In this document: piece by piece, positions 1 to 64,000 of the stretch
Position numbering within the stretch: the stretch's first letter is position 1
Layout of the letters: each line of letters begins with the position of its first letter
Source of the DNA: an uncultured Desulfobacterales bacterium
GTDB lineage: Bacteria; Desulfobacterota; DSM-4660; Desulfatiglandales; JALVZP01
Length of the DNA: 64,000 bases
NCBI GenBank assembly: GCA_964567535.1
Contig: CAZMNC010000125.1
Coordinates: 32,353-96,352 of the forward strand
Direction: 5' to 3'
The notes under the pieces: model-generated
What the model saw: the letters and a program-made list of their open reading frames with translations, nothing else
Databases searched by the model: none
What the model was told of the DNA's origin: nothing
Program-made: the position numbers and the translations under genes

Positions 1-821
1 TCCTTTAACCTATCAAACCCATAACACCATTTAGATACAAATTCTTTATCATATAGCCCTTCTTTTATAATAATATTGATCATTGCTAAAGCAAGAGCTG
101 GATCTGTTCCAGGTCTTATAGGTAACCACTTATATACTCGTTTATTGGCCGCAAGAGGTATAAACTGGGGATTTATTACTACAAGCTTTGCTCCTTGTTC
201 TATCCTGTTTAAAATATGATAAGGAACAGTTCTCAGATTTACATTAGCAGATTCCGAACCCCTTCTTGCCGCTCCCCCTGCACCTCCACTTGTAAACCAT
301 TCAATGATAAGATCTGAATTTTCATAATCTGCTGTTGAATATCTATCCCCACCAACTGTACATATATGGTAAAAGAGTTGAGGAATAAAGCATACTGAAG
401 GGCCCCACCACGAAAAATTTGGTGATCCAATTGCATGTGTAAATCTTACAAAAAGTTGATGATAAAGGTTGAACCATCCAGAAGCTTGACCTTTTACAAA
501 TATTATATATTCTGGACCATATTTTTCTTTTATCTCTATTATTTTCTCAGCTACTATATCAAGTGCTTTATCCCAATTAATTCTTTTAAATCTTCCCTCT
601 CCCTTATTTCCTGATCTCATCAATGGGTATTTTAAACGATGAGGATTATATACCCATTTAACAGCAGAAAGTCCCTTTGCACAAAGGCCTCCCTTATTTA
701 ATGGATGATAAGGATTTCCTTCAACTTTTATAAATTTACCATCCTTTACATGGGCAAGTATTCCACAGCTATACCCCCCATAAAAACATCCATGACACAT
801 GGTAGGGATTATTCTTTCCAT
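1..821 (-). CDS. Molybdopterin (Mo/W-bisPGD) oxidoreductase catalytic subunit, N-terminal part; the gene runs off the left window edge
   Basis: Absent from the supplied ORF track because it has no stop codon in the window. My translation of the minus strand from the ATG at 821 stays open to base 1. It reads MERIIPTMCHGCFYGGYSCGILAHVKDGKFIKVEGNPYHPLNKGGLCAKGLSAVKWVYNPHRLKYPLMR...PGTDPALALAM. The N-terminal Cys cluster and the following segments are typical of the 4Fe-4S Mo/W-bisPGD family. Confidence 0.7.
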   Translation of the reverse strand, partial: MERIIPTMCHGCFYGGYSCGILAHVKDGKFIKVEGNPYHPLNKGGLCAKGLSAVKWVYNPHRLKYPLMRSGNKGEGRFKRINWDKALDIVAEKIIEIKEKYGPEYIIFVKGQASGWFNLYHQLFVRFTHAIGSPNFSWWGPSVCFIPQLFYHICTVGGDRYSTADYENSDLIIEWFTSGGAGGAARRGSESANVNLRTVPYHILNRIEQGAKLVVINPQFIPLAANKRVYKWLPIRPGTDPALALAMINIIIKEGLYDKEFVSKWCYGFDRLK

Positions 822-832
822 TTTATCACCCC

Positions 833-2362
833 TTAAAAGAAAAGTTTTCTATCAAGAATCCTATATTGAATAGCCTCTGCCACATGATCTAATTTTATTT
901 CTGAACTTTCTTCAAGATCTGCAATTGTCCGCGCTATTTTTAGAATTCTTGTATATGCCCTTGCACTAATACCAAGATTTTCCACAGCATCTTTTAATAA
1001 AGACATGGATTGCTCATTTAACTTGCAAAAATGTTCTATATGAGATGATCCCATTTCTGAATTAGTAAATATATTTAAATCTTTAAATCTGTTTCTTTGA
1101 ATCTGTCTTGCCTTCAGTACTCTATCTAATACTTTACGAGAAGAAGGGCCACTATGCCCTGAGGAAATTTGTTCATATGAAACAGAAGGGACTTCTACAT
1201 GTAAATCTATCCTATCTAATAATGGCCCTGATATCTTTGATCTGTATTTTTGTATCTGCATAATAGAGCATGTACATTGATGAATCCTATCGCCAAAATA
1301 TCCACACGGACATGGATTCATAGCAGCTACTAACATAAACTTTGCGGGATATGTTACTGTTATATTTGCTCTTGTTAAGGTCACAATTCTGTCTTCTAAG
1401 GGTTGCCTTAACACCTCAAGTACATTTCTCTTAAATTCAGGAAGTTCATCTAAAAACAGGACACCGTTATTTGCAAGACTTATTTCACCAGGTCTTGGAG
1501 GATTGCCTCCTCCTACCATACCTATATCAGATATTGTATGATGAGGAGAACGGAATGGCCGCCTCTTAATAAGCCCCCCCTCTTTTGCAAGAAATCCTAT
1601 TACACTATATATCTTAGACGTTTCAATAGATTCTTCAAAACTGAGAGAAGGCAATATTGTTGGAAGCCTTTTTGCAAGCATAGTTTTTCCAGAACCAGGA
1701 GGGCCTATCATAAGCAAATTATGTGCTCCAGCAGCTGCTATCTCCAATGCCCTTTTTGCATTTTCCTGACCTTTAACATCTTTAAGATCTAAATCCCATT
1801 TAAAGTTTATCTCAATACTATTGTCTTCTTTTTTAAAAGGGACTATACTTTTATTACCATTAAAAAATTCTACTATATCTGAAAGGGTGTGAATGGGAAA
1901 TATGTTAATTCCATATATAACAGAAGCTTCTGAAGCGTTTTCAAAGGGAAGAAATACCCCTTTTATTCCAGAATGCTTTGCTGACGCAACAATAGGCAAA
2001 ATACCATTTACAGGCCTAACAATACCATCTAATGAAAGTTCTCCCAAAAACAAATATCTATCAAATTTATTATCATTTATAAGTCCTGTAGCAGAAAGTA
2101 TGCCAACAGCAATAGGCAAATCAAAAGCTGAACCACTTTTTTTTATATTGGCAGGAGCAAGGTTTACTGTAATTCGGTCAGAGGGAAAATGATAACCAGA
2201 ATTTTTTATAGCAGATTTTACCCTATCCTTGCTCTCTTTAACAGCCCCTTCAGGAAGACCAACAGTAGAAAAGGAGGGGAGTCCATGGGATATATCCACT
2301 TCTACCTCAACTATATAACCATCAATCCCTATCACGGCCCCACTTAGGACCTTTGCTAACAC
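833..2362 (-). CDS. comM: Mg-chelatase-like AAA+ protein ComM/YifB family
   Basis: 509 aa with a GTG start. N-terminal Lon-like domain (VEVDISHGLPSFSTVGLP), Walker A GPPGSGKT, and the C-terminal region typical of YifB/ComM. Confidence 0.9.
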   Translation of the reverse strand: MLAKVLSGAVIGIDGYIVEVEVDISHGLPSFSTVGLPEGAVKESKDRVKSAIKNSGYHFPSDRITVNLAPANIKKSGSAFDLPIAVGILSATGLINDNKFDRYLFLGELSLDGIVRPVNGILPIVASAKHSGIKGVFLPFENASEASVIYGINIFPIHTLSDIVEFFNGNKSIVPFKKEDNSIEINFKWDLDLKDVKGQENAKRALEIAAAGAHNLLMIGPPGSGKTMLAKRLPTILPSLSFEESIETSKIYSVIGFLAKEGGLIKRRPFRSPHHTISDIGMVGGGNPPRPGEISLANNGVLFLDELPEFKRNVLEVLRQPLEDRIVTLTRANITVTYPAKFMLVAAMNPCPCGYFGDRIHQCTCSIMQIQKYRSKISGPLLDRIDLHVEVPSVSYEQISSGHSGPSSRKVLDRVLKARQIQRNRFKDLNIFTNSEMGSSHIEHFCKLNEQSMSLLKDAVENLGISARAYTRILKIARTIADLEESSEIKLDHVAEAIQYRILDRKLFF

Positions 2363-2455
2363 CTTATTATCCTTTTTGGTTATTTTACTTTACTTTTAAC
2401 ATAGAAATTTATATATATCAAATTTCTTTAAGTTTAAAAAGGGAGGAAAAAAATA

Positions 2456-2758
2456 ATGGCAAGGATTACAGTTGAAGATTGTTTAGAAAGGGTAGAAAAT
2501 CGTTTTGAGTTAGTTCATCTTGCCATAAAAAGGGTAAAAGAGCTAAAAAAAGGAGTTTCACCTTTCGTGGAATGTGATAATAGAGAAGTAGTAACAGCTC
2601 TTAGAGAAATTGCGGCAGGCAAGGTATTTCCTATAAGACCGGGCGAAACATTACCCTATCATGAAGAAAAAACGGTGCTTTCTAAACCTGAAGAACTTAT
2701 ACCAGAGCAAATAGAGCCAACAATTGAGCAAGCATCTTCAGAGGTAAGAAATGAATAA
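2456..2758 (+). CDS. rpoZ: DNA-directed RNA polymerase omega subunit
   Basis: The start [30 protein letters not shown] is the canonical RpoZ N-terminus. GGGAGG RBS upstream. Confidence 0.9.
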
Positions 2759-3854
2759 AAAAGATTACTATGAAATATTAGGAATCCCCAAAGATGCTAC
2801 AGAAGAAGAAATAAAAAGAGCTTACAGAAAACTTGCACTAAAATACCATCCTGATAGGAATCCAGGCGATAAAGAGTCAGAAGAAAGATTTAAAGAGATA
2901 TCCGAGGCATACAAAGTATTAAGTGATCCTGAAAAAAGGCATATATATGATATATATGGCCATGAAGGCCTTGAAGGACAAGGATATTCCACTGGTTTTT
3001 CAGATATTGATGATATATTTTCTGCATTCAGCGACATATTTGAAGATTTCTTTGGTTTCAGAAGCACAACAAGAAGACAACGATCGAGACAGGGCAGAAG
3101 TCTAAGATATGATATTGAAATAACCCTTGAAGAGGCCTTTAAAGGGACAGAGAAAGAGATCGTTTTTGAAAGATTAGAAAAATGTCATTATTGCGATGGA
3201 ATAGGGGGTAAAGGTAGACAAATATGCCCTGCTTGTAATGGAATGGGTCAAATAACAAAATCCCATGGTTTTTTCCACATTAGCACTACATGTCCTACTT
3301 GTAATGGAGAAGGCTACGTACTTACAGAACTATGCCCTGAATGCAAAGGTAGTGGAACCATAAGAAGAAAGAAAAAAATGAATATAAAAATTCCTGCTGG
3401 AGTAGATAATGGTATGCAGTTAAGAATAAGAGGCGAAGGAGAGCCAGGAGATTATGGAGCACCAGCAGGAGATTTGTTTATTGTAATTCATATACAAAAC
3501 CACACATTTTTTTCAAGAAAAGGAGAGCATCTATTTTGTGAAATACCTATATCTTTTGTACAAGCAGCATTGGGGGATAAAATTAAGATACCCCTTTTTG
3601 ATAAAGAAGAGATAACAATTGATATACCTCCTGGCACTCAGCCAGAGGAAATAATAAAAATATCTGGAAAAGGCATGCCGATCCCACGATTTAATAGAAG
3701 AGGAGATCTATTTGTAAAAGTAAAAGTCCAAATTCCTAAAAACCTTAATAAAAAACAAAAAGAACTTTTACAAGAATTTGCAAAAACAGAAGGTATAAAA
3801 ATTAAAGAATCTCAAAAAAAGAAAAAAGGATTATGGAATAGGATGATTCACTAA
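2751..3854 (+). CDS. dnaJ: Molecular chaperone DnaJ
   Basis: J domain with HPD (KYHPDRNP). Four CxxCxG zinc-finger repeats ([32 protein letters not shown]). C-terminal substrate-binding domains. Confidence 0.95.
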
Positions 3855-4234
3855 TGGAAAATGAAGCAAAAAAAGAATTAGAAGAAAAAATATACGATAT
3901 TATCCATGAAAGAGGCGGAAATATAAGGGCCTATAAAGGCTTAATGTTTGATATATGGAAGTACCTCAGACATATGCTTGGCTTTATGACATCAAATCTT
4001 GTTATGGAAAGGGTTCTAAGAGCTGCAAGCGAAAAATTTCCTGATTTTAATATAGATATGACAAAGGATGGCCCAAATATTGAGGATATAAATGATTCTA
4101 TACAAAATATAGAAGCCTTGAAATTTTGTATTAATTATGCCATAGACATCATGGAGAAATTGGCAGGAGATGTGTTATTAAAAGGGCTTTTAAGGCGTTT
4201 AAACCATAAAAAAATACCAGATGAAATCCTTTAG
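3854..4234 (+). CDS. Hypothetical protein (126 aa), translationally coupled to dnaJ and to the downstream HD-GYP gene
   Basis: The ORF start overlaps the dnaJ stop (TAATG) and its end overlaps the next ORF by 14 nt. I recognise no motif. Confidence 0.45.
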   Translation: MENEAKKELEEKIYDIIHERGGNIRAYKGLMFDIWKYLRHMLGFMTSNLVMERVLRAASEKFPDFNIDMTKDGPNIEDINDSIQNIEALKFCINYAIDIMEKLAGDVLLKGLLRRLNHKKIPDEIL

Positions 4235-6218
4235 GGAACAACTATTTCTGGAGGTTTATAAGACTTTATCTCAGAGAGAGCCCCATGAATTTTTAGAAGG
4301 GGTATTTGAGATCTTAAGAGATGAATTCTCAATCGATATAGCTATAGTTTGGATAATTGGTTATGATTATAAGATATCTTATCAATGGATACGTCCTGAA
4401 TGGTATTCCAAGGTAGATATTATTGACAAAGAAGCCAAACAGCTACTTCCATCTGAAGGGGATAAAGGAAAATTTTTTTTAGAACTTAACCCTTCTATAA
4501 GAAAAGCCTTGATATCGGCACAGTCTATCTATCTCTCTGATCTATCCAGAGTAGAAGATCATGGAGCAAAATTAATATATAAATATGGCATAAAATCTGT
4601 TCTTATTATCCCGCTTGTTACTGAAGGAGATGAAAAAGTTGTTTTGTGCATCATGAGTGGCAAGCTAAATGCATTCAAAAAAGAAGAAATAAGATTTTTC
4701 GAAGAAATAAAAAAAGGTTTTGCTGCTATATCTAAGGTATGGCTCTATGAAAACAGACTCAAAAGAATTAATGAAAATCTAAGAAAAAATATTGAGGAAA
4801 AGACATATGAACTTAGAATTTTATATGAACTCACCAGAAAATTAAGCTATACTTTAAGCTACGATGAACTATTGAGACTCATGGCAGAACACCTATATAG
4901 AGTAATGAAATATGATGTGGTTGCCACTCTCCTTGTAATTGACGAAGTAGAAAAATTAGTTATATATCCGGTGCGAGAACTATCTGAAAAAATTAAAGAA
5001 AAAGTTCAAACTAATGTTATTGATGCCTTTTATAAATTGGGGGGGAAAAAGCTAACAGAACTACAAATAATATTTAAGGATCCAATAAATAAAGAACAAG
5101 CCACCATAGAACATTTGGACTCTATATTTCAGGTCCCTCTTATGTCTGCAAAGGAATTTAAAATAATAGGACTCATATTTGTAGGAGCAGAAAAAGAAGA
5201 AGCATTTACAGAAAGTCAAATAAAACTCATATATACTGTTGCACATCATGCATCCGAATCTATTCAAAAATTAAGAAGCCTTATTGACTTAGAACAAAGG
5301 AGATTAGAAACCATATTAGAATTTATGCAAGAAGGGGTTATTCTTTTAGACAAAAATAAAAGAATTGTGTTTTCTAATCCAAGTGGCACCCAGTATCTTG
5401 CTGAATTAAGTGGTGTAGGAAGAGGTGAAGTATTAAATAAATTGGGTTATGTATCAGTAGAACAACTATTTGCTCCATTACCTAAGGGGCAATGGCATAT
5501 ACTTACCATTGGCAAGCCTGAAATGAGAGTATTTGAAGTGGGAACCCGTCCTATTGGGGAAGGGCCAGAGCAAGGTGGATGGATTATGGTTTTAAGAGAT
5601 GTTACAGAACAAAGAAAAACTCTTATAAAATATAGAAGAGCATTGGAAGGAGCAATATCTGCTTTAGCTACTGCAATAGAAAAAAGAGATCCGTATACAG
5701 CAGGGCACCAAAGAAGAGTTGCAGAACTTGCAAGAGCTATAGCAAGAGAAATGAAGTTGTCTGAAGATCAAATTCAATGTGTTTATATGGCAGCTTTACT
5801 TCATGATGTTGGAAAAATATCAGTTCCTTCAGAGATATTAAGTAAACCGGGTAGATTAAATGAACCAGAGTATCAAATAATGAAATTTCACCCGGTTGTA
5901 GGATACGAGATACTTAAAGATATAGATTTTCCATGGCCTATAGCTGAGGCAGTTTTATATCATCATGAAAGACTTGATGGTTCTGGATATCCTAATGGTC
6001 TGAAAAATGGAGAGATACCTCTTGAATCAAGAATATTAGCTGTTGCTGATGTAGTAGAAGCAATCTCATCACACAGGCCTTATAGACCAGCTTTAGGAAT
6101 TGATGCAGCTATTGAAGAAATAAAAACTCATAAAGATAAATTATATGATCCCCAAGTTGTAGATGCATGTATAAGGATACTAAAAGAGGGAAGATTTAAA
6201 TGGAAACAACAGGCATAA
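4221..6218 (+). CDS. GAF/PAS sensor protein with C-terminal HD-GYP phosphodiesterase domain
   Basis: The C-terminal region has HD (LLHDVGK) and HHERLDGSGYP, the HD-GYP signature. Upstream are GAF-like and PAS-like segments and a coiled coil. Confidence 0.85.
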   Translation: MKSFREQLFLEVYKTLSQREPHEFLEGVFEILRDEFSIDIAIVWIIGYDYKISYQWIRPEWYSKVDIIDKEAKQLLPSEGDKGKFFLELNPSIRKALISAQSIYLSDLSRVEDHGAKLIYKYGIKSVLIIPLVTEGDEKVVLCIMSGKLNAFKKEEIRFFEEIKKGFAAISKVWLYENRLKRINENLRKNIEEKTYELRILYELTRKLSYTLSYDELLRLMAEHLYRVMKYDVVATLLVIDEVEKLVIYPVRELSEKIKEKVQTNVIDAFYKLGGKKLTELQIIFKDPINKEQATIEHLDSIFQVPLMSAKEFKIIGLIFVGAEKEEAFTESQIKLIYTVAHHASESIQKLRSLIDLEQRRLETILEFMQEGVILLDKNKRIVFSNPSGTQYLAELSGVGRGEVLNKLGYVSVEQLFAPLPKGQWHILTIGKPEMRVFEVGTRPIGEGPEQGGWIMVLRDVTEQRKTLIKYRRALEGAISALATAIEKRDPYTAGHQRRVAELARAIAREMKLSEDQIQCVYMAALLHDVGKISVPSEILSKPGRLNEPEYQIMKFHPVVGYEILKDIDFPWPIAEAVLYHHERLDGSGYPNGLKNGEIPLESRILAVADVVEAISSHRPYRPALGIDAAIEEIKTHKDKLYDPQVVDACIRILKEGRFKWKQQA

Positions 6219-6274
6219 CTTTACATTAACAGACAGATATAGTAATAATTCTGGCAAAAAAGAGGTTTTAAGAT

Positions 6275-6640
6275 ATGTTAAGTGAGGAAAAGAAAGAAAA
6301 ATTCAGAAAAATTCTTTTAGAAAGACTCAATACCCTCCTAAAAGAGGCAAATAAAACAATGAGTGAAATGGCAGGGGATGTAGAAAATTATCCTGATCCT
6401 ACAGATAGAGCAGTACTGGAATCTGATAGAAATTTTGAATTAAGGATTAGGGATAGAGAAAGAAAACTTATAAAAAAGATCAAAGAGGCATTAGAAAGAT
6501 TGGAAAACGGCACATTTGGCATATGCGAAGAGTGTGGTGAAGAGATTTCAGAAGAGAGGCTGATGGCAAGACCTGTAACCACTCTTTGTATAAAATGTAA
6601 AGAGCGGCAGGAGAAGGAAGAGAAACTACGAGGGGAATAA
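6275..6640 (+). CDS. dksA: DksA/TraR-family zinc-finger transcription factor
   Basis: 121 aa. Coiled-coil region followed by the C4 finger CEECGEEI...CIKC. Confidence 0.8.
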   Translation: MLSEEKKEKFRKILLERLNTLLKEANKTMSEMAGDVENYPDPTDRAVLESDRNFELRIRDRERKLIKKIKEALERLENGTFGICEECGEEISEERLMARPVTTLCIKCKERQEKEEKLRGE

Positions 6641-6669
6641 AGGATAATTTGCATTATATTTAGAGGTAT

Positions 6670-6700
6670 GGCCGGTAGATTACAGCAGCCGGCCTTTTTT
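6670..6700 (+). terminator. Rho-independent terminator-like hairpin after dksA
   Basis: GGCCGG (6670-6675) pairs with CCGGCC (6689-6694) across a 13-nt loop and is followed by TTTTTT (6695-6700). It ends only 8 nt before the next ATG, so it may act as a partial terminator. Confidence 0.55.
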
Positions 6701-6707
6701 ATTTGGA

Positions 6708-9365
6708 ATGAATAAAAAAAGGCCAAAAGAAATAATCACTACTCACATAAACGCAGATTTTGATGCATTATCCTCTATGCTTGCAGCCAAAAGGCTTTAC
6801 CCAAAAGCAGAATTAGTTTTCCCAGGATCTCAAGAAAAAGGAATAAAAAATTTTTTGCTCCATTCCGCTTCTTATCTATTCAATTTCCTAAGATTAAAAG
6901 AGATAGAGTTAGAAGAAATAAGACGCCTTATTATTGTAGATACAAGACAAAAAAGCAGGATAGGAAAATTCTCAGAACTAATAGAAAAAAAAGGAGTGGA
7001 AATCCATATATATGACCATCATCCAAAATCTGGGGATGATATAAAAGGGGATATAGAAATAATCAAAAGGGTGGGAGCAAACACAACTATAATGGTTCAA
7101 ATATTAAAACAAAGAGGAATTAATATAACCCCTGATGAAGCCACAATAATGTGTCTTGGCATTCATGAAGATACAGGCTCTTTCACATTTTCCTCTACCA
7201 CATCTGAAGACTACGAAGCTGCTGCTTGGCTTACAGCCCAAGGTGCAGATCATAATATTATATCTAATATGTTAACAAGAGAGCTGACAATAGAACAAAT
7301 ATCTCTGCTAAACGAACTTATCCAATCTGCCAAGAAATATAAGATAGATGGGATAGAAGTGGTAATATCCAAGATAATAAGAGATGAATATATAGGAGAC
7401 TTTGCTGTCCTGGTTCATAGATTAATGGATATGGACAATATAAATGTAATATTTGCTTTAGCCCAAATGGAAGACAAAATATATCTTGTAGCCAGAAGCA
7501 GAATAGATGCCGTAAATGCTGCTGATATTGTAAAAAGATTTGGTGGTGGAGGACACTCATTTGCGGCATCAGCTACTATAAAAGACATGACGATAAATCA
7601 AGCTGAAGATCTATTAATTGAAACATTAAGAAAACATATAAATTCCATTATAAAAAAGGCAAAAGATATAATGTCGTCACCTGTTATTAGTATATCTTCA
7701 AAAGAGACACTAAAGAAAGCTGAAGAGCTTATGAACAAATTCAGTATAAATGTACTACTTGTTATGGAAAAAGGCAAACTTATGGGCTACATCACAAGAC
7801 AAGTAGTAGATAAAGCCAGATTTTTTCATCTCGAACATATGAAAGTCAAAGAATACATGAACATAGAATATCCTATTATTCATCCAGATGCATCCATAAA
7901 AAAAGTGCAGGATATCATAATCAGAAATAGGGTAAGAGTAGTACCAGTGGTAAAAGATGAAAAAGTAGTTGGTGTCATAACACGAACAGATATACTAAAT
8001 TTTTTTATGGAAGAACCTCATTATTATACCCTAGTAGAAGAAAAAGAATATGCTTTTAAAAAAGATATGAAACGTCTTTTAAAAGAAAAATTGCCAGCGC
8101 AGATAATAAAGTTGCTCAAAGATTTTGGTAATATAGCAGACCTGATGGGGTATAATATCTATCTCGTGGGAGGATTTGTAAGGGATCTTATATTAAGAAG
8201 GAATAATTTAGATATAGATATTGTAGTAGAAGGGGATGGGATAAAATTTGCCAGAGAATTTGCCAGACATTTTGAGGTTAAAGTAAATATTCATAAAAGG
8301 TTTAGGACTGCTTATATTATATTTCCTGATGGATTTAAAATAGATGTGGCAACTGCAAGAATGGAATATTATGAATCTCCAGGTGCATTACCTATAGTAA
8401 AAAAAAGTTCATTAAAATTAGATTTATATAGACGTGATTTTACAATAAACACCCTTGCTATAAAATTAAACAAAAAGGAATTTGGTACTATTATAGATTA
8501 TTTTAATGGAATGCGAGACATAAAAGATAAAGTTATAAGAGTATTGCATAATCTCAGCTTTGTTGAAGATCCTTCCAGGATATTAAGGGCTATAAGATTC
8601 GAGCAACGATTTGGTTTTAGAATAGGTAAGCTCACTTTATCCTTGATAAAAAGTGCAATAAAAATAAATTGTTTTGATTTAATAAATGGAAAAAGACTAT
8701 TTCATGAACTTCAACTTATCCTTATGGAGGAAGATCCATTAATGGCAATGGAAAGAATGAATGAACTGGGAGTTCTTAAAGCACTTTCCCCGTTATTTAA
8801 ATGGACAAGAGAACATAAACGAATATTTGAAGATATAAAAAATACTATTGCATGGTATAATTTATTATTTCTTGAAGAATCTATAGCTTCTTGGAAGATC
8901 TACTGGCATGGTTTAACATATCATTTATATATGGAACAACTATCTACTTTGTATAAAAAATTTGAAATGAATGAAAAACCATATATAAGTATGTTTGATC
9001 AAAGAAAAGGACTTGATGATGTGATAAAAAAACTCATAATAAATCAACTTAGCAATTATGAAATATATAAAATACTGCATCAATATGATACAGAAACATT
9101 GCTTTTTATTATGGCAAAGGTAAAAAATAAAAAACTAAGAAAAATTATGTCTAATTATTTTACCAAGTTAAAACACACAAAACCTCAAATTACAGGCAAA
9201 GATCTTATAAAGATGGGATTTAAACCTGGGCCTATTTTTGGGAAAATCCTTGAAACAGTATTAGAAGCTCGAGCAAATGAGGTTGTTAAAAACAAAGAAG
9301 ATGAAATAAAATTAATTCAAGAAATATTCAAAGGAGAGATTAAAAATGAAAAACAGGGTTGTTAG
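6708..9365 (+). CDS. DHH phosphoesterase - CBS pair - poly(A) polymerase/CCA-adding nucleotidyltransferase fusion protein
   Basis: 885 aa. N-terminal DHH motifs (HINADFDALSS, IVDT, DHH at IYDHHP, GGGH). Two CBS-like repeats sit in the middle. The C-terminal class II nucleotidyltransferase head is GGFVRDLILRRNNLDIDIVV, with RDFTIN. Confidence 0.85.
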   Translation: MNKKRPKEIITTHINADFDALSSMLAAKRLYPKAELVFPGSQEKGIKNFLLHSASYLFNFLRLKEIELEEIRRLIIVDTRQKSRIGKFSELIEKKGVEIHIYDHHPKSGDDIKGDIEIIKRVGANTTIMVQILKQRGINITPDEATIMCLGIHEDTGSFTFSSTTSEDYEAAAWLTAQGADHNIISNMLTRELTIEQISLLNELIQSAKKYKIDGIEVVISKIIRDEYIGDFAVLVHRLMDMDNINVIFALAQMEDKIYLVARSRIDAVNAADIVKRFGGGGHSFAASATIKDMTINQAEDLLIETLRKHINSIIKKAKDIMSSPVISISSKETLKKAEELMNKFSINVLLVMEKGKLMGYITRQVVDKARFFHLEHMKVKEYMNIEYPIIHPDASIKKVQDIIIRNRVRVVPVVKDEKVVGVITRTDILNFFMEEPHYYTLVEEKEYAFKKDMKRLLKEKLPAQIIKLLKDFGNIADLMGYNIYLVGGFVRDLILRRNNLDIDIVVEGDGIKFAREFARHFEVKVNIHKRFRTAYIIFPDGFKIDVATARMEYYESPGALPIVKKSSLKLDLYRRDFTINTLAIKLNKKEFGTIIDYFNGMRDIKDKVIRVLHNLSFVEDPSRILRAIRFEQRFGFRIGKLTLSLIKSAIKINCFDLINGKRLFHELQLILMEEDPLMAMERMNELGVLKALSPLFKWTREHKRIFEDIKNTIAWYNLLFLEESIASWKIYWHGLTYHLYMEQLSTLYKKFEMNEKPYISMFDQRKGLDDVIKKLIINQLSNYEIYKILHQYDTETLLFIMAKVKNKKLRKIMSNYFTKLKHTKPQITGKDLIKMGFKPGPIFGKILETVLEARANEVVKNKEDEIKLIQEIFKGEIKNEKQGC

Positions 9366-10326
9366 CGGAATTAGACCCACAGGGAAACTCCATCTAGGAC
9401 ACCTTCATGGTGCATTGCTTAACTGGAAAGAACTGCAGGATAAATATGACTGTTTTTATTTTATAGCTGATTGGCATGCCCTGACCAGTGAGTATGCAAA
9501 ACCTGATGTGATTAAGCAAAGTACAATAGATATAATTATAGATTGGCTTGCAGTAGGACTTGATCCTAAAAAATGTACATTTTTCATACAATCTCAGATA
9601 AAAGAACATGCTGAATTACACCTTATATTTTCTATGATAACTCCTATACCATGGCTTGAAAGAAATCCTACATATAAAGAACAAATGCAAGAGCTTAGCA
9701 CTAAAAATCTTAATACATATGGATTTCTTGGATATCCTGTGCTTCAAGCTGCAGATATTCTTATGTATAAAGCTAATGCTGTACCAGTAGGAGAAGATCA
9801 AGCACCTCATATAGAACTAACAAGAGAGATAGCCAGAAGATTCAACTTCCTTTACAAAAAGGTTTTTCCAGAACCTGATACACTTTTAACTCCTACCTCA
9901 AAACTTTTAGGAATAGACAGAAGAAAGATGAGTAAGAGTTATAATAATGCTATATTAATAACAGAATCAGCAGATATAATAAGAAAAAAAGTCAGTCAAA
10001 TGATCACAGATCCACAAAGAGGTAGGAAAACAGATCCTGGGAGACCAGAAATATGCAATGTTTTCTCTTTTCATGAAATATATACACCAGAAGAAAAAGT
10101 AAAAGAAATTGAAGAAGCTTGCAAAACAGCAACAATAGGGTGTGTTGAATGCAAAAAAATTATGGCAGAAAATTTAAATAAAGGACTTGAACCAATTAGA
10201 ACAAAAAGAAAAAAGCTTGAGTCAAACATGGATTATGTAGAAAATATTATAAAGGAAGGCAATAAAAGGGCAAAAAGTATTGCTCAAGAAACTATGCAAG
10301 AGGTAAGAAAAGCAATAGGAATATGA
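9346..10326 (+). CDS. trpS: Tryptophan--tRNA ligase
   Basis: 326 aa. HIGH-type motif (GKLHLGHLHG) and KMSKS motif. Confidence 0.95.
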   Translation: MKNRVVSGIRPTGKLHLGHLHGALLNWKELQDKYDCFYFIADWHALTSEYAKPDVIKQSTIDIIIDWLAVGLDPKKCTFFIQSQIKEHAELHLIFSMITPIPWLERNPTYKEQMQELSTKNLNTYGFLGYPVLQAADILMYKANAVPVGEDQAPHIELTREIARRFNFLYKKVFPEPDTLLTPTSKLLGIDRRKMSKSYNNAILITESADIIRKKVSQMITDPQRGRKTDPGRPEICNVFSFHEIYTPEEKVKEIEEACKTATIGCVECKKIMAENLNKGLEPIRTKRKKLESNMDYVENIIKEGNKRAKSIAQETMQEVRKAIGI

Positions 10327-11069
10327 AAAATACAACAGAAAGACCTCAAAGACTAAATCACATTCTTGCAGAAGCAGGACTTACCTCCAGAAGAAAAGCA
10401 GACAAACTTATAGAACAAGGCCGTGTTATTGTAAATGGACAAGTTGCAAAGCTGGGTATGAAAGTGGTGTGGGGAAAAGATATTATAAAAGTAAACGGCA
10501 GAAAAATACCAGATCCACCAGATAAGATATATGTAATATTAAATAAGCCTTTTGGTTATATATCATCTCTAAAAGATCCAGGGGGAAGACCTGTAGTAAC
10601 AGAGATATTAACGGAGATTAAACAAAGGGTGTATCCTGTAGGAAGACTTGATTTTGATACAATGGGGCTTTTGCTTTTAACCAATGACGGAGAATTAACT
10701 TATAGATTAACTCACCCAAAATTCCAAGTGCCACGAACATATAAAGCAACTATTGCAGGAGAAATCAGGAATGATGTCTTAAATATTATAAGAAGGGGTT
10801 TAAGATTGCCTGATGGCCCTATAGGCAAAGTAAAACTTAAATTGATATTTAGTAATGATAACCAAAGTATAGTTAGGATAACGGTTTATCAAGGAAGATC
10901 AAGAATGGTTAGGCGTATATTTGAGGCAGTAGGCTATAGAGTAATTCATTTAATAAGAACAGGCTTTGCTAATATAATGCTTGGTAATCTGAAAGTTGGA
11001 GAATATAGGTATCTTGAAAAGTATGAAGTGGAGTCATTAAAAAAATTTGTAGGCTTGAAATCAACTTAA
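10323..11069 (+). CDS. Pseudouridine synthase, RsuA/RluB family (S4 domain)
   Basis: N-terminal S4 domain (RLNHILAEAGLTSRRKADKLIEQGRVIVNG). Catalytic motif GRLDFDTMGLLLLTNDG. Confidence 0.85.
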   Translation: MKNTTERPQRLNHILAEAGLTSRRKADKLIEQGRVIVNGQVAKLGMKVVWGKDIIKVNGRKIPDPPDKIYVILNKPFGYISSLKDPGGRPVVTEILTEIKQRVYPVGRLDFDTMGLLLLTNDGELTYRLTHPKFQVPRTYKATIAGEIRNDVLNIIRRGLRLPDGPIGKVKLKLIFSNDNQSIVRITVYQGRSRMVRRIFEAVGYRVIHLIRTGFANIMLGNLKVGEYRYLEKYEVESLKKFVGLKST

Positions 11070-11107
11070 TACTACAATGTGTATCAAGAATTAAAAAAAT
11101 TAATATA

Positions 11108-12019
11108 ATGAAATTAATTGTAAGTCTTTGCAATAAAAAGGCATCCGTTAACAAAGAAAGAGATACCAAAATGTTGTATCCTAATGTATTTTTATTAGAA
11201 GTAGATACAGAGAAAGAGCAAGTTAAGCCTATTAAGATTAATTGGTGGACATGGAAACCAAAAGGAATAACTGGCCTTGCCCCATATAAAAATGGTTTTC
11301 TTTGCCTTCTTCAAGCAAAGTCACATAAACTTTTTTATATTGATAAAAAATATACTTTAATAAAAAAATGGAAGCTAAACAAAGTTAAAGATGGTCATTC
11401 TATAGTAGTATACAACGAAAAAATATATATTGCCTCTACCGGAAACGACTCTATTGTGGAAATGCATCCAGATACCAGTACAGAACAGATCTTTTGGCAA
11501 GCTAATAATAATAAAAAAGATACAATACATTTAAATTCGATTATATGGCATGAAGATGAAATGATTATAAGTGCCTTTGGCCAAAAAAGTGGAGATAGGT
11601 GGATCACAGCAAAAAATGGCTTTTTAAAAAATATTCATAAAGATAAGATCATAAAAAACCATCTGTTTCATCCTCATACTATCTTAAAAACTTCTGATGG
11701 AATATTTTTTTGTGAGTCAGCAAGAAAGAGAATTGTAAATCTTGATAATAATAACATCTTATCCTTAAAAGCAGGATATGTGAGAGGACTTGCCATCACG
11801 GATGAGGAAATTGCTATTGCTATATCTCATGCCAGAAAAAGGTCAAAGTCCACTGGCAAACTCAATGATATGGATGATGAACTTATGAAATCTTTTCAAG
11901 TAGGTTGTGGAATAAATGTATATAAAAGATATGGAAATGAGATAAATAAAGCAAAATTTACAAAATTTATTGATATCTACCCTTTTAGCAACGAGATATA
12001 TGATTTATTGCTAATCTAA
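11108..12019 (+). CDS. Hypothetical protein with a possible beta-propeller-like repeat; the start could be the internal ATG near 11171
   Basis: Long ORF with no family motif I can name with confidence. It converges on a glycosyltransferase operon. Confidence 0.45.
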   Translation: MKLIVSLCNKKASVNKERDTKMLYPNVFLLEVDTEKEQVKPIKINWWTWKPKGITGLAPYKNGFLCLLQAKSHKLFYIDKKYTLIKKWKLNKVKDGHSIVVYNEKIYIASTGNDSIVEMHPDTSTEQIFWQANNNKKDTIHLNSIIWHEDEMIISAFGQKSGDRWITAKNGFLKNIHKDKIIKNHLFHPHTILKTSDGIFFCESARKRIVNLDNNNILSLKAGYVRGLAITDEEIAIAISHARKRSKSTGKLNDMDDELMKSFQVGCGINVYKRYGNEINKAKFTKFIDIYPFSNEIYDLLLI

Positions 12020-13011
12020 TTGCCTAAGACCCTCTTAAGTATATATTCTGCCCTATGACGAAATGTATGTTTAGATAAGGCTCTTTTCATACTTTTATCT
12101 GCAATTGATATGGCAATATTTTTTTCTTTCAAGAAATATTTGATTTTTTCTAAAAGTTCACCTATATCAAAAAATGTTATTATTTCATCTTTATAAAACA
12201 GATTATAAATGGATCTTTTATAATCTACTATCTGAAAGTTACCAGATCCTGCTATCTCAAATACCCGTGGATTTACTCCTTCTTTTGATTGAGGATGATG
12301 GATATTTATATTTATTATGGTTTTATTATAAATTTCATTAATCTCACTTGGAAAGAACCTTCTATTTTGAAGAACTGATTCATATAAAAAAGGAAATCTT
12401 CTTTTATATAGCTTATTTTTAAATAAAGAAAATGGGCCAAACACATAAAATTTTATCCTATTAACCCTACAGGCCTCTGCTATTTTGTCTAAAGGCTCAT
12501 ATCTTTCTATATGCCCTGCACCCACAAAGCTAACTTCATACATCTTCTGTTTGTTTTTTCTAAAATATATGTCCTCGTCAAATCCATAAGGAAGGAAATC
12601 TGCCGCTTTTATTCTAAGCATGTCAGTAGGTTCAAAGACAAAAATCTTTTTAAATAAATTTATTGTTTCTAATCTGGTTGCTACTCTTTCTACAGAATCC
12701 ACAAGCCAAAGCACAGTTATAGCCCTTTTAGACATAAAATATACTGTTTCGGGATAAATGGATGAGGCATTTATACATAAAATAATATTAGGCATATAAG
12801 TAATGAAAAGCTTTTTTAACTCTTCATTTATCTTTTTTAGCCTTAAACGAGCATATAAATTTTTAATAGGATTTATATTCCTCAGTTTCCTGATACTTAT
12901 ATTTGAATGAGAAAATACAAGAACGTCACATCCGCATTTTTTAAATCCTTTAGCAATAGAATCTAAATATCCATATAAATTATATCCACATATAAGAATT
13001 TTTATATTCAT
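12016..13011 (-). CDS. CgeB-like glycosyltransferase-family protein
   Basis: 331 aa. Overall resemblance to CgeB/DUF3880-type GT-B proteins (VSFVGAGHIERYEPL...NPRVFEIAGSG). Coupled to the upstream GT4 gene by a 4-nt overlap. Confidence 0.55.
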   Translation of the reverse strand: MNIKILICGYNLYGYLDSIAKGFKKCGCDVLVFSHSNISIRKLRNINPIKNLYARLRLKKINEELKKLFITYMPNIILCINASSIYPETVYFMSKRAITVLWLVDSVERVATRLETINLFKKIFVFEPTDMLRIKAADFLPYGFDEDIYFRKNKQKMYEVSFVGAGHIERYEPLDKIAEACRVNRIKFYVFGPFSLFKNKLYKRRFPFLYESVLQNRRFFPSEINEIYNKTIININIHHPQSKEGVNPRVFEIAGSGNFQIVDYKRSIYNLFYKDEIITFFDIGELLEKIKYFLKEKNIAISIADKSMKRALSKHTFRHRAEYILKRVLGN

Positions 13012-14087
13012 AAAATCGAACTTTCAATTTTCTGTTTAAGAAGCTTTTCTATTTCATTTACATAATAAAAAAAATCATATTTTTCCGCTATTGCTCTGGC
13101 ATTTGCCCCCATATTAAGTCTTATATCCCTATCAAACATCTCTTTTACTTTATTGCTCCACATGTTTTTTACATTCTTACCAATCACAGGGATAATCCTC
13201 CCCCCTGTACCGACTATTTCAGAAGAACCAGTAAAATTACTAACCAGAACAGGCAACCCACAAGCCATAGCTTCTAAAACTACTGAACCAAAAGTATCAA
13301 AAAAGCTGGGATGGAGTAAAACATCTGATATAGCATATATTTCTCTGATATTTTGCACAAAGCCTGTACATATAAGATATGGTCTATAGATATTAGGTGT
13401 CTTTTTTCCTGCCACTATAAGCTTAATATTTGAATAACCATAATGATAATAAAGATCATCAAATATCTTCTTTAAAAGAGAAAAATTTTTTAGCCTTAGG
13501 TTATGAGCAACAAATAAAAACACTATATCATTATCCTTTATCCCCCATTCCTGTCTTTTTCTTTTTTTTGTTTTTATATCCTCGGGAAAAAACTTTATTA
13601 GATTCACTCCATTATAAAGTAGCTTGATTCTCTTATAAGATATACCATATCTTAAGGCATGATTCTTAATAAATTTTGATGGAGTGATATAAATGGTGTT
13701 AGGACAAGAAAGCACATATTGTTGATGATATTTTTTTCTTTTATGTCTCCCTATATTATACAAAAATAGTCTAAAAGGCCTTATGAAAAATGGGTATGAA
13801 TAAATAGCATATCTTATATAAATCTCATGGATTCCTCCTCCAAGCCTTGATATATCCGCCCTTTCAAAAAGGCCCCAATCAAAGCTGATATCAGGATTAA
13901 GAGCTTTTAATACCCCTTTAATATTAACAAATTCTTTATGTATAAAGATATTTTCAATTTTTTCTCCCTGCTTACATACTACATGAACTTCGTGGCCCCT
14001 TATACTTAGTTCACGACAGATTGATACAGCATAATTCTCTGCACCACCTATACATCTGAAGTTTTCTATATAAAAAAGGATTTTCAT
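13008..14087 (-). CDS. Glycosyltransferase family 4 (GT-B, group 1)
   Basis: 359 aa. The C-terminal motif FGSVVLEAMACGLPVLVSNFTGSSEIV is typical of GT4 enzymes. Confidence 0.85.
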   Translation of the reverse strand: MKILFYIENFRCIGGAENYAVSICRELSIRGHEVHVVCKQGEKIENIFIHKEFVNIKGVLKALNPDISFDWGLFERADISRLGGGIHEIYIRYAIYSYPFFIRPFRLFLYNIGRHKRKKYHQQYVLSCPNTIYITPSKFIKNHALRYGISYKRIKLLYNGVNLIKFFPEDIKTKKRKRQEWGIKDNDIVFLFVAHNLRLKNFSLLKKIFDDLYYHYGYSNIKLIVAGKKTPNIYRPYLICTGFVQNIREIYAISDVLLHPSFFDTFGSVVLEAMACGLPVLVSNFTGSSEIVGTGGRIIPVIGKNVKNMWSNKVKEMFDRDIRLNMGANARAIAEKYDFFYYVNEIEKLLKQKIESSIL

Positions 14088-14686
14088 GGATTATATTTCT
14101 TTCTGGAGTATAAGTAGGTATAAAACTCCTTTCTCATACTGTTTTTTATTTTTCGAGTGATGTTCACATCATCATCAAGGTATTTTATTGTAATAAGACC
14201 TAAATCTATTTTTCTCACCACATTAAAAAGATGACACCTACACCAACTTTTAAGGGGAGGTGGAATATATTTAAAAAATCCCATATAGTGAAAATTACAA
14301 AATACTTTTTTAAATAAAATCTTATTTTCTTCAAAGGCTGAACCTTTAAGTTTATCTGGATCAAAAAAATCAAAAGAGTATTCATTAAAATTGTGATAAT
14401 GATATGGATTAACCAGGTGATATTTTGTAGATGATACATAAGGTAGACCTAAAAACAGTCTTCCTCTATGTTTTAAGACTCTATATATCTCTGATAATGT
14501 AAACATATAATTTTCTATATGCTCAAGGGTATGATAGGAAAAAACCACATCTACACTGTTTTCTTCAAAAGGTAGACTTTCTTTGTTAAGATCAAGACAT
14601 ATATCTGCATGAGGAGCTATATCTATATTTATAAAATTAGGAATATAAGTGACAGATGCTCCTATGTTAAGTTTGATCTCTTTCAT
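14084..14686 (-). CDS. Class I SAM-dependent methyltransferase
   Basis: 200 aa. Methyltransf_11-like segment (VDVVFSYHTLEHI...LKHRGRLFL). First gene of a three-gene coupled operon. Confidence 0.65.
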   Translation of the reverse strand: MKEIKLNIGASVTYIPNFINIDIAPHADICLDLNKESLPFEENSVDVVFSYHTLEHIENYMFTLSEIYRVLKHRGRLFLGLPYVSSTKYHLVNPYHYHNFNEYSFDFFDPDKLKGSAFEENKILFKKVFCNFHYMGFFKYIPPPLKSWCRCHLFNVVRKIDLGLITIKYLDDDVNITRKIKNSMRKEFYTYLYSRKKYNP

Positions 14687-14716
14687 ATTTATAAAGGCTA
14701 TTGAGAGACAGTTTGT

Positions 14717-15700
14717 ATGTCAAGAAAAATAAAAATAGGTAACATAATGTTAGAAAATGACTTAATTCTTGCTCCTATGGCAGGAATAACCAATTTGCCA
14801 TTTAGGCTTATAGCAAAAAAATTCGGAGCAGGCCTTGTAACAACGGAAATGATAAGCGCAAAAGGTCTTTGCCAAAATCAAAAAAAGACTTATGAGTACT
14901 TAAGACATACACCTGAAGAAGGGTTATTGTGTGCCCAAATATTTGGCTCAGAGCCAGAAGTTGTGGCTAATGCGGCACAAATAGCCATTGAATCAGGAGC
15001 AAGTATTATAGACATTAATATGGGTTGTCCTGTAAAAAAAGTGGTAAAAACAGGAGCGGGGGGAGCTCTTTTAAAAAATCTAAAACAAGCAGAAAGGATA
15101 ATGAAAACTGTAAAAAAAACATGCAATGTCCCTATTACAATAAAAATACGAGCAGGTTGGTCTTCTAATATTAAGACAGCCCTTGAAATTTCAAGAATTG
15201 CAAAGGAATGCGGAATAGATGCTATTACAATACACCCAAGATTTGTAACGCAAGGATTTTCAGGAAAAGCAAATTGGTCTATAATTTCAGAAATAAAAGA
15301 AAAATTAGATATCACAGTAATTGGCAATGGAGATATATTTGATGCAGAAGATGCCATTAACATGATAAAAAAAACAGGTTGTGATGCGGTAATGATTGCA
15401 AGAGGTGCAATAGGAAACCCATGGATATTTAGAGACATATTAGACCTTAAAAAAGGAAATATACCAAAAACACCAAGTTTATCAGAACGAAAAGAAATTA
15501 TGCTTAAGCATTTTTATCTTATAAAAGAATTTATAGGTGAAAAAAGGGCTATTAGATATATAAGAGGGATTTTTATATGGTATTCAAAAAATCTCCCTTA
15601 TAGCTCTTATTTTAGGGATAAAGTAACAAAAATTAGAAATGAAGATGAGCTTATGATGTTATTAAACAAATATTTTTTATATCTAAAAAAATTAAAATAA
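14717..15700 (+). CDS. dusB: tRNA-dihydrouridine synthase
   Basis: 327 aa. LAPMAGITNLPFR, DINMGCP and TIHPR motifs of the Dus family. Confidence 0.9.
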   Translation: MSRKIKIGNIMLENDLILAPMAGITNLPFRLIAKKFGAGLVTTEMISAKGLCQNQKKTYEYLRHTPEEGLLCAQIFGSEPEVVANAAQIAIESGASIIDINMGCPVKKVVKTGAGGALLKNLKQAERIMKTVKKTCNVPITIKIRAGWSSNIKTALEISRIAKECGIDAITIHPRFVTQGFSGKANWSIISEIKEKLDITVIGNGDIFDAEDAINMIKKTGCDAVMIARGAIGNPWIFRDILDLKKGNIPKTPSLSERKEIMLKHFYLIKEFIGEKRAIRYIRGIFIWYSKNLPYSSYFRDKVTKIRNEDELMMLLNKYFLYLKKLK

Positions 15701-15772
15701 AAAGATTCAATAATTTTTTGGTTGCCTGAGTATTTTAAGATTAAAAAGTTAAATTTAAAATTGGAGGAATGA

Positions 15773-17515
15773 ATGAAAGTAAAGGTTGCTAAAACAGCAG
15801 GTTTTTGTATGGGAGTTAGAAGAGCATTAGAACTGGTTCTCGCGAGATCATTAAAAGACTCAGGTCCAATATATACTTATGGACCTCTTATACATAACAA
15901 ACAAGTTGTAGCTTTATTAGAATCAAAAGGAATAAAAAGTATAAATAACATAAATGAACTTAATGGAATACAAAGGGGTACTATTGTTATAAGAGCACAC
16001 GGAATTCCACCAAATGAAAAGCAAGCAATAGTAAAAAAGGGTCTTAATATATTAGATGCAACATGTCCCAAAGTAGCAAAAGTACAGGGTATTATAAAAT
16101 ATTATACAGGAAAAGGATATTATGCCATTATAGTAGGTGATACAGGTCATGCAGAGGTTAAAGGGCTTGTTGGATACAGTAAAGGCCCTGTTTATGTAAT
16201 TCAGGGCGTAGAAGATGTAAAAAAACTTCCTGATATGGATAAGGTAATTGTTGTAGCTCAAACTACCCAAAATAAACTTAGATATAAAGAAATAACCTTG
16301 GCAATAAAGAAAAGATTTCCCGAAGCCAAGATATTTAATACTATATGTGATGCTACTAATCAAAGACAGGAAGAAGTAAAAAGATTGGCCAAGGAAACAG
16401 ATTGCATAGTTGTGGTAGGTGGCTATCATAGTGGTAACACGAAAAGACTTGTTCAAGTGGCAAAAGAAGCTGGTGCAAAGGTATTTCATGTGGAGACAGA
16501 AAAGGAATTGAAAAAAAATCAATTGAAAGACATGGATATAGTAGGCATAACAGCGGGGGCATCTACACCCAATTGGATAATAAAAACTGTAGTAAATGAA
16601 ATAGAAGAAATTATAAAAGGCAAATCATCTGGTATTATCCATATATTAAAGAATATTTCTAAATTTCTACTTATAAGTAATATAACAGTAGCACTTGGAG
16701 CTTCATCCCTATCTTATGCATATTTAGTCCTATCCAATTTAGAACCAGATATCACTTATCCTATTTTGAGTTTTCTATATGTTTATGCTATGTACGTACT
16801 TAATTTATTTTTGGACAAAGGTGCGAGTGCATATAATGATCCCCAAAGAGCCAAATTCCTAAACAAAAACAGAAAAATACTTCTTACAACAAGCATATCT
16901 TCTGTTTTAATTGGTTTGTTTCTTGCCTATGCTATGGGTTTAGCCGCATTTTTATTTATTGTGGGCTTGTGTATATTGGGACTAATATATAGTATGCCTG
17001 TATTTCCAAATAATATTCAAAAGAGATATGGATACAGTAGAATAAAAGATATTCCAGGATCAAGGAGTTTTTCAGAAGCTATTGGATGGGCTTCTGTGGT
17101 ATCTATATTTCCTATACTTGGTAATAATTGCAAATTCTCTCCCAATAACGTACTCGCAGCAATAGTAGTATTAATGATAAGCTATGCTAGATCTTTAATA
17201 TTTGATATATTTCAAACGCAAGGAGATCTTATTGCTGGAACTGAGACGTTGCCTATAACGATAGGAGAAAAAAAGACTCTTGTTATTATAAAATCTTTTC
17301 TATTTGCTGTCTCTTTAATGCTTATAGGAGGAGGTATATACAATCTATTCCCTTCATTTGCATATGTAATGATAATACCTATAATAGGATTATGCTTATG
17401 CATTGTTGCATATGAAAAGAGATGGCAATATATGGGAACAGATCTTGAAATGCTTGTAGAATCCAATTTTCTTCTTACAGGCTTTCTTGCTGTAATTTGG
17501 AATGCTTTAACATAA
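15773..17515 (+). CDS. ispH: 4-hydroxy-3-methylbut-2-enyl diphosphate reductase (IspH/LytB) fused to a C-terminal polytopic UbiA-like membrane domain
   Basis: Residues 1 to about 285 are a full IspH (GFCMGVRRA, ATCPKV, HSGNTKRL, GASTP). Residues from about 290 to 580 form about 8 hydrophobic helices. They include FDIFQTQGDLIAGTETLPITIG, which resembles the second Asp-rich motif of UbiA prenyltransferases. Confidence 0.85.
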   Translation: MKVKVAKTAGFCMGVRRALELVLARSLKDSGPIYTYGPLIHNKQVVALLESKGIKSINNINELNGIQRGTIVIRAHGIPPNEKQAIVKKGLNILDATCPKVAKVQGIIKYYTGKGYYAIIVGDTGHAEVKGLVGYSKGPVYVIQGVEDVKKLPDMDKVIVVAQTTQNKLRYKEITLAIKKRFPEAKIFNTICDATNQRQEEVKRLAKETDCIVVVGGYHSGNTKRLVQVAKEAGAKVFHVETEKELKKNQLKDMDIVGITAGASTPNWIIKTVVNEIEEIIKGKSSGIIHILKNISKFLLISNITVALGASSLSYAYLVLSNLEPDITYPILSFLYVYAMYVLNLFLDKGASAYNDPQRAKFLNKNRKILLTTSISSVLIGLFLAYAMGLAAFLFIVGLCILGLIYSMPVFPNNIQKRYGYSRIKDIPGSRSFSEAIGWASVVSIFPILGNNCKFSPNNVLAAIVVLMISYARSLIFDIFQTQGDLIAGTETLPITIGEKKTLVIIKSFLFAVSLMLIGGGIYNLFPSFAYVMIIPIIGLCLCIVAYEKRWQYMGTDLEMLVESNFLLTGFLAVIWNALT

Positions 17516-17639
17516 TATTATTAAGTTTATATTTGAACTATTTATATATAATTTTTTTTGAATAAAAAAATTAAAATTTTGAATCTTTAATATAATAAAT
17601 TAGTATAACACAATCAATTATCATAACAGGAGAAATATA

Positions 17640-18599
17640 ATGGCAAATATAATATTAGTAACAGGAGCAGCAGGTTTTATTGGTTTTCACCTATGTAAAA
17701 AACTTCTAGACATGGGGGATATGGTTATTGGTGTAGATAACATGAATAATTACTATGATCCAAACCTAAAAAAAGCCAGACTTAATATACTAAAAAAATA
17801 TTCTAAGTTTATATTTTTTAAAGAAGATATACACAACTTTGATGGTCTTAAAAAGATATTTCAAGAATATAAAATAGAAGTAATATGTAATCTTGCTGCT
17901 CAAGCAGGGGTTAGATATTCTATAAAAGATCCTTTTTCTTATCAAAAGAGTAACATGGAAGGCTTTTTAAACATTATTGAGCTGGCAAGACATTTCAAAA
18001 TAAAAAATTTTATTTATGCCTCATCCTCATCAGTATATGGAAAGAACAAAAAAGTACCTTTTAGTGTTGAAGACAAAGTTGATAGCCCTGTCTCTCTTTA
18101 TGGTGCTACCAAAAAGGCAAATGAATTGATTGCTCACGCCTATCATCATTTATATAAAATTCCTTGTACAGGATTAAGATATTTTACAGTATATGGTCCA
18201 TGGGGAAGGCCAGATATGGCATACTTTTTATTTACTGATGCAATAATAAAAGAAAAACCTATAAAAGTGTTTAATTATGGTGATATGAAAAGGGATTTCA
18301 CATACATAGATGATATTATTGAAGGCACTATTGCTGCTATAAATAAAGTATTTCCTTTTGAAATATTTAATCTTGGAAATTCCAAGCCAGTAAGTTTAAT
18401 GAAATTCATAGCAACCTTAGAGCAACTATTGGGAAAAGAGGCAAAAAAAGAATTCTTACCTATACAACCAGGAGATGTACCAGAAACATATGCAGAAATA
18501 GGCAAATCTACCCAACTATTAGGATTTAAACCTCAAACCCCTTTAAACAAAGGTTTAGAAAAATTTGTAAATTGGTACAAAGAATATTATAGGGTATAA
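17640..18599 (+). CDS. NAD-dependent sugar-nucleotide epimerase (UDP-glucuronate 4-epimerase-like SDR)
   Basis: 319 aa. Rossmann motif GAAGFIGFH, catalytic YGATKKANE, and overall similarity to Cap1J/WbnF-type epimerases. Confidence 0.75.
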   Translation: MANIILVTGAAGFIGFHLCKKLLDMGDMVIGVDNMNNYYDPNLKKARLNILKKYSKFIFFKEDIHNFDGLKKIFQEYKIEVICNLAAQAGVRYSIKDPFSYQKSNMEGFLNIIELARHFKIKNFIYASSSSVYGKNKKVPFSVEDKVDSPVSLYGATKKANELIAHAYHHLYKIPCTGLRYFTVYGPWGRPDMAYFLFTDAIIKEKPIKVFNYGDMKRDFTYIDDIIEGTIAAINKVFPFEIFNLGNSKPVSLMKFIATLEQLLGKEAKKEFLPIQPGDVPETYAEIGKSTQLLGFKPQTPLNKGLEKFVNWYKEYYRV

Positions 18600-18606
18600 A
18601 TCAAGA

Positions 18607-19257
18607 TTATTCAGAATCATGCGGCCAATTTTTAAGAGGACAATCAATACATAAAGGCCTTTTTCTGCAAAATTTTTTACCTGTTTCCACAATAAGGGCA
18701 TGAAATTCATTAAACAGGACCTCATCATGAGGAAGATTATCCATAAATAGTGCTTGTAGTTCATCATAACCTATGCCATCCCACACAAAATCATGTCTTT
18801 TAAGGATACGAAACGTATATGCATCTACTACAAATATGGGTTTTTTTGCGGCATATAATATAATACTATCAGCTGTCTCAGGACCTATTCCTTTTATAGA
18901 TAAAAGTTCTTCTCTTAATTTGTAAATATTTAAGGAAAAGAAGGCATTCAAATCACCCTCATATTTTTCCATTATATAAGATATAAGATTCTTTAACCTT
19001 TGTGCCTTTATTTTATAATATCCAGCAGGTCTGATTCTAAAAGCAAGCTCCTCTTTAGAAAGCCTATATAAATTATTCACTGATAATAAACCATCTTTTT
19101 TTAAATTTTCTATAGCCCTTTCTACATTTTTCCAATTAGTATTCTGAGTCAATACTGCTCCTATCATTACCTCAAAAGGAGTATCAGCGGGCCACCAATC
19201 TTGTGGCCCAAAAAAAGAAAAAAGTCTTTTATACATGTTCATAAGTATATCTTTCAT
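18607..19257 (-). CDS. Endonuclease III-related HhH-GPD DNA glycosylase
   Basis: 216 aa. HhH segment (LLSIKGIGPETADSIILY) and a C-terminal Fe-S cysteine cluster (FCRKRPLCIDCPLK). Confidence 0.8.
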   Translation of the reverse strand: MKDILMNMYKRLFSFFGPQDWWPADTPFEVMIGAVLTQNTNWKNVERAIENLKKDGLLSVNNLYRLSKEELAFRIRPAGYYKIKAQRLKNLISYIMEKYEGDLNAFFSLNIYKLREELLSIKGIGPETADSIILYAAKKPIFVVDAYTFRILKRHDFVWDGIGYDELQALFMDNLPHDEVLFNEFHALIVETGKKFCRKRPLCIDCPLKNWPHDSE

Positions 19258-20285
19258 TTTGAAATCCTAAGTACCTTTGCTCCTCTTATCTTCCTTTCCT
19301 TCAGTTCTATAAGAGCATTATTAGCATCTTTTAACTCAAATTCTTGGGTCTCTGGTTTTATAGGAATTTGGGAAGCCAAATTCAAAAATTCTGAAATGTC
19401 ATTTCTTGCAACATTTGCAACACTTTTTATTTCTTTCTCCATCCAAAGATGATTTGGATAATCTAATTTTAAAAGATAATCTTTATCTATTTCTTCTTTT
19501 CTTATAGCATTAATTACCAATCTACCCCCTGGTTTAAGATTTTTAAGGGCTTCTACTACCGGTTTCCAAACAGGTGTAGTATCTATTATAGCATCCAAAG
19601 GTTCTGGAGATCTGTCAGATGTATCCCCAGCCCACACAGCACCCAGCTCTTTTGCAAATTCTCTTTCTCTCTCACTTCGTGCAAATACAAATACCTTAGC
19701 ATCTGGATACCTAAAACTGACCATTTTTAAAACCAGATGACCAGATGCACCAAAACCCGTAAGTCCTAAGTTGCAACCATTTTTTATGTTTGAAAGCCTT
19801 AAAGAACGATATCCTATCGCACCGGCACAAAAAAGAGGTGCTGCTTCAGTATCAGTAAACTCATCTGGAATCTTACATGCAAAATTCTCATCAATAACCA
19901 TATATTCTGCATATCCTCCATTAGCATCTCTGCCTGTTGCCTTAAAATTAGGACATAGATTCTCATTCTCAGACAAACAGTATTCACATTTTCCACATGT
20001 CCAATATACCCAACCAACCCCCACTCTATCTCCTATTCTAAATCTACCGGCCTTATTTCCCATATCTTCAATCAATCCTACTACTTGATGTCCTAAAACC
20101 ATTGGAAAACTTGAGGGAGGAGTTCTACCTTCTATTTCATCCAATTCTGTGTGACAAACACCACATGTGAGTACCTTTATAAGTATCTCATTGGATTTAG
20201 GTTCTGGAACAGGAAGATCTGTCATTATAAGGGGAGTCTTGTTAATATTCAAATCTACTATGTCATTCAATATCATTGCCTTCAT
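19254..20285 (-). CDS. Zinc-dependent alcohol dehydrogenase family oxidoreductase
   Basis: GVCHTELDE catalytic-zinc motif, structural-zinc Cys cluster (CGKCEYCLSENENLC), and GFGASGH NAD-binding motif. I moved the start to the ATG at 20285 (MKAMILN...), which has GGAGG about 8 nt upstream. The longer track ORF to 20423 would overlap the divergent rhomboid gene. Confidence 0.85.
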   Translation of the reverse strand: MKAMILNDIVDLNINKTPLIMTDLPVPEPKSNEILIKVLTCGVCHTELDEIEGRTPPSSFPMVLGHQVVGLIEDMGNKAGRFRIGDRVGVGWVYWTCGKCEYCLSENENLCPNFKATGRDANGGYAEYMVIDENFACKIPDEFTDTEAAPLFCAGAIGYRSLRLSNIKNGCNLGLTGFGASGHLVLKMVSFRYPDAKVFVFARSEREREFAKELGAVWAGDTSDRSPEPLDAIIDTTPVWKPVVEALKNLKPGGRLVINAIRKEEIDKDYLLKLDYPNHLWMEKEIKSVANVARNDISEFLNLASQIPIKPETQEFELKDANNALIELKERKIRGAKVLRISK

Positions 20286-20358
20286 TGTTCTATTCCTCCA
20301 TTGATTTATTATACATATTAGAATAGATTTATAAAAATTTTTAAGGTAAAAAAACAAA

Positions 20359-21030
20359 TTGATTCCCTTAAAAGATGAAAATCCTTCGCGATCATTTCCC
20401 ATTGTTAATATAAGTATTATCATAATAAATATTGCTGTCTTTATTTATCAATATATTATTTTATCCGACAAGTTAAGAGCATATTTAACTTTTAGTTTAG
20501 GATGTGTTCCTTATGAAATTACCCATTTAACAGATTTACCACCCACTAATATTATACCCCCTCCATTTACTATATTAAGCTCTATGTTCATACACGGAGG
20601 ATTCATTCATCTGATGAGTAATATGTTATTTTTATGGATATTTGGAGATAATGTAGAAGACAAACTGGGACATTTAAGATATCTTTTATTTTACTTTTTA
20701 TGTGGGATAGCTGGTTCGTGTGCCCATATTATTGTGAATTCGAACTCTAAACTTCCTTGTATAGGAGCAAGTGGTGCTATATCTGGAATAATGGGAGCAT
20801 ATATGATATTTTTCCCCTTGGCAAAGATAAAGACATTGATCATCTTATTTATTTTTATTCAAATAATAGAAATACCAGCATTTTTGATGATCGGATATTG
20901 GATATTTATTCAAATCATATTTGGTATATCTGAAACAGGCGCAAAAGGGGATGGAATAGCCTGGTTTGCTCATATAGGAGGATTTTTAACAGGAACTTTT
21001 CTTGCACTTAATTGGAGGAACTCAAGATAA
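20359..21030 (+). CDS. Rhomboid-family intramembrane serine protease
   Basis: 223 aa and polytopic. Catalytic GASGAISG and the downstream HIGGF histidine motif. Confidence 0.85.
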   Translation: MIPLKDENPSRSFPIVNISIIIINIAVFIYQYIILSDKLRAYLTFSLGCVPYEITHLTDLPPTNIIPPPFTILSSMFIHGGFIHLMSNMLFLWIFGDNVEDKLGHLRYLLFYFLCGIAGSCAHIIVNSNSKLPCIGASGAISGIMGAYMIFFPLAKIKTLIILFIFIQIIEIPAFLMIGYWIFIQIIFGISETGAKGDGIAWFAHIGGFLTGTFLALNWRNSR

Positions 21031-21031
21031 A

Positions 21032-22141
21032 ATGAACATTGTTAAAATAGATTTAAACGCAATATCTTATAATATAAGACTTATAAAAAATATTTTACCT
21101 AAAAAAGTAGGCATAATGGGTATTGTAAAATCAGATGCCTATGGTCATGGAATCATTGAAGTATCACGCATATTATATAATGAAGGTATAAAATTACTAG
21201 GTGTAGCATATCCCTCTGAAGCCTATAAGCTAATAAAAAATAACATCAGAGCTTCTATAGTAATTCTTTGTGGCTTTCAAAAAAAAGATGAGGCTGAAAT
21301 GATAATAGAATATGATGTAATCCCTGTAATTTGGGATTTAGATATGATTCATATGCTAAATAATGAAGCAAAAAAAAGAAATAAAAAGATAAAAGCACTT
21401 CTTAAGATAGATACAGGAATGGGGAGGCTGGGTATACCATATAATAAAACCAAAAAAATAATAAAAGCTTTATACTCTATGAATATGATAGAAATAAAAG
21501 GGCTTCTTTCTCATTTTTCATGTGCAGATATATTATGTGACAATTTCACCCAATTACAAATAAAAAGATTCAAAGAGACAATTCATATGTGCAATAATAT
21601 AGGAATATCTCTTTCTATGAACAGCTTGGCAAACAGTGCAGGCATAATAAATTATCAGGATAGTTTATTTGATATAGTAAGGCCAGGAATCATCTTATAT
21701 GGTGGACTTCCTAACCCTAATTTCAAAGTTCCTTTTAAATTAAAACAAGCAATGGAATTTAAGGGAAAAGTGTTACAAATAAGAGAAGTACCTCCTAATA
21801 CCCCACTAAGCTATGGTAAGACCTATATAACAAAATCCCACAAAAAAATAGCTATTGTTTCTGGTGGATATGGAAATGGAATACCAAGAGCTATATCAAA
21901 TAAAGGATATGTGCTTATAAGAGGTAGAAAAGCTCCTATTATAGGCCAAATTTGTATGGATCTTATAACATGTGATATAACTCACATAAACGATGTAATT
22001 ATTGGAGATAATGTGATATTTATGGGCACTTCTGAAAAAGAAAAAATCACAGCAGATGACATTTCAAAATGGGCAGGGACCATATCCTATGAAATTTTTT
22101 GTTCTATTGGAAAAATAAATAAGAGGGAATATATAAAATGA
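21032..22141 (+). CDS. alr: Alanine racemase
   Basis: The PLP-lysine motif VKSDAYGHG lies near the N-terminus. The start was moved to the ATG at 21032 (MNIVKIDLNAI), which has GGAGG 14 nt upstream. Confidence 0.9.
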   Translation: MNIVKIDLNAISYNIRLIKNILPKKVGIMGIVKSDAYGHGIIEVSRILYNEGIKLLGVAYPSEAYKLIKNNIRASIVILCGFQKKDEAEMIIEYDVIPVIWDLDMIHMLNNEAKKRNKKIKALLKIDTGMGRLGIPYNKTKKIIKALYSMNMIEIKGLLSHFSCADILCDNFTQLQIKRFKETIHMCNNIGISLSMNSLANSAGIINYQDSLFDIVRPGIILYGGLPNPNFKVPFKLKQAMEFKGKVLQIREVPPNTPLSYGKTYITKSHKKIAIVSGGYGNGIPRAISNKGYVLIRGRKAPIIGQICMDLITCDITHINDVIIGDNVIFMGTSEKEKITADDISKWAGTISYEIFCSIGKINKREYIK

Positions 22142-23817
22142 GATCCAAAATAGAAGACATATTAAGATTTGCAATTAATAATGCTTATAAAAAAGGAAAC
22201 CTAAAAACAAAACCTAAAATTATCCCTATTAACATAGAAATTCCCAATAGATCTGAACATGGACATTTTTCCACTAATATTGCCATGGGATTAGCATCAA
22301 AAGAAAACAAAGCACCAAGACAAATAGCTTCTATAATATTAGACAATATAAAGGATAAAGATTCCATTGTAGAAAAAATAGACATTGCTGGGCCTGGATT
22401 TATAAATTTTTGGATAAAGAAAGGGGCATGGCTTAAACGGCTTTATGAAATATTAGAAAAGCAAGAGGAATATGGAAGACAAGATATAGGAAAAGGCAAA
22501 AAGATATTAATAGAGTTTGTTAGCGCAAATCCCACAGGCCCGCTCCATGTAGGACATGCAAGAGGGGCAGCCTTAGGGGACACCCTTTTTAGGATAATGG
22601 AATTTTGTGGTTATAAAGTCACCAGAGAATTTTATATAAATGATGCAGGTCAACAAATAAGACTCTTAGGCAAATCTATATTCAGCAGATTCAAACAATT
22701 TGTTGATCCTGATTATCCATTTCCTGATGATGGTTATCATGGCTCATATATTGTGGAGCTTGCAAAAAGAATATCTAAAAATATAGATCTCAACAAAATG
22801 GATAAAGAAGAAGCCATAGAATTTTGTGCTCAAAAAGGAAAAGAAATAATGCTTGAGCAAATAAAAAAAGACCTTTCAGATTTTGGAGTGGAATTTGATG
22901 TATGGTTCAGTGAAAAAAGCCTCTATGAATCCGGGCTATTAAAAAAGGCACTTAATAATATGCATAAAAAAGGCCTTTTATATGAAAAGGATAACGCTCT
23001 CTGGATAAGGACAAGTCAATTTGGAGATGATAAAGATAGAGTAGTAAAAAAAAGTGATGGTCAGTTTACATATTTTGCTTCTGATATAGCATACCATATT
23101 AACAAAAGAGAAAGAGGCTTTAATCAGGCAATTAATATATGGGGAGCTGATCATCATGGTTATATTCCAAGGCTCAAGGCTGCCCTTATTTGTCAAGGCA
23201 TCCCAAAGGATTGGCTTAAGATCATGCTTATTCAGCTTGTAAAGTTATGGAAGGATGGCAAAGAAGTAAAAATGTCCAAAAGATCAGGCAAATTTGTAAC
23301 ATTTAGGGAATTAATGGATGAGGTAGGAACAGATGCTATGAGATTTGTATTTCTTACAAAAAGTCATGACTCTACGCTTGATTTTGATATAGATCTGGTA
23401 AAAAGGCAAGATTCTGAAAATCCAGTTTATTATGTTCAATATGCACATGCAAGGATATGTAGTATTTTTAGAAAAGCAGAATCTGAAGGCATATTTTTTA
23501 AGATGCCACAAAAAGAAGAACTGGATTTTCTTCAACTTCCAGAAGAAATAGAGCTTATAAGAAATATTTCTGAATTTCCTTATATCCTTAAAGAAATAGT
23601 TGCTTTTCTTGAACCTCACAGATTAACCTATTATCTTACATCTCTTTCCGCCATTTTTCATAGGTACTTTAATCTTGGCACAAATATACCAGAAAATAGA
23701 GTAATATCAAAAAACAAACAATTGACTATGATAAGGCTTGCTCTATTAAAGGCAGTTAAAATAGTAATATATAATGGGCTAAGACTTCTTGGAGTAAACG
23801 CTCCAGAAAGAATGTAA
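22138..23817 (+). CDS. argS: Arginine--tRNA ligase
   Basis: 559 aa. SANPTGPLHVGHARG (HIGH region), MSKRSG, and a C-terminal DALR anticodon-binding domain. Confidence 0.95.
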   Translation: MRSKIEDILRFAINNAYKKGNLKTKPKIIPINIEIPNRSEHGHFSTNIAMGLASKENKAPRQIASIILDNIKDKDSIVEKIDIAGPGFINFWIKKGAWLKRLYEILEKQEEYGRQDIGKGKKILIEFVSANPTGPLHVGHARGAALGDTLFRIMEFCGYKVTREFYINDAGQQIRLLGKSIFSRFKQFVDPDYPFPDDGYHGSYIVELAKRISKNIDLNKMDKEEAIEFCAQKGKEIMLEQIKKDLSDFGVEFDVWFSEKSLYESGLLKKALNNMHKKGLLYEKDNALWIRTSQFGDDKDRVVKKSDGQFTYFASDIAYHINKRERGFNQAINIWGADHHGYIPRLKAALICQGIPKDWLKIMLIQLVKLWKDGKEVKMSKRSGKFVTFRELMDEVGTDAMRFVFLTKSHDSTLDFDIDLVKRQDSENPVYYVQYAHARICSIFRKAESEGIFFKMPQKEELDFLQLPEEIELIRNISEFPYILKEIVAFLEPHRLTYYLTSLSAIFHRYFNLGTNIPENRVISKNKQLTMIRLALLKAVKIVIYNGLRLLGVNAPERM

Positions 23818-23819
23818 TA

Positions 23820-24365
23820 ATGAAAAAAGAATTTAAAAGACAAAAAAAGACATTTAAAATAGAATTTACTAAAGGTTCTGTTTTATTATGGACTACAATT
23901 CTGATCTTTACTATAGTATGGGCTTTTATTCTTGGTGTATTTGTAGGAAAAGGCTTCTTACCAGAAAAAGAGATAAGACCCAATAAAAAAAACAAAATAA
24001 TAAATAAAAAAGAAGAAAATAAAAACACGATTGATTTTTTTTCTTTTCATAAGCAGCTTACCTCAAACACATATAGGTCAGAAAATTTAAAAAATAAAGT
24101 AGTACACAAAAACAAGCATAAAAAAAACTTATGTTATTCGGTTCAAATAGCAGCTTTTTTAAAAGAAAAAGATGCTAAAAACATGGTAAAAGCATTTAAC
24201 TTAAAAGGATATCCTGTTTATTATGTAAAATACACAAAAAACAAAAAAGAATATTATAGAGTAAGGTGTGGAAAAAGCAGTAGCAAAAAGGAAATAGAAG
24301 ATCTAAAAAATAGATTGATAAAAAAAGAACATATTAAAGGAATAATTGTAAGATGCAATCAATAA
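23820..24365 (+). CDS. SPOR-domain membrane protein
   Basis: N-terminal TM helix, a Lys-rich linker, and a C-terminal SPOR-like repeat (YSVQIAAFLKEKDAKNMV...YYRVRCGKSSSKKE). Confidence 0.7.
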   Translation: MKKEFKRQKKTFKIEFTKGSVLLWTTILIFTIVWAFILGVFVGKGFLPEKEIRPNKKNKIINKKEENKNTIDFFSFHKQLTSNTYRSENLKNKVVHKNKHKKNLCYSVQIAAFLKEKDAKNMVKAFNLKGYPVYYVKYTKNKKEYYRVRCGKSSSKKEIEDLKNRLIKKEHIKGIIVRCNQ

Positions 24366-24820
24366 AGGTAAAAAAGGCGCGTATAAAAGATGCTCATAAT
24401 ATCCATAAACTTATAAACTATTATGCAGAAAAAGGTTTACTTTTACCCCGTTCTTTAAGTGAAATATATGAGCATATAAGAGATTACATAATCTTAGAAA
24501 AAAATGGCGATATTAAAGGAGTATGCGCATTGGGCATATGTTGGGAAGATCTTGCTGAAATACGTTCTCTTGCTATATCACCTGAAAGCCGTGATAAAGG
24601 GTTTGGCTCAAAATTAGTGCAAGAATGTATTATAGAAGCAAGGGAACTGGGAATAAAAAAGATTTTTATTTTAACATATGCACCAAAATTCTTTGCTAAA
24701 TTTGGATTTAAAAAAATAAAAAAAACTTCTCTTCCTCATAAAATTTGGGCAGATTGTTTAAAATGCCCAAAATTTCCAGATTGTGATGAAATAGCAATGA
24801 GCTTATATATAGGAGGTTAA
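24353..24820 (+). CDS. GNAT-family N-acetyltransferase (short ArgA-like)
   Basis: 155 aa. Acetyl-CoA-binding segment RDKGFGSKLV and the C-terminal CLKCPKFPDCDE seen in short amino-acid N-acetyltransferases. Confidence 0.75.
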   Translation: MQSIKVKKARIKDAHNIHKLINYYAEKGLLLPRSLSEIYEHIRDYIILEKNGDIKGVCALGICWEDLAEIRSLAISPESRDKGFGSKLVQECIIEARELGIKKIFILTYAPKFFAKFGFKKIKKTSLPHKIWADCLKCPKFPDCDEIAMSLYIGG

Positions 24821-24822
24821 AA

Positions 24823-25140
24823 ATGTTTGGTAGCATAGGGATGCCGGAGCTTTTGGTAATATTTATAATAGCCCTAATTTTTATAGGACCTAAAAAGCTT
24901 CCTGAAATAGGGAAGGCAATAGGAAAGGGCATATCAGAATTCAGAAAGGCTACTCAGGAAATAAAAGAGAGTATTGAAGTAGAAAGCGAAAGTACAGATA
25001 TTGTAGAACCGGAGGAACCTATAGATTCAATAGCCGGAACAAAAGAGGATAAACTCGAATCCACTGATGCAGAAACAAAAAAAGATAAGGACAAGGAAAA
25101 AAAGGAAAATGGAGACAGAGGAGAAAAAGCCGTTTCTTGA
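24823..25140 (+). CDS. tatA: Twin-arginine translocase subunit TatA/E
   Basis: MFGSIGMPELLVIFIIALIFIGPKKLPEIGKAIGKGISEFRKA is the canonical TatA TM helix plus amphipathic helix. AGGAGG RBS. Confidence 0.85.
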   Translation: MFGSIGMPELLVIFIIALIFIGPKKLPEIGKAIGKGISEFRKATQEIKESIEVESESTDIVEPEEPIDSIAGTKEDKLESTDAETKKDKDKEKKENGDRGEKAVS

Positions 25141-25840
25141 ACATTTGGAAGAGCTTAGAAAAAGATTAATAATATGTGTTATCTCAGTTGCAATAGGTTT
25201 TCTTATCTCCTATTTTTTTTCTGATAAAGCCTTTATTATATTTGTGAAACCTTTACAACAATCCTTACCTAAGGGTAGTCATCTTATATTCACAAATCTT
25301 CCAGAGATGTTTATAACTTATTTAAAAATCGCTCTTATTATGGGAATAATGTTAGCAACACCTATTATATTTTATCAGATATGGAAATTCATTGCCCCTG
25401 GACTTTATCAAGATGAAAAGAGACTGGTCATCCCTTTTGTATTATCATCTACAATATTGTTTATAGGTGGGGCAATATTTGGCTATTTTGTAGTATTCCC
25501 CTTTGGATTTAAATTTTTTCTGGGTTTTGCAAACAAATATGTAAAAGCACTTCCTTCTGTAAAACAGTATTTTTCATTTGCTATGAAACTACTTATTGCT
25601 TTTGGGATAGTATTTGAGCTTCCTGTTATTACATATTTTATGACAAAGATAGGTCTTCTTACCCCTCAATTTTTAAAAAATAATAGAAAATATGCTATCG
25701 TAATCATATTTATTGTTGCGGCAATATTTACCCCTCCTGATGCAATGACTCAGTGTATGATGGCTGTTCCCCTTATTATTCTCTACGAAGTCAGCATAAT
25801 TGTTTCAAAAATAGCCTATGCAAACAAAAAAGAAGAATAA
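25109..25840 (+). CDS. tatC: Twin-arginine translocase subunit TatC
   Basis: Six-TM protein whose N-terminus FLEHLEELRKRL is the conserved TatC start. I prefer the ATG at 25109 over the track start at 25067. Confidence 0.9.
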   Translation: METEEKKPFLEHLEELRKRLIICVISVAIGFLISYFFSDKAFIIFVKPLQQSLPKGSHLIFTNLPEMFITYLKIALIMGIMLATPIIFYQIWKFIAPGLYQDEKRLVIPFVLSSTILFIGGAIFGYFVVFPFGFKFFLGFANKYVKALPSVKQYFSFAMKLLIAFGIVFELPVITYFMTKIGLLTPQFLKNNRKYAIVIIFIVAAIFTPPDAMTQCMMAVPLIILYEVSIIVSKIAYANKKEE

Positions 25841-26561
25841 AAAAATAGGTTTTGGAGAAAGATTTTATAGAAAGATAGCAAAGCCCAAGGGGCTTATATC
25901 ATTTGAGGTATCTGTCAAAGAGACAGATTTATGGATAAGCGCTGAAAAGGAGTTAATAAAAGAGGCAGAAACATTAGTTTTAGATGCAAGGCATCAAATA
26001 GAATCATATATAGAATTACATCCAGACTTTTTAACAAGTCTTTGTCCTTGGCAATATGATGCATTAGCTCCGCCAGTAGTTAAAGATATGATTAATGGAT
26101 CAAAGAAAGCAAATGTTGGACCTATGGCATCAGTTGCTGGGGCTATAGCAGAATATGTGGGCAAAGGTCTTTTAAAATATACCACTCAGGTAATTGTGGA
26201 AAATGGGGGAGATATATTTGTTAAGTTAGAAAGAGAGCTTAATGTATCTGTTTTTTCAACATCTCATTATGATATTGGTATCATTATTAAAAAAGATATG
26301 ATGCCTATCGGCATATGTTCATCATCAGGTAAGATAGGTCATTCATTAAGCTTTGGTTGTTCAGATATTGTATGTGTCACCTCTTCCTCAACATCAATAG
26401 CTGATGCAGCAGCTACTTATATCGCTAATAGAATAAAAAAAGATGAAGACATAAAAAAAATAGAAAAATGGGCATCTTATATAAAAAGCATAAAAGGAGT
26501 GCTTGCTATTGTTAATGATAACATCTCTGTATGGGGAGAGATAGAGCTGACCCTTATTTAA
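25818..26561 (+). CDS. UPF0280 / ApbE-like family protein
   Basis: 247 aa. GPMASVAGAIAEYVG and ENGGDIF segments resemble the UPF0280 (ApbE-superfamily) proteins. Confidence 0.65.
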   Translation: MQTKKKNKKIGFGERFYRKIAKPKGLISFEVSVKETDLWISAEKELIKEAETLVLDARHQIESYIELHPDFLTSLCPWQYDALAPPVVKDMINGSKKANVGPMASVAGAIAEYVGKGLLKYTTQVIVENGGDIFVKLERELNVSVFSTSHYDIGIIIKKDMMPIGICSSSGKIGHSLSFGCSDIVCVTSSSTSIADAAATYIANRIKKDEDIKKIEKWASYIKSIKGVLAIVNDNISVWGEIELTLI

Positions 26562-26592
26562 TAATATATTAATTAATATCTTAGGAGCAAAA

Positions 26593-27591
26593 ATGAACAC
26601 TATAGATGAAATAGGGGAGTTTGGTCTTATAGAATTCCTTGAACAACAAAACAAGGTCTTTTTTAATGATCCCATAAAAGGCATAGGAGATGATTGTGCT
26701 GTCATAGAAAAAGACGATAAATCTGTCTTTTTGATAAGCACAGAATTGTTTATTGAAGATATACACTTTTTAAAAGAAGGAACCCCTCCATATGAATTGG
26801 GAATAAAATCAGTAAATGCAAGTCTAAGCGATATTGCGGCAATGGGCGGAACACCTCTTTATATATTTACATCTATTGGCATACCAAAAGGAACAGAATT
26901 GAAGTATGTAAAAAATTTGTATAATGGCATAAAAAATGCGTGTATAAGCCATAAAGTAGATATAATAGGGGGTGATACATCCTCATCTATTAATAAAATT
27001 ATTATAAATATAACTATAATAGGAGAAGCAAGAAAAGATAAAGTAGTTTATAGAAAAGGAGCTAAAATAGAAGATTTTATATATGTTACTGGAAATCTGG
27101 GAAACTCTGCTGCTGGCTTAATGCTTATTCAAGGCAAAATATCAGCACCAGATCATATTAGAGAGATACTTATAAAGGCCCATAACATGCCACAAGCCAA
27201 ATTAGAAATCGGGAGGTTAGTAGCAGAAAACAATCTTGTTAATGCAATGATTGACATAAGCGATGGCCTTGTTGCAGATCTTAATCATATATGCAAGGCA
27301 AGTAATATTGGTGCTGTTATCTATTTTAACGATATACCTCTCTCCCAAGAACTCCTTTCCATAAAAAAAGCCCTTACAAAACCGGTACATGAACTTGCCT
27401 TATATGGTGGAGAAGACTATGAACTCATCCTTATAGTGCCTCCAGATAAAGTGGAAGCTCTCCATAAGATATGCAAAACAAAAGGATTGTTTATTCATCT
27501 GATTGGCAAAATGGTTGAAAATAAAGGTATATGGCTGTTATCCAATAATCGATTTATGTCCTTAAAACCAAAAGGATTTACTCATTTTTAA
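26593..27591 (+). CDS. thiL: Thiamine-monophosphate kinase
   Basis: 332 aa. AIR-synthase-related fold motifs GDDCAVIE, SDIAAMGG, GGDT and DISDGL. Confidence 0.9.
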   Translation: MNTIDEIGEFGLIEFLEQQNKVFFNDPIKGIGDDCAVIEKDDKSVFLISTELFIEDIHFLKEGTPPYELGIKSVNASLSDIAAMGGTPLYIFTSIGIPKGTELKYVKNLYNGIKNACISHKVDIIGGDTSSSINKIIINITIIGEARKDKVVYRKGAKIEDFIYVTGNLGNSAAGLMLIQGKISAPDHIREILIKAHNMPQAKLEIGRLVAENNLVNAMIDISDGLVADLNHICKASNIGAVIYFNDIPLSQELLSIKKALTKPVHELALYGGEDYELILIVPPDKVEALHKICKTKGLFIHLIGKMVENKGIWLLSNNRFMSLKPKGFTHF

Positions 27592-28389
27592 TATAATTTC
27601 ATCCGCCTTTTGCTTGAGATTTCTTGCATATTCTGGATTAATTTTTTTTAAAGAAAACCCGAGTCTTAAAAAATTAAGAAAATCTTTATCCATATCTAAA
27701 AGATGAGTATATTTGGTATTTGGAATTTCCATATATTTTTGAGAATTAATAAGTTCATTAAATATATTCAAAAACTGCCTTATATCTTGCTTTGAAATTT
27801 CAGTTTTTCCATTTTTAAACATTATCTTTACAGGATATGCAATTATACGCAAATCAATATTAAATTCTAAAAAAGGAAAATCTTTTTTTAAAATAGCATA
27901 TTCTATATCTTTCCAATCCTCCGCTTTTGCTATATATTCCAATACATATTTACCTAATCCAAAAACCTTAAAAAGGGGATTAATTGTTCTGCTGGAATAA
28001 GAAAAAGAATCTAATCCATCAGCAAATCTAAGCCAGAATTTTTTAGTATTATATTCAAGTTGCGAAAAGATTTTCGCTTCTGGACAAAGTTCTCTATGAC
28101 ATTTATCACCATAATCAACAAGATATCTTAAATCTATAGAACTGTTTTGTGCAGGATGTAATAGACAACCTACCTGTTTAAAATCCTTATCCACATATCC
28201 TAATGCCCAACAACTATAACCTGTAATAGGTCTTTTTTGAGGTTGAAAATACAAGGTATTCTCTCTTAACATCCTTTTTATAATATTTTTATATTTGATA
28301 TGTTCATATCCATAAGGCCGTATTGGAGGACAACATGCAAAACAACTCTTTTCATTGTCAGGCATACAAAATGAAACAATATTCTTCAT
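27562..28389 (-). CDS. Hypothetical Cys-rich protein
   Basis: 275 aa. N-terminal cysteine pattern (SFCMPDNEKSCFACCPP...C...C...C). Last gene of a tightly coupled operon. Confidence 0.45.
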   Translation of the reverse strand: MKNIVSFCMPDNEKSCFACCPPIRPYGYEHIKYKNIIKRMLRENTLYFQPQKRPITGYSCWALGYVDKDFKQVGCLLHPAQNSSIDLRYLVDYGDKCHRELCPEAKIFSQLEYNTKKFWLRFADGLDSFSYSSRTINPLFKVFGLGKYVLEYIAKAEDWKDIEYAILKKDFPFLEFNIDLRIIAYPVKIMFKNGKTEISKQDIRQFLNIFNELINSQKYMEIPNTKYTHLLDMDKDFLNFLRLGFSLKKINPEYARNLKQKADEIILKMSKSFWF

Positions 28390-29430
28390 TTATAAATTTC
28401 CCCATTTTTCTATTAGCTGCTTTCTTCTTTGTCTTGCAAGCTCTCTTTTATCTTCAACCTGATCTGATTCATCTACTATCTCTCTTCCTAAAATCTCCTC
28501 TATTATGTCTTCTAAAGTTATTAGACCAGCAAGGCCTCCATATTCATCCAGGACAATAAACATATGCTGTCTTAATTCCAAAAACTCCAGCAAAACTTGA
28601 TTCAATCTTGCCACCTCTACTACAAAATGGACAGGACGCATAAGTTGAGTCAATTTCATATGTTTATTTCCCCTTGCCAGCTCTATAAATATATCTTTTA
28701 CAAGAACAATCCCTACAATATCCTCCATATCCTTGTCATATACAGGTATTCTACTGTGCTCCCAATTTGTGTTCAAACCCGCAACCTCTTCTAATGTCAT
28801 ATGCTCGTTCAAAGAAAATATGACAGTTCTTGGAGTCATAACATCCTTTACTATCTTATCATGTAAACTAAGGATATTTTCTATCATTTCCTTTTGATAT
28901 GGTCTTATCCCTCCTGTTTTTAAACTTAAATGTGCCATTATCCTAAGTTCATCTGCGGTTACTACTTCTTCTATCCTCTTTCTTGCTATAATTCTGGTAA
29001 CCAATGTACAAAGCCATATAGCAGGCGACATTATCCAAACAAGGCCCTTTAGAGGATAAGCAATAATTGGCATAAAAAATCTCGAATAAACTACACCTGC
29101 AGTTTTTGGAAGCACCTCAGAAAATATAAGTATTGTCAAAGTAAAAAATATTGAAAAATATGTTAGACTCTCATGGCCAAATACAGCACTCGCTGCAGAA
29201 CCTGCAAATGCTGCACCTGCAGTATTCGCAATAGTATTTAATGATAATATAGCTCCTATAGGTTTATCTATATTATACCTCAATTCCTTAAAAATCTGAC
29301 CTATTTTACTGCCAGAATCTGCTAAGCTTTCTATATATCTTAACGGAACTGAATAAAGAACTGATTCAAATAAAGAACAGGCTGCAGAAATAATAATAGC
29401 ACAACTTACAGATATTATAAGCTCAAACAT
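28390..29430 (-). CDS. CNNM/DUF21 + CBS-pair transporter-associated membrane protein (HlyC/CorC family)
   Basis: 346 aa. Four N-terminal TM helices (DUF21) followed by two CBS repeats. Confidence 0.85.
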   Translation of the reverse strand: MFELIISVSCAIIISAACSLFESVLYSVPLRYIESLADSGSKIGQIFKELRYNIDKPIGAILSLNTIANTAGAAFAGSAASAVFGHESLTYFSIFFTLTILIFSEVLPKTAGVVYSRFFMPIIAYPLKGLVWIMSPAIWLCTLVTRIIARKRIEEVVTADELRIMAHLSLKTGGIRPYQKEMIENILSLHDKIVKDVMTPRTVIFSLNEHMTLEEVAGLNTNWEHSRIPVYDKDMEDIVGIVLVKDIFIELARGNKHMKLTQLMRPVHFVVEVARLNQVLLEFLELRQHMFIVLDEYGGLAGLITLEDIIEEILGREIVDESDQVEDKRELARQRRKQLIEKWGNL

Positions 29431-30019
29431 TTACCTTGAACCTCCTGAGATCTTCTTGTTTGTTAATATTAATCAGAAATTCTAATCCTGGATCATATCT
29501 TTCTATTTCATTCTTCTCTACATATCTTATAGAAAGACTTTCAAAAAAACTTCTTATATTTAATTTGTTTTTTGAGATAGACTTTTTTATAAATGGAAGG
29601 CAATTTTTGGTATATATTGCATGAAGAGGTTCTATATTGCCACCAATTCGTGGTACAACAATATCAAACCCATTTTTTATTGATATCATATATCTTATGA
29701 GAGATGGATTCAAAAATGGCATATCACAGGCAACAAAAAAGCCAGCCTTACCTGTCATTTTAATAATTCCTGTAAGGATTCCAGCAATTGGGCCTATTCC
29801 CTTGATAATATCCTCATATATCTTTAAACCTAAACAAGAATATTTATCTGGATTATTGGCTATAATAATGACTTCATTAAAGACCTTCTGCATTACATTA
29901 ATAACTCGTTCTATTAGAGGTAATCCATTAAAAAGTTCAAATGCTTTATCTCTACCATATCTCAGGCTTTTTCCACCTGCTAATATAACCCCGGTCATAT
30001 TATTTAAGGAAGGGTTCAT
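29423..30019 (-). CDS. mobA: Molybdenum cofactor guanylyltransferase
   Basis: 198 aa. N-terminal [17 protein letters not shown] nucleotide-binding loop and MobA-like size. Confidence 0.8.
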
Positions 30020-30966
30020 AGGATGGATCTAAAATATTCTATAGTTCTTTGTATTCCATCTTCTAAAGAAATTTTAGGTTGCCAATTTAACAATCCTTTT
30101 GCCAAAGAAATATCAGGTTGTCTTCTAACAGGATCATCTTGTGGAAGTGGAAAAAAGACTATCTTTGATCTACTACTCTTACATAACCTCAAAATTAACT
30201 CTGCTATTTCCAATATAGTCTTCTCATCAGGATTTCCCAAATTAATAGGACCTGTTATATCATCTGGACTGTTCATCATCTTCATTATGCCATCTATCAT
30301 ATCATCTACATAACAAAAAGACCTTGTTTGAGAGCCATCTCCAAAAACTGTTATATGTTGATTTGTTAAGGCCTGCACTATAAAATTACTTATTACCCTG
30401 CCATCATTTGGATGCATTCTTGGGCCATAGGTATTAAATATACGAATTACCTTTATCTTTACACCATTCTGTCTATGATAATCAAAGAAAAGAGTTTCAG
30501 CACATCTCTTTCCTTCATCATAACATGCCCTCAAACCAATAGGATTCACATTGCCCCAATAAGATTCATACTGTGGATGTCTTTCTGGATTACCATATAC
30601 CTCACTTGTAGATGCCTGCAATATTTTTGCTCTTACTCTCTTTGCCAGACCAAGCATATTTATAGAGCCCATTATATTTGTCTTGATAGTTTTTACTGGA
30701 TTATACTGATAATGAATAGGTGATGCTGGACAAGCGAGGTTGTATATTTCATCCACTTCTAAAAATATAGGATGAACTATATCATGACGTATTAGTTCAA
30801 AATTGGGTTTTTTCAAAAGATGTTGGATATTCCTTTTAGAACCAGAAAAAAAGTTATCTAAACAAATAACATCATAGCCCTTTTCTACAAGTCGATCACA
30901 AAGATGAGAACCTAAAAACCCCCCTCCCCCTGTAACCAGCACCCTTTTTGGCTGAAATATCTTCAT
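30016..30966 (-). CDS. UDP-glucuronate decarboxylase (UDP-xylose synthase-like SDR)
   Basis: 316 aa. GGGGFLGSH Rossmann motif, catalytic YDEGKRCAE, and the overall UXS pattern (STSEVYG). Confidence 0.85.
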
Positions 30967-30975
30967 TAAGCAAAA

Positions 30976-31003
30976 AGAATAACAGATTCAGATAAATTGT
31001 CAA
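30976..31003 (-). promoter_or_regulatory. Possible sigma-70-type promoter in front of the UDP-glucuronate decarboxylase gene
   Basis: The minus strand reads TTGACA-16 nt-TATTCT, with the -10 hexamer ending 9 nt before the ATG at 30966. No Shine-Dalgarno sequence precedes that ATG, so the transcript would be nearly leaderless. Confidence 0.3.
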
Positions 31004-31068
31004 TTTTTGAATAACAGAGAAAAACTACTTGATATTATAACAAAAAAAATTCTTCTGTTTTATCTGTT

Positions 31069-31722
31069 TTATAATTTAATATGTTGCCAATCAGACATGT
31101 TTAATTTTTTTATAGGTCTTGCAGGAATCCCTACTGCCAATGAATTATCAGGAATATCCTTTGTTACTACTGCCCCTGCACCTATATAAGACATTTTTCC
31201 TATATTTATATTAGGAATAATAACTGCTCCTGTACCAATAAAACATCCATCACCTATACAAACTTTGCCAGATATATGAACTCCAGGGGATATAGTGGTA
31301 TACTTACCAATTACAACATCATGGCCTATTGTACAGGACAAATTTATGATAACAAAATCTTTTATACTGATTTGACTTGTAATTATGTTTCCTGCACAGA
31401 TTATAGAGCCTATTCCCACTTCAATCCACCTGGACTTTATCACACTGGGATGGATAATAGTATCATATTGAAAACCTTTTTTCTTAGTATATTCTATAAT
31501 CTTCTTTCTAATAGGGCTTCCTATAGCACATATAAGCTTAATATTATTAGGATCTAACTTTTCTAAAAGAGAAATGTCATGTATTGGTTTTCCATTCAAT
31601 AATTTGCCTTCTCTATTTGTATTTTCCTCCATAAAACCCAAAATTTCATCTTCTCTATTTAAGTCTATATAAATATTTAGGACTTCTCTTCCAAATCCCC
31701 CAGCTCCTATTATATAAATCAT
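31069..31722 (-). CDS. NeuD/PglD-like sugar N-acetyltransferase (left-handed beta-helix)
   Basis: 217 aa. N-terminal Rossmann-like IYIIGAGGFGREV and C-terminal hexapeptide repeats (IGxxxxIG). Confidence 0.8.
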   Translation of the reverse strand: MIYIIGAGGFGREVLNIYIDLNREDEILGFMEENTNREGKLLNGKPIHDISLLEKLDPNNIKLICAIGSPIRKKIIEYTKKKGFQYDTIIHPSVIKSRWIEVGIGSIICAGNIITSQISIKDFVIINLSCTIGHDVVIGKYTTISPGVHISGKVCIGDGCFIGTGAVIIPNINIGKMSYIGAGAVVTKDIPDNSLAVGIPARPIKKLNMSDWQHIKL

Positions 31723-31727
31723 AGTGC

Positions 31728-32909
31728 CTAACCTAAATTCAATAAAGGATATGATATAGATATATCATGGATATTCCTTTTGTTTAATAAATTTATTATT
31801 GTACCAGTAACTTTATCTATTTCTTTTATTTTTAAATCAGGGTAAAGTGGAAGGCATAGAATCCGAGAAGAGATATCAACAGCATTTTTTAAACCATATT
31901 TCTTTATTAAATCGCCTTTTTCTTTAAAATAATCAAATTCTACTGTTAATGGATAAAAATATTTACGAGTTTTTATGTTATTATTTAATAATTCTAAATA
32001 AACCTCATCTCTTACACTTTTACTCTCAAAGAGAATCGGCATATATGCATAATTATACTTTGATGCTATGATTTTTTGAAAACCTATATTTGGATATTCT
32101 GAAAGAGCCTTTTTATAATATTTATATAGCCTTTTTCTAAATGATATTTTTTCATCTATATTTTCAAGATTACATAAACCCATCGCGGCCTGAAATTCAT
32201 TCATTTTAGCATTTATTCCCGGAAGAATGACCCTTTCTTCAGATATAATACCATGGTTTCGCATTAATCTAATTTTATCTAACATGCTTTTATTATTAAC
32301 TATAAGCGCGCCTCCTTCAATAGTATTAAAGACTTTTGTGGCATGGAAACTTAATACTGATATATCTCCATACCTTAATATTGATCTGTTTTTATACTCC
32401 ACTCCAAAGGCATGAGCAGCATCATAGATCAATTTTAAGTTATGTGTGCAAGCAATTTTATAGAGTTCCTCTACATAACACGGATTACCATAAACATGAG
32501 TTGCAAGAATCGCACTTGTCCTATAGCTTAATTTCCTTTTTACATCATGAGGATCAATATTAAATGTCTCAGGATCAATATCAGCAAATACAGGTTTTAG
32601 TCCTAAAAGGACAGGAATGTTAGTAGTTGCAGCAAATGTAAAAGGGGTGGTAATAATTTCACCTTTCAGTTCAAAAACACTCAAAGCAATATAAAGCCCT
32701 AATGTTGCATTACTTACACAAACTAAATTTTCAACATTCAAATATTCTTCGAGCCTTTTTTCTAATAACTGAAGCAATTCACCATTATTTGTAATCCATC
32801 TACATCTCCATATCTTATCTAAATATTGAATATATCTTTTTAATGGAGGAAGATCTGATTTAGTAACAGTAATTGCATCTTTCATAAACATATAATTTAT
32901 CCATTTCAC
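31728..32909 (-). CDS. DegT/DnrJ/EryC1/StrS-family sugar aminotransferase
   Basis: About 385-393 aa. PLP-lysine region (SFHATK). The track start is a GTG at 32909, and the ATGs at 32891 and 32885 are alternatives. Confidence 0.88.
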   Translation of the reverse strand: MKWINYMFMKDAITVTKSDLPPLKRYIQYLDKIWRCRWITNNGELLQLLEKRLEEYLNVENLVCVSNATLGLYIALSVFELKGEIITTPFTFAATTNIPVLLGLKPVFADIDPETFNIDPHDVKRKLSYRTSAILATHVYGNPCYVEELYKIACTHNLKLIYDAAHAFGVEYKNRSILRYGDISVLSFHATKVFNTIEGGALIVNNKSMLDKIRLMRNHGIISEERVILPGINAKMNEFQAAMGLCNLENIDEKISFRKRLYKYYKKALSEYPNIGFQKIIASKYNYAYMPILFESKSVRDEVYLELLNNNIKTRKYFYPLTVEFDYFKEKGDLIKKYGLKNAVDISSRILCLPLYPDLKIKEIDKVTGTIINLLNKRNIHDISISYPLLNLG

Positions 32910-32915
32910 AAAGAC

Positions 32916-35900
32916 TTATAAAAAAGTATATTTATGTTCATAAAACATCCTTAAATTTTCTAAATATCTGTTGTAATTATAATAAGCCTTACACATAAAA
33001 TATTGTTGGTTTTGATATTTAGAAAACTTTGCTTCATTATCTAATTCCTTTAGATCATAACATATATTTTTAACTAATTCTTCATAACTATGATAAACAG
33101 TACGCAATTTTTTAAAATCAGCGGTAAAAAAATTAGGATTATATACAGCAAAACTAATACCACCACTAAAAATAGTCTCTACAAAATACCCATCTAAGCC
33201 CTCTCCAAAGGTCAACGACCATTTTGCTCGAGATATTAATTTTTTATAATCTTCATAATGAAGATTATTTATAATATGTATATCTAAATTTGGCAGTGCA
33301 GTTTGAATCAAATTTAGGATTTTCATCTTCATGAAGTGACTATCAGGAGAAACTATCATTATATCTTCTTTTTCTTTGTAATCTTTTTTATTATACCACT
33401 CAGGACTTACATAAGTAGAAAGTCTGTGTAATGGGATACCCAGTTTTTCTCTTACCTCTAAAGTAGAATATTGATCATGAGCCGTAGTACATGTTAAAAA
33501 TCCCATCTTTTTTAATTTCCTAAAAATTTCTTTATAATTTTGAGGCAATGCCTCTATATTTTGAAGCATTATATTAAAATGAATTTTCTTAATTTTTTTT
33601 AATTTAAAATAATAATTATTAAGAAATTCTATTGTGACTCTATCTATAACATGCAAAGGTATATGAATCATCAACTCTTTTAAATTAGAAAAATAAGAAA
33701 GAATCTGCGAAAATTTGTAAATATAATCTTTATTATGGAATTTAGTGTGTCTTATTAAATCAGGATCACCGGGAATGGTACAAATTATTGTTTCAGCATT
33801 ATGTATAGACTTTAATTTTTTTGTTTCCTTATAGATAGAATAAATAGACAAAATACCACCATTTACAATATCATAACCTGGGATAAGGAATACTATAAGT
33901 TTCTTAGTATCAGGGGGATAATTTTCTTTCAATATCTTATCTCTTTGTTCTTTCTGATATTCATTCTCTTCTAATTCCTTATAAATCTCGTATATTTCCT
34001 GAGCTTCTCTGGTAAAACCAAGACCAAGCATAATCTGGCCACAATTCCACATAATATCCAGATCATCAGGACATAATTTCATAGCCATTGATATACAGGA
34101 AAAAGCCTTTTCCCTGTCTTGTTTATGCCAATATATAGCTGCGAGATCATTATAGGCTTGTGCACATGATGGATCTGTCTTTATTGCTTGCTCAAAAAGG
34201 GAGATAGCCTTATCTATTTCTCCTTTTTCAAAAAGTTGCTCCCCTTTTTTACAAAAGAGCTTAGCTTTATCTTTGTGCTTAAAATCCTTAGCAAGATATC
34301 TTTTAAAACATAAACCTTGAGCTAAAGACAAAAATTTCAAAAAAGTCCATTTATCAGGATTGTTCACAAAATCTTTTGCTGAATTTTCAAGAACTATATC
34401 TGGCCAATCTTCCCATATTTTAGGATCCAATTTATATAGCTCTATCTTACCTTTCTTACCCAGAATAAAGTCTTTTATGCCTTCTACAAAGCCTTTTATA
34501 CACGCTGGACTTTTATTTAGCTGATCCCAATACGTTTTTTCTAAAATAGCAAAGCAATCAGAAATATTATTATATTGCACATTGCAATATAAAAAATTTC
34601 TTGGGGCATAATATGCGCTAATAGGGGTCTTAAGCCATTTACCAATAGATGCACCCCCTTTATGATAGACCACTGAACATGGATCATATAAAATAAACCA
34701 GCCATTGCTTTTTGCCCTTTTACAAAAATCGTTATCTTCAAAATAAAGGAAGTAATCTGTATTTAAAAATCCTATATCTTTAAAAACAGCACTTTTTATA
34801 AGAAGACTACACGCAGGAGCAAATTCCACAATTTTTAAAAAATCGTCATTATTATCCTCTTTGCCTACATCACTCGGGATATCCCCATCATACTGCACCT
34901 TTTTTTTATCCTCATAAAAATATATTTTGGAAGAAACAAGCCCTATTCTTTCATCTATGATTGATGACCGCACAAGCCTCGATAAGGCATTTTCATCTAC
35001 TACAGTGTCATTGTTTAATAGCCATACATAATCGGCTTTACATTTTAAAGCATATTTTATACCTATATTATTGGCACCTGAAAAGCCAAGATTTTCCTCA
35101 TTTTCTATAATAATTAATTCTTTTGTAAAATCCTTATCAGGAAAGACAAAATCTTTATTGCAAAAGATAATATGTTTACCCTTATCTTTTGCCCATTTTA
35201 TAATTTTGTCTGTAGAATCATCTTGTGAACCATTTTCTACTATAATTATTTGGAAATTATTATATTTAATATTGTAAATAGACTCCAAACAATGTAGAGT
35301 ATCATGTGCATTTTTATAATTTACTAAAATTATTGAAACCTTTTTATCTATTTCTTTGAACATATTTTCATACTTTTTAGATGGCTTAAACCAGGCTATT
35401 CCCCATAGTTCTTCAGGAACAGGAACATTTCCAAAACCATAGTGTTCTATAAGCTTGTATGCCAGTCTATCTGTGCTTTCTTGAACCAACCTATTAACTT
35501 CCTGATAAGGACTGGTTTGAAATGAAGCTTGTCCCTTATGATAAATAAAGACGTCAGTTGCCACTAACAATTTATATCCATATAATTGAAGTCTCCAGGA
35601 AAATTCCAAATCTTCGTTTCCCAAAAATAGACTCTCATCCAGAAGCCCTAATTTTTTAAAAACGTCCTTCTTTATGACAAGACAGAAGCCAGTTAGCAGT
35701 TTAGTTTCCACATCTTTATCTTTATAGTACTTATATATTTCTTCTGATATTTGGATAATACTAAAATCACCATTTGATATGGGAAGATCTTTTAAATATA
35801 AACTTAAACTCTGTTTACCTGAAGCGAAATTAGATATAGGACCAACAGCACCTATATCCTTGTTTTTAAAATGTGCTATTAATCTTTTATCCCAATCAGG

Positions 35901-37625
35901 AGTAACAGAAGTATCAGGATTAAGCAAAATTATATATTGTCCTTTTGCTAATTTAATTCCTTGATTACATGCCCTTGCAAAACCAAGATTTCCTTTATTA
36001 AAGATTGGTTTAATAACCAAAGGAAATCGTTTATGAAATGAGGTCAATATATCCTGTGTATCATCCTTAGAGTCATTATCAATGACCAATACTTCATAAG
36101 GTAGCTTAGTAAAGGACAATATACTATTCAAACAATTAGATATATGCTCAGATGAATTATAAGTCACTATAATTATACTGATACTATTTACCCTAATATC
36201 AGGCTTAATTTTTCCCTGCCATTTTTGATTTAATCTTTTCACATTTTCATATTCAAACTTATGTCTATTATTTGTTTGCCCTTCAAAATGATATAAGACA
36301 CTATTTGGACAATATATGACTTTATATCCCAGCTCTCTCACTTTAAAACACAGATCCACATCTTCATATCCATTGATAAATTTTTCATCAAATCTGCCAA
36401 CTTGATCGAAAACTCTTTTTGGAATTAACATACAGGCACCTGTAACTGCCTTATATTCTTTTACCTGGTTTACTTCTAAAATATTAGCTGATTTTTTATA
36501 ATATATATGATGAGGAGAAATAGGCTCAGGAAAATCACATATCACAACACCAGCATGTTGTATAGTCCCATCAGGAAAAAGCAATTTACTGCCTACGATC
36601 CCAACTTTTTTATCATTTTTTATAATATTTAGCATTTCTTCCAACCAGTTGGCCAAGGGTATAATATCATTATTTAAAAACAATAAATATTCACCCTTAG
36701 CGAGCTGTGCACCTTGGTTACATGCCTTTGCAAAACCAAAATTTTCTTTATTATTTATAATCTTTAAGTTCGGGTGATCTTTAACAAAATCTTCCAAAAA
36801 CTCTTTTGTCCCATCGGTAGAGCCATTATTTACTATGATAAGCTCAAACAAATTACTTGGTGTTACTTGATATAATGTGGAAATACAATTCTTGGTATAT
36901 TCCATTTTATTAAATACTGGAATAATGATAGACACCAAAGTCTTTGTTTTAATATGGGACATCCAGACCTTACCCTTAGGACGCACAAAATTTAATGCCT
37001 TTAAAAATTGTTCCTCAGAAGGTATTATTCCCAAAAACCATGTCAATTCTCTTAAAATAGGTTCAGGGTTTGATATAAACTTCTCATACCATATATGAAA
37101 ATTTTTCAATTTAGGATATTTTTTAATAAAATTTAATATTCGAGTTTCATAAATTTGAATCAATTTCAAACTGGAATCTATATCTTTACCATCTCTCTGT
37201 TTTAAAGATGCTGATATATTTTTAGGATTTCTGTGACATATAATAAAATAGGGGTTTTTCAGATATGGTAAAAAAAGCTCTATTGTCAAAACAGTTCTTG
37301 GATCTTTCCATCCCCATATACCAGAAGCCTCATTTTCAATAAGTCTTTTTATATACAAAGAAAATTTTTCTTTTTGAGCCAAAATAGCATCTTCTGAAGG
37401 TGGATTATCCCAACTACCACCAGCAGCCTTTAAGATTTCATCATTTAATTTTACAAACTCTAAATTTTCAAAGTGTCCCAAAGGATTAGACCAATGAGAG
37501 TCCATAAGATTTTTACCCATGTCAATACCTAAGATGTTTAAAATACCAGATATCATTGAAGTGCCAGATCTATGCATTCCCAAAACTATCACTGATTTTT
37601 TAATCTTATGAAAATCAGAAGACAT
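32916..37625 (-). CDS. Giant multidomain glycan-synthesis protein: N-terminal sulfotransferase + three GT2 glycosyltransferase modules + TPR repeats + unassigned C-terminal domain
   Basis: 1569 aa.
- Residues from about 10 to 215 carry GMHRSGTS and WKDPR (PAPS-binding loops of bacterial sulfotransferases).
- Three GT2 starts are present: SIIIPVFNK...NNGSTDGT, IIIVTYNS...DNDSKDDT, SIILVNYKN...ENGSQDDS.
- A TPR block lies around residues 1100-1210.
- The last 340 aa or so are unassigned. Confidence 0.85.
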   Translation of the reverse strand: MSSDFHKIKKSVIVLGMHRSGTSMISGILNILGIDMGKNLMDSHWSNPLGHFENLEFVKLNDEILKAAGGSWDNPPSEDAILAQKEKFSLYIKRLIENEASGIWGWKDPRTVLTIELFLPYLKNPYFIICHRNPKNISASLKQRDGKDIDSSLKLIQIYETRILNFIKKYPKLKNFHIWYEKFISNPEPILRELTWFLGIIPSEEQFLKALNFVRPKGKVWMSHIKTKTLVSIIIPVFNKMEYTKNCISTLYQVTPSNLFELIIVNNGSTDGTKEFLEDFVKDHPNLKIINNKENFGFAKACNQGAQLAKGEYLLFLNNDIIPLANWLEEMLNIIKNDKKVGIVGSKLLFPDGTIQHAGVVICDFPEPISPHHIYYKKSANILEVNQVKEYKAVTGACMLIPKRVFDQVGRFDEKFINGYEDVDLCFKVRELGYKVIYCPNSVLYHFEGQTNNRHKFEYENVKRLNQKWQGKIKPDIRVNSISIIIVTYNSSEHISNCLNSILSFTKLPYEVLVIDNDSKDDTQDILTSFHKRFPLVIKPIFNKGNLGFARACNQGIKLAKGQYIILLNPDTSVTPDWDKRLIAHFKNKDIGAVGPISNFASGKQSLSLYLKDLPISNGDFSIIQISEEIYKYYKDKDVETKLLTGFCLVIKKDVFKKLGLLDESLFLGNEDLEFSWRLQLYGYKLLVATDVFIYHKGQASFQTSPYQEVNRLVQESTDRLAYKLIEHYGFGNVPVPEELWGIAWFKPSKKYENMFKEIDKKVSIILVNYKNAHDTLHCLESIYNIKYNNFQIIIVENGSQDDSTDKIIKWAKDKGKHIIFCNKDFVFPDKDFTKELIIIENEENLGFSGANNIGIKYALKCKADYVWLLNNDTVVDENALSRLVRSSIIDERIGLVSSKIYFYEDKKKVQYDGDIPSDVGKEDNNDDFLKIVEFAPACSLLIKSAVFKDIGFLNTDYFLYFEDNDFCKRAKSNGWFILYDPCSVVYHKGGASIGKWLKTPISAYYAPRNFLYCNVQYNNISDCFAILEKTYWDQLNKSPACIKGFVEGIKDFILGKKGKIELYKLDPKIWEDWPDIVLENSAKDFVNNPDKWTFLKFLSLAQGLCFKRYLAKDFKHKDKAKLFCKKGEQLFEKGEIDKAISLFEQAIKTDPSCAQAYNDLAAIYWHKQDREKAFSCISMAMKLCPDDLDIMWNCGQIMLGLGFTREAQEIYEIYKELEENEYQKEQRDKILKENYPPDTKKLIVFLIPGYDIVNGGILSIYSIYKETKKLKSIHNAETIICTIPGDPDLIRHTKFHNKDYIYKFSQILSYFSNLKELMIHIPLHVIDRVTIEFLNNYYFKLKKIKKIHFNIMLQNIEALPQNYKEIFRKLKKMGFLTCTTAHDQYSTLEVREKLGIPLHRLSTYVSPEWYNKKDYKEKEDIMIVSPDSHFMKMKILNLIQTALPNLDIHIINNLHYEDYKKLISRAKWSLTFGEGLDGYFVETIFSGGISFAVYNPNFFTADFKKLRTVYHSYEELVKNICYDLKELDNEAKFSKYQNQQYFMCKAYYNYNRYLENLRMFYEHKYTFL

Positions 37626-37666
37626 AAATTTCCTCCCTCATTTACAAATAATGCATTTTTTAATTT

Positions 37667-37682
37667 TGCAAATTAAATGCCA
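37667..37682 (-). promoter_or_regulatory. Sigma-54 (-24/-12) promoter-like element upstream of the giant glycosyltransferase gene
   Basis: The minus strand reads TGGCAT-TTAAT-TTGCA, with the correct GG-to-GC spacing. It ends 41 nt upstream of the ATG at 37625, and GAGGGAGGA lies in the predicted leader. Confidence 0.55.
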
Positions 37683-37756
37683 TTAAAGACTCTTTTTTCT
37701 TATTAAGAAATATCGGCTTTAGATTAAAAAATGTGCGGATAATAATGGGTCAAAAA

Positions 37757-37784
37757 GGCACAAATGTGTTAATTTGGCACAAAT
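37757..37784. repeat. Direct repeat GGCACAAAT x2 with 19-bp periodicity, upstream of the sigma-54-like element
   Basis: GGCACAAAT occurs at 37757-37765 and 37776-37784, which is 75-100 bp upstream (minus-strand sense) of the TGGCAT-N5-TTGCA element. This is a possible activator-binding site. Confidence 0.35.
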
Positions 37785-37793
37785 ATATATTCA

Positions 37794-38465
37794 TCAGGTT
37801 CCAATATAGCCTGGCAGATTTTTAATAATTGAATAAATTTTTTGGCTATTTTCACTCAAAAATTTTATTATCTCATTAGATTTCTTTGTAAGATATTCTC
37901 TGTTCTGTTCTTTTATTTCTTTACCCTTTATAAGCATCCTATTTTCATAGAGAATGCATATAATCATATCCTCGGCATCAGGTATAACATTGAATTTATT
38001 TTTCAGATAATTAAACCAATAACCAAACTCTTGGGGATGTTCCAAGTGCTCTAAGGGTATAATATATTCCAGAGAAAGTGCTCGTGCAAAAGCTGGTATA
38101 ATACAAGAACCATTAAGAAAATCCAAGGCATGAGCTAACTCATGAATCAAAGAACTCTCATTAGCATTAGGCTTTAGGGCTATATATATGTTTTTTGGAT
38201 CACTAATACGTGTTTTTAAAGCATTTATCATCAAGGCATCTGGATATTTATTCTGTTTTTTGCCATTCATATTAAGAGCCATATAGGCATTCATATCCAC
38301 AAATTTTATTCCCATATCTTTTCCTGTAATCTCTTTTAGATTTAGCTCATTCTTTATTTGTTGAGATCTGCCATAATCAACCTCTGAAAGGCTTGTAATC
38401 ATAAGACTTTTATCAAAAGAAATCTCTTTTAAACTATCTGCGACAAGTTTTTTTTCGTCTATCAT
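37794..38465 (-). CDS. Hypothetical protein with HExxH motif (putative zinc metallopeptidase-like)
   Basis: 223 aa containing LIHELAHALDF. Its start lies 1 nt after the stop of the upstream Zn-ribbon gene. It is the last gene of the sat-apr-qmo-hdr transcription unit. Confidence 0.5.
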   Translation of the reverse strand: MIDEKKLVADSLKEISFDKSLMITSLSEVDYGRSQQIKNELNLKEITGKDMGIKFVDMNAYMALNMNGKKQNKYPDALMINALKTRISDPKNIYIALKPNANESSLIHELAHALDFLNGSCIIPAFARALSLEYIIPLEHLEHPQEFGYWFNYLKNKFNVIPDAEDMIICILYENRMLIKGKEIKEQNREYLTKKSNEIIKFLSENSQKIYSIIKNLPGYIGT

Positions 38466-38466
38466 T

Positions 38467-38736
38467 TTAATCCTCTATTATCTGATCTTTATGGGCATCA
38501 TATGACCAACATGGAAGAGGGCCAGAATTACCTGTATCAGGTTCTATCATATGTCTATATGATGCCTTTATATTCTGTGTCTTTAACATATGATCCCATC
38601 CTCTCACAAAATAAGGACAATCATCATTAAAACAAACCCAGTTAAATTCTGATGTCCAAGTAGAATGAGGAGGAGTCCTCCACTTTTTCATTGTTGCCCC
38701 ACAATAAGGACATTTAGGCGCTTCTGATATACTCAT
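38467..38736 (-). CDS. Small zinc-ribbon protein (89 aa)
   Basis: CPYC...(22 aa)...CFNDDC four-Cys pattern. An AAGGGGG RBS lies in the 16-nt gap after hdrB. Confidence 0.55.
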   Translation of the reverse strand: MSISEAPKCPYCGATMKKWRTPPHSTWTSEFNWVCFNDDCPYFVRGWDHMLKTQNIKASYRHMIEPDTGNSGPLPCWSYDAHKDQIIED

Positions 38737-38752
38737 ATTACATACCCCCTTT

Positions 38753-39628
38753 TTATCTAATATGTTTCATAACGTATTCTGGTGGAATAAAATTCATATG
38801 GAGAACTGCCTCTTTTTTTAAATCCATACCAAATGCCACTGCTATAAGCTGAGTTAGATATACTACCGGTATTTCAATATGCGTACCATATATTTTATTT
38901 ATTCTCGTTTGATACATTTCAAGGTTCATTGCACACATAGGACATATCGTAGAAATTATCTTTGCCCCATGTGATATAGCATCCTCCAATATATCTTTTA
39001 CAAGACCTAAACACAACTCCATTTCTGGAAAGAATATTCCAGAACCACAACATTGCATCTTTTTTGGAAATTTGACCGGCTCTGCTCCTAAAGCCTCAAT
39101 TATTTTATCCTGAACCTTTGGCCTTTCTACACTATCATACTCCCCATAAGGTCTTACAGACTGACAACCTACATAACCAGCCACTTTTAATCCATTCAGA
39201 GGTTTTATCACAGCATCTCTTATCCTTTTTATTCCCACGTCATTAAATAATATATCCTGAATATGCCTTACCCTCAATGTACCATTATATTCAAGTCCTG
39301 CCTTTGCTAATATATTATTTATTAAGTTTCTAATGGATTCATTCTCTTGAATCTCATGATTAGCCCTATTCATTTGGACATAACATGAACTACAAGGAGC
39401 AACAATATCATAACTGGCTGTTTTTTCAGCAAGAGCTAAATTTCTTGCATTAAGCACTTTAATAGTAAAATCTTTTGCACCCACATAAGAAACACTTGCT
39501 CCACAACAATTCCAATCCTCTATTTCCTCAAATTCTATACCCAGTTTTTTACACACTGGTTTAAGTGACTTTAAATAATTAGCTCCACTTGCTTCGAGAC
39601 TACATCCCCAATATAAAAAATATTTCAT
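38753..39628 (-). CDS. hdrB: Heterodisulfide reductase subunit B-like protein (two CCG domains)
   Basis: 291 aa with two CCG motifs (NCCGASVSY and QCCGSGIFF). Overlaps hdrC by 4 nt. Confidence 0.85.
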   Translation of the reverse strand: MKYFLYWGCSLEASGANYLKSLKPVCKKLGIEFEEIEDWNCCGASVSYVGAKDFTIKVLNARNLALAEKTASYDIVAPCSSCYVQMNRANHEIQENESIRNLINNILAKAGLEYNGTLRVRHIQDILFNDVGIKRIRDAVIKPLNGLKVAGYVGCQSVRPYGEYDSVERPKVQDKIIEALGAEPVKFPKKMQCCGSGIFFPEMELCLGLVKDILEDAISHGAKIISTICPMCAMNLEMYQTRINKIYGTHIEIPVVYLTQLIAVAFGMDLKKEAVLHMNFIPPEYVMKHIR

Positions 39629-40212
39629 ATAGATTCTCCTACATTTTCAGCTTCTTCTAACATTACTTTAAACTCTTTTAGACTCTTTAACTTTCCTTCA
39701 GGTAATAACTTCATTCTTCCATGAAGCAACATAATCAAACCCATATCTGCCATATCCAACGTATTTTTAAGTCCTTGAATAAAACCATTAGAAAATAGAT
39801 ATTCCCTTAATAGGGCTTTTTCATCTATTCTACCCCGTTTATATATTTGTTTCCAAAAAACTTTTCCAAAAGTAGATGTATTTTTACTGGATTCCATGCT
39901 TAGTTTTGTGGCATAATAAGCGAGACTGTGCATGATATCCATAACAGGGATACCACGCGGACATCTAACTTTACATGAATAGCAGGATGTGCACAGGAAA
40001 ATAGACTTGCTTTTTAAGATTGTTGCTTTTTTACCCGCCCTGAGGAGGGCGAATATTTTACGAGGAGGGTAATCCATGTGGTGTTTAAGGGGGCAGGATC
40101 CTGCACACATCCCGCACTGAATACACTTTTTTATTTCTTCAACAAATTCCACATCTTTAAATATATCTATAGCCACCGTGCTATTGTATTGTAGCATAGC
40201 GTCAATTACCAT
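39625..40212 (-). CDS. hdrC: Heterodisulfide reductase subunit C-like 4Fe-4S dicluster protein (soluble, no TM helices)
   Basis: 195 aa with CIQCGMCAGSCP and CTSCYSCKVRCP ferredoxin motifs. No hydrophobic helices are visible. Confidence 0.8.
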   Translation of the reverse strand: MVIDAMLQYNSTVAIDIFKDVEFVEEIKKCIQCGMCAGSCPLKHHMDYPPRKIFALLRAGKKATILKSKSIFLCTSCYSCKVRCPRGIPVMDIMHSLAYYATKLSMESSKNTSTFGKVFWKQIYKRGRIDEKALLREYLFSNGFIQGLKNTLDMADMGLIMLLHGRMKLLPEGKLKSLKEFKVMLEEAENVGESI

Positions 40213-42437
40213 CCTTTATATGGATTAGGTCCTATCTCTTCTATAGACTTCATAAAATCATCAATAATTTCTGGAATCCTCCAGTAATCTGCAATACCAA
40301 CTTCCTCAAACTTTACCCTTTCTGATTCAAGGGCAAGCCTCTCAAGAGTTTCTGAAATTTTGCTTAGTCTTGTATTTGCAAGCTCACTCCCTTTTACAAA
40401 ATGACATTGATAATCATCGCCATATCTACATCCAAGGAGAAGTATCCCATCTATCCCACGAGATAATGCATCAGCTATCCATATAAGATTCAGAGATCCC
40501 AGGCATCGTAAAGGTATAAAACGCACATATGGACTCCATTTAAATCTTTTTATGCCTGCCATATCAATAGCAGCATAAGCATCATTTTCACATACAAAAA
40601 CGATAACTCTTGGCTTTTCTTCATCTTCCTCAGGAACTTGTATCGCATTTATCATATTGCCTATTATTTGGACTGAATAGTTCTTAAAGGAAATTACCCT
40701 TTCTGGACATGCACCCATACATGTGCCACAACGCCTACATCTTGTAGGATTAAACAGAGGATTAGCCTTCTCATCTTCATTTATAGCGCCAAAAGGGCAT
40801 TCCTCTGTACATCTTTTACATTGGGTGCATCTTTGTAAATTTACCTCAGGATAACTTAAATCCCCTGACCTTGGATGAACTGCCATACCTTTCTCTGTCA
40901 TTTCTATACACTGAATAGCTTTCATTGCTGCCCCTGCTGCATCATCCATCACCCTTGCTGTCTCCATAGGCTTTCTAATACATCCTGCAGCATATATACC
41001 TGTTCTTCTTGTCTCATATGGAAAACAAATAAAATGAGAATCAGGGAATCCATATCTTAAGGTTGGAAGTTCTGGTCCTTGCCTATATTCCAAATTAAGC
41101 GTACGATTTGCATAAAAACCAGAATCGGGGGTAACCTCTATCATACCTTCATCATCAGCACCTTCTGTGCCTTCAGGGGCTTTTATTTTGGGCGTAACCT
41201 CTGGTTTTGAAGCAGGCACCATTCCAGTAGCTAAAACCAACATATCTAAATCTTCTATCCTTATCTTTTCTCCCAGAAATTCATCTTCAGCCTCAATTAT
41301 CAATTTTTCTCCTTGTTCTTCCACATTTGTAATAGTACCTCTTAAAAAGATATGACCATTTAACTGAGTCTTTTTATAAAATTCTTCTGCTTGACCTACT
41401 GTTCGCATATCCTTAAACAGGATATAACAAACAGCTTCTGGATCTTGCTCTTTTATATAAGCAGCTTGCTTAAGGGAGACTAAACAACATACAGAGGAAC
41501 AATATGGCAAATGTTCAGGGTCCCTTTGGCCTGCACATTGGATAAAAAGCACATTCTTAGGTACTTTACCATCTGATGGTCTTTTTACTCCTCCATTAGA
41601 TGCCATTTCTTCAAGTTCCCAATTGGTTATCACATTTTTAAATTTTCCATATCCAAACTTTTCAAGCTTATTTGCATCATAAGGCACCCATCCTGTTGCC
41701 TGAATTATTGCGCCCACTTTTTCACTTACAATACTATCATTAGTTTTAATACTAACTGAAAAAAGCCCAGGAGCTCCACTAATTTTTTCCACAGTTGCAG
41801 AGGTATATACTTTTATTTTAGAATTGTTATTAATCTCATCTATAAGTTCATTTAGTCCTGTATCATATAGATCCTCGTAAGGAGGAGCTATCTTTTTCTT
41901 CATCTTATTTAAAAATCCCCCTAATTTATCCTCTTTTTCCACTAAGATAGCTTGATATCCAGCCTTAGACACTTCTATTGCCGCTGTCATCCCTGCAAGC
42001 CCACCACCTACAATTAATATATCCTTTGAATACTCTTCTTCTGCTTTATAGGGTTCAGGGATATCCATATCTTTTACTTTTGCACAGCCAATTCTAATAT
42101 AATCCTCTGCAAGCATTTGAGTGTCCTCTTCCTTAGGAGGTTGACTCCATGCTACTTGCTCCCTGAGGTTTACTCTTTCTACTATTTTATCAGCTCCAAA
42201 ATTAAAAACATCTTGATTTACTCTTGGAGAACAAGCACATATTACAATGGTATTAATCTCCTCATTAGTTATATCTTGATTTATCAACTCAATCCCTTCG
42301 TGCCCACATAAAAAGGGATGCTCTTTACATATTGATATATCAAACTCTTCACCCACTAATTCTTTAATGGGCTCCACATCAATAGCATCTCCAATACCGC
42401 ATCCTGTGCAGATATAAACTCCAACCCTCTTTTCCAT
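40206..42437 (-). CDS. qmoB: Quinone-interacting membrane-bound oxidoreductase complex subunit B (HdrA-like flavoprotein with MvhD-like C-terminus)
   Basis: 743 aa. FAD-binding GGGLAGMTAA, ferredoxin motifs CTQCKRCTEECP / CRRCGTCMGACP, and a C-terminal MvhD-like domain. It sits directly after qmoA and aprBA. Confidence 0.9.
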   Translation of the reverse strand: MEKRVGVYICTGCGIGDAIDVEPIKELVGEEFDISICKEHPFLCGHEGIELINQDITNEEINTIVICACSPRVNQDVFNFGADKIVERVNLREQVAWSQPPKEEDTQMLAEDYIRIGCAKVKDMDIPEPYKAEEEYSKDILIVGGGLAGMTAAIEVSKAGYQAILVEKEDKLGGFLNKMKKKIAPPYEDLYDTGLNELIDEINNNSKIKVYTSATVEKISGAPGLFSVSIKTNDSIVSEKVGAIIQATGWVPYDANKLEKFGYGKFKNVITNWELEEMASNGGVKRPSDGKVPKNVLFIQCAGQRDPEHLPYCSSVCCLVSLKQAAYIKEQDPEAVCYILFKDMRTVGQAEEFYKKTQLNGHIFLRGTITNVEEQGEKLIIEAEDEFLGEKIRIEDLDMLVLATGMVPASKPEVTPKIKAPEGTEGADDEGMIEVTPDSGFYANRTLNLEYRQGPELPTLRYGFPDSHFICFPYETRRTGIYAAGCIRKPMETARVMDDAAGAAMKAIQCIEMTEKGMAVHPRSGDLSYPEVNLQRCTQCKRCTEECPFGAINEDEKANPLFNPTRCRRCGTCMGACPERVISFKNYSVQIIGNMINAIQVPEEDEEKPRVIVFVCENDAYAAIDMAGIKRFKWSPYVRFIPLRCLGSLNLIWIADALSRGIDGILLLGCRYGDDYQCHFVKGSELANTRLSKISETLERLALESERVKFEEVGIADYWRIPEIIDDFMKSIEEIGPNPYKGW

Positions 42438-42443
42438 TGCGCA

Positions 42444-43754
42444 TTACCTCCTGGAGATTGATTGAATAGCCTTAATGGCTGCTGCTGTGGCATCTTGAAC
42501 AGAAGTTGCCACATCTGTTGGTTTTCTTACACATCCGGCACCATATATACCACTTAATTTATTATCTCTTAATATGAAGCCAAATTTATCCTTAGGTACA
42601 TCAGGTGCCTCAATATTTATAGTGTTGGGAACCATACCTGTAGCAAGGACTACCATATCAAATATCAATTTGACCTGATTACCTGTATGTGTATCTTCTC
42701 CTTCTACAATAAGGTCCCCAGTATCTTCTTTTTCAGTAATAAATGCTATTTTACTTCTGATAAATTTTATCTTTTCATCCTCTTTAACTTTATTATAAAA
42801 ATCTTCCAATCTGTCTAATGCCCTAATATCAATGTAAAAAATAGTTACTTCTGAGTCTGGATGTTTTTCTCGTACATAAAGGGCCTGTTTCATAGATGCT
42901 AAACAACAAACCCCGGAACAATAAGGAAGATGATTCTCATCTCGTGAACCAGCACATTGAATAAATGCTATATTTTTTACCTCTTTATTGTCAGATGGCC
43001 TTAATATTCTTCCTCCCGTGGGTCCATTTGGAGATGCCAGTCTTTCCATCATTACATTAGTAACCACATTTTTATATTCGCCAAATCCATAATATTCTAT
43101 ATTTCTGGCATCATATGGTTCCCATCCTGCTGCCCATATAATAGCCCCTACCTTTAAATCAAACATCTTTTCTTTCATATCCAAATCTATTGCACCGTAT
43201 TCACAAACAGACTTACATTTTTCAGCTTCCTCTGTCCCTACAATAGAAGGATCCATCACATATCTCATGGGAAAAGCAAATTCATGAGGTAAATATATTG
43301 CCTTTATTTTGCTAAGCCCAAAATCAAAAGGATTATCTATCTCGGTCTCACATACATCTACACATTTTCCACAGCAAGTACATTTTTCATTTATATATCG
43401 TGGGGAAATTTTAACAGTCACATCATAGTTACCTTCTTCGCCTGTTATCTTTATTGGCTCAGCCATTGTAAAAAAACGAACTCTTGGATTCTGTTTCAAT
43501 CTCCTAAAATTTATCTCAAGCCCACAATTAGGGGGACAAAGCTTAGGAAAATAATGATAAAATTGGGTAACTTTTCCTCCTAAATAGGGTCTTTTCTCTA
43601 AAAGAATTACATTATAACCTGCCTCAGCAGCTTCTAATGCGGCAGTTACACCGCTCATCCCTCCACCTATTACCAATATATTCTGATTTATAGCCTCCAC
43701 GTCACCTTCCCTCCGCACGAATTTTTCATAAAGAATGGAAAATGCCCCAGGCAT
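42444..43754 (-). CDS. qmoA: Qmo complex subunit A (HdrA-like flavoprotein)
   Basis: 436 aa. FAD-binding VIGGGMSGVTAALEAAEAG and HdrA-like Cys motifs, in the canonical position downstream of aprA. Confidence 0.9.
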   Translation of the reverse strand: MPGAFSILYEKFVRREGDVEAINQNILVIGGGMSGVTAALEAAEAGYNVILLEKRPYLGGKVTQFYHYFPKLCPPNCGLEINFRRLKQNPRVRFFTMAEPIKITGEEGNYDVTVKISPRYINEKCTCCGKCVDVCETEIDNPFDFGLSKIKAIYLPHEFAFPMRYVMDPSIVGTEEAEKCKSVCEYGAIDLDMKEKMFDLKVGAIIWAAGWEPYDARNIEYYGFGEYKNVVTNVMMERLASPNGPTGGRILRPSDNKEVKNIAFIQCAGSRDENHLPYCSGVCCLASMKQALYVREKHPDSEVTIFYIDIRALDRLEDFYNKVKEDEKIKFIRSKIAFITEKEDTGDLIVEGEDTHTGNQVKLIFDMVVLATGMVPNTINIEAPDVPKDKFGFILRDNKLSGIYGAGCVRKPTDVATSVQDATAAAIKAIQSISRR

Positions 43755-43785
43755 AAAACCTGGGGCATCGGGCTATATCAACCAA

Positions 43786-45669
43786 TTATACTCCTGGCAT
43801 ATGCCATACATCCTTTTTCATCATCTCCCATTCGCCTGTATTGGGATCCCATTTGCAATTTACAAAACAATGCCAATTATCCTCATCCATTTTTGGAAAA
43901 TCTGCTCTAAAGTAGTATCCCGGCCATCTTGTCTCTTCTCTAAAGAGGACACTTCTAATATGAGCCTCTGCTTGCCACATTCTATGTATATTTTCCCAGC
44001 ATCTCATAAGTTCGTGTAAATTACGAGCAGCCAATTTCTCACTATCCTCTTTTAAGAAAACAAATAACTCTAATGCCCTATCCAACAATGGTTTACTTGT
44101 CTTAAATGCAGATGTAACACCACCCACATATTCATCCATTATTTTCTGTAGCCGATCCATAAACTGACGCCACAATATATAATTGGGATTAACAGTAGGA
44201 TCAGTTGTAAGGTCTTTAAACTGCTCAAATCTGTCTATTGGAGCAAGAACCTTTTTCTTAAGTTCTTCTATTTTAGCAGCATCAATTTTAGGTTCTTCAC
44301 CCTTTTCAATTATATATTTTATTGCAGATTTACCAGCAATTCTTCCCTCTGCATGCGAGCCTGAAGAGAATTTATGACTTGATGCACCAGATGCATCTCC
44401 TGCGGCAAATAAACCATCTACAGTGGTCATATTTGCATATCCCCATTTGTAAGGAGTTGGTATATCCTCCGGACCACTCACCCATGCACCAGATGCACCT
44501 GAATGAGATCCAATAAAATAGGGTTCACATGCTGCAATCTCTGAAGGTTTTTCTTCAGGTTTAATATTTTGAGCTGCCCATAGATGTGCCTGAGATATAG
44601 TCATATCTAAGAAATCTTCCCACGCCTCTGACTCCAATTCCTTCATCTTTTTCTTAAATGCCTTTGGATCATCCTTATACTCTTCCGCAAGCTTTGCTAT
44701 TGCTTCATGGGTTTGCATATATAAAGGCCCAAAACCTGCCTCTACATCCAGCATACCAAGGTAGTTCCTCAAATTAGCTGGTATAGGTTTTGAGAGTCCA
44801 TAAGGCGCCCAATTTTTAAGCTCTTCTTTTCTAACCGCCATATATTCCCCACCACCTGCACTAACCGCTCTTGCCTTAAACAGTAAGAACCATGCACCTA
44901 CAGGACCATAAGCATCCTTAAATCTAACAGGAATAAACCTTACTTCCTGACAAGTCATTTCACAACCTGCTTTTATAGTAAAATACGCACTTGAACCCGT
45001 ATTAAATGGTGGATACCAAGAACGACCGAAACCTTCGCCTACTGATCTTGGACGAAATACGTGAACTGCTCCACCAGCAGCAATTATAGTTGCTTTAGCT
45101 TTAAATACATAAAATTTATTTTCTCTTACACTAAAGCCCACAGCACCAAGACATTTATTTCCTTCAACTATAGGCTCGCAAATAAATACCCTTTCAAATA
45201 TCTCACCACCTGCATCTGCAATAGCATTTCTGGCAGCCTCTGCAACTATTATTTTATAAGATTCACCATTGATCATAAGCTGCCATCTACCTTCATGTAC
45301 ATATTTACCATTTTCATCTGTCCATATCCTAAGACCCCATTTCTCAAACAAATGGACAGTAGAATCTACATGACGAGCAATATTAAACACCAGATCCTCT
45401 CTGGATATGCCCATAAGATCCTGACGGACATATCTCACGTAATCCTCTGGGGTATTATCTCCATCTCTTATACCCAAATACTGATTTATTGCAGAAAGAC
45501 CCATTGCAACAGCACCGCTTCTTTCTGGAACAGCCTTATCCACCATTGTTACTTTCAAACCGTGTTTTTTTGCCCAATATGCTGCTTCTGTTGCAGCACC
45601 ACATGCTGCCATTCCTCCGCCTATTATCAGGAGGTCAGTATTGACTTCTACTGTTTCAAAATTTGCCAT
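43786..45669 (-). CDS. aprA: Adenylylsulfate (APS) reductase alpha subunit
   Basis: 627 aa. FAD-binding IIGGGMAACGAA, overall AprA similarity, and adjacency to aprB. Confidence 0.95.
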   Translation of the reverse strand: MANFETVEVNTDLLIIGGGMAACGAATEAAYWAKKHGLKVTMVDKAVPERSGAVAMGLSAINQYLGIRDGDNTPEDYVRYVRQDLMGISREDLVFNIARHVDSTVHLFEKWGLRIWTDENGKYVHEGRWQLMINGESYKIIVAEAARNAIADAGGEIFERVFICEPIVEGNKCLGAVGFSVRENKFYVFKAKATIIAAGGAVHVFRPRSVGEGFGRSWYPPFNTGSSAYFTIKAGCEMTCQEVRFIPVRFKDAYGPVGAWFLLFKARAVSAGGGEYMAVRKEELKNWAPYGLSKPIPANLRNYLGMLDVEAGFGPLYMQTHEAIAKLAEEYKDDPKAFKKKMKELESEAWEDFLDMTISQAHLWAAQNIKPEEKPSEIAACEPYFIGSHSGASGAWVSGPEDIPTPYKWGYANMTTVDGLFAAGDASGASSHKFSSGSHAEGRIAGKSAIKYIIEKGEEPKIDAAKIEELKKKVLAPIDRFEQFKDLTTDPTVNPNYILWRQFMDRLQKIMDEYVGGVTSAFKTSKPLLDRALELFVFLKEDSEKLAARNLHELMRCWENIHRMWQAEAHIRSVLFREETRWPGYYFRADFPKMDEDNWHCFVNCKWDPNTGEWEMMKKDVWHMPGV

Positions 45670-45682
45670 TTTTTACCCCTCC

Positions 45683-46126
45683 TTATGAAGATTTATAAGT
45701 TGGTACAGCATCTATTCCCAAGGATGCAGGCTCTGTTGCCAATGCTTCGCTATTAAGATCATCATGTGTTGGAAAACCACCTATTGGATCTGCAGTGCCT
45801 TCATCTGTGGTCCTGATAGGAAATTTAAATCTCTTTATTGTCCCATCTCTAAATTTTACTGTCCACATTATATCCCTTGATCCACGAAGTGGAACCACAC
45901 TTGCACCTAAAGGAATAAAATCTGCATAACCACGCACATCAATTGCCTGTTGAGGGCAAATCTTTACACAACACTGACATTCCCAGCACATAGAAGGATC
46001 ACGATTATAAGCCTTCATCTTTTCTGTATCTAATACCATAAGATCATTGGGACAGATGTACATACAAGCAGTTTTATCCTGGCCTTTGCAACCATCACAT
46101 TTTTCAGCAATCACATAACTTGGCAT
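45683..46126 (-). CDS. aprB: Adenylylsulfate (APS) reductase beta subunit
   Basis: 147 aa. MPSYVIAEKCDGCKG... start and two 4Fe-4S motifs (CMYICPNDLM, CWECQCCVKICP), which are canonical for AprB. Confidence 0.95.
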   Translation of the reverse strand: MPSYVIAEKCDGCKGQDKTACMYICPNDLMVLDTEKMKAYNRDPSMCWECQCCVKICPQQAIDVRGYADFIPLGASVVPLRGSRDIMWTVKFRDGTIKRFKFPIRTTDEGTADPIGGFPTHDDLNSEALATEPASLGIDAVPTYKSS

Positions 46127-46132
46127 CTTTTT

Positions 46133-46212
46133 ACCTCCTTTTTTATTTTTTCTTTAATTATTACCACGCCAATAATAAAATTTTACAGATTTTATCTCAC
46201 CTCCTTTTTTAT
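46133..46212 (-). repeat. 14-nt direct repeat ATAAAAAAGGAGGT (minus-strand sense) duplicated in the aprB leader
   Basis: The plus-strand sequence ACCTCCTTTTTTAT occurs at 46133-46146, where it is the aprB Shine-Dalgarno, and again at 46199-46212. The second copy is followed by no canonical start codon at normal spacing. Confidence 0.6.
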
Positions 46213-46215
46213 TAG

Positions 46216-46572
46216 TTAAATTTCTATATCTGGTGGAGGCAAATATTCAGATTCTTTTGCTGCCAGTTCTTTTATCTGGTCTGCCTTTGCCAAAACCCCT
46301 TCCAATGCATCAGAACCTATAGATTTCCTTTCTGCTATTTGATTAAAAAATTCTCTCATAAAGGCAACAGGCAAATCAGTAATAGCGCCACGAGCATCAA
46401 TCCTGGCTGTATCAAAAGTTTTTAATATTTTTTGACTTATTTCCTCTGGCACCTCCACTTCTAAACACTTAAGCTCTCCACCAAACATATGTTTTACTTT
46501 CTCTTCTATACTGCTACCTTTTATCTGCTCCATACGTTTATCATCTAAAAGTACTAATATATAATGAGCCAT
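46216..46572 (-). CDS. Hypothetical protein (118 aa) encoded between sat and aprB
   Basis: I place the start at the ATG at 46572 (MAHYILVLLDD...), which has AGGAGG 7 nt upstream. The track start at 46602 would overlap sat. I recognise no motif. Confidence 0.55.
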   Translation of the reverse strand: MAHYILVLLDDKRMEQIKGSSIEEKVKHMFGGELKCLEVEVPEEISQKILKTFDTARIDARGAITDLPVAFMREFFNQIAERKSIGSDALEGVLAKADQIKELAAKESEYLPPPDIEI

Positions 46573-46588
46573 TTTAAACCTCCTATTT

Positions 46589-47950
46589 TTATAAATCTTC
46601 AAGATCCATTTCGAGATCTCTTTCTTTGTCTCTTACATATTTTTCATTACAGAAAGGATATCCAAAATGCTTCCACCATTTTACTACAACTTTATATACT
46701 TCGGGTCTCATAATAATAGCAGGAGGCTGAACCCCTTCTGCCACCATGCCTCTTAATAAACTTCCACTTATTCCTTCCCTTTGATGAGCACAAGTTTCGC
46801 TATATGCCATCTCTTTACAGACAGGACAATATGAAAATTCTCTTATATTCTGTGGTCTTATCTGCACTCCATATGGCACATCTGTTGGAGGCTGATCAAA
46901 ACCAAAACTTGGGATGCCTTTTGTCCACAAAATCTGAGTTGCCCACATATCATAATATTCTCCAACTGCCGCATGATCTCGGCCAAACATATGATGAGTG
47001 CATCCCATATTCTGGCGTATTATAGCATGCAACAAAGATTCAAGAGGATTACCATATCTCATATCCCATAGACAAATACTGACAAGACGCCGTTCTGGTT
47101 TAATGTACCCTGCTGTACTTACTGCCTCTTGAGCTTCTACTATAGTTTCATCAGGATAATCACCCCGCCGCTTTACACCTATTATTGCATTCACAAGTAT
47201 GCCATGACATGGTTCTATATCCCCTGTATATGCAGCATTCTTCATAAGAAATTCATGTCCTACATGAGGGACATTTCTTGTCTGATGAGCAATAGCTGTC
47301 CTCCAATTTAGTTCATCAAACTTCTCCCTACATTTTCTGGGCGGAAACCAAAATCTATCAAATGGAGGACGGAATTTAGGCTCATTTATTATTGTGTATT
47401 TACCTGCAAGAACAATTGGCTGAAGGCTTCTATAAATGACCCAGCCAGGATGTTTTTTATCAAATGGATGCTTAACTACCTCTGGATTATCCTCAGGGGT
47501 ACCAAAAGTCTTATGAGCAAGCTCTTCTATATTATCTATTTCCCATACTTCTTCTATATCAAGAATGGCAAATGGTTTGCCTTTTAAAGTAAGAACTAAA
47601 CGATCTCCCCCAGTAACCCCCAACTTGTTATAGTCTTCTTTACTTATGTCAAACACTAAAGGAAACGGAAAAATCCAATCATTTAAAAGACGGCGCTCTT
47701 TAAGAATCCTTTCTACCTCAGCCTGCTTCATAGAACCTTCTACTGGACTAAAAAAGCCATAACATATAGAAATAATCTCCCTATAAACATTCCTTACAGG
47801 AACTCCTGTCTCAAAATGAAGAGTAGGCTTAATTTCATATGTAGGACAGCCTTTTATCATTTTCTTTGCCACTTCCTTGTCTTTAATAACATTCTCGACC
47901 AACCTCCCTCCATGAGGCAATGGCCTTTGAATCAGTAAACTTGACATCAT
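46589..47950 (-). CDS. sat: Sulfate adenylyltransferase (ATP sulfurylase)
   Basis: 453 aa. QTRNVPHVGHEF (QxRNxxHxxH motif) and a PUA-like N-terminal domain. AAGGAGG RBS. Confidence 0.95.
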   Translation of the reverse strand: MMSSLLIQRPLPHGGRLVENVIKDKEVAKKMIKGCPTYEIKPTLHFETGVPVRNVYREIISICYGFFSPVEGSMKQAEVERILKERRLLNDWIFPFPLVFDISKEDYNKLGVTGGDRLVLTLKGKPFAILDIEEVWEIDNIEELAHKTFGTPEDNPEVVKHPFDKKHPGWVIYRSLQPIVLAGKYTIINEPKFRPPFDRFWFPPRKCREKFDELNWRTAIAHQTRNVPHVGHEFLMKNAAYTGDIEPCHGILVNAIIGVKRRGDYPDETIVEAQEAVSTAGYIKPERRLVSICLWDMRYGNPLESLLHAIIRQNMGCTHHMFGRDHAAVGEYYDMWATQILWTKGIPSFGFDQPPTDVPYGVQIRPQNIREFSYCPVCKEMAYSETCAHQREGISGSLLRGMVAEGVQPPAIIMRPEVYKVVVKWWKHFGYPFCNEKYVRDKERDLEMDLEDL

Positions 47951-48006
47951 ACACCTCCTTCAGCAAAAAAGTTTTAGCAACCTATTGAACATTGCACTTT
48001 ATATTT

Positions 48007-48023
48007 ATGCAACATATATGCCA
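48007..48023 (-). promoter_or_regulatory. Sigma-54 (-24/-12) promoter-like element upstream of sat
   Basis: The minus strand reads TGGCAT-ATATG-TTGCAT, with a GG-to-GC offset of 12 nt as in the TGGCAC-N5-TTGCW consensus. It ends 56 nt upstream of the sat ATG at 47950. Confidence 0.6.
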
Positions 48024-48067
48024 AAAAAATATCGTTGACCAGCGAAGAAAACCTTAATAATCAATAG

Positions 48068-48083
48068 GGCAAAATTGCCATAA
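48068..48083. promoter_or_regulatory. Palindromic site GGCA-AAAT-TGCC (candidate upstream activator sequence 1)
   Basis: GGCAAAATTGCCATAA at 48068-48083 is the exact reverse complement of TTATGGCAATTTTGCC at 48134-48149. It lies about 45-60 bp upstream of the -24 element. Confidence 0.45.
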
Positions 48084-48133
48084 GCAATATTCGTTTATTA
48101 TATAAGTATTTAAAAATTAAGTTAAATTCCAAA

Positions 48134-48170
48134 TTATGGCAATTTTGCCATGCTATTAGGCATAAATGCC
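48134..48170. promoter_or_regulatory. Two further GGCA-N4-TGCC palindromes (candidate UAS 2 and 3), centres 21 bp apart
   Basis: GGCAATTTTGCC lies at 48138-48149 and GGCATAAATGCC at 48159-48170. The latter overlaps the last codons of the activator gene. A 21-bp centre spacing equals two helical turns. Confidence 0.45.
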
Positions 48171-50681
48171 ATATCTTTTCATCTTTCTGTATAAGGTTTT
48201 TGGGTCTATACCCAACATAGAAGCGGCCTTGCTTTTATGCCATTTGTTTTGGCGGAGGGTTTTTAGTATAATCCTTTTTTCAAATTCACCTACAGCCTGT
48301 TTTAAGCTGCCCGGTTGTATGGCTTCTTCATCTGAAATATCTGTCCCATACTTGTTTAAAAATTCAAAGCTTCCTACTGTAAGGTATCGTTGAATCATTC
48401 CTTGAAGCTCTCTTACATTTCCTGGCCAATCATAATTCATTAAAAGATCCATATACTTGGCTGGAAGGGTTGGAGGATGTTTACCTTTACTGTAAATCTT
48501 AAGAAAATGTTCTACAAGTAAAGGGATATCCTCTTTTCTTTCTCTAAGAGGCGGGATAAAAATTGGTATAATACTGATTCTATAATAAAAATCTTCTCTC
48601 ATTTTTCCATTTGATACCAATTGTGACAAATCATTGTTTGTTGCAGATATAAGCCTAAAATCTGATCTGTATATTTTAGTATCCCCTATGGGTGTATATT
48701 CCCCTGTTTCCAAGGCTCTTAGAAATTTAACCTGAATATTTATATCTAATTCTCCTATTTCATCCAAAAATAAAGTGCCTTTATCAGCCACATATAAGTA
48801 ACCCTTTTTATCTGCATGGGCTCCAGTAAATGCACCTTTTTTATGGCCAAAAAACTCACTTTCTGCCAACTGCTCAGGTATTGCTCCACAATTTACAGCC
48901 ACAAAGGGTTTGTCAGCCCTGGGACTTAATCTATGTATAGCTCTTGCCACAAGTTCTTTTCCTGTTCCAGATTCTCCTAAGATTACCACACTTGCATCTG
49001 AATTTGCTGCTTTTAATATTAATTCATAAATTTGCTGCATTGACTGGCTTTTTCCTATAATATCACCAAATTTATATCTATCTTTGATAGTAGATTTGAG
49101 CTTTATATTTTCTTTTCTAAAATATTCTGTTTCTTCTTGCATTCTCTTTTCCCACAATACCTGTTCAGTAACATCTCTTATAGTAGCCAATATAGCGGGT
49201 CTGGATCTCAAGGTTATAATATTCCTGTTAATAGATACCCAAATCTCTTTCCCCTTTTTGGTTATTCCCAAAAGCCAATTCATAGATTCTATATGATGAT
49301 TACTATTAGCTGTAAAATATGGATCAAATATCTTTTTACATAAAGAATGGAAATCAGGATTAAATATCCCTTCTATTTCGATACCTATAACCTTTTCTGG
49401 GTCAGAAAATTCAAACATTTCTGCAAATGCTTTATTTGTAAATAAAACTTTACCATTTTGGACCAAAACTACACCATCAGCCACAGACTCAGTAAGACTC
49501 CTATATAACTGCTCTCTTTCCCTGACATCCCTATGTGCTCTCTTTAATTCAGTAAGATCTCTCATTATGGAAAGCTTGGAAATTGTACCATCTGGATTTC
49601 TTATAGGAGTATCCAAAACATCATATATCTTTCTCCTTCTTTCAAAATGCCACTCCCTTCTAAGAGTCTTTTTCTTAAGCACTTCATAAAGATTACAACC
49701 ATCACAAACATTGCTTTTGCCAAAATACTCAAAACATTTCTTACCATTAATTGGTCCAAACTCCTGCTCCAAGGCAGGATTTATATATTCTATCTCATAA
49801 TTATCATTGACCTTATATATAAGATCTTTCATAGAACTTAATATATTCTTTATATTTCTGCTCTCAAGCCTTAAAGATTCTTCTGTTCTAAATCTTTCAG
49901 CAATTCTGCCAAGTCTTTCACTTATGGCATCTATTAAATCCTTTTCCATAAGAGAATCACTTTCCTCTTTGAAATAATAGACCTCTATACTGCCACCCCA
50001 TTCCTCATTTATTACTATATCACTGGAATATTTCCATGGAGTGATACGAAAATTTTTGGATCTAAATTCATTGTAGCCCAAGATAATTCTAACACATATT
50101 CTATCAGAGGCTTGAATTGCAGATGGAATAATATCTACAATCCCCTGAGCTATTTCCTCTAAAGTAATATTTGGTCTTTCCCTTAATGTAGCTATTTGAT
50201 AAAGACAATATAACTCTCTTTTTTTCTGAACAAGCTCATAAGTACGTTTTTTTAAAAGGCTTTTAGTATCTACTAAAATATTTTCAAGATGTTGTTTTTC
50301 TGATAATAGATATTGTAATCTAATCTCATCTCTTAAAATAGATTTAATATGCGCCAGCAATAATTTACCTGCTATAGGCCATAACCAAAATTGAGATGCT
50401 CCTGACTCCAGTATATTACTAATACTTTCAGATGATATATTTTTTTCTCCTATAACAATAACAGGAGCTTGATTATATCTTGATTTTATCAGAGATATTT
50501 CATTAAATAATATATCTTCTTTATGGTTTCCCGCATTTAAGACAACCAAAGAAGGTGAGTCATTGGAAAAGTCTTTTATAGAAGATACAAAGATAATCTC
50601 TACATTCAATGCATCTTTTAAGGAATCTAACAATACCTTTTTTTCTTCTTCTGAAAAGTTTATTCCTAATATTAAAGGCAT
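48156..50681 (-). CDS. Sigma-54-dependent transcriptional activator (bEBP) with degenerate receiver-like N-terminus and PAS sensor domains
   Basis: 841 aa. AAA+ core with GESGTGKE and the GAFTGA loop. C-terminal Fis-type HTH (AASMLGIDPKTLYRKMKRYGI). PAS-like regions sit upstream. The N-terminal 120 aa look like a receiver domain but lack the conserved Asp/Thr/Lys. Confidence 0.9.
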   Translation of the reverse strand: MPLILGINFSEEEKKVLLDSLKDALNVEIIFVSSIKDFSNDSPSLVVLNAGNHKEDILFNEISLIKSRYNQAPVIVIGEKNISSESISNILESGASQFWLWPIAGKLLLAHIKSILRDEIRLQYLLSEKQHLENILVDTKSLLKKRTYELVQKKRELYCLYQIATLRERPNITLEEIAQGIVDIIPSAIQASDRICVRIILGYNEFRSKNFRITPWKYSSDIVINEEWGGSIEVYYFKEESDSLMEKDLIDAISERLGRIAERFRTEESLRLESRNIKNILSSMKDLIYKVNDNYEIEYINPALEQEFGPINGKKCFEYFGKSNVCDGCNLYEVLKKKTLRREWHFERRRKIYDVLDTPIRNPDGTISKLSIMRDLTELKRAHRDVREREQLYRSLTESVADGVVLVQNGKVLFTNKAFAEMFEFSDPEKVIGIEIEGIFNPDFHSLCKKIFDPYFTANSNHHIESMNWLLGITKKGKEIWVSINRNIITLRSRPAILATIRDVTEQVLWEKRMQEETEYFRKENIKLKSTIKDRYKFGDIIGKSQSMQQIYELILKAANSDASVVILGESGTGKELVARAIHRLSPRADKPFVAVNCGAIPEQLAESEFFGHKKGAFTGAHADKKGYLYVADKGTLFLDEIGELDINIQVKFLRALETGEYTPIGDTKIYRSDFRLISATNNDLSQLVSNGKMREDFYYRISIIPIFIPPLRERKEDIPLLVEHFLKIYSKGKHPPTLPAKYMDLLMNYDWPGNVRELQGMIQRYLTVGSFEFLNKYGTDISDEEAIQPGSLKQAVGEFEKRIILKTLRQNKWHKSKAASMLGIDPKTLYRKMKRYGIYA

Positions 50682-50733
50682 ATTTCATCCCCCCATAAAA
50701 CCTATTTATTATTTTACAGGAGGTAAAATATAA

Positions 50734-51501
50734 TTGGAAGTAATTATATTGGGCTCAGGAACCTTTATTCCTATACCTGAAAGATCGTCTCCTTGCATAT
50801 TAATAAAAACCCAGAGGAGTATTATATTATTAGATATAGGTCCAGGATCAGTGCGCCAAATTGCAAAAACAGGGCTATCATGTGCAATGATCAATTACGT
50901 ATTTCTTTCACATTTTCATCCTGACCACACAGCAGATATTATTCACCTGTTTTTTACTATCAAAAATATAGACGAAATATTTAAACGGCCATTAATAATA
51001 TCTGGCCCTATAGGAACTAAAAGATTTATAAACGACCTTCAGCAAGCTTATTTAGGACATATAGATTTATCACCCAATATGTTAAAAATAGATGAACTTG
51101 GAAAAAAGAGTAGAAGGGAATATACAGATTTTAGTCTTATATCTCAACCTATGAAACACTCCAAAGAAAGCATAGGATTTCGCATAGAAGATAACTTAGG
51201 AAAAAGTTTGGTTTATTCTGGAGATACTGGAATATGTGATGAAATAATAGATCTGGCAAAAATGGCTGACATATTGATACTGGAATGTTCATTACCTGAA
51301 GAATATATAAATGCTCATAACATAGAAACCCATCTTAGTCCCTCAGATGCTGGAAAAATCGCATCTAAAGCAAAGGTAAAACTATTAGTATTGACTCATA
51401 TTTATCCTGAATGTCTAAAAATAGATATTATCAACAGATGCAAAAAGTATTATAAAGGAAATATAATTATAGCTAAGGATTTACTAAAATTAAATATTTA
51501 A
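50734..51501 (+). CDS. MBL-fold metallo-hydrolase (RNase Z-like)
   Basis: 255 aa with a TTG start. HFHPDH (HxHxDH) motif. Confidence 0.8.
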   Translation: MEVIILGSGTFIPIPERSSPCILIKTQRSIILLDIGPGSVRQIAKTGLSCAMINYVFLSHFHPDHTADIIHLFFTIKNIDEIFKRPLIISGPIGTKRFINDLQQAYLGHIDLSPNMLKIDELGKKSRREYTDFSLISQPMKHSKESIGFRIEDNLGKSLVYSGDTGICDEIIDLAKMADILILECSLPEEYINAHNIETHLSPSDAGKIASKAKVKLLVLTHIYPECLKIDIINRCKKYYKGNIIIAKDLLKLNI

Positions 51502-52466
51502 TGATCTCTATCTATTATATAATTACTTAAGTGCAAAAGAGTTTTTTTTGCAGGAGAATCTTTAAAATATTGAAGGGCATTCTGGGCCTTTTTTGTAAAA
51601 AAGAAGGCATCTTTTTTGGTATTAAATATACCCTGACTTTTTATAACCATTTCTATAATATCACTATATTCTGAATCAAAAATTTCTCTTTGTTGTAATA
51701 TCTGCTTTACTTTCATTCTATCATGAGTTTTCATTTCTTCAAGGGCATATATAAGAGGAAGCGTGATTTTCCCTTCTTTTAGGTCCTTTCCTACAGGTTT
51801 TCCAAATACATCTTCTGAAGAAGTATAATCGAGTATGTCATCAATTAACTGAAATGCCATGCCCAAATAGAGACCAAATTCAGACAAAGCCTTTTCTACC
51901 TTTTCTCCTTTATTAGCGATAATAGCTGCACAACCACATGCAGCAGATAAAAGAGCCGCTGTCTTTTTTTTGATTATATTCATATATTCTTCTTTTGTAA
52001 TATTAGGATTATTGGTGCAAGCTATTTCCATTAACTGACCTTCTACCATATCAGTAGTGGCAGAGATGACTTTTTTTAGAAATCTAAAATTTCCTTCATT
52101 TATTGCTGTTACTAATGAACGCGAATACAAATAATCTCCCTCTAATATAGCCACATGATCACCCCATTTATTATTTACAGAAGGTTTATTACGTCTTGTT
52201 TCTGCATTATCCAAAACATCGTCATGCAACAATGATGCTACATGTATGTACTCAAAAACAGTAGATAATGAATAAACGTGATCCTTTTCATAATCTAAAA
52301 GTTTACAGGAAAGGATAAAAAGCAAAGGTCTAAGCAATTTGCCATTTCCTAAAAGTATATGGGCACCGATCTCTTTAATAAAAGGGATAGGAGAACCCAT
52401 ATTATTTATGAGTTCTTGGGTAATCTTTTTTATATAATTTTTTTCCCCTACTATATGGGGACTCAT
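51498..52466 (-). CDS. Long-chain polyprenyl diphosphate synthase (IspB-like)
   Basis: 322 aa. First and second Asp-rich motifs (LLHDDVLD and LIDDILD). Confidence 0.9.
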   Translation of the reverse strand: MSPHIVGEKNYIKKITQELINNMGSPIPFIKEIGAHILLGNGKLLRPLLFILSCKLLDYEKDHVYSLSTVFEYIHVASLLHDDVLDNAETRRNKPSVNNKWGDHVAILEGDYLYSRSLVTAINEGNFRFLKKVISATTDMVEGQLMEIACTNNPNITKEEYMNIIKKKTAALLSAACGCAAIIANKGEKVEKALSEFGLYLGMAFQLIDDILDYTSSEDVFGKPVGKDLKEGKITLPLIYALEEMKTHDRMKVKQILQQREIFDSEYSDIIEMVIKSQGIFNTKKDAFFFTKKAQNALQYFKDSPAKKTLLHLSNYIIDRDH

Positions 52467-53785
52467 AGTATCTCTCCTACAAGATGATAAGCATATGCTT
52501 CTGTTATATAGACAGGCATAATTTTACCTATAATACCATATCCTTTATTTATTATCACTTGCCCATCTATATCTGGGGCCATAGCAAAACTCCTACCCAC
52601 AAGTAAAAGATCTGTTTCTGGGTGTTTTCCTTCTATAAGAACCGGGATAATGTTACCTACTATCTTTTTGTTTTTTTTCTCAGAAATATCTCCTTGAAGG
52701 CATAAAAGAAAATCTCTCCTTTCCTCTGCAAGCTTTTTTTCTACTTGATTTTTAAATCTTGCAGCAGGCGTTCCTTTTTCAGGACTAAAAACAAATACAC
52801 CTAAATAATCAAATTCTATTTCTTTTATAAAATCACATAATTCTTGAAAAATATTATCTGTTTCTCCGGGAAAGCCTACTATAACGGTAGTTCTTAGATA
52901 TATCTTCCTGTGAAGTTTTTTTATTCTGTTTATCATCCTTATCAAATAATCTTTGCTATAACCCCGATTCATAAGCCCTAATATCTTATCATTTGCATGT
53001 TGAATAGGAATATCCATATAAGGACAAATTCTTTCCTCGGTCTCTATAAGCCTTAAAAGACGTTCAGATACACCATTAGGATGAAGATAAAGTAGCCTTA
53101 TCCAGTCCAGCCCCTTTATTTCCAGAAGCATTTCTATTATATCTGGCAAACTAATATCTCGTTGCAAATCATTTCCATAAGCAGTTATATCTTGAGCAAT
53201 GATGTTCAGCTCCTTCACACCACATTCTACAAGCTGTCTTGCTTCCTCAACTAATAAATCAGAAGAAACACTTCTAACAGGGCCTCTTAACTTGGGAATG
53301 AGGCAATAAGAACATCTATGGGAACATCCATCAGATATTTTTAAATATGCACTATAAAAAGGAGCACTTTTCAGCCTTGGTATAGAATAAGTCTGCACAT
53401 ATGTAGGAGTTGATATAAAACAACCCTTTTTATTGACTTTAAATATATCACCTATTAAATAAAATTGTGCAGTTCCTATCCATATATCTACTTCTGGTAT
53501 TTCTCTCATAAGCTTATAACCATATCTTTGAACTAAACAACCAACTACTACCAATTTTTTTAATGATCCTGATGCCTTAAGACGAGCTACATCTAATATA
53601 GTTTCCACAGACTCCTTTACAGATTCATGAATAAAACCACATGTGTTTATAATTACTGTGTCAGCATGTCCTGGATCTTCAACAACTTCTAATTTATCAA
53701 ACATAGAATTAAGGATACCCAACATGTATTCACTGTCCACCAGATTTTTGGGACAGCCAAGGCTAATCATACAAATCTTTTGCAC
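52463..53785 (-). CDS. rimO: Ribosomal protein S12 methylthiotransferase RimO
   Basis: 440 aa. MTTase N-domain (SLGCPKN), radical SAM CSHRCSYC, and a C-terminal TRAM domain. Confidence 0.88.
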   Translation of the reverse strand: MQKICMISLGCPKNLVDSEYMLGILNSMFDKLEVVEDPGHADTVIINTCGFIHESVKESVETILDVARLKASGSLKKLVVVGCLVQRYGYKLMREIPEVDIWIGTAQFYLIGDIFKVNKKGCFISTPTYVQTYSIPRLKSAPFYSAYLKISDGCSHRCSYCLIPKLRGPVRSVSSDLLVEEARQLVECGVKELNIIAQDITAYGNDLQRDISLPDIIEMLLEIKGLDWIRLLYLHPNGVSERLLRLIETEERICPYMDIPIQHANDKILGLMNRGYSKDYLIRMINRIKKLHRKIYLRTTVIVGFPGETDNIFQELCDFIKEIEFDYLGVFVFSPEKGTPAARFKNQVEKKLAEERRDFLLCLQGDISEKKNKKIVGNIIPVLIEGKHPETDLLLVGRSFAMAPDIDGQVIINKGYGIIGKIMPVYITEAYAYHLVGEIL

Positions 53786-55783
53786 CTATTTTTTTAAGGC
53801 CTCCTGAATCTTCTTGATCAGGACAGCAGAGCGGATGGGCTTTTGTAAATATTTTAAGCCAGCAGTAGAAATACCTTTTTCAGCAATAACATAATCTGGA
53901 TAACCACTCATAAATATTGCCTTTATATCAGGTTTCAGCCTTTTCATAGCATCAAAGGCAGATTTTCCATGTTTATATGGCATAACGATATCCATTAAGA
54001 TTAAATCGACTTTATCCAAATTTTCTTCAAATTTCTTTATTGCATCATCTCCATTAACTGCCAATATTACATTATAACCAAACTCTGTCAAAAGTTCTCT
54101 TAGATAATCTCTTACATATATATCATCATCAGCCACAAGTATGGTTCCAGAACCATGGGGTATGTCTTTAAGAGAACCTTCATCTTCCTGCGAAACTGCC
54201 TCTTCATCAACAACAGGAAGATATATTTTAAATGTGGTTCCTTCCCCAGGAGAACTTATTACATCTATAAAACCCCCGTGCTCTTTTATAATAGAATAAG
54301 AATTATAAAGACCAAGACCAGTGCCTTTTCCTACCTCTTTTGTGGTAAAAAAAGGATCAAATATCTTCTTCTTTGTTTCTTCATCCATCCCCATACCTGT
54401 ATCTTCAACAGAAATAACAGCATATTTACCAGGATTTGTATGAGCCCCATGTTTCTTTGCCTTCTCTTCAGAAACTTCTACCACATAGGTCCTAATATTT
54501 AAAACCCCACCCAATGGCATAGCATCCTGTGCATTTGCCACCATATTCATCATAACCTGATACAACTGAGCAGCATTTACATAAACTACTGGATCCTCAT
54601 TGGAAAGACTTAGATTTACCTGTATATCATCAGTTACAATATCAGCCAAAAGCTTTTTCACCATTACAATTTGATCATTTAACTTTATAGGCTGTTTCTT
54701 TATTTGTTTATCCTTGGTATATGTCAAAAGCCTATCTATCATCTCCCGAGCCCTCACACACGACATAACAATACGATTTGCTGTATCCATATCTATCTTA
54801 TCACCTACCTCAAGGCGATATTTGATCATATCAGCGCCACCCATGATAGAAGACAACATGTTATTAAAATCATGAGCAATGCCTCCTGCCAAACTTCCCA
54901 TTGCTTCTAATTTTTGGGCGTTAAGCAATTGTTGCTCTAATCTCTTTTTTTCTTCCTCTCTCTTTCTCAACATCCTTACCATTTCATTAAAAGCAGTGGC
55001 CAATCTAAAAGCTTCTTCATGATCAACCTCTACAGGAATTTCATAAAATTCCTTTGTACTTCCAAAACGACGCACCATTTGAGCCACCCTATCAATAGGA
55101 CCAATTATCTTCATACAAGATCTTCTTACCCAATAATAAGTAATCGCAAGAATCAGAAAAAGTATTGTAAGAGATATAAATATGCAATTCTTCTGTTTTC
55201 TTATAATATTTGATTTATCCAATATCAGTTCTGTCCATCCTATCAACTTTTTTTCCTTAGGTATAATGCCCAATATCATTTCCTCTTCATTTTTAAATTC
55301 CCTTATCACATAAACAGGAGCCCATATATCAACATATTTATTATACTCAAATATAAAAGGAGGCTTTTCTTTATTATTCATTTTATCCTTTATCTTAAAA
55401 ATACTGGTTAATCTTGGCAGACTCTTTTGCCCTTTATTTTTTGCTATATTAATAAGCACGGCATCTTTATCAAATATAGATATACCCACAACATTGGGTT
55501 GATACAAAAAGCCCATAGCTTCACCCATGAGAAGCTCTTTATTACCAGCCATAACCCCAAATCTGGAGTTTATTGCCAGAGCACTCACAAGAGATTTACC
55601 TTCATTTATAAGAGAATTTTTAACAGAAAGAATCTGTTGCACAGAAAAAAAGACAAAAATTGAGATAAATATAATCAAAAACGTAGTAGAAAAAGCTGTC
55701 ATTATACGCAAAAAAAGCCCCTTCTTTTTTGAATATGAAAAAGAGGAAGCAAAAAACCTAAAAAAAGACTTTAACTTATTCAT
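53786..55783 (-). CDS. Hybrid sensor histidine kinase / response regulator
   Basis: 665 aa. Two TM helices flank a periplasmic segment. HAMP-like linker, H-box GIAHDFNN, and HATPase G-boxes (GMGMDEET, GTGLGL). C-terminal receiver (ILVADDD...LILMDIVMP). Confidence 0.85.
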   Translation of the reverse strand: MNKLKSFFRFFASSFSYSKKKGLFLRIMTAFSTTFLIIFISIFVFFSVQQILSVKNSLINEGKSLVSALAINSRFGVMAGNKELLMGEAMGFLYQPNVVGISIFDKDAVLINIAKNKGQKSLPRLTSIFKIKDKMNNKEKPPFIFEYNKYVDIWAPVYVIREFKNEEEMILGIIPKEKKLIGWTELILDKSNIIRKQKNCIFISLTILFLILAITYYWVRRSCMKIIGPIDRVAQMVRRFGSTKEFYEIPVEVDHEEAFRLATAFNEMVRMLRKREEEKKRLEQQLLNAQKLEAMGSLAGGIAHDFNNMLSSIMGGADMIKYRLEVGDKIDMDTANRIVMSCVRAREMIDRLLTYTKDKQIKKQPIKLNDQIVMVKKLLADIVTDDIQVNLSLSNEDPVVYVNAAQLYQVMMNMVANAQDAMPLGGVLNIRTYVVEVSEEKAKKHGAHTNPGKYAVISVEDTGMGMDEETKKKIFDPFFTTKEVGKGTGLGLYNSYSIIKEHGGFIDVISSPGEGTTFKIYLPVVDEEAVSQEDEGSLKDIPHGSGTILVADDDIYVRDYLRELLTEFGYNVILAVNGDDAIKKFEENLDKVDLILMDIVMPYKHGKSAFDAMKRLKPDIKAIFMSGYPDYVIAEKGISTAGLKYLQKPIRSAVLIKKIQEALKK

Positions 55784-56684
55784 TGACCACCATCCTTATA
55801 CTACTGGTTGACTCAAGCTTTAAACCCAAATCCTTTGCCACATGTGGATTTATCATGATCAATTTACTATTAGGTTTGAGTTTAACCGGCAACTTAACTT
55901 CTTTTTTGAGGATCTTCTTCGCTAACTCCCCTGCCTGAATTCCCATCTTATAAGGATCTGGGTATATAGCCATAAAAGCCCCCATTTTTAAATACTTTTC
56001 GGAAAAGGTTACAATAGGAATCGATTTTTTTAAAAAGAAAAAATTCATAAAACGCAATGTCTCAGGACTAATAACTGTAATATCAGGTGCCATAATATAC
56101 ACATCTATTTTATCAGATATCCAGTCTATGGCCTTAATAGCCTGCTTTAAAGTAACCACCTTTTTTCCAACTATACATAAATGAGCATTTTTGCCTGCAG
56201 CTAAAAGCTCTTTAAATAGATTACGCGAATGCCGAGGATCATATATCATGCCGACACATTTTACCTTTGGTATAAATTTTTTTATATAATAGAGATTGGT
56301 TTTAGCGGAAACAACCATATTTATACCAGCAAAATTCTTTTTTCCTTGGATTAATATATCTGGATTTAATACCATCAGATAAATTACAGGAATATCTCTT
56401 ATTGAAGCAAGCTCAGATAAAGCCCATTCTCCTATTGCAAATAGGATTTGTGGCCTTTTCTTTTCTACGTACTTTTTTATATCTTTTTTATATTCATAAA
56501 GGATTATTCTTTGCGTATTGGAATCAAATGAATCCTTTATTCCTTTAAAGACCTTATTATAGGGAGGGATACCAACACCTTGGACAACTATAGCTAAGGG
56601 AAAAGCAAAGTTATATCCCCCACTTAACAAGAATATTATAAATATAAAACAAATACTGTTGCCAATTAGCCTTAAATGTTGCAT
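55776..56684 (-). CDS. Periplasmic ABC-type substrate-binding-like protein (ABC_sub_bind family), coupled to the histidine kinase
   Basis: 302 aa with a signal/anchor helix. Overall resemblance to the PF04392-type binding proteins often found with sensor kinases. Overlaps the kinase gene by 8 nt. Confidence 0.6.
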   Translation of the reverse strand: MQHLRLIGNSICFIFIIFLLSGGYNFAFPLAIVVQGVGIPPYNKVFKGIKDSFDSNTQRIILYEYKKDIKKYVEKKRPQILFAIGEWALSELASIRDIPVIYLMVLNPDILIQGKKNFAGINMVVSAKTNLYYIKKFIPKVKCVGMIYDPRHSRNLFKELLAAGKNAHLCIVGKKVVTLKQAIKAIDWISDKIDVYIMAPDITVISPETLRFMNFFFLKKSIPIVTFSEKYLKMGAFMAIYPDPYKMGIQAGELAKKILKKEVKLPVKLKPNSKLIMINPHVAKDLGLKLESTSSIRMVVNE

Positions 56685-56759
56685 TTTTGGATTGACAAAT
56701 ATTTTGTATATAGTTAACGTTATTCATAAAAAAAAATCAATTAAAAAATAAAGCAAGGG

Positions 56760-58703
56760 GTGACCTTGATAAAAATAATTGGTATTTGGATTTCTTTTAT
56801 GCTTGTTATGCCTTGTTATATGTCATATGCAAGCAGCATGTATCTTGGCTCCAATACCAATAAGGCAAAGATGTTACAAAAAGAGATGCAGATACTTCGT
56901 TTGTTTTATACAGACAAAGAGTTGGTAATAACCAGCACAAGACAGCCAAAACTTATATCAAAAGTAGCAAAAAACATGAGTATTATTACAAAAAAAGATA
57001 TAGAAATAATGAATGCCCATAATGTGGCAGATATATTACACAGGATAGCAGGGATTTTTCTTGATATTTATAGCCAAGATATGGGATCACCTGCCTTTAT
57101 TCAGATATATGGATCAGAACAAAGGCAGGTATTGGTAATGATAGATGGTATGCCCATAAACTTCCATTCTGAGGGTTATGCAGAGCTTAACTCTATTCCA
57201 GTAGATATAATAAAAAGGATAGAAATCATAAAAGGTCCTGCTTCTTCTTCATGGGGTTCATCTATTGGTGGCGTAATAAACATAATAACAAAAGATGTAA
57301 AGAATTCTAAAAAACCCACAGGTTATATAAGATTCTCTTATGGAGAAAGATATACCTATGACACAGGCGCACAGGTATCAGGAAGATATAAAAATATAGG
57401 CTATTATATGTTCACAGGAAGACAAGGAACAGATGGTCTTAGGAATAAAAGGGATTATAAAAGGAACAACATATATTCAAAATTTGATGTTGATCTCTCA
57501 GATAATATAGATTTTAAGCTCTCTCTGGGATATAGCGACCCTGAAAATGATCTTGGCAAATATTTTCATTTAGCTCCAGGTTTGCATTCTTATTCCAAGA
57601 ACCATTTTTATTTTCTTAAATCAGATCTCAAGGCGCATATAAGTAATGGGACAGACCTGAACTTTATGTTTTACCATATAAAACAAAGGGTTAATCTGGA
57701 CAACAAACATATATTCACTAATATTCCCTACTTTAGTCAAAGTTTTGATGAGGAAACATATGGAGGAAGAATAAGGCTTGGGATAAAAAGGGGGAGGCAC
57801 AATGGTTCTATTGGAATAGATATTGAGAGGGATGATATGGATCTTACTATAGATGCAGGACCTGCGCTTCAGGCATTAGGAGTACCTGCAACAGCATTGT
57901 TTAGCCCCCATAGAGAAAAATGGGCATTTTATATAAATGATACCATTGATATAGGACATCTGAGTATTATACCAGAGCTTAGATACGATCATGACAGCAC
58001 CACAGGCTCTTTTGTAAGCCCAAGCCTTGGACTTGCATATAGGCTGGGGCAGCACACCATACTTAGGGCACAAATAGCAAGGGGATTTACACCTCCGCCT
58101 CTTTCCTGGATGTATGGGGGAGGGATATTTTTGATGCCAAATAAGGGTCTGGATCGAGAAAGGATAATGCTTTATCAAATAGGCGCAGAAACCAGTATAT
58201 TAAAGTATTTATGGATAAAAGGCACTATTTTTAGGCATGAAATAGATGATTATATAAAAAGGCTAAGAGTTCCTCCTACAATAATGGGCAGGTATCAAAA
58301 TTCTGGGGATCTAAAGAAAAATGGTATAGAGCTTTTGGCAAAATCTATCCCATTTTATGGATTTAGGCTGTTTGGCTCTTATACATTTGTTCATTTTAAT
58401 CCGCCTAAAGAAACAGGCATTTCAGCCCTTAGAAAATATACATGTGGGGTAAGGTATGAAGACCATGGTATAATGGCAGAACTTTTTGGAAACTATATAT
58501 GGTGGAATCTGGATTCCACATATGGTGCCAGTTATGACAATATGATATGGGATCTAAATGTAAAAAAGGCATTTGACTTTAATAAAAACAAGGCATACTT
58601 ATATGTGGGTATCCATAATTTGTTTAATGGAGCTCAATATAGCTTTTTTGACAGGAAAAACCCCAAAAGGTGGGTAGAGGTGGGTTTCAGGGTAGATTTT
58701 TAA
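56760..58703 (+). CDS. TonB-dependent outer-membrane receptor
   Basis: 647 aa with a GTG start. Signal peptide, plug domain (ITKKDIEIMNAHNVADILHRIAG, IEIIKGPASSSWGS), a beta-barrel, and a terminal aromatic residue (RVDF). Confidence 0.85.
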   Translation: MTLIKIIGIWISFMLVMPCYMSYASSMYLGSNTNKAKMLQKEMQILRLFYTDKELVITSTRQPKLISKVAKNMSIITKKDIEIMNAHNVADILHRIAGIFLDIYSQDMGSPAFIQIYGSEQRQVLVMIDGMPINFHSEGYAELNSIPVDIIKRIEIIKGPASSSWGSSIGGVINIITKDVKNSKKPTGYIRFSYGERYTYDTGAQVSGRYKNIGYYMFTGRQGTDGLRNKRDYKRNNIYSKFDVDLSDNIDFKLSLGYSDPENDLGKYFHLAPGLHSYSKNHFYFLKSDLKAHISNGTDLNFMFYHIKQRVNLDNKHIFTNIPYFSQSFDEETYGGRIRLGIKRGRHNGSIGIDIERDDMDLTIDAGPALQALGVPATALFSPHREKWAFYINDTIDIGHLSIIPELRYDHDSTTGSFVSPSLGLAYRLGQHTILRAQIARGFTPPPLSWMYGGGIFLMPNKGLDRERIMLYQIGAETSILKYLWIKGTIFRHEIDDYIKRLRVPPTIMGRYQNSGDLKKNGIELLAKSIPFYGFRLFGSYTFVHFNPPKETGISALRKYTCGVRYEDHGIMAELFGNYIWWNLDSTYGASYDNMIWDLNVKKAFDFNKNKAYLYVGIHNLFNGAQYSFFDRKNPKRWVEVGFRVDF

Positions 58704-58716
58704 AAGGTCTTATGTT

Positions 58717-58806
58717 ATGAAAAAAAGAATCATAGTTGTGGAAAAGGGGAAAAAGCCAGGTCCTTCTAATGTATGTTGTGGAGCTCTTCTGGTACCTATA
58801 TTCTAA
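58717..58806 (+). CDS. Unannotated 29-aa ORF: candidate RiPP precursor peptide MKKRIIVVEKGKKPGPSNVCCGALLVPIF
   Basis: ATG at 58717 and TAA at 58804, read directly from the sequence. It is too short for the ORF track. It lies 13 nt after the receptor stop, has AAAGG upstream, and abuts or overlaps the radical SAM/SPASM gene. Confidence 0.45.
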   Translation: MKKRIIVVEKGKKPGPSNVCCGALLVPIF

Positions 58807-60104
58807 CAGAAGAAAAGGTGGAATTATCTTTTTACATAAAAAAGCAGACATCAAATAGTGATCCTGAGGCCCTCATCCTCTACTCCACCAAAACCTCATC
58901 CACAATAATTATTCCAAAGGATTTATTGGAATCTATAGAAAAAAAAAGGATTACCCCTGAAGAGAAGCAGACCCTTAAAGAACTGGGATTTCTTGTGCAA
59001 AGCAGACAAAAAGAAAGGGATGAGATAATCCATCTTTTTGATAACATCAAAAATCCCTATCTAAATATACTCCTTGTGCTTAATATGGACTGTAATTTTT
59101 CATGTAAGTACTGTTTTGAGGGTTCATCCAAAACAGGGCTATATATGTCTAAGCATATATTAAATAAGTCAATGGAATTTATAAAAGATGAACTTTATAA
59201 AAAAAAGGCATCAGAGCTAAGACTTGCCCTGTATGGTGGTGAACCCCTGCTAAGCCCTGAGCTTGCAATAGAATCGCTTAAAAAGGCAAAAACACTATGT
59301 GAGAATATAGGAATAAATTTTAGGGCATCTATTATAACTAATGGTTCTTTATTTAAGAAAAAAATAGTCAAAGAACTATCACAACTGGGGCTTGCAAGAG
59401 CCCGCATTACTCTTGACGGGCCTCCTGAAATACATAATATATTTAGGCCATTTAAAAATGGAAGACCCAGCTTTGATATAATCTTAAAAAATATAAAAGA
59501 AAGCCTTGGCATAATAAAAGCCCTTGAAATAAATGGAAATTATTCAAAAGAAAATTATACCCAATTTCCAAAATTGCTTGATCTTCTTTTAAAAGAAGGT
59601 ATAACCCCAGATAAGGTTGAAAGTATAAGATTTGAACCAATTATAAAACAAACATCTGGCATGTCTTTGTATAAAGGAGGATGCCTATCTATAAATGAGC
59701 CTTGGGTAGCAGAAACCAGCCTGTTTTTACGAGAGGAAATAATGAAAAGGGGCTATAAAACAAAAAGGATAGAACCCATATTTTGCCTTATAAACAATAA
59801 AAATGCTTTTATTATAAACATAGATGGAGCTCTTTATAAGTGCCCTGGATTTTTAGGCATAAAAGAATTTCAGATAGGAGACATATTCTCTGGCTCAAAA
59901 GAGCCTTTAGTTTATCATCCTAATAGATGGAAAAATGAAAAATGTTCTTCATGTATTTACCTTCCTCTATGTTATGGGGGATGCAGATATATGTCTTATC
60001 TAAGATATGGGGATTTATATCGCTTAGATTGTCAAAAGCCTTTCTTAGATCAATACTTAGACAGATTCATAGAACAGGATATAAGATATAAAGGAATTGG
60101 ATAA
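58773..60104 (+). CDS. Radical SAM / SPASM-domain peptide-modifying enzyme (candidate RiPP maturase)
   Basis: CNFSCKYC (Cx3Cx2C) and GGEPLL. The full 7-Cys SPASM pattern is C-x13-G-x4-C ... CSSCIYLPLCYGGC ... C. About 85 aa precede the radical SAM cluster motif. The start may be the in-frame GTG at 58818 rather than the ATG at 58773, which overlaps the small ORF. Confidence 0.85.
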   Translation: MLWSSSGTYILTEEKVELSFYIKKQTSNSDPEALILYSTKTSSTIIIPKDLLESIEKKRITPEEKQTLKELGFLVQSRQKERDEIIHLFDNIKNPYLNILLVLNMDCNFSCKYCFEGSSKTGLYMSKHILNKSMEFIKDELYKKKASELRLALYGGEPLLSPELAIESLKKAKTLCENIGINFRASIITNGSLFKKKIVKELSQLGLARARITLDGPPEIHNIFRPFKNGRPSFDIILKNIKESLGIIKALEINGNYSKENYTQFPKLLDLLLKEGITPDKVESIRFEPIIKQTSGMSLYKGGCLSINEPWVAETSLFLREEIMKRGYKTKRIEPIFCLINNKNAFIINIDGALYKCPGFLGIKEFQIGDIFSGSKEPLVYHPNRWKNEKCSSCIYLPLCYGGCRYMSYLRYGDLYRLDCQKPFLDQYLDRFIEQDIRYKGIG

Positions 60105-60693
60105 AGGATCAAGAAATCTATTTTTATTTACAGGATTAAGCACCATATGGGCTGTTATATTTGGCCTCATAGGCCCGTTTTATGTGGTTCATGTAGAAAG
60201 ACTAACAGGAGGCATGGAAAAACTGGGCATTGCCTTTAGTATAATGATATTTTTTCAATCTGCAGCTTCTTATATAGCTGGAAAATCATCAGACAAATTG
60301 GGGAGAAAGCCTTTTCTGTTCCTTATTGCTTATGCAGATGCCATTATCATATTTCTGTACACCATTATAAAAGGCACATATCAATTGTATATGCTTCAGG
60401 GTCTCTTTGGAATTAGTAATGGAATTGCCCAAACCATAAGTACTTCTCTCTTAGGAGATATTACTACAAAACACAAAAGAGGAAAGGCGGTAGGCATATT
60501 TCATGCCATTGTAGGAGTTGCTTCATCAATTGGGCTTGTGCTTAGTGGTTATATAGCAAAATTTTATGGAATAAAAACTATCTTTTATATAGCCTCATTC
60601 ATCATGCTTATCTCTACCATCTTTCTTTTTTGGATACGAGAGGACGTAGTCTTTGAGGACAAAAAAAACAATAATAACAATACTGGCACTTAA
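60097..60693 (+). CDS. Half-size (6-TM) MFS-type transporter
   Basis: 198 aa. The TTG start overlaps the maturase stop by 8 nt. MFS motif A-like GKSSDKLGRKPFLF lies between TM2 and TM3. Six hydrophobic helices only. Confidence 0.65.
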   Translation: MDKGSRNLFLFTGLSTIWAVIFGLIGPFYVVHVERLTGGMEKLGIAFSIMIFFQSAASYIAGKSSDKLGRKPFLFLIAYADAIIIFLYTIIKGTYQLYMLQGLFGISNGIAQTISTSLLGDITTKHKRGKAVGIFHAIVGVASSIGLVLSGYIAKFYGIKTIFYIASFIMLISTIFLFWIREDVVFEDKKNNNNNTGT

Positions 60694-60807
60694 CATTAAA
60701 ATCTCATGGGCATGCTTTGGAAACTTATACACAAGATAGTGTTTAACAAAATATAAAAAAGGAACTGAAAGCACAAACCATATTATAAGTGGGATAAATC
60801 TTTTCAT
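60595..60807 (-). CDS. Possible small membrane protein (70 aa) downstream of mnmE
   Basis: The ATG lies 4 nt after the mnmE stop and there are two hydrophobic helices. However, it overlaps the convergent MFS gene by 99 nt and has no clear RBS. Confidence 0.3.
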   Translation of the reverse strand: MKRFIPLIIWFVLSVPFLYFVKHYLVYKFPKHAHEILMLSASIVIIVFFVLKDYVLSYPKKKDGRDKHDE

Positions 60808-60811
60808 AATC

Positions 60812-62197
60812 TTATTTTCCCAAACAAAATTGGCTGAATATTTTATCTAAGATGTCTTCTGTGGTTATCTCTCCTGTTATCTGAGCAAGAGCATCCATTG
60901 AACTCCTTATTTCAAACGCTATTATATCAAATGGCTCACCTTCTTTTATAAGATGTAAGGCACTAATAAGGTATTTTAATGCATTTTCTAATGCCTCTTT
61001 ATGTCTCAAGTTTGGAGCAATATTAGACTCTGTGACTTCTATTTTCCCTTTTACAATTGTATCAAATATAAGACTTTTCAGCTCTTCAAGCCCTTTCCCA
61101 GTAAGTGCAGATATGTGCACCATAGGAAAAGAATATAACATCAATCTGGCTTTATCCTCATGGTTTAAAGATGATCTAAGATCTGTTTTGTTCAGTACAA
61201 AAATACAAGATTTATCTTTGCACATCTCTATTATATCCAGATCATCCTTGTCTAAGGGCCTGCTTTTATCTATTACAATCAGTACAAGGTCTGCTTCTCT
61301 TAATTTTTTTGTAGTAATAGAAATACCTATTTTTTCCACTTCATCTTTTACCTCCCTTAAACCAGCAGTATCCATAAGCCTTATGGGTAAGCCTTTAATT
61401 AATATGCTACTTTCTATTACATCTCTTGTGGTCCCCGGAATAGGGGTAACAATGGCTCTCTCCTCATCCAGAAGTCTATTGAGCAAACTTGATTTGCCTG
61501 CATTTACCTTTCCTACAATAACAGTAGCTATGCCATCTAACCATAATCTCCTTTGGCTGTGCATATGAATCATAGATTCTATGTGAGGTATTATATCTTT
61601 TTCCAATTCTTGTGCTATATCTAATCTGGATATTACAGCATCTTCTTCTTCAGGAAAATCTATAGCTACTTCTATCTGGGCAAGTATATCTGTTATTTTA
61701 TCTTTTAAAGAATTTATCTCTTTTTTAAATACCCCTTGAAGCTGATGAGTTGCTAAAAATAAACCTCGTTCAGATTGGGCATTTATTAAATCTATAATTG
61801 CTTCTGCCTGAGTAAGATCTATTCTACCATTTAAAAATGCCTTTAAAGTAAACTCACCAGGTTTTGCAAGCCTCGCTCCCTGAGAAAGGATTATCTCAAG
61901 TATCTTGGATAGCACAAGATAGCCACTATGAGAATTTATCTCCACTACATCCTCTTTTGTATATGAATGAGGTGCCTTCATATAAGAAACAAGTACTTCA
62001 TCTATAATAGCTTCTTTAGTAGGATCATATATATTACCCAAGTATAAATGATGACTTTTAAACCCTTTAGTCTCCCTTTTTGGAATAAAAATGTTTTTTA
62101 AAATAGAAAGAGACAGGGGGCCACTAATTCTTATGATACCTATGCCTGCCTGACCTATAGGAGTTGATATGGCAGCTATGGTATCCTCACCTTCCAT
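60812..62197 (-). CDS. mnmE: tRNA modification GTPase MnmE
   Basis: 461 aa. G-domain motifs (GKVNAGKSS, DTAG, NKTD) and the C-terminal CLGK tetrapeptide characteristic of MnmE. Confidence 0.95.
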   Translation of the reverse strand: MEGEDTIAAISTPIGQAGIGIIRISGPLSLSILKNIFIPKRETKGFKSHHLYLGNIYDPTKEAIIDEVLVSYMKAPHSYTKEDVVEINSHSGYLVLSKILEIILSQGARLAKPGEFTLKAFLNGRIDLTQAEAIIDLINAQSERGLFLATHQLQGVFKKEINSLKDKITDILAQIEVAIDFPEEEDAVISRLDIAQELEKDIIPHIESMIHMHSQRRLWLDGIATVIVGKVNAGKSSLLNRLLDEERAIVTPIPGTTRDVIESSILIKGLPIRLMDTAGLREVKDEVEKIGISITTKKLREADLVLIVIDKSRPLDKDDLDIIEMCKDKSCIFVLNKTDLRSSLNHEDKARLMLYSFPMVHISALTGKGLEELKSLIFDTIVKGKIEVTESNIAPNLRHKEALENALKYLISALHLIKEGEPFDIIAFEIRSSMDALAQITGEITTEDILDKIFSQFCLGK

Positions 62198-62906
62198 TTC
62201 TATTACCTTTTTGTGAAGAAAAATTCCCCTTTGAACGTCTTTTATTTTCTCTATTTCTTGAAAACTTAGGAATTATAATAACTTTTTTTAAAGAGCCCTC
62301 TCCTGTACTTTTAGTCTCTAAACCTTTATCATCTTTTAAAGCAAGATGAATTACCCTTCTATCCCTGGGACTTAAAGGATCTGTTGAAACAGGTTTTCCT
62401 GTCTTCTTTGCTTTATTTCCCATGTTAACTGCAAGCCTTGCAAGATGTTGTCTTCTTCGCTCTCTATAATTTTGGGCATCCAGAATTATCTGAAGTTTTT
62501 TCTCAAGCTTCTTATTCACTATTTTGTTTATGATAAACTCTAAAGCATCAAGGGTTTTTCCACCTTTGCCTATAATTATACCAGAGTTATCTCCTTCTAT
62601 CTTTAATAGGATATTACCATCTAAATTTTCTGTCCTAACAGCCAAATGATCCATAGAAAATAGCTTTAAGATATTTTTTAGCGCATCAGTTGCGATTGCT
62701 ACTCCATCATTAATAAATGTATCTCTTTCTTTTATCCTTACCCTTATCCTGCTTTTTTTGCCACCAACTATACCAAATATACCTGAAGAGCCAGGCTCTA
62801 TAACTTCTATTTCTAACTTCTCTTTTGGTAAGTTTAATTCCTTACATGCCTTTTCTATTGCCTCCTCTGTTGTTTTTCCTTGAAATTCAAATGTCTCAAG
62901 CTCCAT
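62187..62906 (-). CDS. jag: Jag/KhpB RNA-binding protein (Jag_N, KH, R3H domains)
   Basis: 239 aa. KH-like GKGGKTLDALEFI, an R3H region (RRVIHLAL), and the canonical position between yidC and mnmE. Confidence 0.85.
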   Translation of the reverse strand: MELETFEFQGKTTEEAIEKACKELNLPKEKLEIEVIEPGSSGIFGIVGGKKSRIRVRIKERDTFINDGVAIATDALKNILKLFSMDHLAVRTENLDGNILLKIEGDNSGIIIGKGGKTLDALEFIINKIVNKKLEKKLQIILDAQNYRERRRQHLARLAVNMGNKAKKTGKPVSTDPLSPRDRRVIHLALKDDKGLETKSTGEGSLKKVIIIPKFSRNRENKRRSKGNFSSQKGNRNGR

Positions 62907-62923
62907 AATCCCCCTCCGAAACC

Positions 62924-64000
62924 TTAGGATAATCTTTTTTGAATCCTATATTGTTGGATAATAGACAGTATGTTGTTAACCAGCCAATAAAGGACCAAAC
63001 CAGATGGAAAATTTATAAACATAATTGTGAAAACAAGAGGCAAAAACATCATCATTTTTGCCTGAGATGGATCACCAGGCTGTGGACTCATCTTTTGTTG
63101 AATATACATGGTGGCCCCCATAAGTAATGTTAGGACAGGAATACCATAAGGTGGTGCCATAAGAGGAATAGAAAATGAAAAATGGAAAAGTCTATCAGGT
63201 GCTGAAAGATCATTTATCCATAACATAAATGGTGCATGTCTCAATTCTATGGCATCACAAAGAACCCTATAAAGGGCAAAAAAGACAGGAATCTGCACTA
63301 TTATAGGCAAACACCCACTAAATGGATTTACTTTGTATGTCTTATACAGATTAAGCATCTCTCTGTTAAGCCTTTCTTTATCATCTTTATATCGTTCTCT
63401 TAATTTAGCCATTAAAGGTTGGATCTTTTGCATCTGCTTCATAGATTCATAGCTTTTGTGAGTAAGAGGCCAAAATATTATTTTGACTAATATGGTCAAC
63501 AATATAATTGCAATACCATAGTTATGAACATATTTATAAAAAAACCTAAGCACATAAAGCAAAGGCCTTGCAATAAAATCAGTCCACCCAAAGTTTACTA
63601 TTTTATCTAAATGATACCCTATTTTCTTTAATATAGGGATTTCCTTGGGACCTAAATAAAGTATGAATTTGTGTTGTATCTCCTCAGAAGGAGAAATTGT
63701 CACTGAAGGACCTTTATAATATGCTGCCAATATATTGGAACCAAATCTTTTTACCTCTAATACTCCATTGGAAAGATTAGTTACTATAGATGCCATAAAG
63801 TATCTGCTTTCACATGCAAGCCATTTTATGTTACCAGCAAATAACTTCTTTTGTCCCTTCTTTTTCAATTTTATTTGCTTTAACTGATTTTGAATAAAAG
63901 CTGCAAGCCCCAGATGAGAATAATATCTTGTTCTTTTGTGGTTAGGTAAAAGACTCCGTAGTTTTATAATAAACGAGCCTTTAACAGGAGACTTTCTTAA
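62924..64000 (-). CDS. yidC: Membrane protein insertase YidC (C-terminal part; the N-terminus lies beyond the right window edge)
   Basis: Conserved 60-kDa insertase core (PLTHKSYESMKQMQKIQPLM...GCLPIIVQIPVFFALY...). The reading frame stays open from the track TTG at 63868 to base 64000, which fits a long periplasmic N-domain. Confidence 0.9.
   Translation of the reverse strand, partial: LRKSPVKGSFIIKLRSLLPNHKRTRYYSHLGLAAFIQNQLKQIKLKKKGQKKLFAGNIKWLACESRYFMASIVTNLSNGVLEVKRFGSNILAAYYKGPSVTISPSEEIQHKFILYLGPKEIPILKKIGYHLDKIVNFGWTDFIARPLLYVLRFFYKYVHNYGIAIILLTILVKIIFWPLTHKSYESMKQMQKIQPLMAKLRERYKDDKERLNREMLNLYKTYKVNPFSGCLPIIVQIPVFFALYRVLCDAIELRHAPFMLWINDLSAPDRLFHFSFSIPLMAPPYGIPVLTLLMGATMYIQQKMSPQPGDPSQAKMMMFLPLVFTIMFINFPSGLVLYWLVNNILSIIQQYRIQKRLS

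Follow-up and report, generated by a model that had tools for sequence, protein, structure and literature searches.

Natural fusions of IspH to a UbiA-like membrane domain were described by Rao, O'Dowd, Li, Wang, and Oldfield (2015; Chem Sci 6:6813; PMC4746011), who collected 47 IspH-UbiA sequences from sulfate reducers, mostly Desulfobacterales. These proteins were reported to combine an N-terminal IspH with a C-terminal UbiA-like domain of nine transmembrane (TM) helices, corresponding to PT_UbiA_5 of CDD, and to form an IspH cluster of their own in a sequence-similarity network (PMC4746011). No function was assigned to the UbiA part, and an attempt to express the full-length protein failed; tethering of IspH to a prenyl-transfer step was already proposed in that study, and membrane localization was raised as a further role (PMC4746011). 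A second type of fusion, IspH-RPS1 (NF000907) of Clostridia and Fusobacteria, also has two parts, of which IspH is the N-terminal one.

The window examined here is a 64-kb stretch of DNA from an uncultured Desulfobacterales bacterium. It contains, on the + strand at 15773..17515, an ispH::ubiA-like fusion gene that was listed as a single ORF with an ATG start (580 codons plus stop, 580 aa) and that matches both Pfam domains. The gene falls within the IspH-UbiA 'Rosetta stone' family already published for sulfate-reducing Desulfobacterota, of which it is an ordinary representative and with which it shares architecture, host group, and tethering hypothesis. The Sat, AprA-like, QmoA-like, and QmoB-like genes found at 40.2-47.9 kb of the window indicate that the host is a sulfate reducer. 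The original prediction had implied that the fusion was novel; this is contradicted by the 47 published sequences (PMC4746011) and by the abundance of the fusion in current databases, where our survey (E <= 1e-30) placed it in 236 species-representative genomes and in 411 protein clusters formed at 50% identity; Desulfobacterota-type names were borne by 75 of the 80 best loci. Given an architecture published in 2015 and an identical protein in public databases, the gene has little weight as a discovery; what value it keeps lies in drawing attention to a question now ten years old, the role of the UbiA-like half. What is new here is (i) a subclade pattern centered on Q481; (ii) a first motif of the form N-x3-D followed by a conserved insertion; and (iii) a dusB/ispH::ubiA/GT2 operon, with dusB and GT2 synteny not mentioned by Rao et al. 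(PMC4746011). We favor, at a probability of about 0.7, the reading that the protein is a competent IspH tethered to the membrane by a UbiA-like half that is still a working active site.

The N-terminal half is a complete IspH

Residues 1-281 (15773..16615, + strand) form an IspH/LytB domain, the 4Fe-4S HMBPP reductase. PF02401 (LYTB) matched residues 3-278 at 311.5 bits (cut-off 24.5), and the NCBIfam models TIGR00216 and NF002187 scored 297 bits (cut-off 187.85) and 295 bits (cut-off 276), respectively. By Foldseek, this half was found to have the trefoil alpha/beta fold, matching 3dnf with an E-value of 5e-22 at 41% identity and the E. coli IspH structures with target-normalized TM scores of 0.83-0.87. 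The three predicted Fe-S ligands were conserved throughout: Cys12 (codon 15806..15808, + strand) in 76/76 loci covering the position; Cys98 (16064..16066, + strand) in 79/81 locus-set sequences, the remaining two being N-terminally truncated and not reaching the position, and in 107/107 wider-family representatives and 119/119 window-subclade members; and Cys192 (16346..16348, + strand) in 81/81, 107/107, and 119/119. H41, H126, E128, T164/T165, S220, N222, and S264 were also invariant in the 81 aligned sequences wherever covered, some of these being N-terminally short. We take these residues to be the equivalents of H41, H124, E126, T167, S225, N227, and S269 of E. coli IspH. Residues 1-281 are a complete IspH that, judged from sequence, looks catalytically competent and would convert HMBPP to IPP and DMAPP. 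The same half aligned to model positions 1-279 of 671 of NF000907 at 318 bits, short of the whole-protein cut-off of 624; the IspH-RPS1 C-terminus consists of S1 RNA-binding repeats, whereas that of the window protein is a membrane UbiA-like domain, and no S1 domain was detected in the window protein by the Pfam and NCBIfam profile scans.

The C-terminal half has a UbiA fold with its motif loops in the cytoplasm

The IspH domain is followed by a linker, KGKSSG (residues 282-287; 16616..16633, + strand), which forms no helix in the AlphaFold model and drops under a pLDDT of 50 at residues 284-286, and then by a UbiA-superfamily membrane domain of nine helices with an N-in topology (residues 288-580; 16634..17512, + strand). 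In the UbiA profile scan that the original prediction had proposed for this part, PF01040 aligned to residues 332-551 with a score of 40.5 bits, or 42.1 when the C-terminal half was scanned by itself (range 40.5 to 42.7), above its gathering score of 34.2, and it matched all 30 of the 30 family members scanned. The polytopic character predicted earlier was likewise borne out, with about nine membrane helices at residues 288-579 of the AlphaFold model (pLDDT 85.6) and a UbiA fold by Foldseek, where the membrane half retrieved 6m31, 4od4 (TM 0.72), 4tq3/4tq4, and 8djk at a probability of 1.00. Helix positions were taken from the model; a simple Kyte-Doolittle scan merged some helices and missed others. 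Inside loops hold 10 Lys and Arg residues and outside loops 1, in agreement with the positive-inside rule, and this count together with the N-terminal cytoplasmic Fe-S domain sets the topology as N-in. IspH and both UbiA motif loops thus lie on the cytoplasmic face of the membrane.

The best structural matches over residues ~288-580 were MjDGGGPS (PDB 6m31), ApUbiA (4od4/4od5), and AfUbiA (4tq3-4tq6), whose motif loops after TM2 and TM6 are cytoplasmic, as in the window protein. Identity to the membrane half was 12-19%, and the window protein differs from all three in the Gln that replaces the first Asp of DxxxD, in an insertion in motif 1, and in its fusion to IspH. Assignment as a DGGGPS was rejected, the likeness being one of fold and motif register only: NF009522 scored 30.4 bits against a cut-off of 353 and NF009521 scored 27.8 against 296, with the NCBIfam DGGGPS models overall at 23-30 bits against 269-353. 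All named NCBIfam UbiA subfamilies scored far under their cut-offs, and the donor and acceptor therefore cannot be inferred from them. A weak match (E 0.04-0.08, TM 0.45-0.49) to a membrane phosphoribosyltransferase of the UbiA superfamily (PDB 8j8j/8j8k) reflects the shared UbiA fold; this analysis yielded no evidence for PRPP use by the window protein. A stand-alone UbiA-like protein, P0034 (23% identity), was also set aside as uninformative on the fusion family, its gene neighbors encoding Rieske, flavoprotein, and methyltransferase proteins.

Searches of PDB by sequence with a clean membrane-domain profile (A3) found no UbiA structures even at E <= 10, so the motifs were mapped by fold search and hhalign; an earlier profile (A2) had returned IspH chains only, because about 45 IspH residues were left in it. 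Aligned by hhalign to E. coli UbiA alone, A3 gave a meaningless 14-column match. Once PDB fragments were added, the alignment extended over 194 columns at a probability of only 16%, with a motif 2 register that is gapless and agrees by eye.

The aspartate-rich motifs are modified in the window subclade

Both strings quoted in the original prediction are present, NLFLDKGASAYND at residues 344-356 (nt 16802-16840) and FDIFQTQGDLIAGTETLPITIG at residues 477-498 (nt 17201-17266). The motif 1 region, N344-LFL-D348-KGASAYN-D356-P-Q358-R359 (16802..16849, + strand), lies at the end of TM2. By hhalign, N344 and D348 fall on the canonical Asn and first Asp, and a 6-residue insertion (GASAYN) follows D348-K349; N344, D348, D356, and P357 are nearly invariant in the subclade. 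Where the canonical sequence is NDxxDxxxD (PMC4106721), the window reads N344-L-F-L-D348-K-G-A-S352: the Asp of 'ND' is Leu in the window and Arg in most relatives, while the last Asp is either Ser or moved to D356/Q358 by the insertion. The first motif is thus degenerate, as had been stated, with N-x3-D kept ahead of an insertion.

The motif 2 region, R473-SLIF-D478-IF-Q481-TQG-D485-LIAG-TETLP-ITIG (17189..17266, + strand), lies at the end of TM6 and was placed through a gapless 23-residue register with REIVKDFEDMEGDKKEGVISLPI of MjDGGGPS, which includes R, D, G-D, G, and (S/T)-L-P. In this register, the two Asp residues of the canonical DxxxD correspond to Q481 and D485, respectively, and Q483, G484, D485, G489, E491, T492, P494, and G498 are nearly invariant. 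The canonical DxxxD (PMC4106721) is accordingly replaced by Q481-T-Q-G-D485. The second motif is recognizable, as the original prediction held, but the full D-x-x-D-x-x-x-D that it described is not there, the middle Asp being Gln481. Position 481 is Gln in 103/119 members of the window subclade and Asp in 73/107 wider-family representatives; correspondingly, no literal DxxxD was found in the membrane domain of the window protein or of 115/119 close relatives, while one or more occur in 80/107 wider-family representatives. Two groups can be told apart in the family, one with the canonical DxxxD and a large one with QxxxD, to which the window belongs. Rao et al. reported 'two DXXXD repeats' for IspH-UbiA (PMC4746011), where the window subclade has instead Q481-x3-D485 and N-x3-D with an insertion; the missing DxxxD seems to distinguish the subclade, not to exclude it from the IspH-UbiA family.

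In AfUbiA, Mg2+ is coordinated by four residues, including N68, D72, and D202 (PMC4106721). These three are kept as N344, D348, and D485, so that three of the four Mg2+ ligands are retained. At the position of AfUbiA D198, the window protein has Gln, as do 103/119 close relatives. Mutation of the Asp equivalent to position 481 abolishes the function of EcMenA (PMC4106721). The loss of this Asp from most of the subclade, the near absence of a literal DxxxD, and a third motif 1 Asp that has become Ser or been displaced would all fit a UbiA-like domain that is catalytically dead and serves as an anchor or scaffold, holding IspH at the cytoplasmic face, for example near electron donors or downstream prenyl-consuming enzymes, in keeping with the membrane localization raised by Rao et al. 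(PMC4746011). We consider this unlikely, as the membrane domain is more constrained than a mere anchor would need: within the subclade, conservation reaches 95% or more at 51 positions, which include 23 polar or charged residues, and many of these lie in cytoplasmic loops, namely the motif loops and the TM4-TM5 loop RIKDIPGSRS (residues 423-432; 17039..17068, + strand), in which K425, D426, P428, G429, and S430 are each conserved at 95% or more. Against a dead domain also stand the retention of N344, D348, and D485 and the tight operon with GT2 in 72 relatives (see below), which suggests a common substrate. Moreover, as general chemistry, Gln can ligate Mg2+ through its carbonyl oxygen. The three retained ligands and the many strongly constrained polar loop residues could aid the design of experiments.

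A dusB, ispH::ubiA, GT2 operon is typical of relatives

The upstream partner of the fusion gene is dusB, encoding tRNA-dihydrouridine synthase B (14717..15700, + strand; TIGR00737 371 bits, cut-off 293). A dusB homologue was found directly upstream on the same strand at 73/81 loci. Directly downstream, also on the same strand, a GT2 gene was found at 72/81 loci, which amounts to essentially all loci whose downstream flank reaches 1 kb; the fusion and GT2 genes typically overlap by a few nt. Most relatives thus have a tight dusB, ispH::ubiA, GT2 operon, of which the window has kept dusB without GT2; the fusion is likewise kept without GT2 at two other loci (L001 and L086). The downstream GT2 reached no NCBIfam cut-off, and its specificity therefore cannot be named, but the operon does nominate a glycosyltransferase partner and a glycosylated lipid. 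Neither the 64-kb window nor any of the 20-kb loci yielded a second IspH-like sequence, no other isoprenoid gene was found among 26/36 window ORFs (at least 250 aa) and two shorter neighbors, and no tRNA or Rfam element was found in the window.

Proposed role of the fusion

In the reading that we favor, with the UbiA-like half still active, IspH would be a membrane-tethered enzyme of the MEP pathway, and the UbiA-like domain would bind Mg2+ and a diphosphate in a working active site and pass a prenyl group, or one related to it, on to an acceptor. The fusion may thereby place a source of C5 diphosphates beside a membrane step that consumes isoprenoids, and the translationally coupled GT2, which most relatives possess but the close lineage of the window lacks, probably acts on the same lipid. 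The functional idea of the original prediction, that such a fusion would tether the production of IPP and DMAPP to prenyl transfer in the membrane, is plausible as a hypothesis. IspH yields C5 units, and most UbiA enzymes take longer chains; direct channeling is therefore not obvious. With Gln at the first Asp of motif 2, the metal site of the window subclade is non-canonical, and its chemistry or substrate may consequently differ from those of classical UbiA enzymes.

It is rather improbable that the difference goes as far as a new membrane activity, or a sensor of isoprenoid status, in place of a classical prenyl-diphosphate transferase. If it did, the Gln in place of a Mg2+-ligand Asp, the GASAYN insertion, and, in most members, the coupled GT2 could together mark the new activity, and the domain might, for example, use the C5 products of IspH, or a phosphate instead of a diphosphate substrate, to make a glycosylated isoprenoid lipid in sulfate reducers; as a sensor, it would couple IspH activity to the isoprenoid status of the membrane.

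Also conceivable is a specialized paralogue, with the UbiA-like domain and GT2 devoted to a glycosylated isoprenoid lipid and a separate, stand-alone IspH for housekeeping. The adjacent and typically overlapping GT2 at 72/81 loci and the separate IspH cluster in the similarity network of Rao et al. (PMC4746011) would agree with such a division of labor, but we judge it quite improbable: (i) all catalytic residues are kept in the IspH half, whose profile scores exceed the equivalog cut-offs; (ii) the window, L001, and L086 have the fusion without GT2; (iii) the operon partner dusB is a housekeeping gene; and (iv) as weak evidence, a second IspH is absent from the 64-kb window and from every 20-kb locus.

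The reading frame is conserved across genomes

The fusion gene is preceded by a ribosome-binding site read from the sequence, GGAGG (15763..15767, + strand), 5 nt 5' of the ATG. That a sequencing or assembly error merged neighboring ispH and ubiA-like genes in the window, an a priori possibility raised with the original prediction, is vanishingly improbable, because the fusion is conserved across genomes: both domains share one stop-free frame, with no stop or frameshift between them, at 80/80 independent related loci, all 120 of the 120 best protein matches are full-length fusions (~565-585 aa), the junction has no homopolymer longer than 4, and cultured species carry the same fusion (PMC4746011). 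The in-frame fusion of a complete IspH to a polytopic UbiA-superfamily domain, as first predicted, is thus upheld by Pfam, NCBIfam, the AlphaFold model, and fold matches. Many full-length members have 50-79% identity to the window protein, and among the top 150 cluster representatives the majority share the architecture. Matches of ~370 aa were considered as a split or stand-alone form and rejected, these being truncated gene calls that start at an internal M-VVVGG of IspH. One public protein, P0184, is 100% identical to the window protein and bears only the database name 'IspH'; annotation as plain IspH hides a membrane enzyme domain in hundreds of Desulfobacterota genomes.

Architecture and distribution of the fusion gene

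The ispH::ubiA-like fusion gene was found to be a single uninterrupted ORF of 580 codons (15773..17515, + strand), with an ATG start and GGAGG positioned 5 nt ahead of it. The original prediction, that a complete IspH runs in frame into a UbiA-like membrane domain, was borne out: LYTB matched residues 3-278 (311.5 bits, Pfam), and UbiA (PF01040, gathering score 34.2) matched residues 332-551 at 40.5 bits in the full-length protein and at 42.1 bits when the C-terminal half was scanned alone. The fusion protein also scored 297 bits against TIGR00216 (ispH; NCBIfam cut-off 187.85), and the peptide strings quoted in that prediction are present at residues 344-356 and 477-498. Inspection of the window sequence revealed no homopolymer run at the IspH/UbiA junction, and no stop or frameshift separates the domains. 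An alignment-based scan of species-representative genomes detected a membrane-domain relative in 236 genomes; in the best 80 loci, which were retained for analysis, the two parts share one stop-free frame (80/80), with deduced proteins clustering at 562-592 aa. A full-length protein search identified a public record with the identical sequence (P0184; 105.8-kb contig), and among the 120 best matches listed (window's own protein included) both Pfam domains were detected in all except the contig-truncated record P0017, the two-domain proteins being about 558-585 aa in length. The common frame, the identical record, and the recurrent architecture argue against an assembly artefact, the chance of which we consider negligible. 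We estimate a probability of about 95% that the window protein is a member of the IspH-UbiA family.

An exhaustive profile search returned 411 clusters at 50% identity (E <= 1e-30), with most of the top 150 at 560-600 aa. Shorter matches were considered as a separate form and rejected as fragments; a recurrent class of ~370 aa represents gene calls starting at an IspH-internal 'M-VVVGG'. Host labels of 75 of the 80 best loci were Desulfobacteraceae, Desulfobacterales, Desulfatiglandales, Thermodesulfobacteriota, or 'Deltaproteobacteria'. The other five (loci L015, L017, L021, L049, and L075) come from MAGs assigned to Anaerolineales, Gammaproteobacteria, Bacteroidales, or Pseudomonadota, each on a short contig of 4-13 kb; binning errors or legacy naming probably account for them, rather than a true spread of the fusion beyond Desulfobacterota. 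Public records of 576-581-aa fusions (P0189, P0195, P0224, P0238, etc.) are named merely '4-hydroxy-3-methylbut-2-enyl diphosphate reductase', and a few fragment records 'UbiA family prenyltransferase' or '4-hydroxybenzoate polyprenyltransferase'; such annotation leaves the IspH-UbiA fusion invisible.

The novelty implied for this architecture did not hold. Rao et al. 2015 (PMC4746011) described 47 IspH-UbiA proteins, mainly of Desulfobacterales and all from sulfate-reducing anaerobes, in which the UbiA-like domain (CDD class PT_UbiA_5, function unknown) lies at the IspH C-terminus and was modelled by Phyre2 with nine TM helices. The authors suggested that this domain brings IspH to the membrane, with IspH as a local source of IPP/DMAPP; full-length expression was tried from three species and failed. 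Because both the architecture and the same mechanistic idea are in that paper, the finding is a rediscovery. The additions here are small, namely (i) a Gln-for-Asp subclade, (ii) a motif-1 insertion, and (iii) a dusB/GT2 operon; they serve as leads on the function of the UbiA half and not as a new kind of system.

Predicted structure and UbiA motifs

An AlphaFold model of the fusion protein (58 input sequences; mean pLDDT 85.6, pTM 0.77) displayed an alpha/beta IspH trefoil through residue 281, a 6-residue linker (KGKSSG), and nine membrane helices (residues 288-579), with low confidence limited to the linker and two motif loops (349-354 and 484-489). By Foldseek, the IspH half matched the fold of 3dnf (41% identity) and that of E. 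coli IspH (target-normalised TM 0.83-0.87), while the membrane half matched MjDGGGPS (6m31), ApUbiA (4od4, TM 0.72), AfUbiA (4tq3/4tq4), and UBIAD1 (8djk). With the helices of the model, the Lys+Arg count is 10 in the predicted cytoplasmic loops and 1 in the outer loops; this count puts IspH on the cytoplasmic face together with motif 1, which follows TM2, and motif 2, which follows TM6, as in solved UbiA enzymes (Huang et al., PMC4106721).

In the IspH half, C12, C98, and C192 as well as H41, H126, E128, T164/T165, S220, N222, and S264 were invariant among relatives wherever the position was covered, and judged by its sequence this half is competent. That the fusion instead serves a specialised paralogue pathway, with housekeeping left to a separate IspH, is improbable.

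The predicted UbiA-like second Asp motif stood in part. R473-SLIFDIFQTQGDLIAGTETLP-I495 aligned without gaps to MjDGGGPS REIVKDFEDMEGDKKEGVISLPI, and through this alignment it corresponds to D191-x3-D195 of E. coli UbiA and D198-x3-D202 of AfUbiA; D485 thus takes the place of the second Asp in canonical DxxxD, but the first is replaced by Gln481. In motif 1, hhalign placed N344 and D348 on the canonical Asn and first Asp, followed after D348-K349 by a conserved 6-residue insertion (GASAYN), with D356-P-(E/D; Q in the window)358-R359 on the canonical x-x-D-R. Position 358 falls, in the same alignment, on the final Asp of canonical motif 1; its codon (16844-16846) encodes Gln in the window, as in the related locus L001, compared with Glu in 86 and Asp in 21 of 119 subclade members. 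Of the four residues coordinating two Mg2+ ions in AfUbiA (N68, D72, D198, and D202; PMC4106721), three are kept in the window.

Position 481 divides the family. Among 107 full-length wider-family representatives (33-47% identical to the window), it is Asp in 73 and Glu in 12, position 485 is Asp in 106, and a literal DxxxD occurs at least once in the membrane domain of 80. Among 119 full-length subclade relatives (at least 50% identity), it is Gln in 103, Arg in 9, and Asp in 2, and 115 have no literal DxxxD there; the 'two DXXXD repeats' of Rao et al. (PMC4746011) are therefore true of the wider family and not of the window's subclade. Across P0035-P0302, residues neighbouring codon Q481 (17213-17215) were invariant.

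We put at roughly even odds that the membrane domain works as a transferase and is not a scaffold. A dead anchor or scaffold is unlikely: 51 subclade membrane-domain positions are at least 95% conserved, 23 of them polar or charged (including N344, D348, D356, K425, D426, S430, R473, Q483, D485, E491, and T492), and median identity to the window was 48% for the membrane half vs 59% for the IspH half; such strong constraint argues against a passive anchor. The protein thus couples an IspH that is competent by sequence, through a very short linker, to a UbiA-fold membrane domain, with IspH and the motif loops on the cytoplasmic face. IspH would act as a membrane-tethered HMBPP reductase. The UbiA-like pocket may still function with an altered metal site (N344, D348, Q481, and D485), to which D356 and D478 may contribute, and could move an isoprenoid or related group onto some acceptor.

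Gene neighbourhood

A dusB gene (14717..15700; TIGR00737 371 bits, cut-off 293) lies upstream of the fusion gene, with a GalE-like NAD-dependent epimerase (17640..18599), an HhH-GPD glycosylase, a Zn-dependent alcohol dehydrogenase, and a rhomboid protease downstream; further upstream, the opposite strand encodes a methyltransferase and two glycosyltransferases. Across loci, a same-strand dusB homologue was immediately upstream in 73/81 and a same-strand GT2 glycosyltransferase of ~275 aa immediately downstream in 72/81, or practically every locus with sufficient flank, both typically sharing a few nt with the fusion gene; other neighbours each occurred in at most 26/81. The tight trio, with stop and start codons usually overlapping, is conserved in 72-73 of the 81 loci (among L002-L080 and L081; e.g., L081:9009-12558), and goes unmentioned by Rao et al. 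2015 (PMC4746011). The downstream GT2 of relatives missed every NCBIfam cut-off, and in most relatives may act in the same pathway as the UbiA-like domain. Three cases keep dusB but lack this GT2: the window, L001 (the genome relative closest to it), and L086, a relative with 71% identity.

Elsewhere in the window, a cluster at 40206-47950 (- strand) encodes QmoB-like (FlpD, 4Fe-4S, and flavoprotein domains), QmoA-like, AprA-like flavoprotein, and ATP sulfurylase (Sat) proteins, and the host is therefore a dissimilatory sulfate reducer. The cluster coincides with a local GC rise (0.37-0.40 vs ~0.31 elsewhere). A 1568-aa protein (32916-37625, - strand) combines an N-terminal sulfotransferase domain with three GT2 domains and TPR repeats. 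An 885-aa protein (6708-9365, + strand), whose gene just precedes one for a Trp/Tyr-type tRNA synthetase, carries a DHH + DHHA1 phosphoesterase, CBS pairs, and a poly(A) polymerase/CCA-adding head domain.

Follow-up and report, generated by a model that had tools for sequence, protein, structure and literature searches.

We find that a single gene in the window, by which we mean the whole 64-kb stretch of DNA analysed here, encodes a real multidomain enzyme in which one chain combines five catalytic-type domains, namely a PAPS-type sulfotransferase, three GT-A/GT2 glycosyltransferases and one GT-B domain. It is a variant of a common enzyme type rather than a new kind of system. That this synthase is a glycan-building multi-glycosyltransferase is highly probable, and its product is probably sulfated in vivo. 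Our overall reading, which we give about an even chance, is that the multi-enzyme is soluble and cytoplasmic and that it both builds a glycan, short or repeating, and sulfates it, with flagellin as the likeliest acceptor.

Domain structure of the synthase

The gene is a single open reading frame of even base composition, without interruption or internal stop, and carries a Shine-Dalgarno sequence (GGAGG) about 7 nt 5′ of its ATG. The identical protein is present in NCBI/ENA on a 105,784-bp contig. No transmembrane-grade hydrophobic segment was found in it (the maximum KD19 value, 1.75, falls at the first beta-strand of the GT-B model). A reading made earlier from the sequence only had proposed the order sulfotransferase, three GT2 modules, TPR repeats and a C-terminal part, and scanning the protein in segments with Pfam gave this same order: Sulfotransfer_3, Glycos_transf_2 and TPR models all matched, and the 334-aa tail drew nothing in Pfam.

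32916..37625, minus strand: whole gene, 1569-aa soluble multidomain glycan synthase (sulfotransferase, three GT2, TPR, GT-B), from the ORF
36981..37598, minus strand: PAPS-type sulfotransferase domain (aa ~10–215; PF13469)
36216..36935, minus strand: GT2 module 1 (aa ~231–470; PF00535, E 3.6e-31)
35481..36182, minus strand: GT2 module 2 (aa ~482–715; PF00535, E 3.7e-31)
34626..35339, minus strand: GT2 module 3 (aa ~763–1000; PF00535, E 1.4e-18)
33936..34274, minus strand: TPR block of about three repeats (aa ~1118–1230; TPR_11 2.6e-12, TPR_2 5.7e-12, TPR_1 1.4e-11)
32919..33920, minus strand: predicted glycosyltransferase domain of GT-B fold at the C-terminus, belonging to an unannotated family (aa 1236–1569; AF2 and Foldseek)

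The Glycos_transf_2 matches span aa ~232–452, ~483–715 and ~764–1000, and module 2 is 33% identical to module 1, while module 3 is 28–30% identical to the other two. The three GT2 cores are as first described, and each keeps its acidic motifs, but the "DxD" start ascribed to each is not borne out: the positions read NND (318–320), NPD (569–571) and NND (871–873), an NxD variant, each accompanied by an ED pair (421–422, 671–672 and 963–964) and by a further motif (NNGSTDGT 266–273, DNDSKDDT 516–523 and ENGSQDDS 797–804, respectively). The TPR match (aa ~1121–1215) directly precedes the GT-B domain, and many relatives terminate just after the TPR block.

The C-terminal ~340 residues, which the sequence-only reading had left unassigned, are predicted to adopt a GT-B glycosyltransferase fold. 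Residues 1225–1569 have no match in Pfam or NCBIfam, and the domain (aa 1236–1569) has none among PDB sequences, but the AlphaFold (AF2) model is confident (pLDDT 97.3, pTM 0.93), and GT4-type retaining GT-B enzymes rank first in Foldseek (E down to 9e-9, TM ~0.6), with WsaF among the matches. Judging from this model, the tail is a putative fourth glycosyltransferase closest to GT4-type retaining enzymes. Its conserved features are GG 1256–57, K1419 and an E-x7-E pair (E1475 and E1483). The family comprises at least 512 clusters at 50% identity and 918 clusters at 90% identity, all "hypothetical", and its members are mostly stand-alone proteins of ~370 aa from archaea and bacteria; one fusion partner is the rhamnan synthesis protein RgpF. 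Of 49 positions that are highly conserved in the family, the synthase departs at one, residue 1324, where HIPE has become HIPL, and therefore the activity or specificity of the domain may be altered. The Glu is retained in the orthologues P0002 and L001.

Relatives, gene surroundings and the likely acceptor

The architecture is less unusual than the sequence-only reading had implied: giant GT2/TPR relatives gave 5430 matches, so that the synthase is one of thousands of such modular proteins. Among the best 120, this sulfotransferase is present in about 13, and about a quarter have methyltransferase domains instead.

Immediately downstream of the synthase lie three sugar genes with operon-like spacing (gaps of 6, 5 and 102 bp), the first of which begins 6 bp past the synthase stop:

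31728..32909, minus strand: DegT/DnrJ/EryC1 sugar aminotransferase (PF01041, E 5.8e-91)
31069..31722, minus strand: NeuD/PglB/VioB-family sugar N-acetyltransferase (TIGR03570, 216 bits against a cutoff of 160.8; PglD_N and hexapeptide repeats)
30016..30966, minus strand: NAD-dependent sugar epimerase/4,6-dehydratase (PF01370 and PF16363, E ~1e-52)

In NCBIfam the aminotransferase comes nearest to models for 4-keto-6-deoxy sugar aminotransferases (DesI, PseC, LegC), without reaching the cutoff of any, and the epimerase is 68% identical to the synthase-adjacent epimerase in loci L081/L082 (Ca. Desulfofervidus) and L087. The trio fits the supply of an NDP-4-acetamido-4,6-dideoxyhexose donor.

The acceptor is suggested by the gene neighbourhoods of relatives. 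We compared eight loci of synthase relatives with 80 control loci chosen only for the C-terminal domain. Genes for the flagellar filament, hook junction or cap lie within 10 kb in five of the eight, against two of the 80 controls (Fisher p = 2.8e-5):

L081: fliD, fliS, fliT, Maf-like
L084: flagellin, flaG, fliD
L086: flagellin
L093: flgK, flgL, fliW and csrA directly upstream
L094: three flagellins, fliS, fliD

A NeuB-type nonulosonic-acid pathway is encoded at a sixth locus, L087, and loci L083 and L085 contain no flagellar genes; nor does the 64-kb window. Because of this enrichment, a sulfated flagellin O-glycan is the leading reading, and flagellin, which the sequence-only reading had not considered, is the foremost candidate acceptor, although we hold this tentatively, at slightly less than even odds. 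Flagellin would be O-glycosylated in the cytoplasm ahead of export, a route that could do without a lipid carrier, a flippase and an ABC exporter, all of which are absent from the window. Each of the four glycosyltransferase sites would add one linkage type, the TPR block may dock onto a protein partner, and the sulfotransferase would use PAPS to sulfate a sugar hydroxyl, whether to decorate the repeat unit or to cap the chain end.

Alternatively, and as the main rival, the synthase could be a WsaE/WbdA-type polymerase and modifier of a surface polysaccharide (an O-antigen, a capsule or an S-layer glycan) that is linked to undecaprenyl and depends on an ABC transporter. The glycosyltransferase domains would then build the repeat on a lipid carrier at the inner membrane face, the chain would receive a sulfate cap or decoration where WsaE/WbdD give a methyl cap, and the genes for Wzm/Wzt and the initiating transferase would lie elsewhere. 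We consider this less likely. In its favor, the chain looks like a WsaE–WsaF set fused into one, and WsaF is among the Foldseek matches of the C-terminal domain; methyltransferase domains are frequent among the best homologues; and RgpF, a fusion partner, acts in rhamnan synthesis. Stand-alone homologues of the C-terminal domain have Wzt no more than 10 kb away in 27 of 80 loci, and Wzm in 22, a pattern that points to lipid-linked polysaccharides in the case of this family, and one locus from Acidobacteriota (L031) unites the domain, the same sulfotransferase type, a Sat–APS kinase fusion, Wzm/Wzt and GT2/GT4 genes. On the other hand, phmmer finds no homologue of Wzm/Wzt in the window, and Pfam shows no family of flippases, polymerases or initiating transferases there (among ORFs of at least 120 aa, 55 of 58 were scanned, and the remaining three are overlapping alternative-frame ORFs), TPR blocks are not a known feature of WsaE or WbdA, and the closest full-length relatives of the synthase cluster with flagellar genes rather than exporters.

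Sulfotransferase domain and the supply of PAPS

The Sulfotransfer_3 match (PF13469, aa 12–200) scores 41.9 bits against a cutoff of 27, and the domain sits where many relatives have SAM methyltransferase domains. The motifs quoted from the sequence at the outset, GMHRSGTS (aa 16–23, the 5′-PSB loop) and WKDPR (aa 106–110), are real, and the PAPS-binding residues hold up on proper alignment; the 3′-PB motif is R132...S140. The fold is supported by profile matches to CurM ST (4gbm, 3e-9), Stf9 (2z6v) and TPSTs, and by an AF2 model (pLDDT 90) whose best 49 Foldseek matches are all PAPS sulfotransferases. E53 and K107, invariant across the subfamily, are kept; E53 may be the catalytic base, and in the alignment it does not coincide with CurM's catalytic Glu.

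Since the motifs are of the PAPS type, the predicted sulfation still requires an APS kinase. The window was said to hold none, which we confirm by Pfam for the same 55 ORFs and by tblastn and phmmer over all 64 kb with the CysC of a relative as query, and in Sat (46589..47950) Pfam shows PUA_2 and ATP-sulfurylase domains and no others. The idea of an assembly line for a sulfated glycoconjugate nevertheless fits the relatives: in Ca. Desulfofervidus auxilii (L081/L082), whose sulfotransferase domain is 62% identical to ours, an APS-kinase gene (cysC, PF01583) overlaps the start of the homologous synthase gene, and L031 has its Sat–APS kinase fusion. In our organism the APS kinase that supplies PAPS would have to be encoded beyond the window, and it would be fed by Sat-made APS. 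The proximity of the synthase to the sat-apr-qmo-hdr run looks coincidental, and a functional link to the neighbouring sat is not borne out: between the synthase and that run lies an unrelated 223-aa ORF, with a gap of 287 bp before it and one of 168 bp after it, and sat or apr adjoins the synthase in none of the eight relatives' loci.

It is improbable, but conceivable, that the genome has no APS kinase and that only the glycosyltransferases work, the sulfotransferase being idle or re-purposed and the glycan unsulfated, or the domain serving in structure or binding only. The window's 64 kb without APS kinase, set against the translationally coupled cysC of the Desulfofervidus relative, would agree with this, as would the fact that dissimilatory sulfate reduction needs Sat and Apr only, both present here. 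However, cysC could be anywhere in the rest of the genome, and all subfamily-invariant residues are intact, both PAPS-binding motifs included, which argues for purifying selection on catalysis.

We reject as extremely improbable that the reading frame is a fusion artefact, mis-assembly or indel error joining separate genes: a Desulfofervidaceae MAG (L085) does have the sulfotransferase and the 3×GT2–TPR part called as two overlapping genes, but that split is the likelier error since it coincides with an A9 homopolymer and the GT frame continues without a stop 5′ of the annotated ATG (KASII-MPVYNK against VSIII-PVFNK in the synthase), our frame shows neither stop nor shift in composition, and each domain junction is bridged by proteins of independent assemblies (sulfotransferase–GT2 in P0016, P0053, P0011, P0012 and P0015; GT2–GT2–GT2–TPR in P0003 and P0005; GT2#3–TPR–C-domain in P0002 and L001, the last as a single 582-aa HSP at 59% identity).

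Comparison with known systems

The soluble protein WsaE of the Geobacillus stearothermophilus S-layer glycan joins an N-terminal methyltransferase to two GT2 rhamnosyltransferase domains and is partnered by the GT-B enzyme WsaF; the target of its modifying domain is the glycan as it grows (PMC2943079). By domain layout the synthase is alike, a large soluble enzyme in which a small-group transferase at the N-terminus precedes tandem GT2 domains, together with a GT-B (GT4-like) transferase. It differs in having a sulfotransferase for the SAM methyltransferase, three GT2 domains and TPRs instead of two GT2 domains and none, and a fused GT-B domain where WsaF is a separate protein; wsaE furthermore adjoins wzm/wzt, which the window lacks.

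In the characterised flagellin glycosyltransferase FlmG of Caulobacter the TPR domain binds flagellins and the GT-B domain performs catalysis (PMC7591256). The synthase has the same order of TPR block and GT-B catalytic domain, a parallel that also speaks for flagellin as acceptor, and is likewise predicted to be soluble and cytoplasmic. FlmG, however, is a 596-aa protein with one catalytic domain that transfers pseudaminic acid, whereas here the TPR–GT-B unit ends a chain of five enzymes and no flagellar gene is nearby.

The C-terminal domain shares the two-Rossmann GT-B fold with PimA, BshA, MshA, tll1591 and the Actinobacillus minor glucosyltransferase 8xsh, and like GT4-type enzymes it has an N-terminal Gly-Gly loop, a conserved Lys and an E-x7-E in its C-terminal half. 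Unlike them, it matches no Pfam GT4 model, is only 8–13% identical, and found neither PDB sequences nor the window's own GT4 protein in profile searches; it behaves as a separate, unannotated family.

Sulfated polysaccharide loci that combine sulfotransferases and glycosyltransferases are already known in bacteria (PMC8205485, PMC11641403). Stf9, Stf1, Stf0, NodH, CurM ST and the synechan Xss sulfotransferases share fold and PAPS-binding motifs with our domain, and Stf9, Stf1 and CurM ST are among its best structural or profile matches, although its identity to any solved structure is only 13–19%. Those enzymes stand alone or work in a PKS line, whereas the sulfotransferase described here is fused to four glycosyltransferase domains.

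The synthase and its genomic setting

We find that positions 32916-37625 hold a single uninterrupted open reading frame on the minus strand, which encodes 1569 aa and carries a GGAGG ribosome-binding site about 7 nt 5′ of its ATG. Pfam, applied segment by segment, recovers the domains below, which bears out the sequence-only reading of one polypeptide that joins a sulfotransferase, three GT2 modules and TPR repeats.

Pfam domains of the 1569-aa synthase, with scores against the family cutoffs
aa 12-200: Sulfotransfer_3 (PF13469), 41.9 bits against 27
aa ~232-452: Glycos_transf_2 (PF00535), module 1, E 3.6e-31, 108.8 bits against 23.3
aa ~483-715: Glycos_transf_2 (PF00535), module 2, E 3.7e-31, 108.8 bits against 23.3
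aa ~764-1000: Glycos_transf_2 (PF00535), module 3, E 1.4e-18, 67.8 bits against 23.3
aa ~1121-1215: TPR, about three repeats; TPR_11 46.7 against 26.8 (E 2.6e-12), TPR_2 45.2 against 27, TPR_1 44.1 against 27.8

Sulfotransfer_1 also matches (24 against a cutoff of 22). While PF00535 upholds the three GT2 cores, the literal DxD that each was said to bear is not present: the sites read NND, NPD and NND, so that the second Asp is retained and Asn replaces the first. In all three modules the NxD site has an Asp-rich loop upstream and an ED pair downstream. As the modules are only 28–33% identical to each other, we regard them as old paralogous modules and not as recent repeats. No segment of the protein reaches transmembrane-type hydrophobicity, the sole peak being the first β-strand of the C-terminal domain, and the synthase is thus predicted to be soluble.

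The gene lies downstream of the core genes of dissimilatory sulfate reduction, in low-GC DNA, and the window holds a second, small glycan patch.

Features of the window
38753-47950 (-): sulfate-reduction block upstream of the synthase gene, comprising sat, DUF6955, aprB, aprA, qmoA, qmoB, HdrC-like and HdrB-like genes
39625-40212 (-): HdrC-like protein, soluble, after qmoB
38753-39628 (-): HdrB-like CCG-domain protein, soluble, after the HdrC-like gene
37794-38465 (-): 223-aa ORF with HELAH (HExxH, zinc-protease-like), between the qmo/hdr genes and the synthase gene
32916-37625 (-): synthase
11108-14686: glycan patch of DUF4915, Glyco_trans_1_2 (CgeB-like), GT4 and methyltransferase genes

The DUF6955 gene, between sat and aprB, is small, and the HdrC-like and HdrB-like genes stand where other sulfate reducers would have the membrane protein QmoC. 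From this block to the synthase gene there is a 287-bp gap, the 223-aa ORF (which matches nothing in Pfam or NCBIfam) and a 168-bp gap. Downstream, after gaps of 6, 5 and 102 bp, follow genes for a DegT-family aminotransferase, an N-acetyltransferase of the NeuD/PglB/VioB family (above the NCBIfam cutoff) and an NAD-dependent epimerase/4,6-dehydratase, the classic set for making an NDP-4-acetamido-4,6-dideoxyhexose, and after these mobA and a CNNM/CBS gene. Around the synthase gene 65 promoter-like sites were found against 63 expected, and the operon borders gave no clear terminator, in DNA that is AT-rich. Pfam scans of the window revealed no flippase, polymerase or initiating-transferase family.

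Two further multidomain proteins were observed in the window. In a single 580-aa ORF at 15773-17515 (+), LytB/IspH (PF02401, aa 3-278) precedes a UbiA-family prenyltransferase (PF01040, aa 332-551), so that the enzyme of the final isoprenoid-precursor step is, unusually, fused to a prenyltransferase of the membrane, and an 885-aa protein at 6708-9365 (+) combines a DHH/DHHA1 phosphoesterase, two CBS domains and a poly(A) polymerase/CCA-adding head domain. When clustered at 90%, the proteins of the window remain singletons. No ArgRS elsewhere is more than 75% identical to that of the window, and its best named matches, at about 60–63%, come from Deltaproteobacteria/Thermodesulfobacteriota MAGs, which points, coarsely, to an uncultured Thermodesulfobacteriota-like bacterium.

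With the full-length synthase as query, 5430 proteins were retrieved at E ≤ 1e-10, all of them giant GT2/TPR proteins of modular build with, variously, GT4, methyltransferase, radical-SAM, deacetylase or sulfotransferase modules. Among the best 120 of the 5430, a sulfotransferase of the window type is present in 13–14, mostly at the N-terminus, and SAM methyltransferase domains take its place in roughly a quarter; in this very large family the two are interchangeable modules. A scan of metagenomes with the whole protein turned up no more than four GT2 loci, weak and unrelated. Within the limits set by short contigs, the exact architecture of the window protein recurs in the homologue P0002 and in a Desulfobacterales MAG (L001), where one HSP spans the third GT2 module, the TPRs and the C-terminal domain at 59% identity over 582 aa. 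The only relative that is split, from a Desulfofervidaceae MAG (L085), has the sulfotransferase (3137-3871) and the three GT2 modules with TPR (3858-6932) called as overlapping genes. Since an A9 homopolymer lies at the break and the frame of the GT protein is open 5′ of the called ATG, the simplest reading is a frameshift, either a sequencing error or real, and the split is probably not ancestral. With every domain junction present in independent assemblies and this one exception accounted for, we consider it very unlikely from these sequences that the synthase gene is an artefact of assembly.

The sulfotransferase domain and the supply of PAPS

Both motifs quoted for the N-terminus were found, GMHRSGTS at aa 16-23 and WKDPR at aa 106-110. 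When the domain was aligned with eight homologous domains from the first homologue search, G33, G50, E53, W72, K107, P109, R132 and S140 proved invariant in the subfamily, and the profile of this alignment matches the CurM sulfotransferase (4gbm, E 3e-9), Stf9 of M. avium (2z6v, 8.6e-9) and tyrosylprotein sulfotransferases. The 5′-phosphosulfate-binding loop, GMHRSGTS, aligns with SPRSGST of CurM, GMPRTGTT of Stf9 and GMPRSGTT of TPST, while the invariant R132 and S140 (HRNPKNISAS) align with VRHPYSVIES of CurM as the Arg...Ser motif for the 3′-phosphate. The PAPS-binding residues thus survive proper alignment, and as the 3′-phosphate motif is retained, PAPS is a likelier donor than APS. The AlphaFold model of the domain (pLDDT 90.3) has the sulfotransferase fold: its top 49 Foldseek matches in the PDB are all PAPS sulfotransferases, and PAP or PAPS is bound in many of these structures. 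K107 corresponds to the Lys of 'DKSP' in CurM, but the Glu region of CurM does not align with E53, the putative catalytic base.

As had been noticed before, no APS kinase is encoded in the 64 kb. It is the relatives that suggest how PAPS is provided. In Ca. Desulfofervidus auxilii (L081/L082; GCA_011052795.1 and a Logan contig), whose homologue has a sulfotransferase domain 62% identical to that of the window, a 209-aa APS-kinase gene (PF01583, cysC) lies directly upstream and overlaps the homologue's start codon. In a Pyrinomonadaceae MAG (L031, 9911-19854), a protein of the same family as the C-terminal domain is encoded with a 568-aa Sat-APS kinase fusion, Wzt, Wzm, a GT4/GT2 protein and a 415-aa sulfotransferase of the window's subfamily, a compact candidate locus for a sulfated polysaccharide. 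The cysC overlap and the linkage in L031 are good comparative evidence that sulfotransferases of this type use PAPS for glycan sulfation, including in a sulfate-reducing relative. The Sat of the window has only PUA_2 and ATP-sulfurylase domains, and the PAPS would come from an APS kinase encoded elsewhere, drawing on Sat-made APS. Such sulfation would make biosynthesis a second consumer of the APS pool, which normally supplies respiration, and in the synthase an uncultured sulfate reducer has a concrete candidate enzyme for sulfating carbohydrate.

A functional link between the synthase gene and the sat-apr-qmo genes is not supported, because relatives do not share the arrangement: in their eight loci neither sat nor apr adjoins the synthase, and its closeness to sat in the window looks incidental.

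The C-terminal GT-B-fold domain

The last part of the synthase had been described as a tail without recognisable motifs. This holds for Pfam and NCBIfam, neither of which has a match in aa 1225-1569, but structure prediction yields a glycosyltransferase fold of the GT-B type. The model of the domain (aa 1236-1569; pLDDT 97.3, pTM 0.93) matches retaining GT4-type GT-B enzymes in the PDB with Foldseek probability 1.00, TM ~0.5–0.65 and 8–13% identity, among them an Actinobacillus minor glucosyltransferase (8xsh, E 9e-9), 7fga, tll1591, LmbT, PimA (2gej), BshA, MshA, SenB and WsaF. Sequence profiles see none of this: Pfam Glycos_transf_1, Glyco_trans_1_4 and Glyco_transf_4 give no match at E ≤ 0.1, the profile of the domain matches no PDB sequence, and hhalign against the GT4 protein of the same window returns a probability of 0.9%. 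As the fold alone is informative, we file the domain as GT-B fold, family unassigned; judged by its model, it is a GT4-like domain of a family beyond current profile libraries.

This family is large. An exhaustive HMMER search over 1.84 billion cluster representatives gave 512 relatives at E ≤ 1e-3, 312 of them at E ≤ 1e-30, most being stand-alone proteins of about 360–400 aa that match end to end, and a word-indexed search gave 918 clusters at 90% identity. The 120 matches listed are 51–64% identical to the domain; none has a precomputed Pfam domain, any name given is 'hypothetical protein', and the few with a named organism are archaeal (Methanosarcina, Methanobacterium, Bathyarchaeia, Thermoplasmata). 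The 334-aa tail gives a first view of this GT-B family, hitherto unannotated and made up of hundreds of clusters, many of them archaeal, which can now be annotated.

An alignment of 111 sequences shows an invariant G-G loop, conserved N116, S191-x-D193 and G-E-G-x-D-x-Y, and, eight residues apart in E-x7-E spacing, the invariant E1475 and the 97% conserved E1483. Of the 49 most conserved columns, the window domain conforms to the family in 48, the exception being residue 1324 (codon 33654-33656), where HIPL has Leu for the roughly 90%-conserved Glu of 'HIPE', which the orthologues P0002 and L001 retain. The Leu may alter the activity or the acceptor specificity of the predicted GT-B domain.

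Elsewhere the domain is fused to glycan enzymes, namely GT2 in five homologues (P0136, P0170, P0213, P0222, P0262), RgpF and GT2 in P0225, and a sulfotransferase of the window type in P0122 and P0153. A general partnership with such sulfotransferases was rejected, as only 4 of 80 loci chosen solely for the C-terminal domain have one within 10 kb. As a separate observation, a Deltaproteobacteria MAG (L009, 27-11017) encodes a 664-aa protein in which the sulfotransferase is fused directly to the domain, with neither GT2 nor TPR between; it adjoins genes for a GT2-GT4 protein and Hdr/Qmo-like FeS-flavoproteins, a second case of such glycan machinery beside redox genes.

The acceptor, and comparison with known systems

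Five enzyme-type domains and a TPR block are contained in one chain, with nucleotide, PAPS and acidic motifs conserved. Each GT site would form one linkage, the sulfotransferase would place sulfate on a sugar hydroxyl, as a cap or a decoration, and the TPR block would dock an acceptor protein. For the identity of this acceptor, the loci of eight full-length relatives were examined. Flagellar filament or hook-associated genes lie within 10 kb of the synthase in five of the eight loci, the relatives of this giant GT2/TPR family lying mainly in flagellar clusters.

Flagellar genes within 10 kb of full-length synthase relatives
L081/L082: fliD, fliS, fliT and a Maf-like gene
L084: flagellin, flaG, fliD
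L086: flagellin
L093: flgF/G, A, H, I, N, K, L, then fliW and csrA directly upstream
L094: che genes, three flagellins, fliS, fliD

As a control, 2 of the 80 loci chosen only for the C-terminal domain are flagellar (Fisher p = 2.8e-5). At a further locus (L087) the synthase is near a NeuB/CMP-transferase pathway for nonulosonic acid, a typical flagellin sugar; L083 and L085 have neither this pathway nor flagellar genes. Glyco_trans_1_2 genes weakly similar (24–38% identity) to that of the window's glycan patch were also seen in L081, L083 and L084, of which L081 and L084 are flagellar.

We rank flagellin first as the candidate acceptor, a tentative choice to which we give somewhat less than even chances. 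The predicted solubility, the lack of lipid-carrier or export genes nearby and the TPR block directly before the GT-B domain all fit cytoplasmic O-glycosylation of flagellin. Against flagellin, the synthase gene of the window is itself not among flagellar genes, none of which, flagellin and FliD included, is present in the 64 kb; going by its relatives, it is plausible that the protein works like an enzyme of a flagellin glycosylation island.

Ranked second, and rather unlikely in our view, is a soluble polymerase-modifier resembling WsaE or WbdA that would act on lipid-linked polysaccharide. WsaE is such a protein, with a methyltransferase that caps the chain (PMC2943079), whose part the sulfotransferase would here play. 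The frequent position of the C-domain family beside Wzm/Wzt (22–27 of the 80 loci) speaks against flagellin and fits this reading, but the synthase gene is not beside wzm/wzt, homologues of which are missing from the 64-kb window.

Returning to flagellin, we speculate that in sulfate-reducing Thermodesulfobacteriota it carries a PAPS-derived sulfated O-glycan made by giant TPR multi-glycosyltransferases, and that an APS kinase reserved for it, like the one of Ca. Desulfofervidus, draws on the respiratory APS pool; this proposal as a whole we hold to be doubtful. If true, this flagellin glycan would to our knowledge be the first in Bacteria to bear a sulfate ester, and the large GT-B family, so far unannotated and found also in Bathyarchaeia, methanogens and Archaeoglobus, would gain its first assigned function. 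In the open-access papers searched there is no report of sulfotransferases linked to flagellin glycans, of a sulfotransferase fused into such a synthase or tied to flagellar clusters, or of the GT-B family.

Current understanding is not overturned by these results, which refine the annotation and indicate a possibly new chemistry of flagellin or surface glycans. Multidomain glycan synthases, flagellin glycosylation islands, sulfated bacterial polysaccharides and PAPS sulfotransferases are already known, and the synthase with its sulfotransferase is not a categorically new system. It resembles FlmG of Caulobacter, whose TPR domain binds flagellins (PMC7591256), in having the TPR block directly ahead of a GT-B domain, and it differs from WsaE in that a sulfotransferase stands in the place of the methyltransferase.

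Follow-up and report, generated by a model that had tools for sequence, protein, structure and literature searches.

A probable geopeptide-family precursor gene, overlooked in annotation, next to a radical SAM/SPASM maturase gene

The geopeptide system, represented by a precursor model (TIGR04229) and a maturase model (TIGR04280), was defined computationally in Geobacter and its relatives. The searchable literature yielded neither a publication nor an experiment on geopeptides, and the family, named computationally, is apparently uncharacterised. The SCIFF/CteB and PapB ranthipeptide systems have thioether-forming maturases of the RRE-radical SAM-SPASM type; RRE-SPASM enzymes also include the cofactor makers PqqE and MftC. 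Methanobactin operons encode a RiPP chalkophore together with a TonB-dependent receptor (MbnT), a periplasmic binding protein (MbnE) and an exporter. NxxcB, for which the N-x-x-C motif was defined, makes a thioether from the beta-carbon of Asn to Cys and tolerates other acceptor residues (PMC9389541). In Parabacteroides, an uncharacterised RaS-RiPP cluster brings together genes for a precursor peptide and a radical SAM enzyme with those for a two-component system and a TonB-dependent receptor (PMC9389541).

The locus studied here lies in a window of 64,000 nucleotides, by which we mean the whole stretch of DNA that was analysed. The preliminary description had placed the end of a receptor gene at 58703, a small ORF from the ATG at 58717 to the TAA at 58806, and an in-frame GTG 11 nt further on at 58818; all of these positions were confirmed, as were the gap of 69 nt between the receptor gene and the annotated maturase ATG at 58773 and the 34-nt overlap of the small ORF with a maturase ORF begun at that ATG. 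The features of the locus are collected in Table 1. In the predicted peptide, the leader motif IIVVEKG occupies residues 5-11, and a Cys pair (C20-C21) is followed by an 8-residue tail, GALLVPIF. Purine-rich sequences (AAGG, AAGGGG or AAGGAG) are found 5-9 nt 5' of the peptide ATG in the window and in the related loci L081, L082 and L088, the relatives having AAGGGG or AAGGAG at 5-7 nt.

Table 1. Positions of the predicted features of the locus within the window
Feature	Coordinates	Strand	Remarks
Hybrid sensor histidine kinase	53786..55783	-	sCache_4 periplasmic domain, HisKA, HATPase_c, receiver (Pfam, NCBIfam)
Orphan periplasmic binding protein (ABC_sub_bind)	55776..56684	-	PF04392; divergent transcription
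TonB-dependent receptor (Plug + beta-barrel)	56760..58703	+	Pfam PF07715, PF00593
Shine-Dalgarno-like purine-rich AAAGG	58703..58707	+	9 nt 5' of ATG 58717
Probable geopeptide-family precursor gene	58717..58806	+	29 aa, translation MKKRIIVVEKGKKPGPSNVCCGALLVPIF
Geopeptide radical SAM/SPASM maturase	58818..60104	+	428 aa from GTG 58818; TIGR04280
Half-size MFS transporter, candidate exporter	60097..60693	+	198 aa, ~6 TM segments (hydropathy), PF07690

At the GC content of the host (33%), 29 codons are estimated to stay open by chance about 10% of the time, and 132 ORFs of at least 20 aa were listed in a 12-kb part of the window. The length of the ORF alone is thus insignificant at this GC content, and the support for it as a putative gene is comparative. 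It was missed by the gene callers of three sources. The exact peptide sequence had no match in a collection of 15 billion proteins, so that it was never called as a gene there. Scans of the peptide against NCBIfam and Pfam, relaxed to E <= 10, gave no match, and the curated geopeptide precursor model TIGR04229, with a cutoff of 30 bits, did not match it even at E <= 10.

An orthologous small ORF was found complete in five relatives of the close clade (L081, L082, L085, L086 and L088) and partial in a sixth (L087). When the six complete ORFs, that of the window included, were compared, the numbers of variable columns at the first, second and third codon positions were 13, 12 and 26, a bias towards the third position, and the other two reading frames contained stops in most of the six. 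A profile HMM was then built without the window and its close clade, from 31 peptides encoded upstream in distant loci. Against this profile the window ORF ranked first of 2354 six-frame segments (E = 2.6e-6, 24.2 bits), and the runner-up segment in the window had an E value of 0.048.

Peptides of the same plan were identified upstream of the maturase gene in about 40 distant loci from Desulfobacterota, Nitrospirota and Geobacterales; the conserved small ORF beside maturase orthologues that the preliminary description had called for is therefore present both in close relatives and at a distance, and homologues of the window peptide are encoded upstream of nearly all TIGR04280 maturases. The plan consists of a charged N-terminus, a hydrophobic leader motif φφV(L/V)(D/E)xG (of the type φφVLDxG in the distant peptides), a spacer of 8-12 residues, an invariant Cys-Cys pair and a short tail. 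In the peptide alignment M1, C20 and C21 are invariant and G11 is conserved in at least 90% of the sequences. The tail is 8-10 residues long in 35 of 45 family peptides, within a full range of 7-19, and often has Pro at +6, but its sequence varies widely among the 45. Since the Cys pair alone is invariant in the core, no acceptor residue can be named.

The preliminary description had also pointed to N18-V19-C20-C21 as a match to the N-x-x-C spacing; in that case the enzyme would act like NxxcB and join Cys21 to the beta-carbon of Asn18. This is very unlikely for the window peptide: Asn occurs at this position in only 3 of 45 family peptides, Gly or Ser replaces it in four of the five complete close relatives, and the maturase falls in TIGR04280. 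Since NxxcB tolerates other acceptor residues, a beta-thioether linkage at position -2 or -3 is chemically possible, but the motif does not define the geopeptide family.

No named precursor family had been recognised for the peptide initially. That statement did not stand, given that the maturase belongs to TIGR04280 and that the Geotalea homologue WP_012648279.1 is annotated "geopeptide" and scores 40.5 bits against TIGR04229 (cutoff 30). This was the only one to pass among nine peptides tested, all encoded beside homologues that share 33-47% identity with the window maturase; the others scored 10-20 bits or not at all. The TIGR04229 model is narrow. Because it does not match the window peptide, family membership is argued here from the newly built profile and from context: the assignment of the maturase, the ORFs of the relatives, the shared plan and the profile match together indicate a divergent geopeptide. 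Since neither the gene callers of three sources nor the curated precursor HMM detected the window gene, and eight of nine neighbouring peptides are below the cutoff, the family is probably larger and more diverse than its annotation shows, and a broader profile would recover more members.

The maturase scored 449 bits against the NCBIfam model TIGR04280, "geopeptide radical SAM maturase" (cutoff 400), over model positions 2-427 of 428, and its close and distant homologues carry the same name at NCBI. Both start codons had been considered for this gene. Model position 2 aligns with residue 17 of the version begun at ATG 58773, and the internal ATG of L082 is not in the maturase reading frame; both observations place the true start at GTG 58818, with 11 nt between it and the peptide stop, and do not support the overlapping ATG. 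With this start the peptide and maturase genes are adjacent without overlap. Such a layout, with a weak maturase ribosome binding site and the peptide stop just before the GTG, would fit translational coupling, and the small ORF might then act only as an upstream regulatory element by which maturase translation is tuned, the real substrate being encoded elsewhere. We regard this as highly improbable. What is kept across phyla is the amino acid sequence, with its invariant Cys pair and retained leader motif, and not simply the presence of an ORF; coupling is impossible in those loci where the peptide lies 400-1760 nt from the maturase; and no other conserved candidate substrate was seen.

The radical SAM motif CxxxCxxC of the maturase is at C92/C96/C99, and its SPASM cysteines are C289, C323, C342, C376, C379, C385, C389 and C405. 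In the maturase alignment CxxxCxxC, CX13GX4C, CX2CX5CX3C and the final Cys are invariant. An AF2 model (pLDDT 86) has an N-terminal RRE-like domain of three strands and three helices. The enzyme has the domain set expected of a sactipeptide/ranthipeptide maturase, an RRE-like domain plus a SPASM domain with cysteines for two auxiliary Fe-S clusters. The top structural match of the model was CteB (5WHY/5WGG; E = 3e-20, TM 0.68), which was also the top PDB sequence match (1.2e-15); PqqE was among the fold matches. The next-best NCBIfam families were CefB, TIGR04463, Clo7bot, PapB and SCIFF, all maturases of Cys-rich peptides. Some maturases of the family (P0092 and P0113) are fused to a C-terminal extension of 290 residues, which had no Pfam match and has no counterpart in the window.

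Identity of the enzyme as an anaerobic sulfatase maturase (anSME) was considered and rejected, as TIGR03942 gave 73.8 bits against a cutoff of 349 and no sulfatase gene, the alternative neighbouring substrate named at the outset, was found within 10 kb on either side. The small ORF could still be pictured as a chance ORF in AT-rich intergenic DNA next to such an enzyme or another non-RiPP enzyme, as ORFs of its size are common in the window and it went uncalled in three sources. Homology, synteny and codon evidence are all contrary to this, and together with the sulfatase result they effectively refute it. Comparative genomics instead bears out the initial proposal, in which a RiPP precursor that combines a basic leader with a Cys-Cys core is expressed together with a radical SAM/SPASM maturase, and the neighbouring radical SAM enzyme probably modifies the Cys-Cys peptide.

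The receptor, peptide, maturase and half-size MFS genes form a tightly packed same-strand array with gaps of 13 nt, 11 nt and -8 nt, the start of the MFS gene overlapping the maturase stop. A terminator scan detected no terminator-like site between the four genes, the combined sigma-70 promoter and terminator scan did no better than shuffled expectation, and no credible riboswitch, for example a cobalamin one upstream of the BtuB-like receptor, was found when 55700-61000 was scanned with Rfam. Gene callers start the receptor at ATG 56799 (634 aa), and it reached the cutoff of none of the specific NCBIfam receptor families. Of 47 maturase loci, 38 had an adjacent receptor homologue; counting only loci whose upstream flank was about 950 nt or longer, this is 38 of 39. 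In L039 the peptide and maturase genes occur with no receptor in the 4 kb upstream. Homologues of the PF04392 binding protein were present in 39 loci, including Geotalea L035 and Nitrospirota L042, and no ABC permease or ATPase was found near the window gene. The last 8 nt of the binding-protein gene are shared with the start of the sensor kinase gene, which makes their co-transcription likely. Sensor kinases occurred in at least 20 loci, and among the distant loci their architecture differs alongside the PF04392 protein. The half-size MFS, of constant length where it occurs, was present in only 11 loci, so that export is unexplained in most. The maturase loci held no conserved protease or ABC transporter, and no conserved enzyme besides the radical SAM protein. 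The near-constant receptor and the usual presence of the PF04392 protein and kinase suggest that the product is secreted and then sensed or taken up again; the uptake or sensing role of receptor, binding protein and kinase is guilt by association.

Alternatively, the peptide could give no cross-linked product but serve as scaffold for a small Cys-Cys-derived cofactor or metabolite, like PQQ or mycofactocin, with the receptor and binding protein salvaging or sensing that molecule. The invariance of the Cys pair alone and the variation of the tail in both sequence and length agree with this, as do the appearance of PqqE among the fold matches, the inclusion of PqqE and MftC among RRE-SPASM enzymes, and the existence of an NCBIfam receptor model, PqqU, although the window receptor scores far below its cutoff. 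We nevertheless consider a cofactor scaffold unlikely: the loci have no conserved peptidase or further tailoring enzyme, the nearest maturase families (CefB, PapB and SCIFF) act on Cys-rich peptides and are not PqqE or MftC, and the preferred tail length with its frequent Pro suggests that the tail matters.

We therefore favour a genuine, unannotated RiPP precursor gene of the geopeptide family at 58717-58806, and consider this likely together with the following scheme of maturation, export, uptake and sensing. From RRE/SPASM biology and the CteB-like model, the leader motif would dock as a beta-strand on the N-terminal RRE domain of the maturase. Modification by a 5'-deoxyadenosyl radical and the SPASM auxiliary clusters would then fall on the Cys-Cys pair or its immediate neighbours in the core; most probably, one or two thioether cross-links would join Cys to carbon atoms of the short tail. 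Gene context suggests that the product exits the cell, in the window probably through the 6-TM MFS acting as a dimer, that the dedicated TonB-dependent receptor may re-import it across the outer membrane, and that the orphan PF04392 protein may bind it in the periplasm and signal through the adjacent sensor kinase. The system could thus serve either as a peptide metallophore based on thiols or for feedback control through a signal that the cell makes itself. More tentatively, and as a possibility that we hold to be somewhat less than even, geopeptides in general may be widespread radical-SAM-modified Cys-Cys peptides of anaerobic Gram-negatives that are secreted, re-imported by TonB-dependent receptors and read by the PF04392 protein and kinase, as metallophore or autoinducer, the window representing a divergent sub-clade with its own half-size MFS exporter. 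If so, this would be a new thiol-based RiPP metallophore or autoinducer circuit with active transport across the outer membrane, whose carriers span Desulfobacterota, Nitrospirota and Geobacterales. The near-obligate linkage to the receptor and to the PF04392 protein and kinase offers a concrete hypothesis, uptake or sensing of a self-made peptide, for environmentally important anaerobes that include metal-reducing relatives of Geobacter. With a bare Cys-Cys core and a CteB-like enzyme, the modification is testable by co-expression of two genes and mass spectrometry.

The window shares with the geopeptide system a maturase above the cutoff, a same-strand peptide gene directly upstream, and the leader motif, Cys pair and short tail; the neighbourhood of receptor, PF04392 protein and kinase is also found in Geotalea toluenoxydans (L035). 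It differs in that TIGR04229 is silent on the window peptide, whereas it recognises the Geotalea peptide, and in a leader that is basic (KKR...EKGKK) rather than acidic, a short spacer of 8 residues, and a C-terminus that is aromatic (F or W) in the window clade. The receptor gene is co-directional and immediately upstream in the window but divergent in seven Geobacter-type loci, and a half-size MFS gene follows the maturase. With the SCIFF/CteB and PapB systems the locus has in common the RRE, radical SAM and SPASM domains with two auxiliary-cluster cysteine sets and a short Cys-containing peptide encoded upstream, and among solved structures CteB matches the maturase best over its full length. 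The window enzyme is nonetheless far under the cutoffs of both models (SCIFF, 97.6 versus 425 bits; PapB, 132 versus 340), and instead of six Cys or CxxxD repeats the peptide core offers only two adjacent Cys. Further differences are the Gram-negative host and the dedicated TonB-dependent receptor encoded at the locus, and the thioether cross-link is here predicted.

By analogy, the locus resembles methanobactin operons in its apparent logic of precursor, modifying enzyme, TonB-dependent receptor, periplasmic binding protein and exporter, and Cys-derived sulfur would be a plausible metal ligand. MbnB/MbnC-type enzymes were not seen in the window locus, where the modification would be made by a radical SAM/SPASM enzyme, and the partner of the binding protein is a sensor kinase, not an ABC importer. 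The Parabacteroides cluster differs in its 61-residue precursor, its peptidase-domain ABC exporter and its nucleotidyltransferases (PMC9389541); its likeness to the window is in gene content alone, namely the pairing of precursor and radical SAM enzyme with a TonB-dependent receptor and a two-component system.

Re-reading of the sequence confirmed the layout given in the preliminary description (see table). With the annotated ATG as start, the radical SAM gene is separated from the TonB-dependent receptor ORF by 69 nt and overlaps the small ORF by 34 nt; an in-frame GTG lies 11 nt past the stop codon of the small ORF. By itself, a 29-codon ORF means little at this locus. The window is 33% GC and 132 ORFs of 20 aa or more overlap its last 12 kb, so the case for the peptide must rest on cross-genome comparison. 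The exact peptide sequence is absent from a collection of 15 billion proteins that includes its contig, and the peptide gene was called only in the source record of one relative, L088.

Features of the locus, with the number of the 54 clustered sequences (53 fetched loci and window positions 50000-64000) that carry each ORF family
Feature	Position	Strand	Description	Sequences
RimO	52463-53785	-	ribosomal protein S12 methylthiotransferase (TIGR01125, 460 bits)	
Hybrid kinase		-	sCache_4; sensor kinase family	20/54
Binding protein		-	PF04392	39/54
Conserved segment	56685-56759		divergent PF04392/receptor intergenic region	
TonB-dependent receptor	ends 58703	+		43/54
Peptide	58717-58806	+	ATG to TAA; MKKRIIVVEKGKKPGPSNVCCGALLVPIF	
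Maturase	58818-60104	+	from GTG; annotated ATG 58773	50/54
Half-size MFS	60097-60693	+	198 aa, ~6 TM segments	11/54
Small ORF	60595-60807	-	70 aa, no family hit	

The same small ORF was found at the same place in relatives whose maturases are 55-71% identical to that of the window. The predicted peptides are MKKRIIVVQKGKRPGSSNVCCGALLVPIF (L081), MKKRIIVVEKGKRPNSSGVCCGSVLVPIF (L082), MKKIIVIEKGKKIEAISPCCGALLAPAW (L085), MNKKIIVVDKGKRPESRGVCCGAILAIIW (L086) and MKKRIIVIDKGKRPEQDGPCCGAILVPAF (L088), with a partial sequence ending in CCGVILTPVW in L087. Variable columns among the six complete ORFs, the window's included, are distributed 13/12/26 over the three codon positions, and the remaining two frames contain stops in most of the sequences. 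A purine-rich AAGG, AAGGGG or AAGGAG is located 5-9 nt before the ATG in the window, L081, L082 and L088. In L082, whose maturase is 66% identical to the window's, the ATG within the peptide gene does not share the maturase reading frame, and that maturase is called from a GTG and is 428 aa long; several close homologues, including P0004 and P0006-P0012, are 426-431 aa, and the alignment to the TIGR04280 family model begins at residue 17 of the ATG-started protein. These observations point to the GTG as the true maturase start. Thus, of the two starts proposed previously, the GTG is retained and the overlapping ATG is not, and the peptide and maturase genes abut without overlap.

A scan at one genome per species yielded 47 loci with maturases 33-47% identical to that of the window, from Desulfobacterales, Desulfobulbales, Desulfuromonadales and Geobacterales, Nitrospirota/Thermodesulfovibrionales and a few MAGs otherwise labelled. 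A small same-strand ORF of common plan was present in nearly all loci with upstream flank, usually 40-130 nt before the maturase. The Cys-Cys pair is invariant (45 of 45 peptides) and is followed by a tail of 8-10 residues in 35/45, with Pro at +6 in 20/45 and Arg or Lys at +8 in 22/45. A leader motif, φφV(L/V)(D/E)xG, could be located in 40 peptides, and in 39 of these it precedes the pair by 8-12 residues. Among all 2354 six-frame segments of the window, a profile HMM built from 31 distant peptides, with the window and the close clade left out, gave first rank to 58696-58803 (+) (E = 2.6e-6; second best 0.048). With the relatives and the codon pattern, this effectively excludes a chance ORF. 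Two findings contradict an upstream ORF with a regulatory role only: the amino-acid sequence is conserved across phyla, and in some loci 400-1760 nt separate peptide and maturase. The comparison thus supports the RiPP precursor assignment, the peptide being a conserved, coding and co-located partner of a predicted RRE-radical SAM-SPASM enzyme. The suggested NxxC-type precursor fails on conservation, as the Asn occurs in only 3/45 peptides.

In two Thermodesulfovibrionales/Nitrospirae MAGs (L012, 3668-3913; L014, 3709-3948), the CC peptide ORF is ~80 aa, the short leader seen elsewhere being replaced by a long N-terminal extension that is rich in Lys and Ala and resembles histone H1. Two Desulfurivibrionaceae MAGs (L015 and L030) have receptor and maturase, but their fetched flanks yielded no CC peptide.

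The peptide had been placed in no named family; the maturase and a homologue now provide one. The maturase scores 449 bits against NCBIfam TIGR04280, "geopeptide radical SAM maturase" (curated cutoff 400), which is also the name of the source-named homologues; 1684 of the scored candidates matched at E <= 1e-20. The runner-up families, CefB, TIGR04463, Clo7bot, PapB and SCIFF, all maturases of Cys-rich peptides, fall far under their own cutoffs. A sulfatase maturase is effectively excluded (anaerobic sulfatase maturase model, 73.8 versus 349). The Geotalea toluenoxydans peptide (L035; WP_012648279.1, annotated "geopeptide") passes TIGR04229, "geopeptide", at 40.5 bits (cutoff 30); the other eight peptides tested gave 10-20 bits or no score, and the window peptide gave no match. 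The window peptide is thus an unannotated, divergent geopeptide outside the reach of this curated model, which is too narrow to include it. The locus belongs to a family that already has a computational name, presumably from TIGRFAMs, and is not a new kind of system. No published work on geopeptides, including their chemistry or function, was found in the searchable literature.

In an alignment of 15 homologues, numbered from the GTG start, the CxxxCxxC motif (C92/C96/C99) and the full SPASM Cys set (C289, C323-X13-G-X4-C342, C376-X2-C-X5-C-X3-C389, C405) are invariant. The AlphaFold model (pLDDT 86) has a predicted three-strand, three-helix N-terminal domain of RRE type. Its best solved-structure match is CteB (E = 3e-20, TM 0.68), followed by anSME, TigE, SuiB and ChlB; CteB, a thioether-forming enzyme, is also the top PDB sequence match. 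In P0092 and P0113, the maturase is fused to a C-terminal domain of ~290 residues (~435-721) with no Pfam hit. This domain is a stand-alone gene between maturase and MFS in L009 (1350-2204) and L011 (5303-6076), and is absent in the window.

No terminator-like site was found between the four plus-strand genes and no Rfam element at the locus, where GC content is uniform. The first 8 nt of the MFS gene overlap the end of the maturase gene; its product is half the usual size, a length shared by 11 loci and therefore not the result of truncation. The 70-aa ORF, 52-73% identical in amino acids across the close clade, runs tail to tail into the 3' end of the MFS gene, with ~99 nt shared, and both frames appear conserved there. 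The RimO gene, an unrelated radical SAM gene just past the kinase, lies outside the system, since L081 and L082 have VWA and MoxR-type AAA genes in its place. The conserved intergenic segment, unusually well kept in L081, L082 and L085 (TTGACAAA...TATAGTTAACGTTATTCAT...AAAAAAATCAATCAAAAAA), probably serves both flanking genes as promoter or operator; neither a good sigma-70 nor a good sigma-54 consensus could be recognized in it.

The receptor is adjacent in 38/47 genome loci: upstream and co-directional in 29, upstream and divergent in 7 (Geobacter-type) and downstream in 2. In eight of the nine receptor-less loci the upstream flank is <500 nt long; L039, a Spirochaetales MAG, is the only one with peptide, maturase and a 4-kb upstream flank that lacks a receptor. 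In L013, L020, L041 and L044, the peptide adjoins the receptor gene but is 390-1760 nt from the maturase, which suggests inserted genes and a peptide-receptor linkage tighter than that of peptide and maturase. Clustering revealed no conserved protease, ABC transporter or second tailoring enzyme in the 54 sequences. The lack of a conserved peptidase or tailoring enzyme, together with the constrained tail length, disfavours a possible PQQ- or mycofactocin-like small product made from the CC pair, even though that pair is the sole invariant.

A cross-linked peptide is preferred. Established RiPP biology suggests that the RRE would bind the hydrophobic leader motif and that the maturase would act at the Cys-Cys pair. 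The most probable product, judging from the CteB-like fold and the closest families, carries thioether cross-links into the short tail. On gene context, this product would leave the cell, in the window probably through the 6-TM MFS acting as a dimer; the receptor would then re-import it, and binding protein and kinase would sense it. It may be a metallophore or a signal. The linkage of receptor, binding protein and kinase makes this a testable functional hypothesis. The PF04392 protein is kept in distant loci, paired with kinases of differing architecture: a HAMP-type histidine kinase (weak HisKA match) with a sigma-54 response regulator in Geotalea L035, and HAMP-HisKA_3 with a LuxR-type regulator in Nitrospirota L042. 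With neither an ABC permease nor an ATPase as partner, this protein more likely acts as a co-sensor, in the manner of the binding proteins of TorT/TorS and LuxP/LuxQ.
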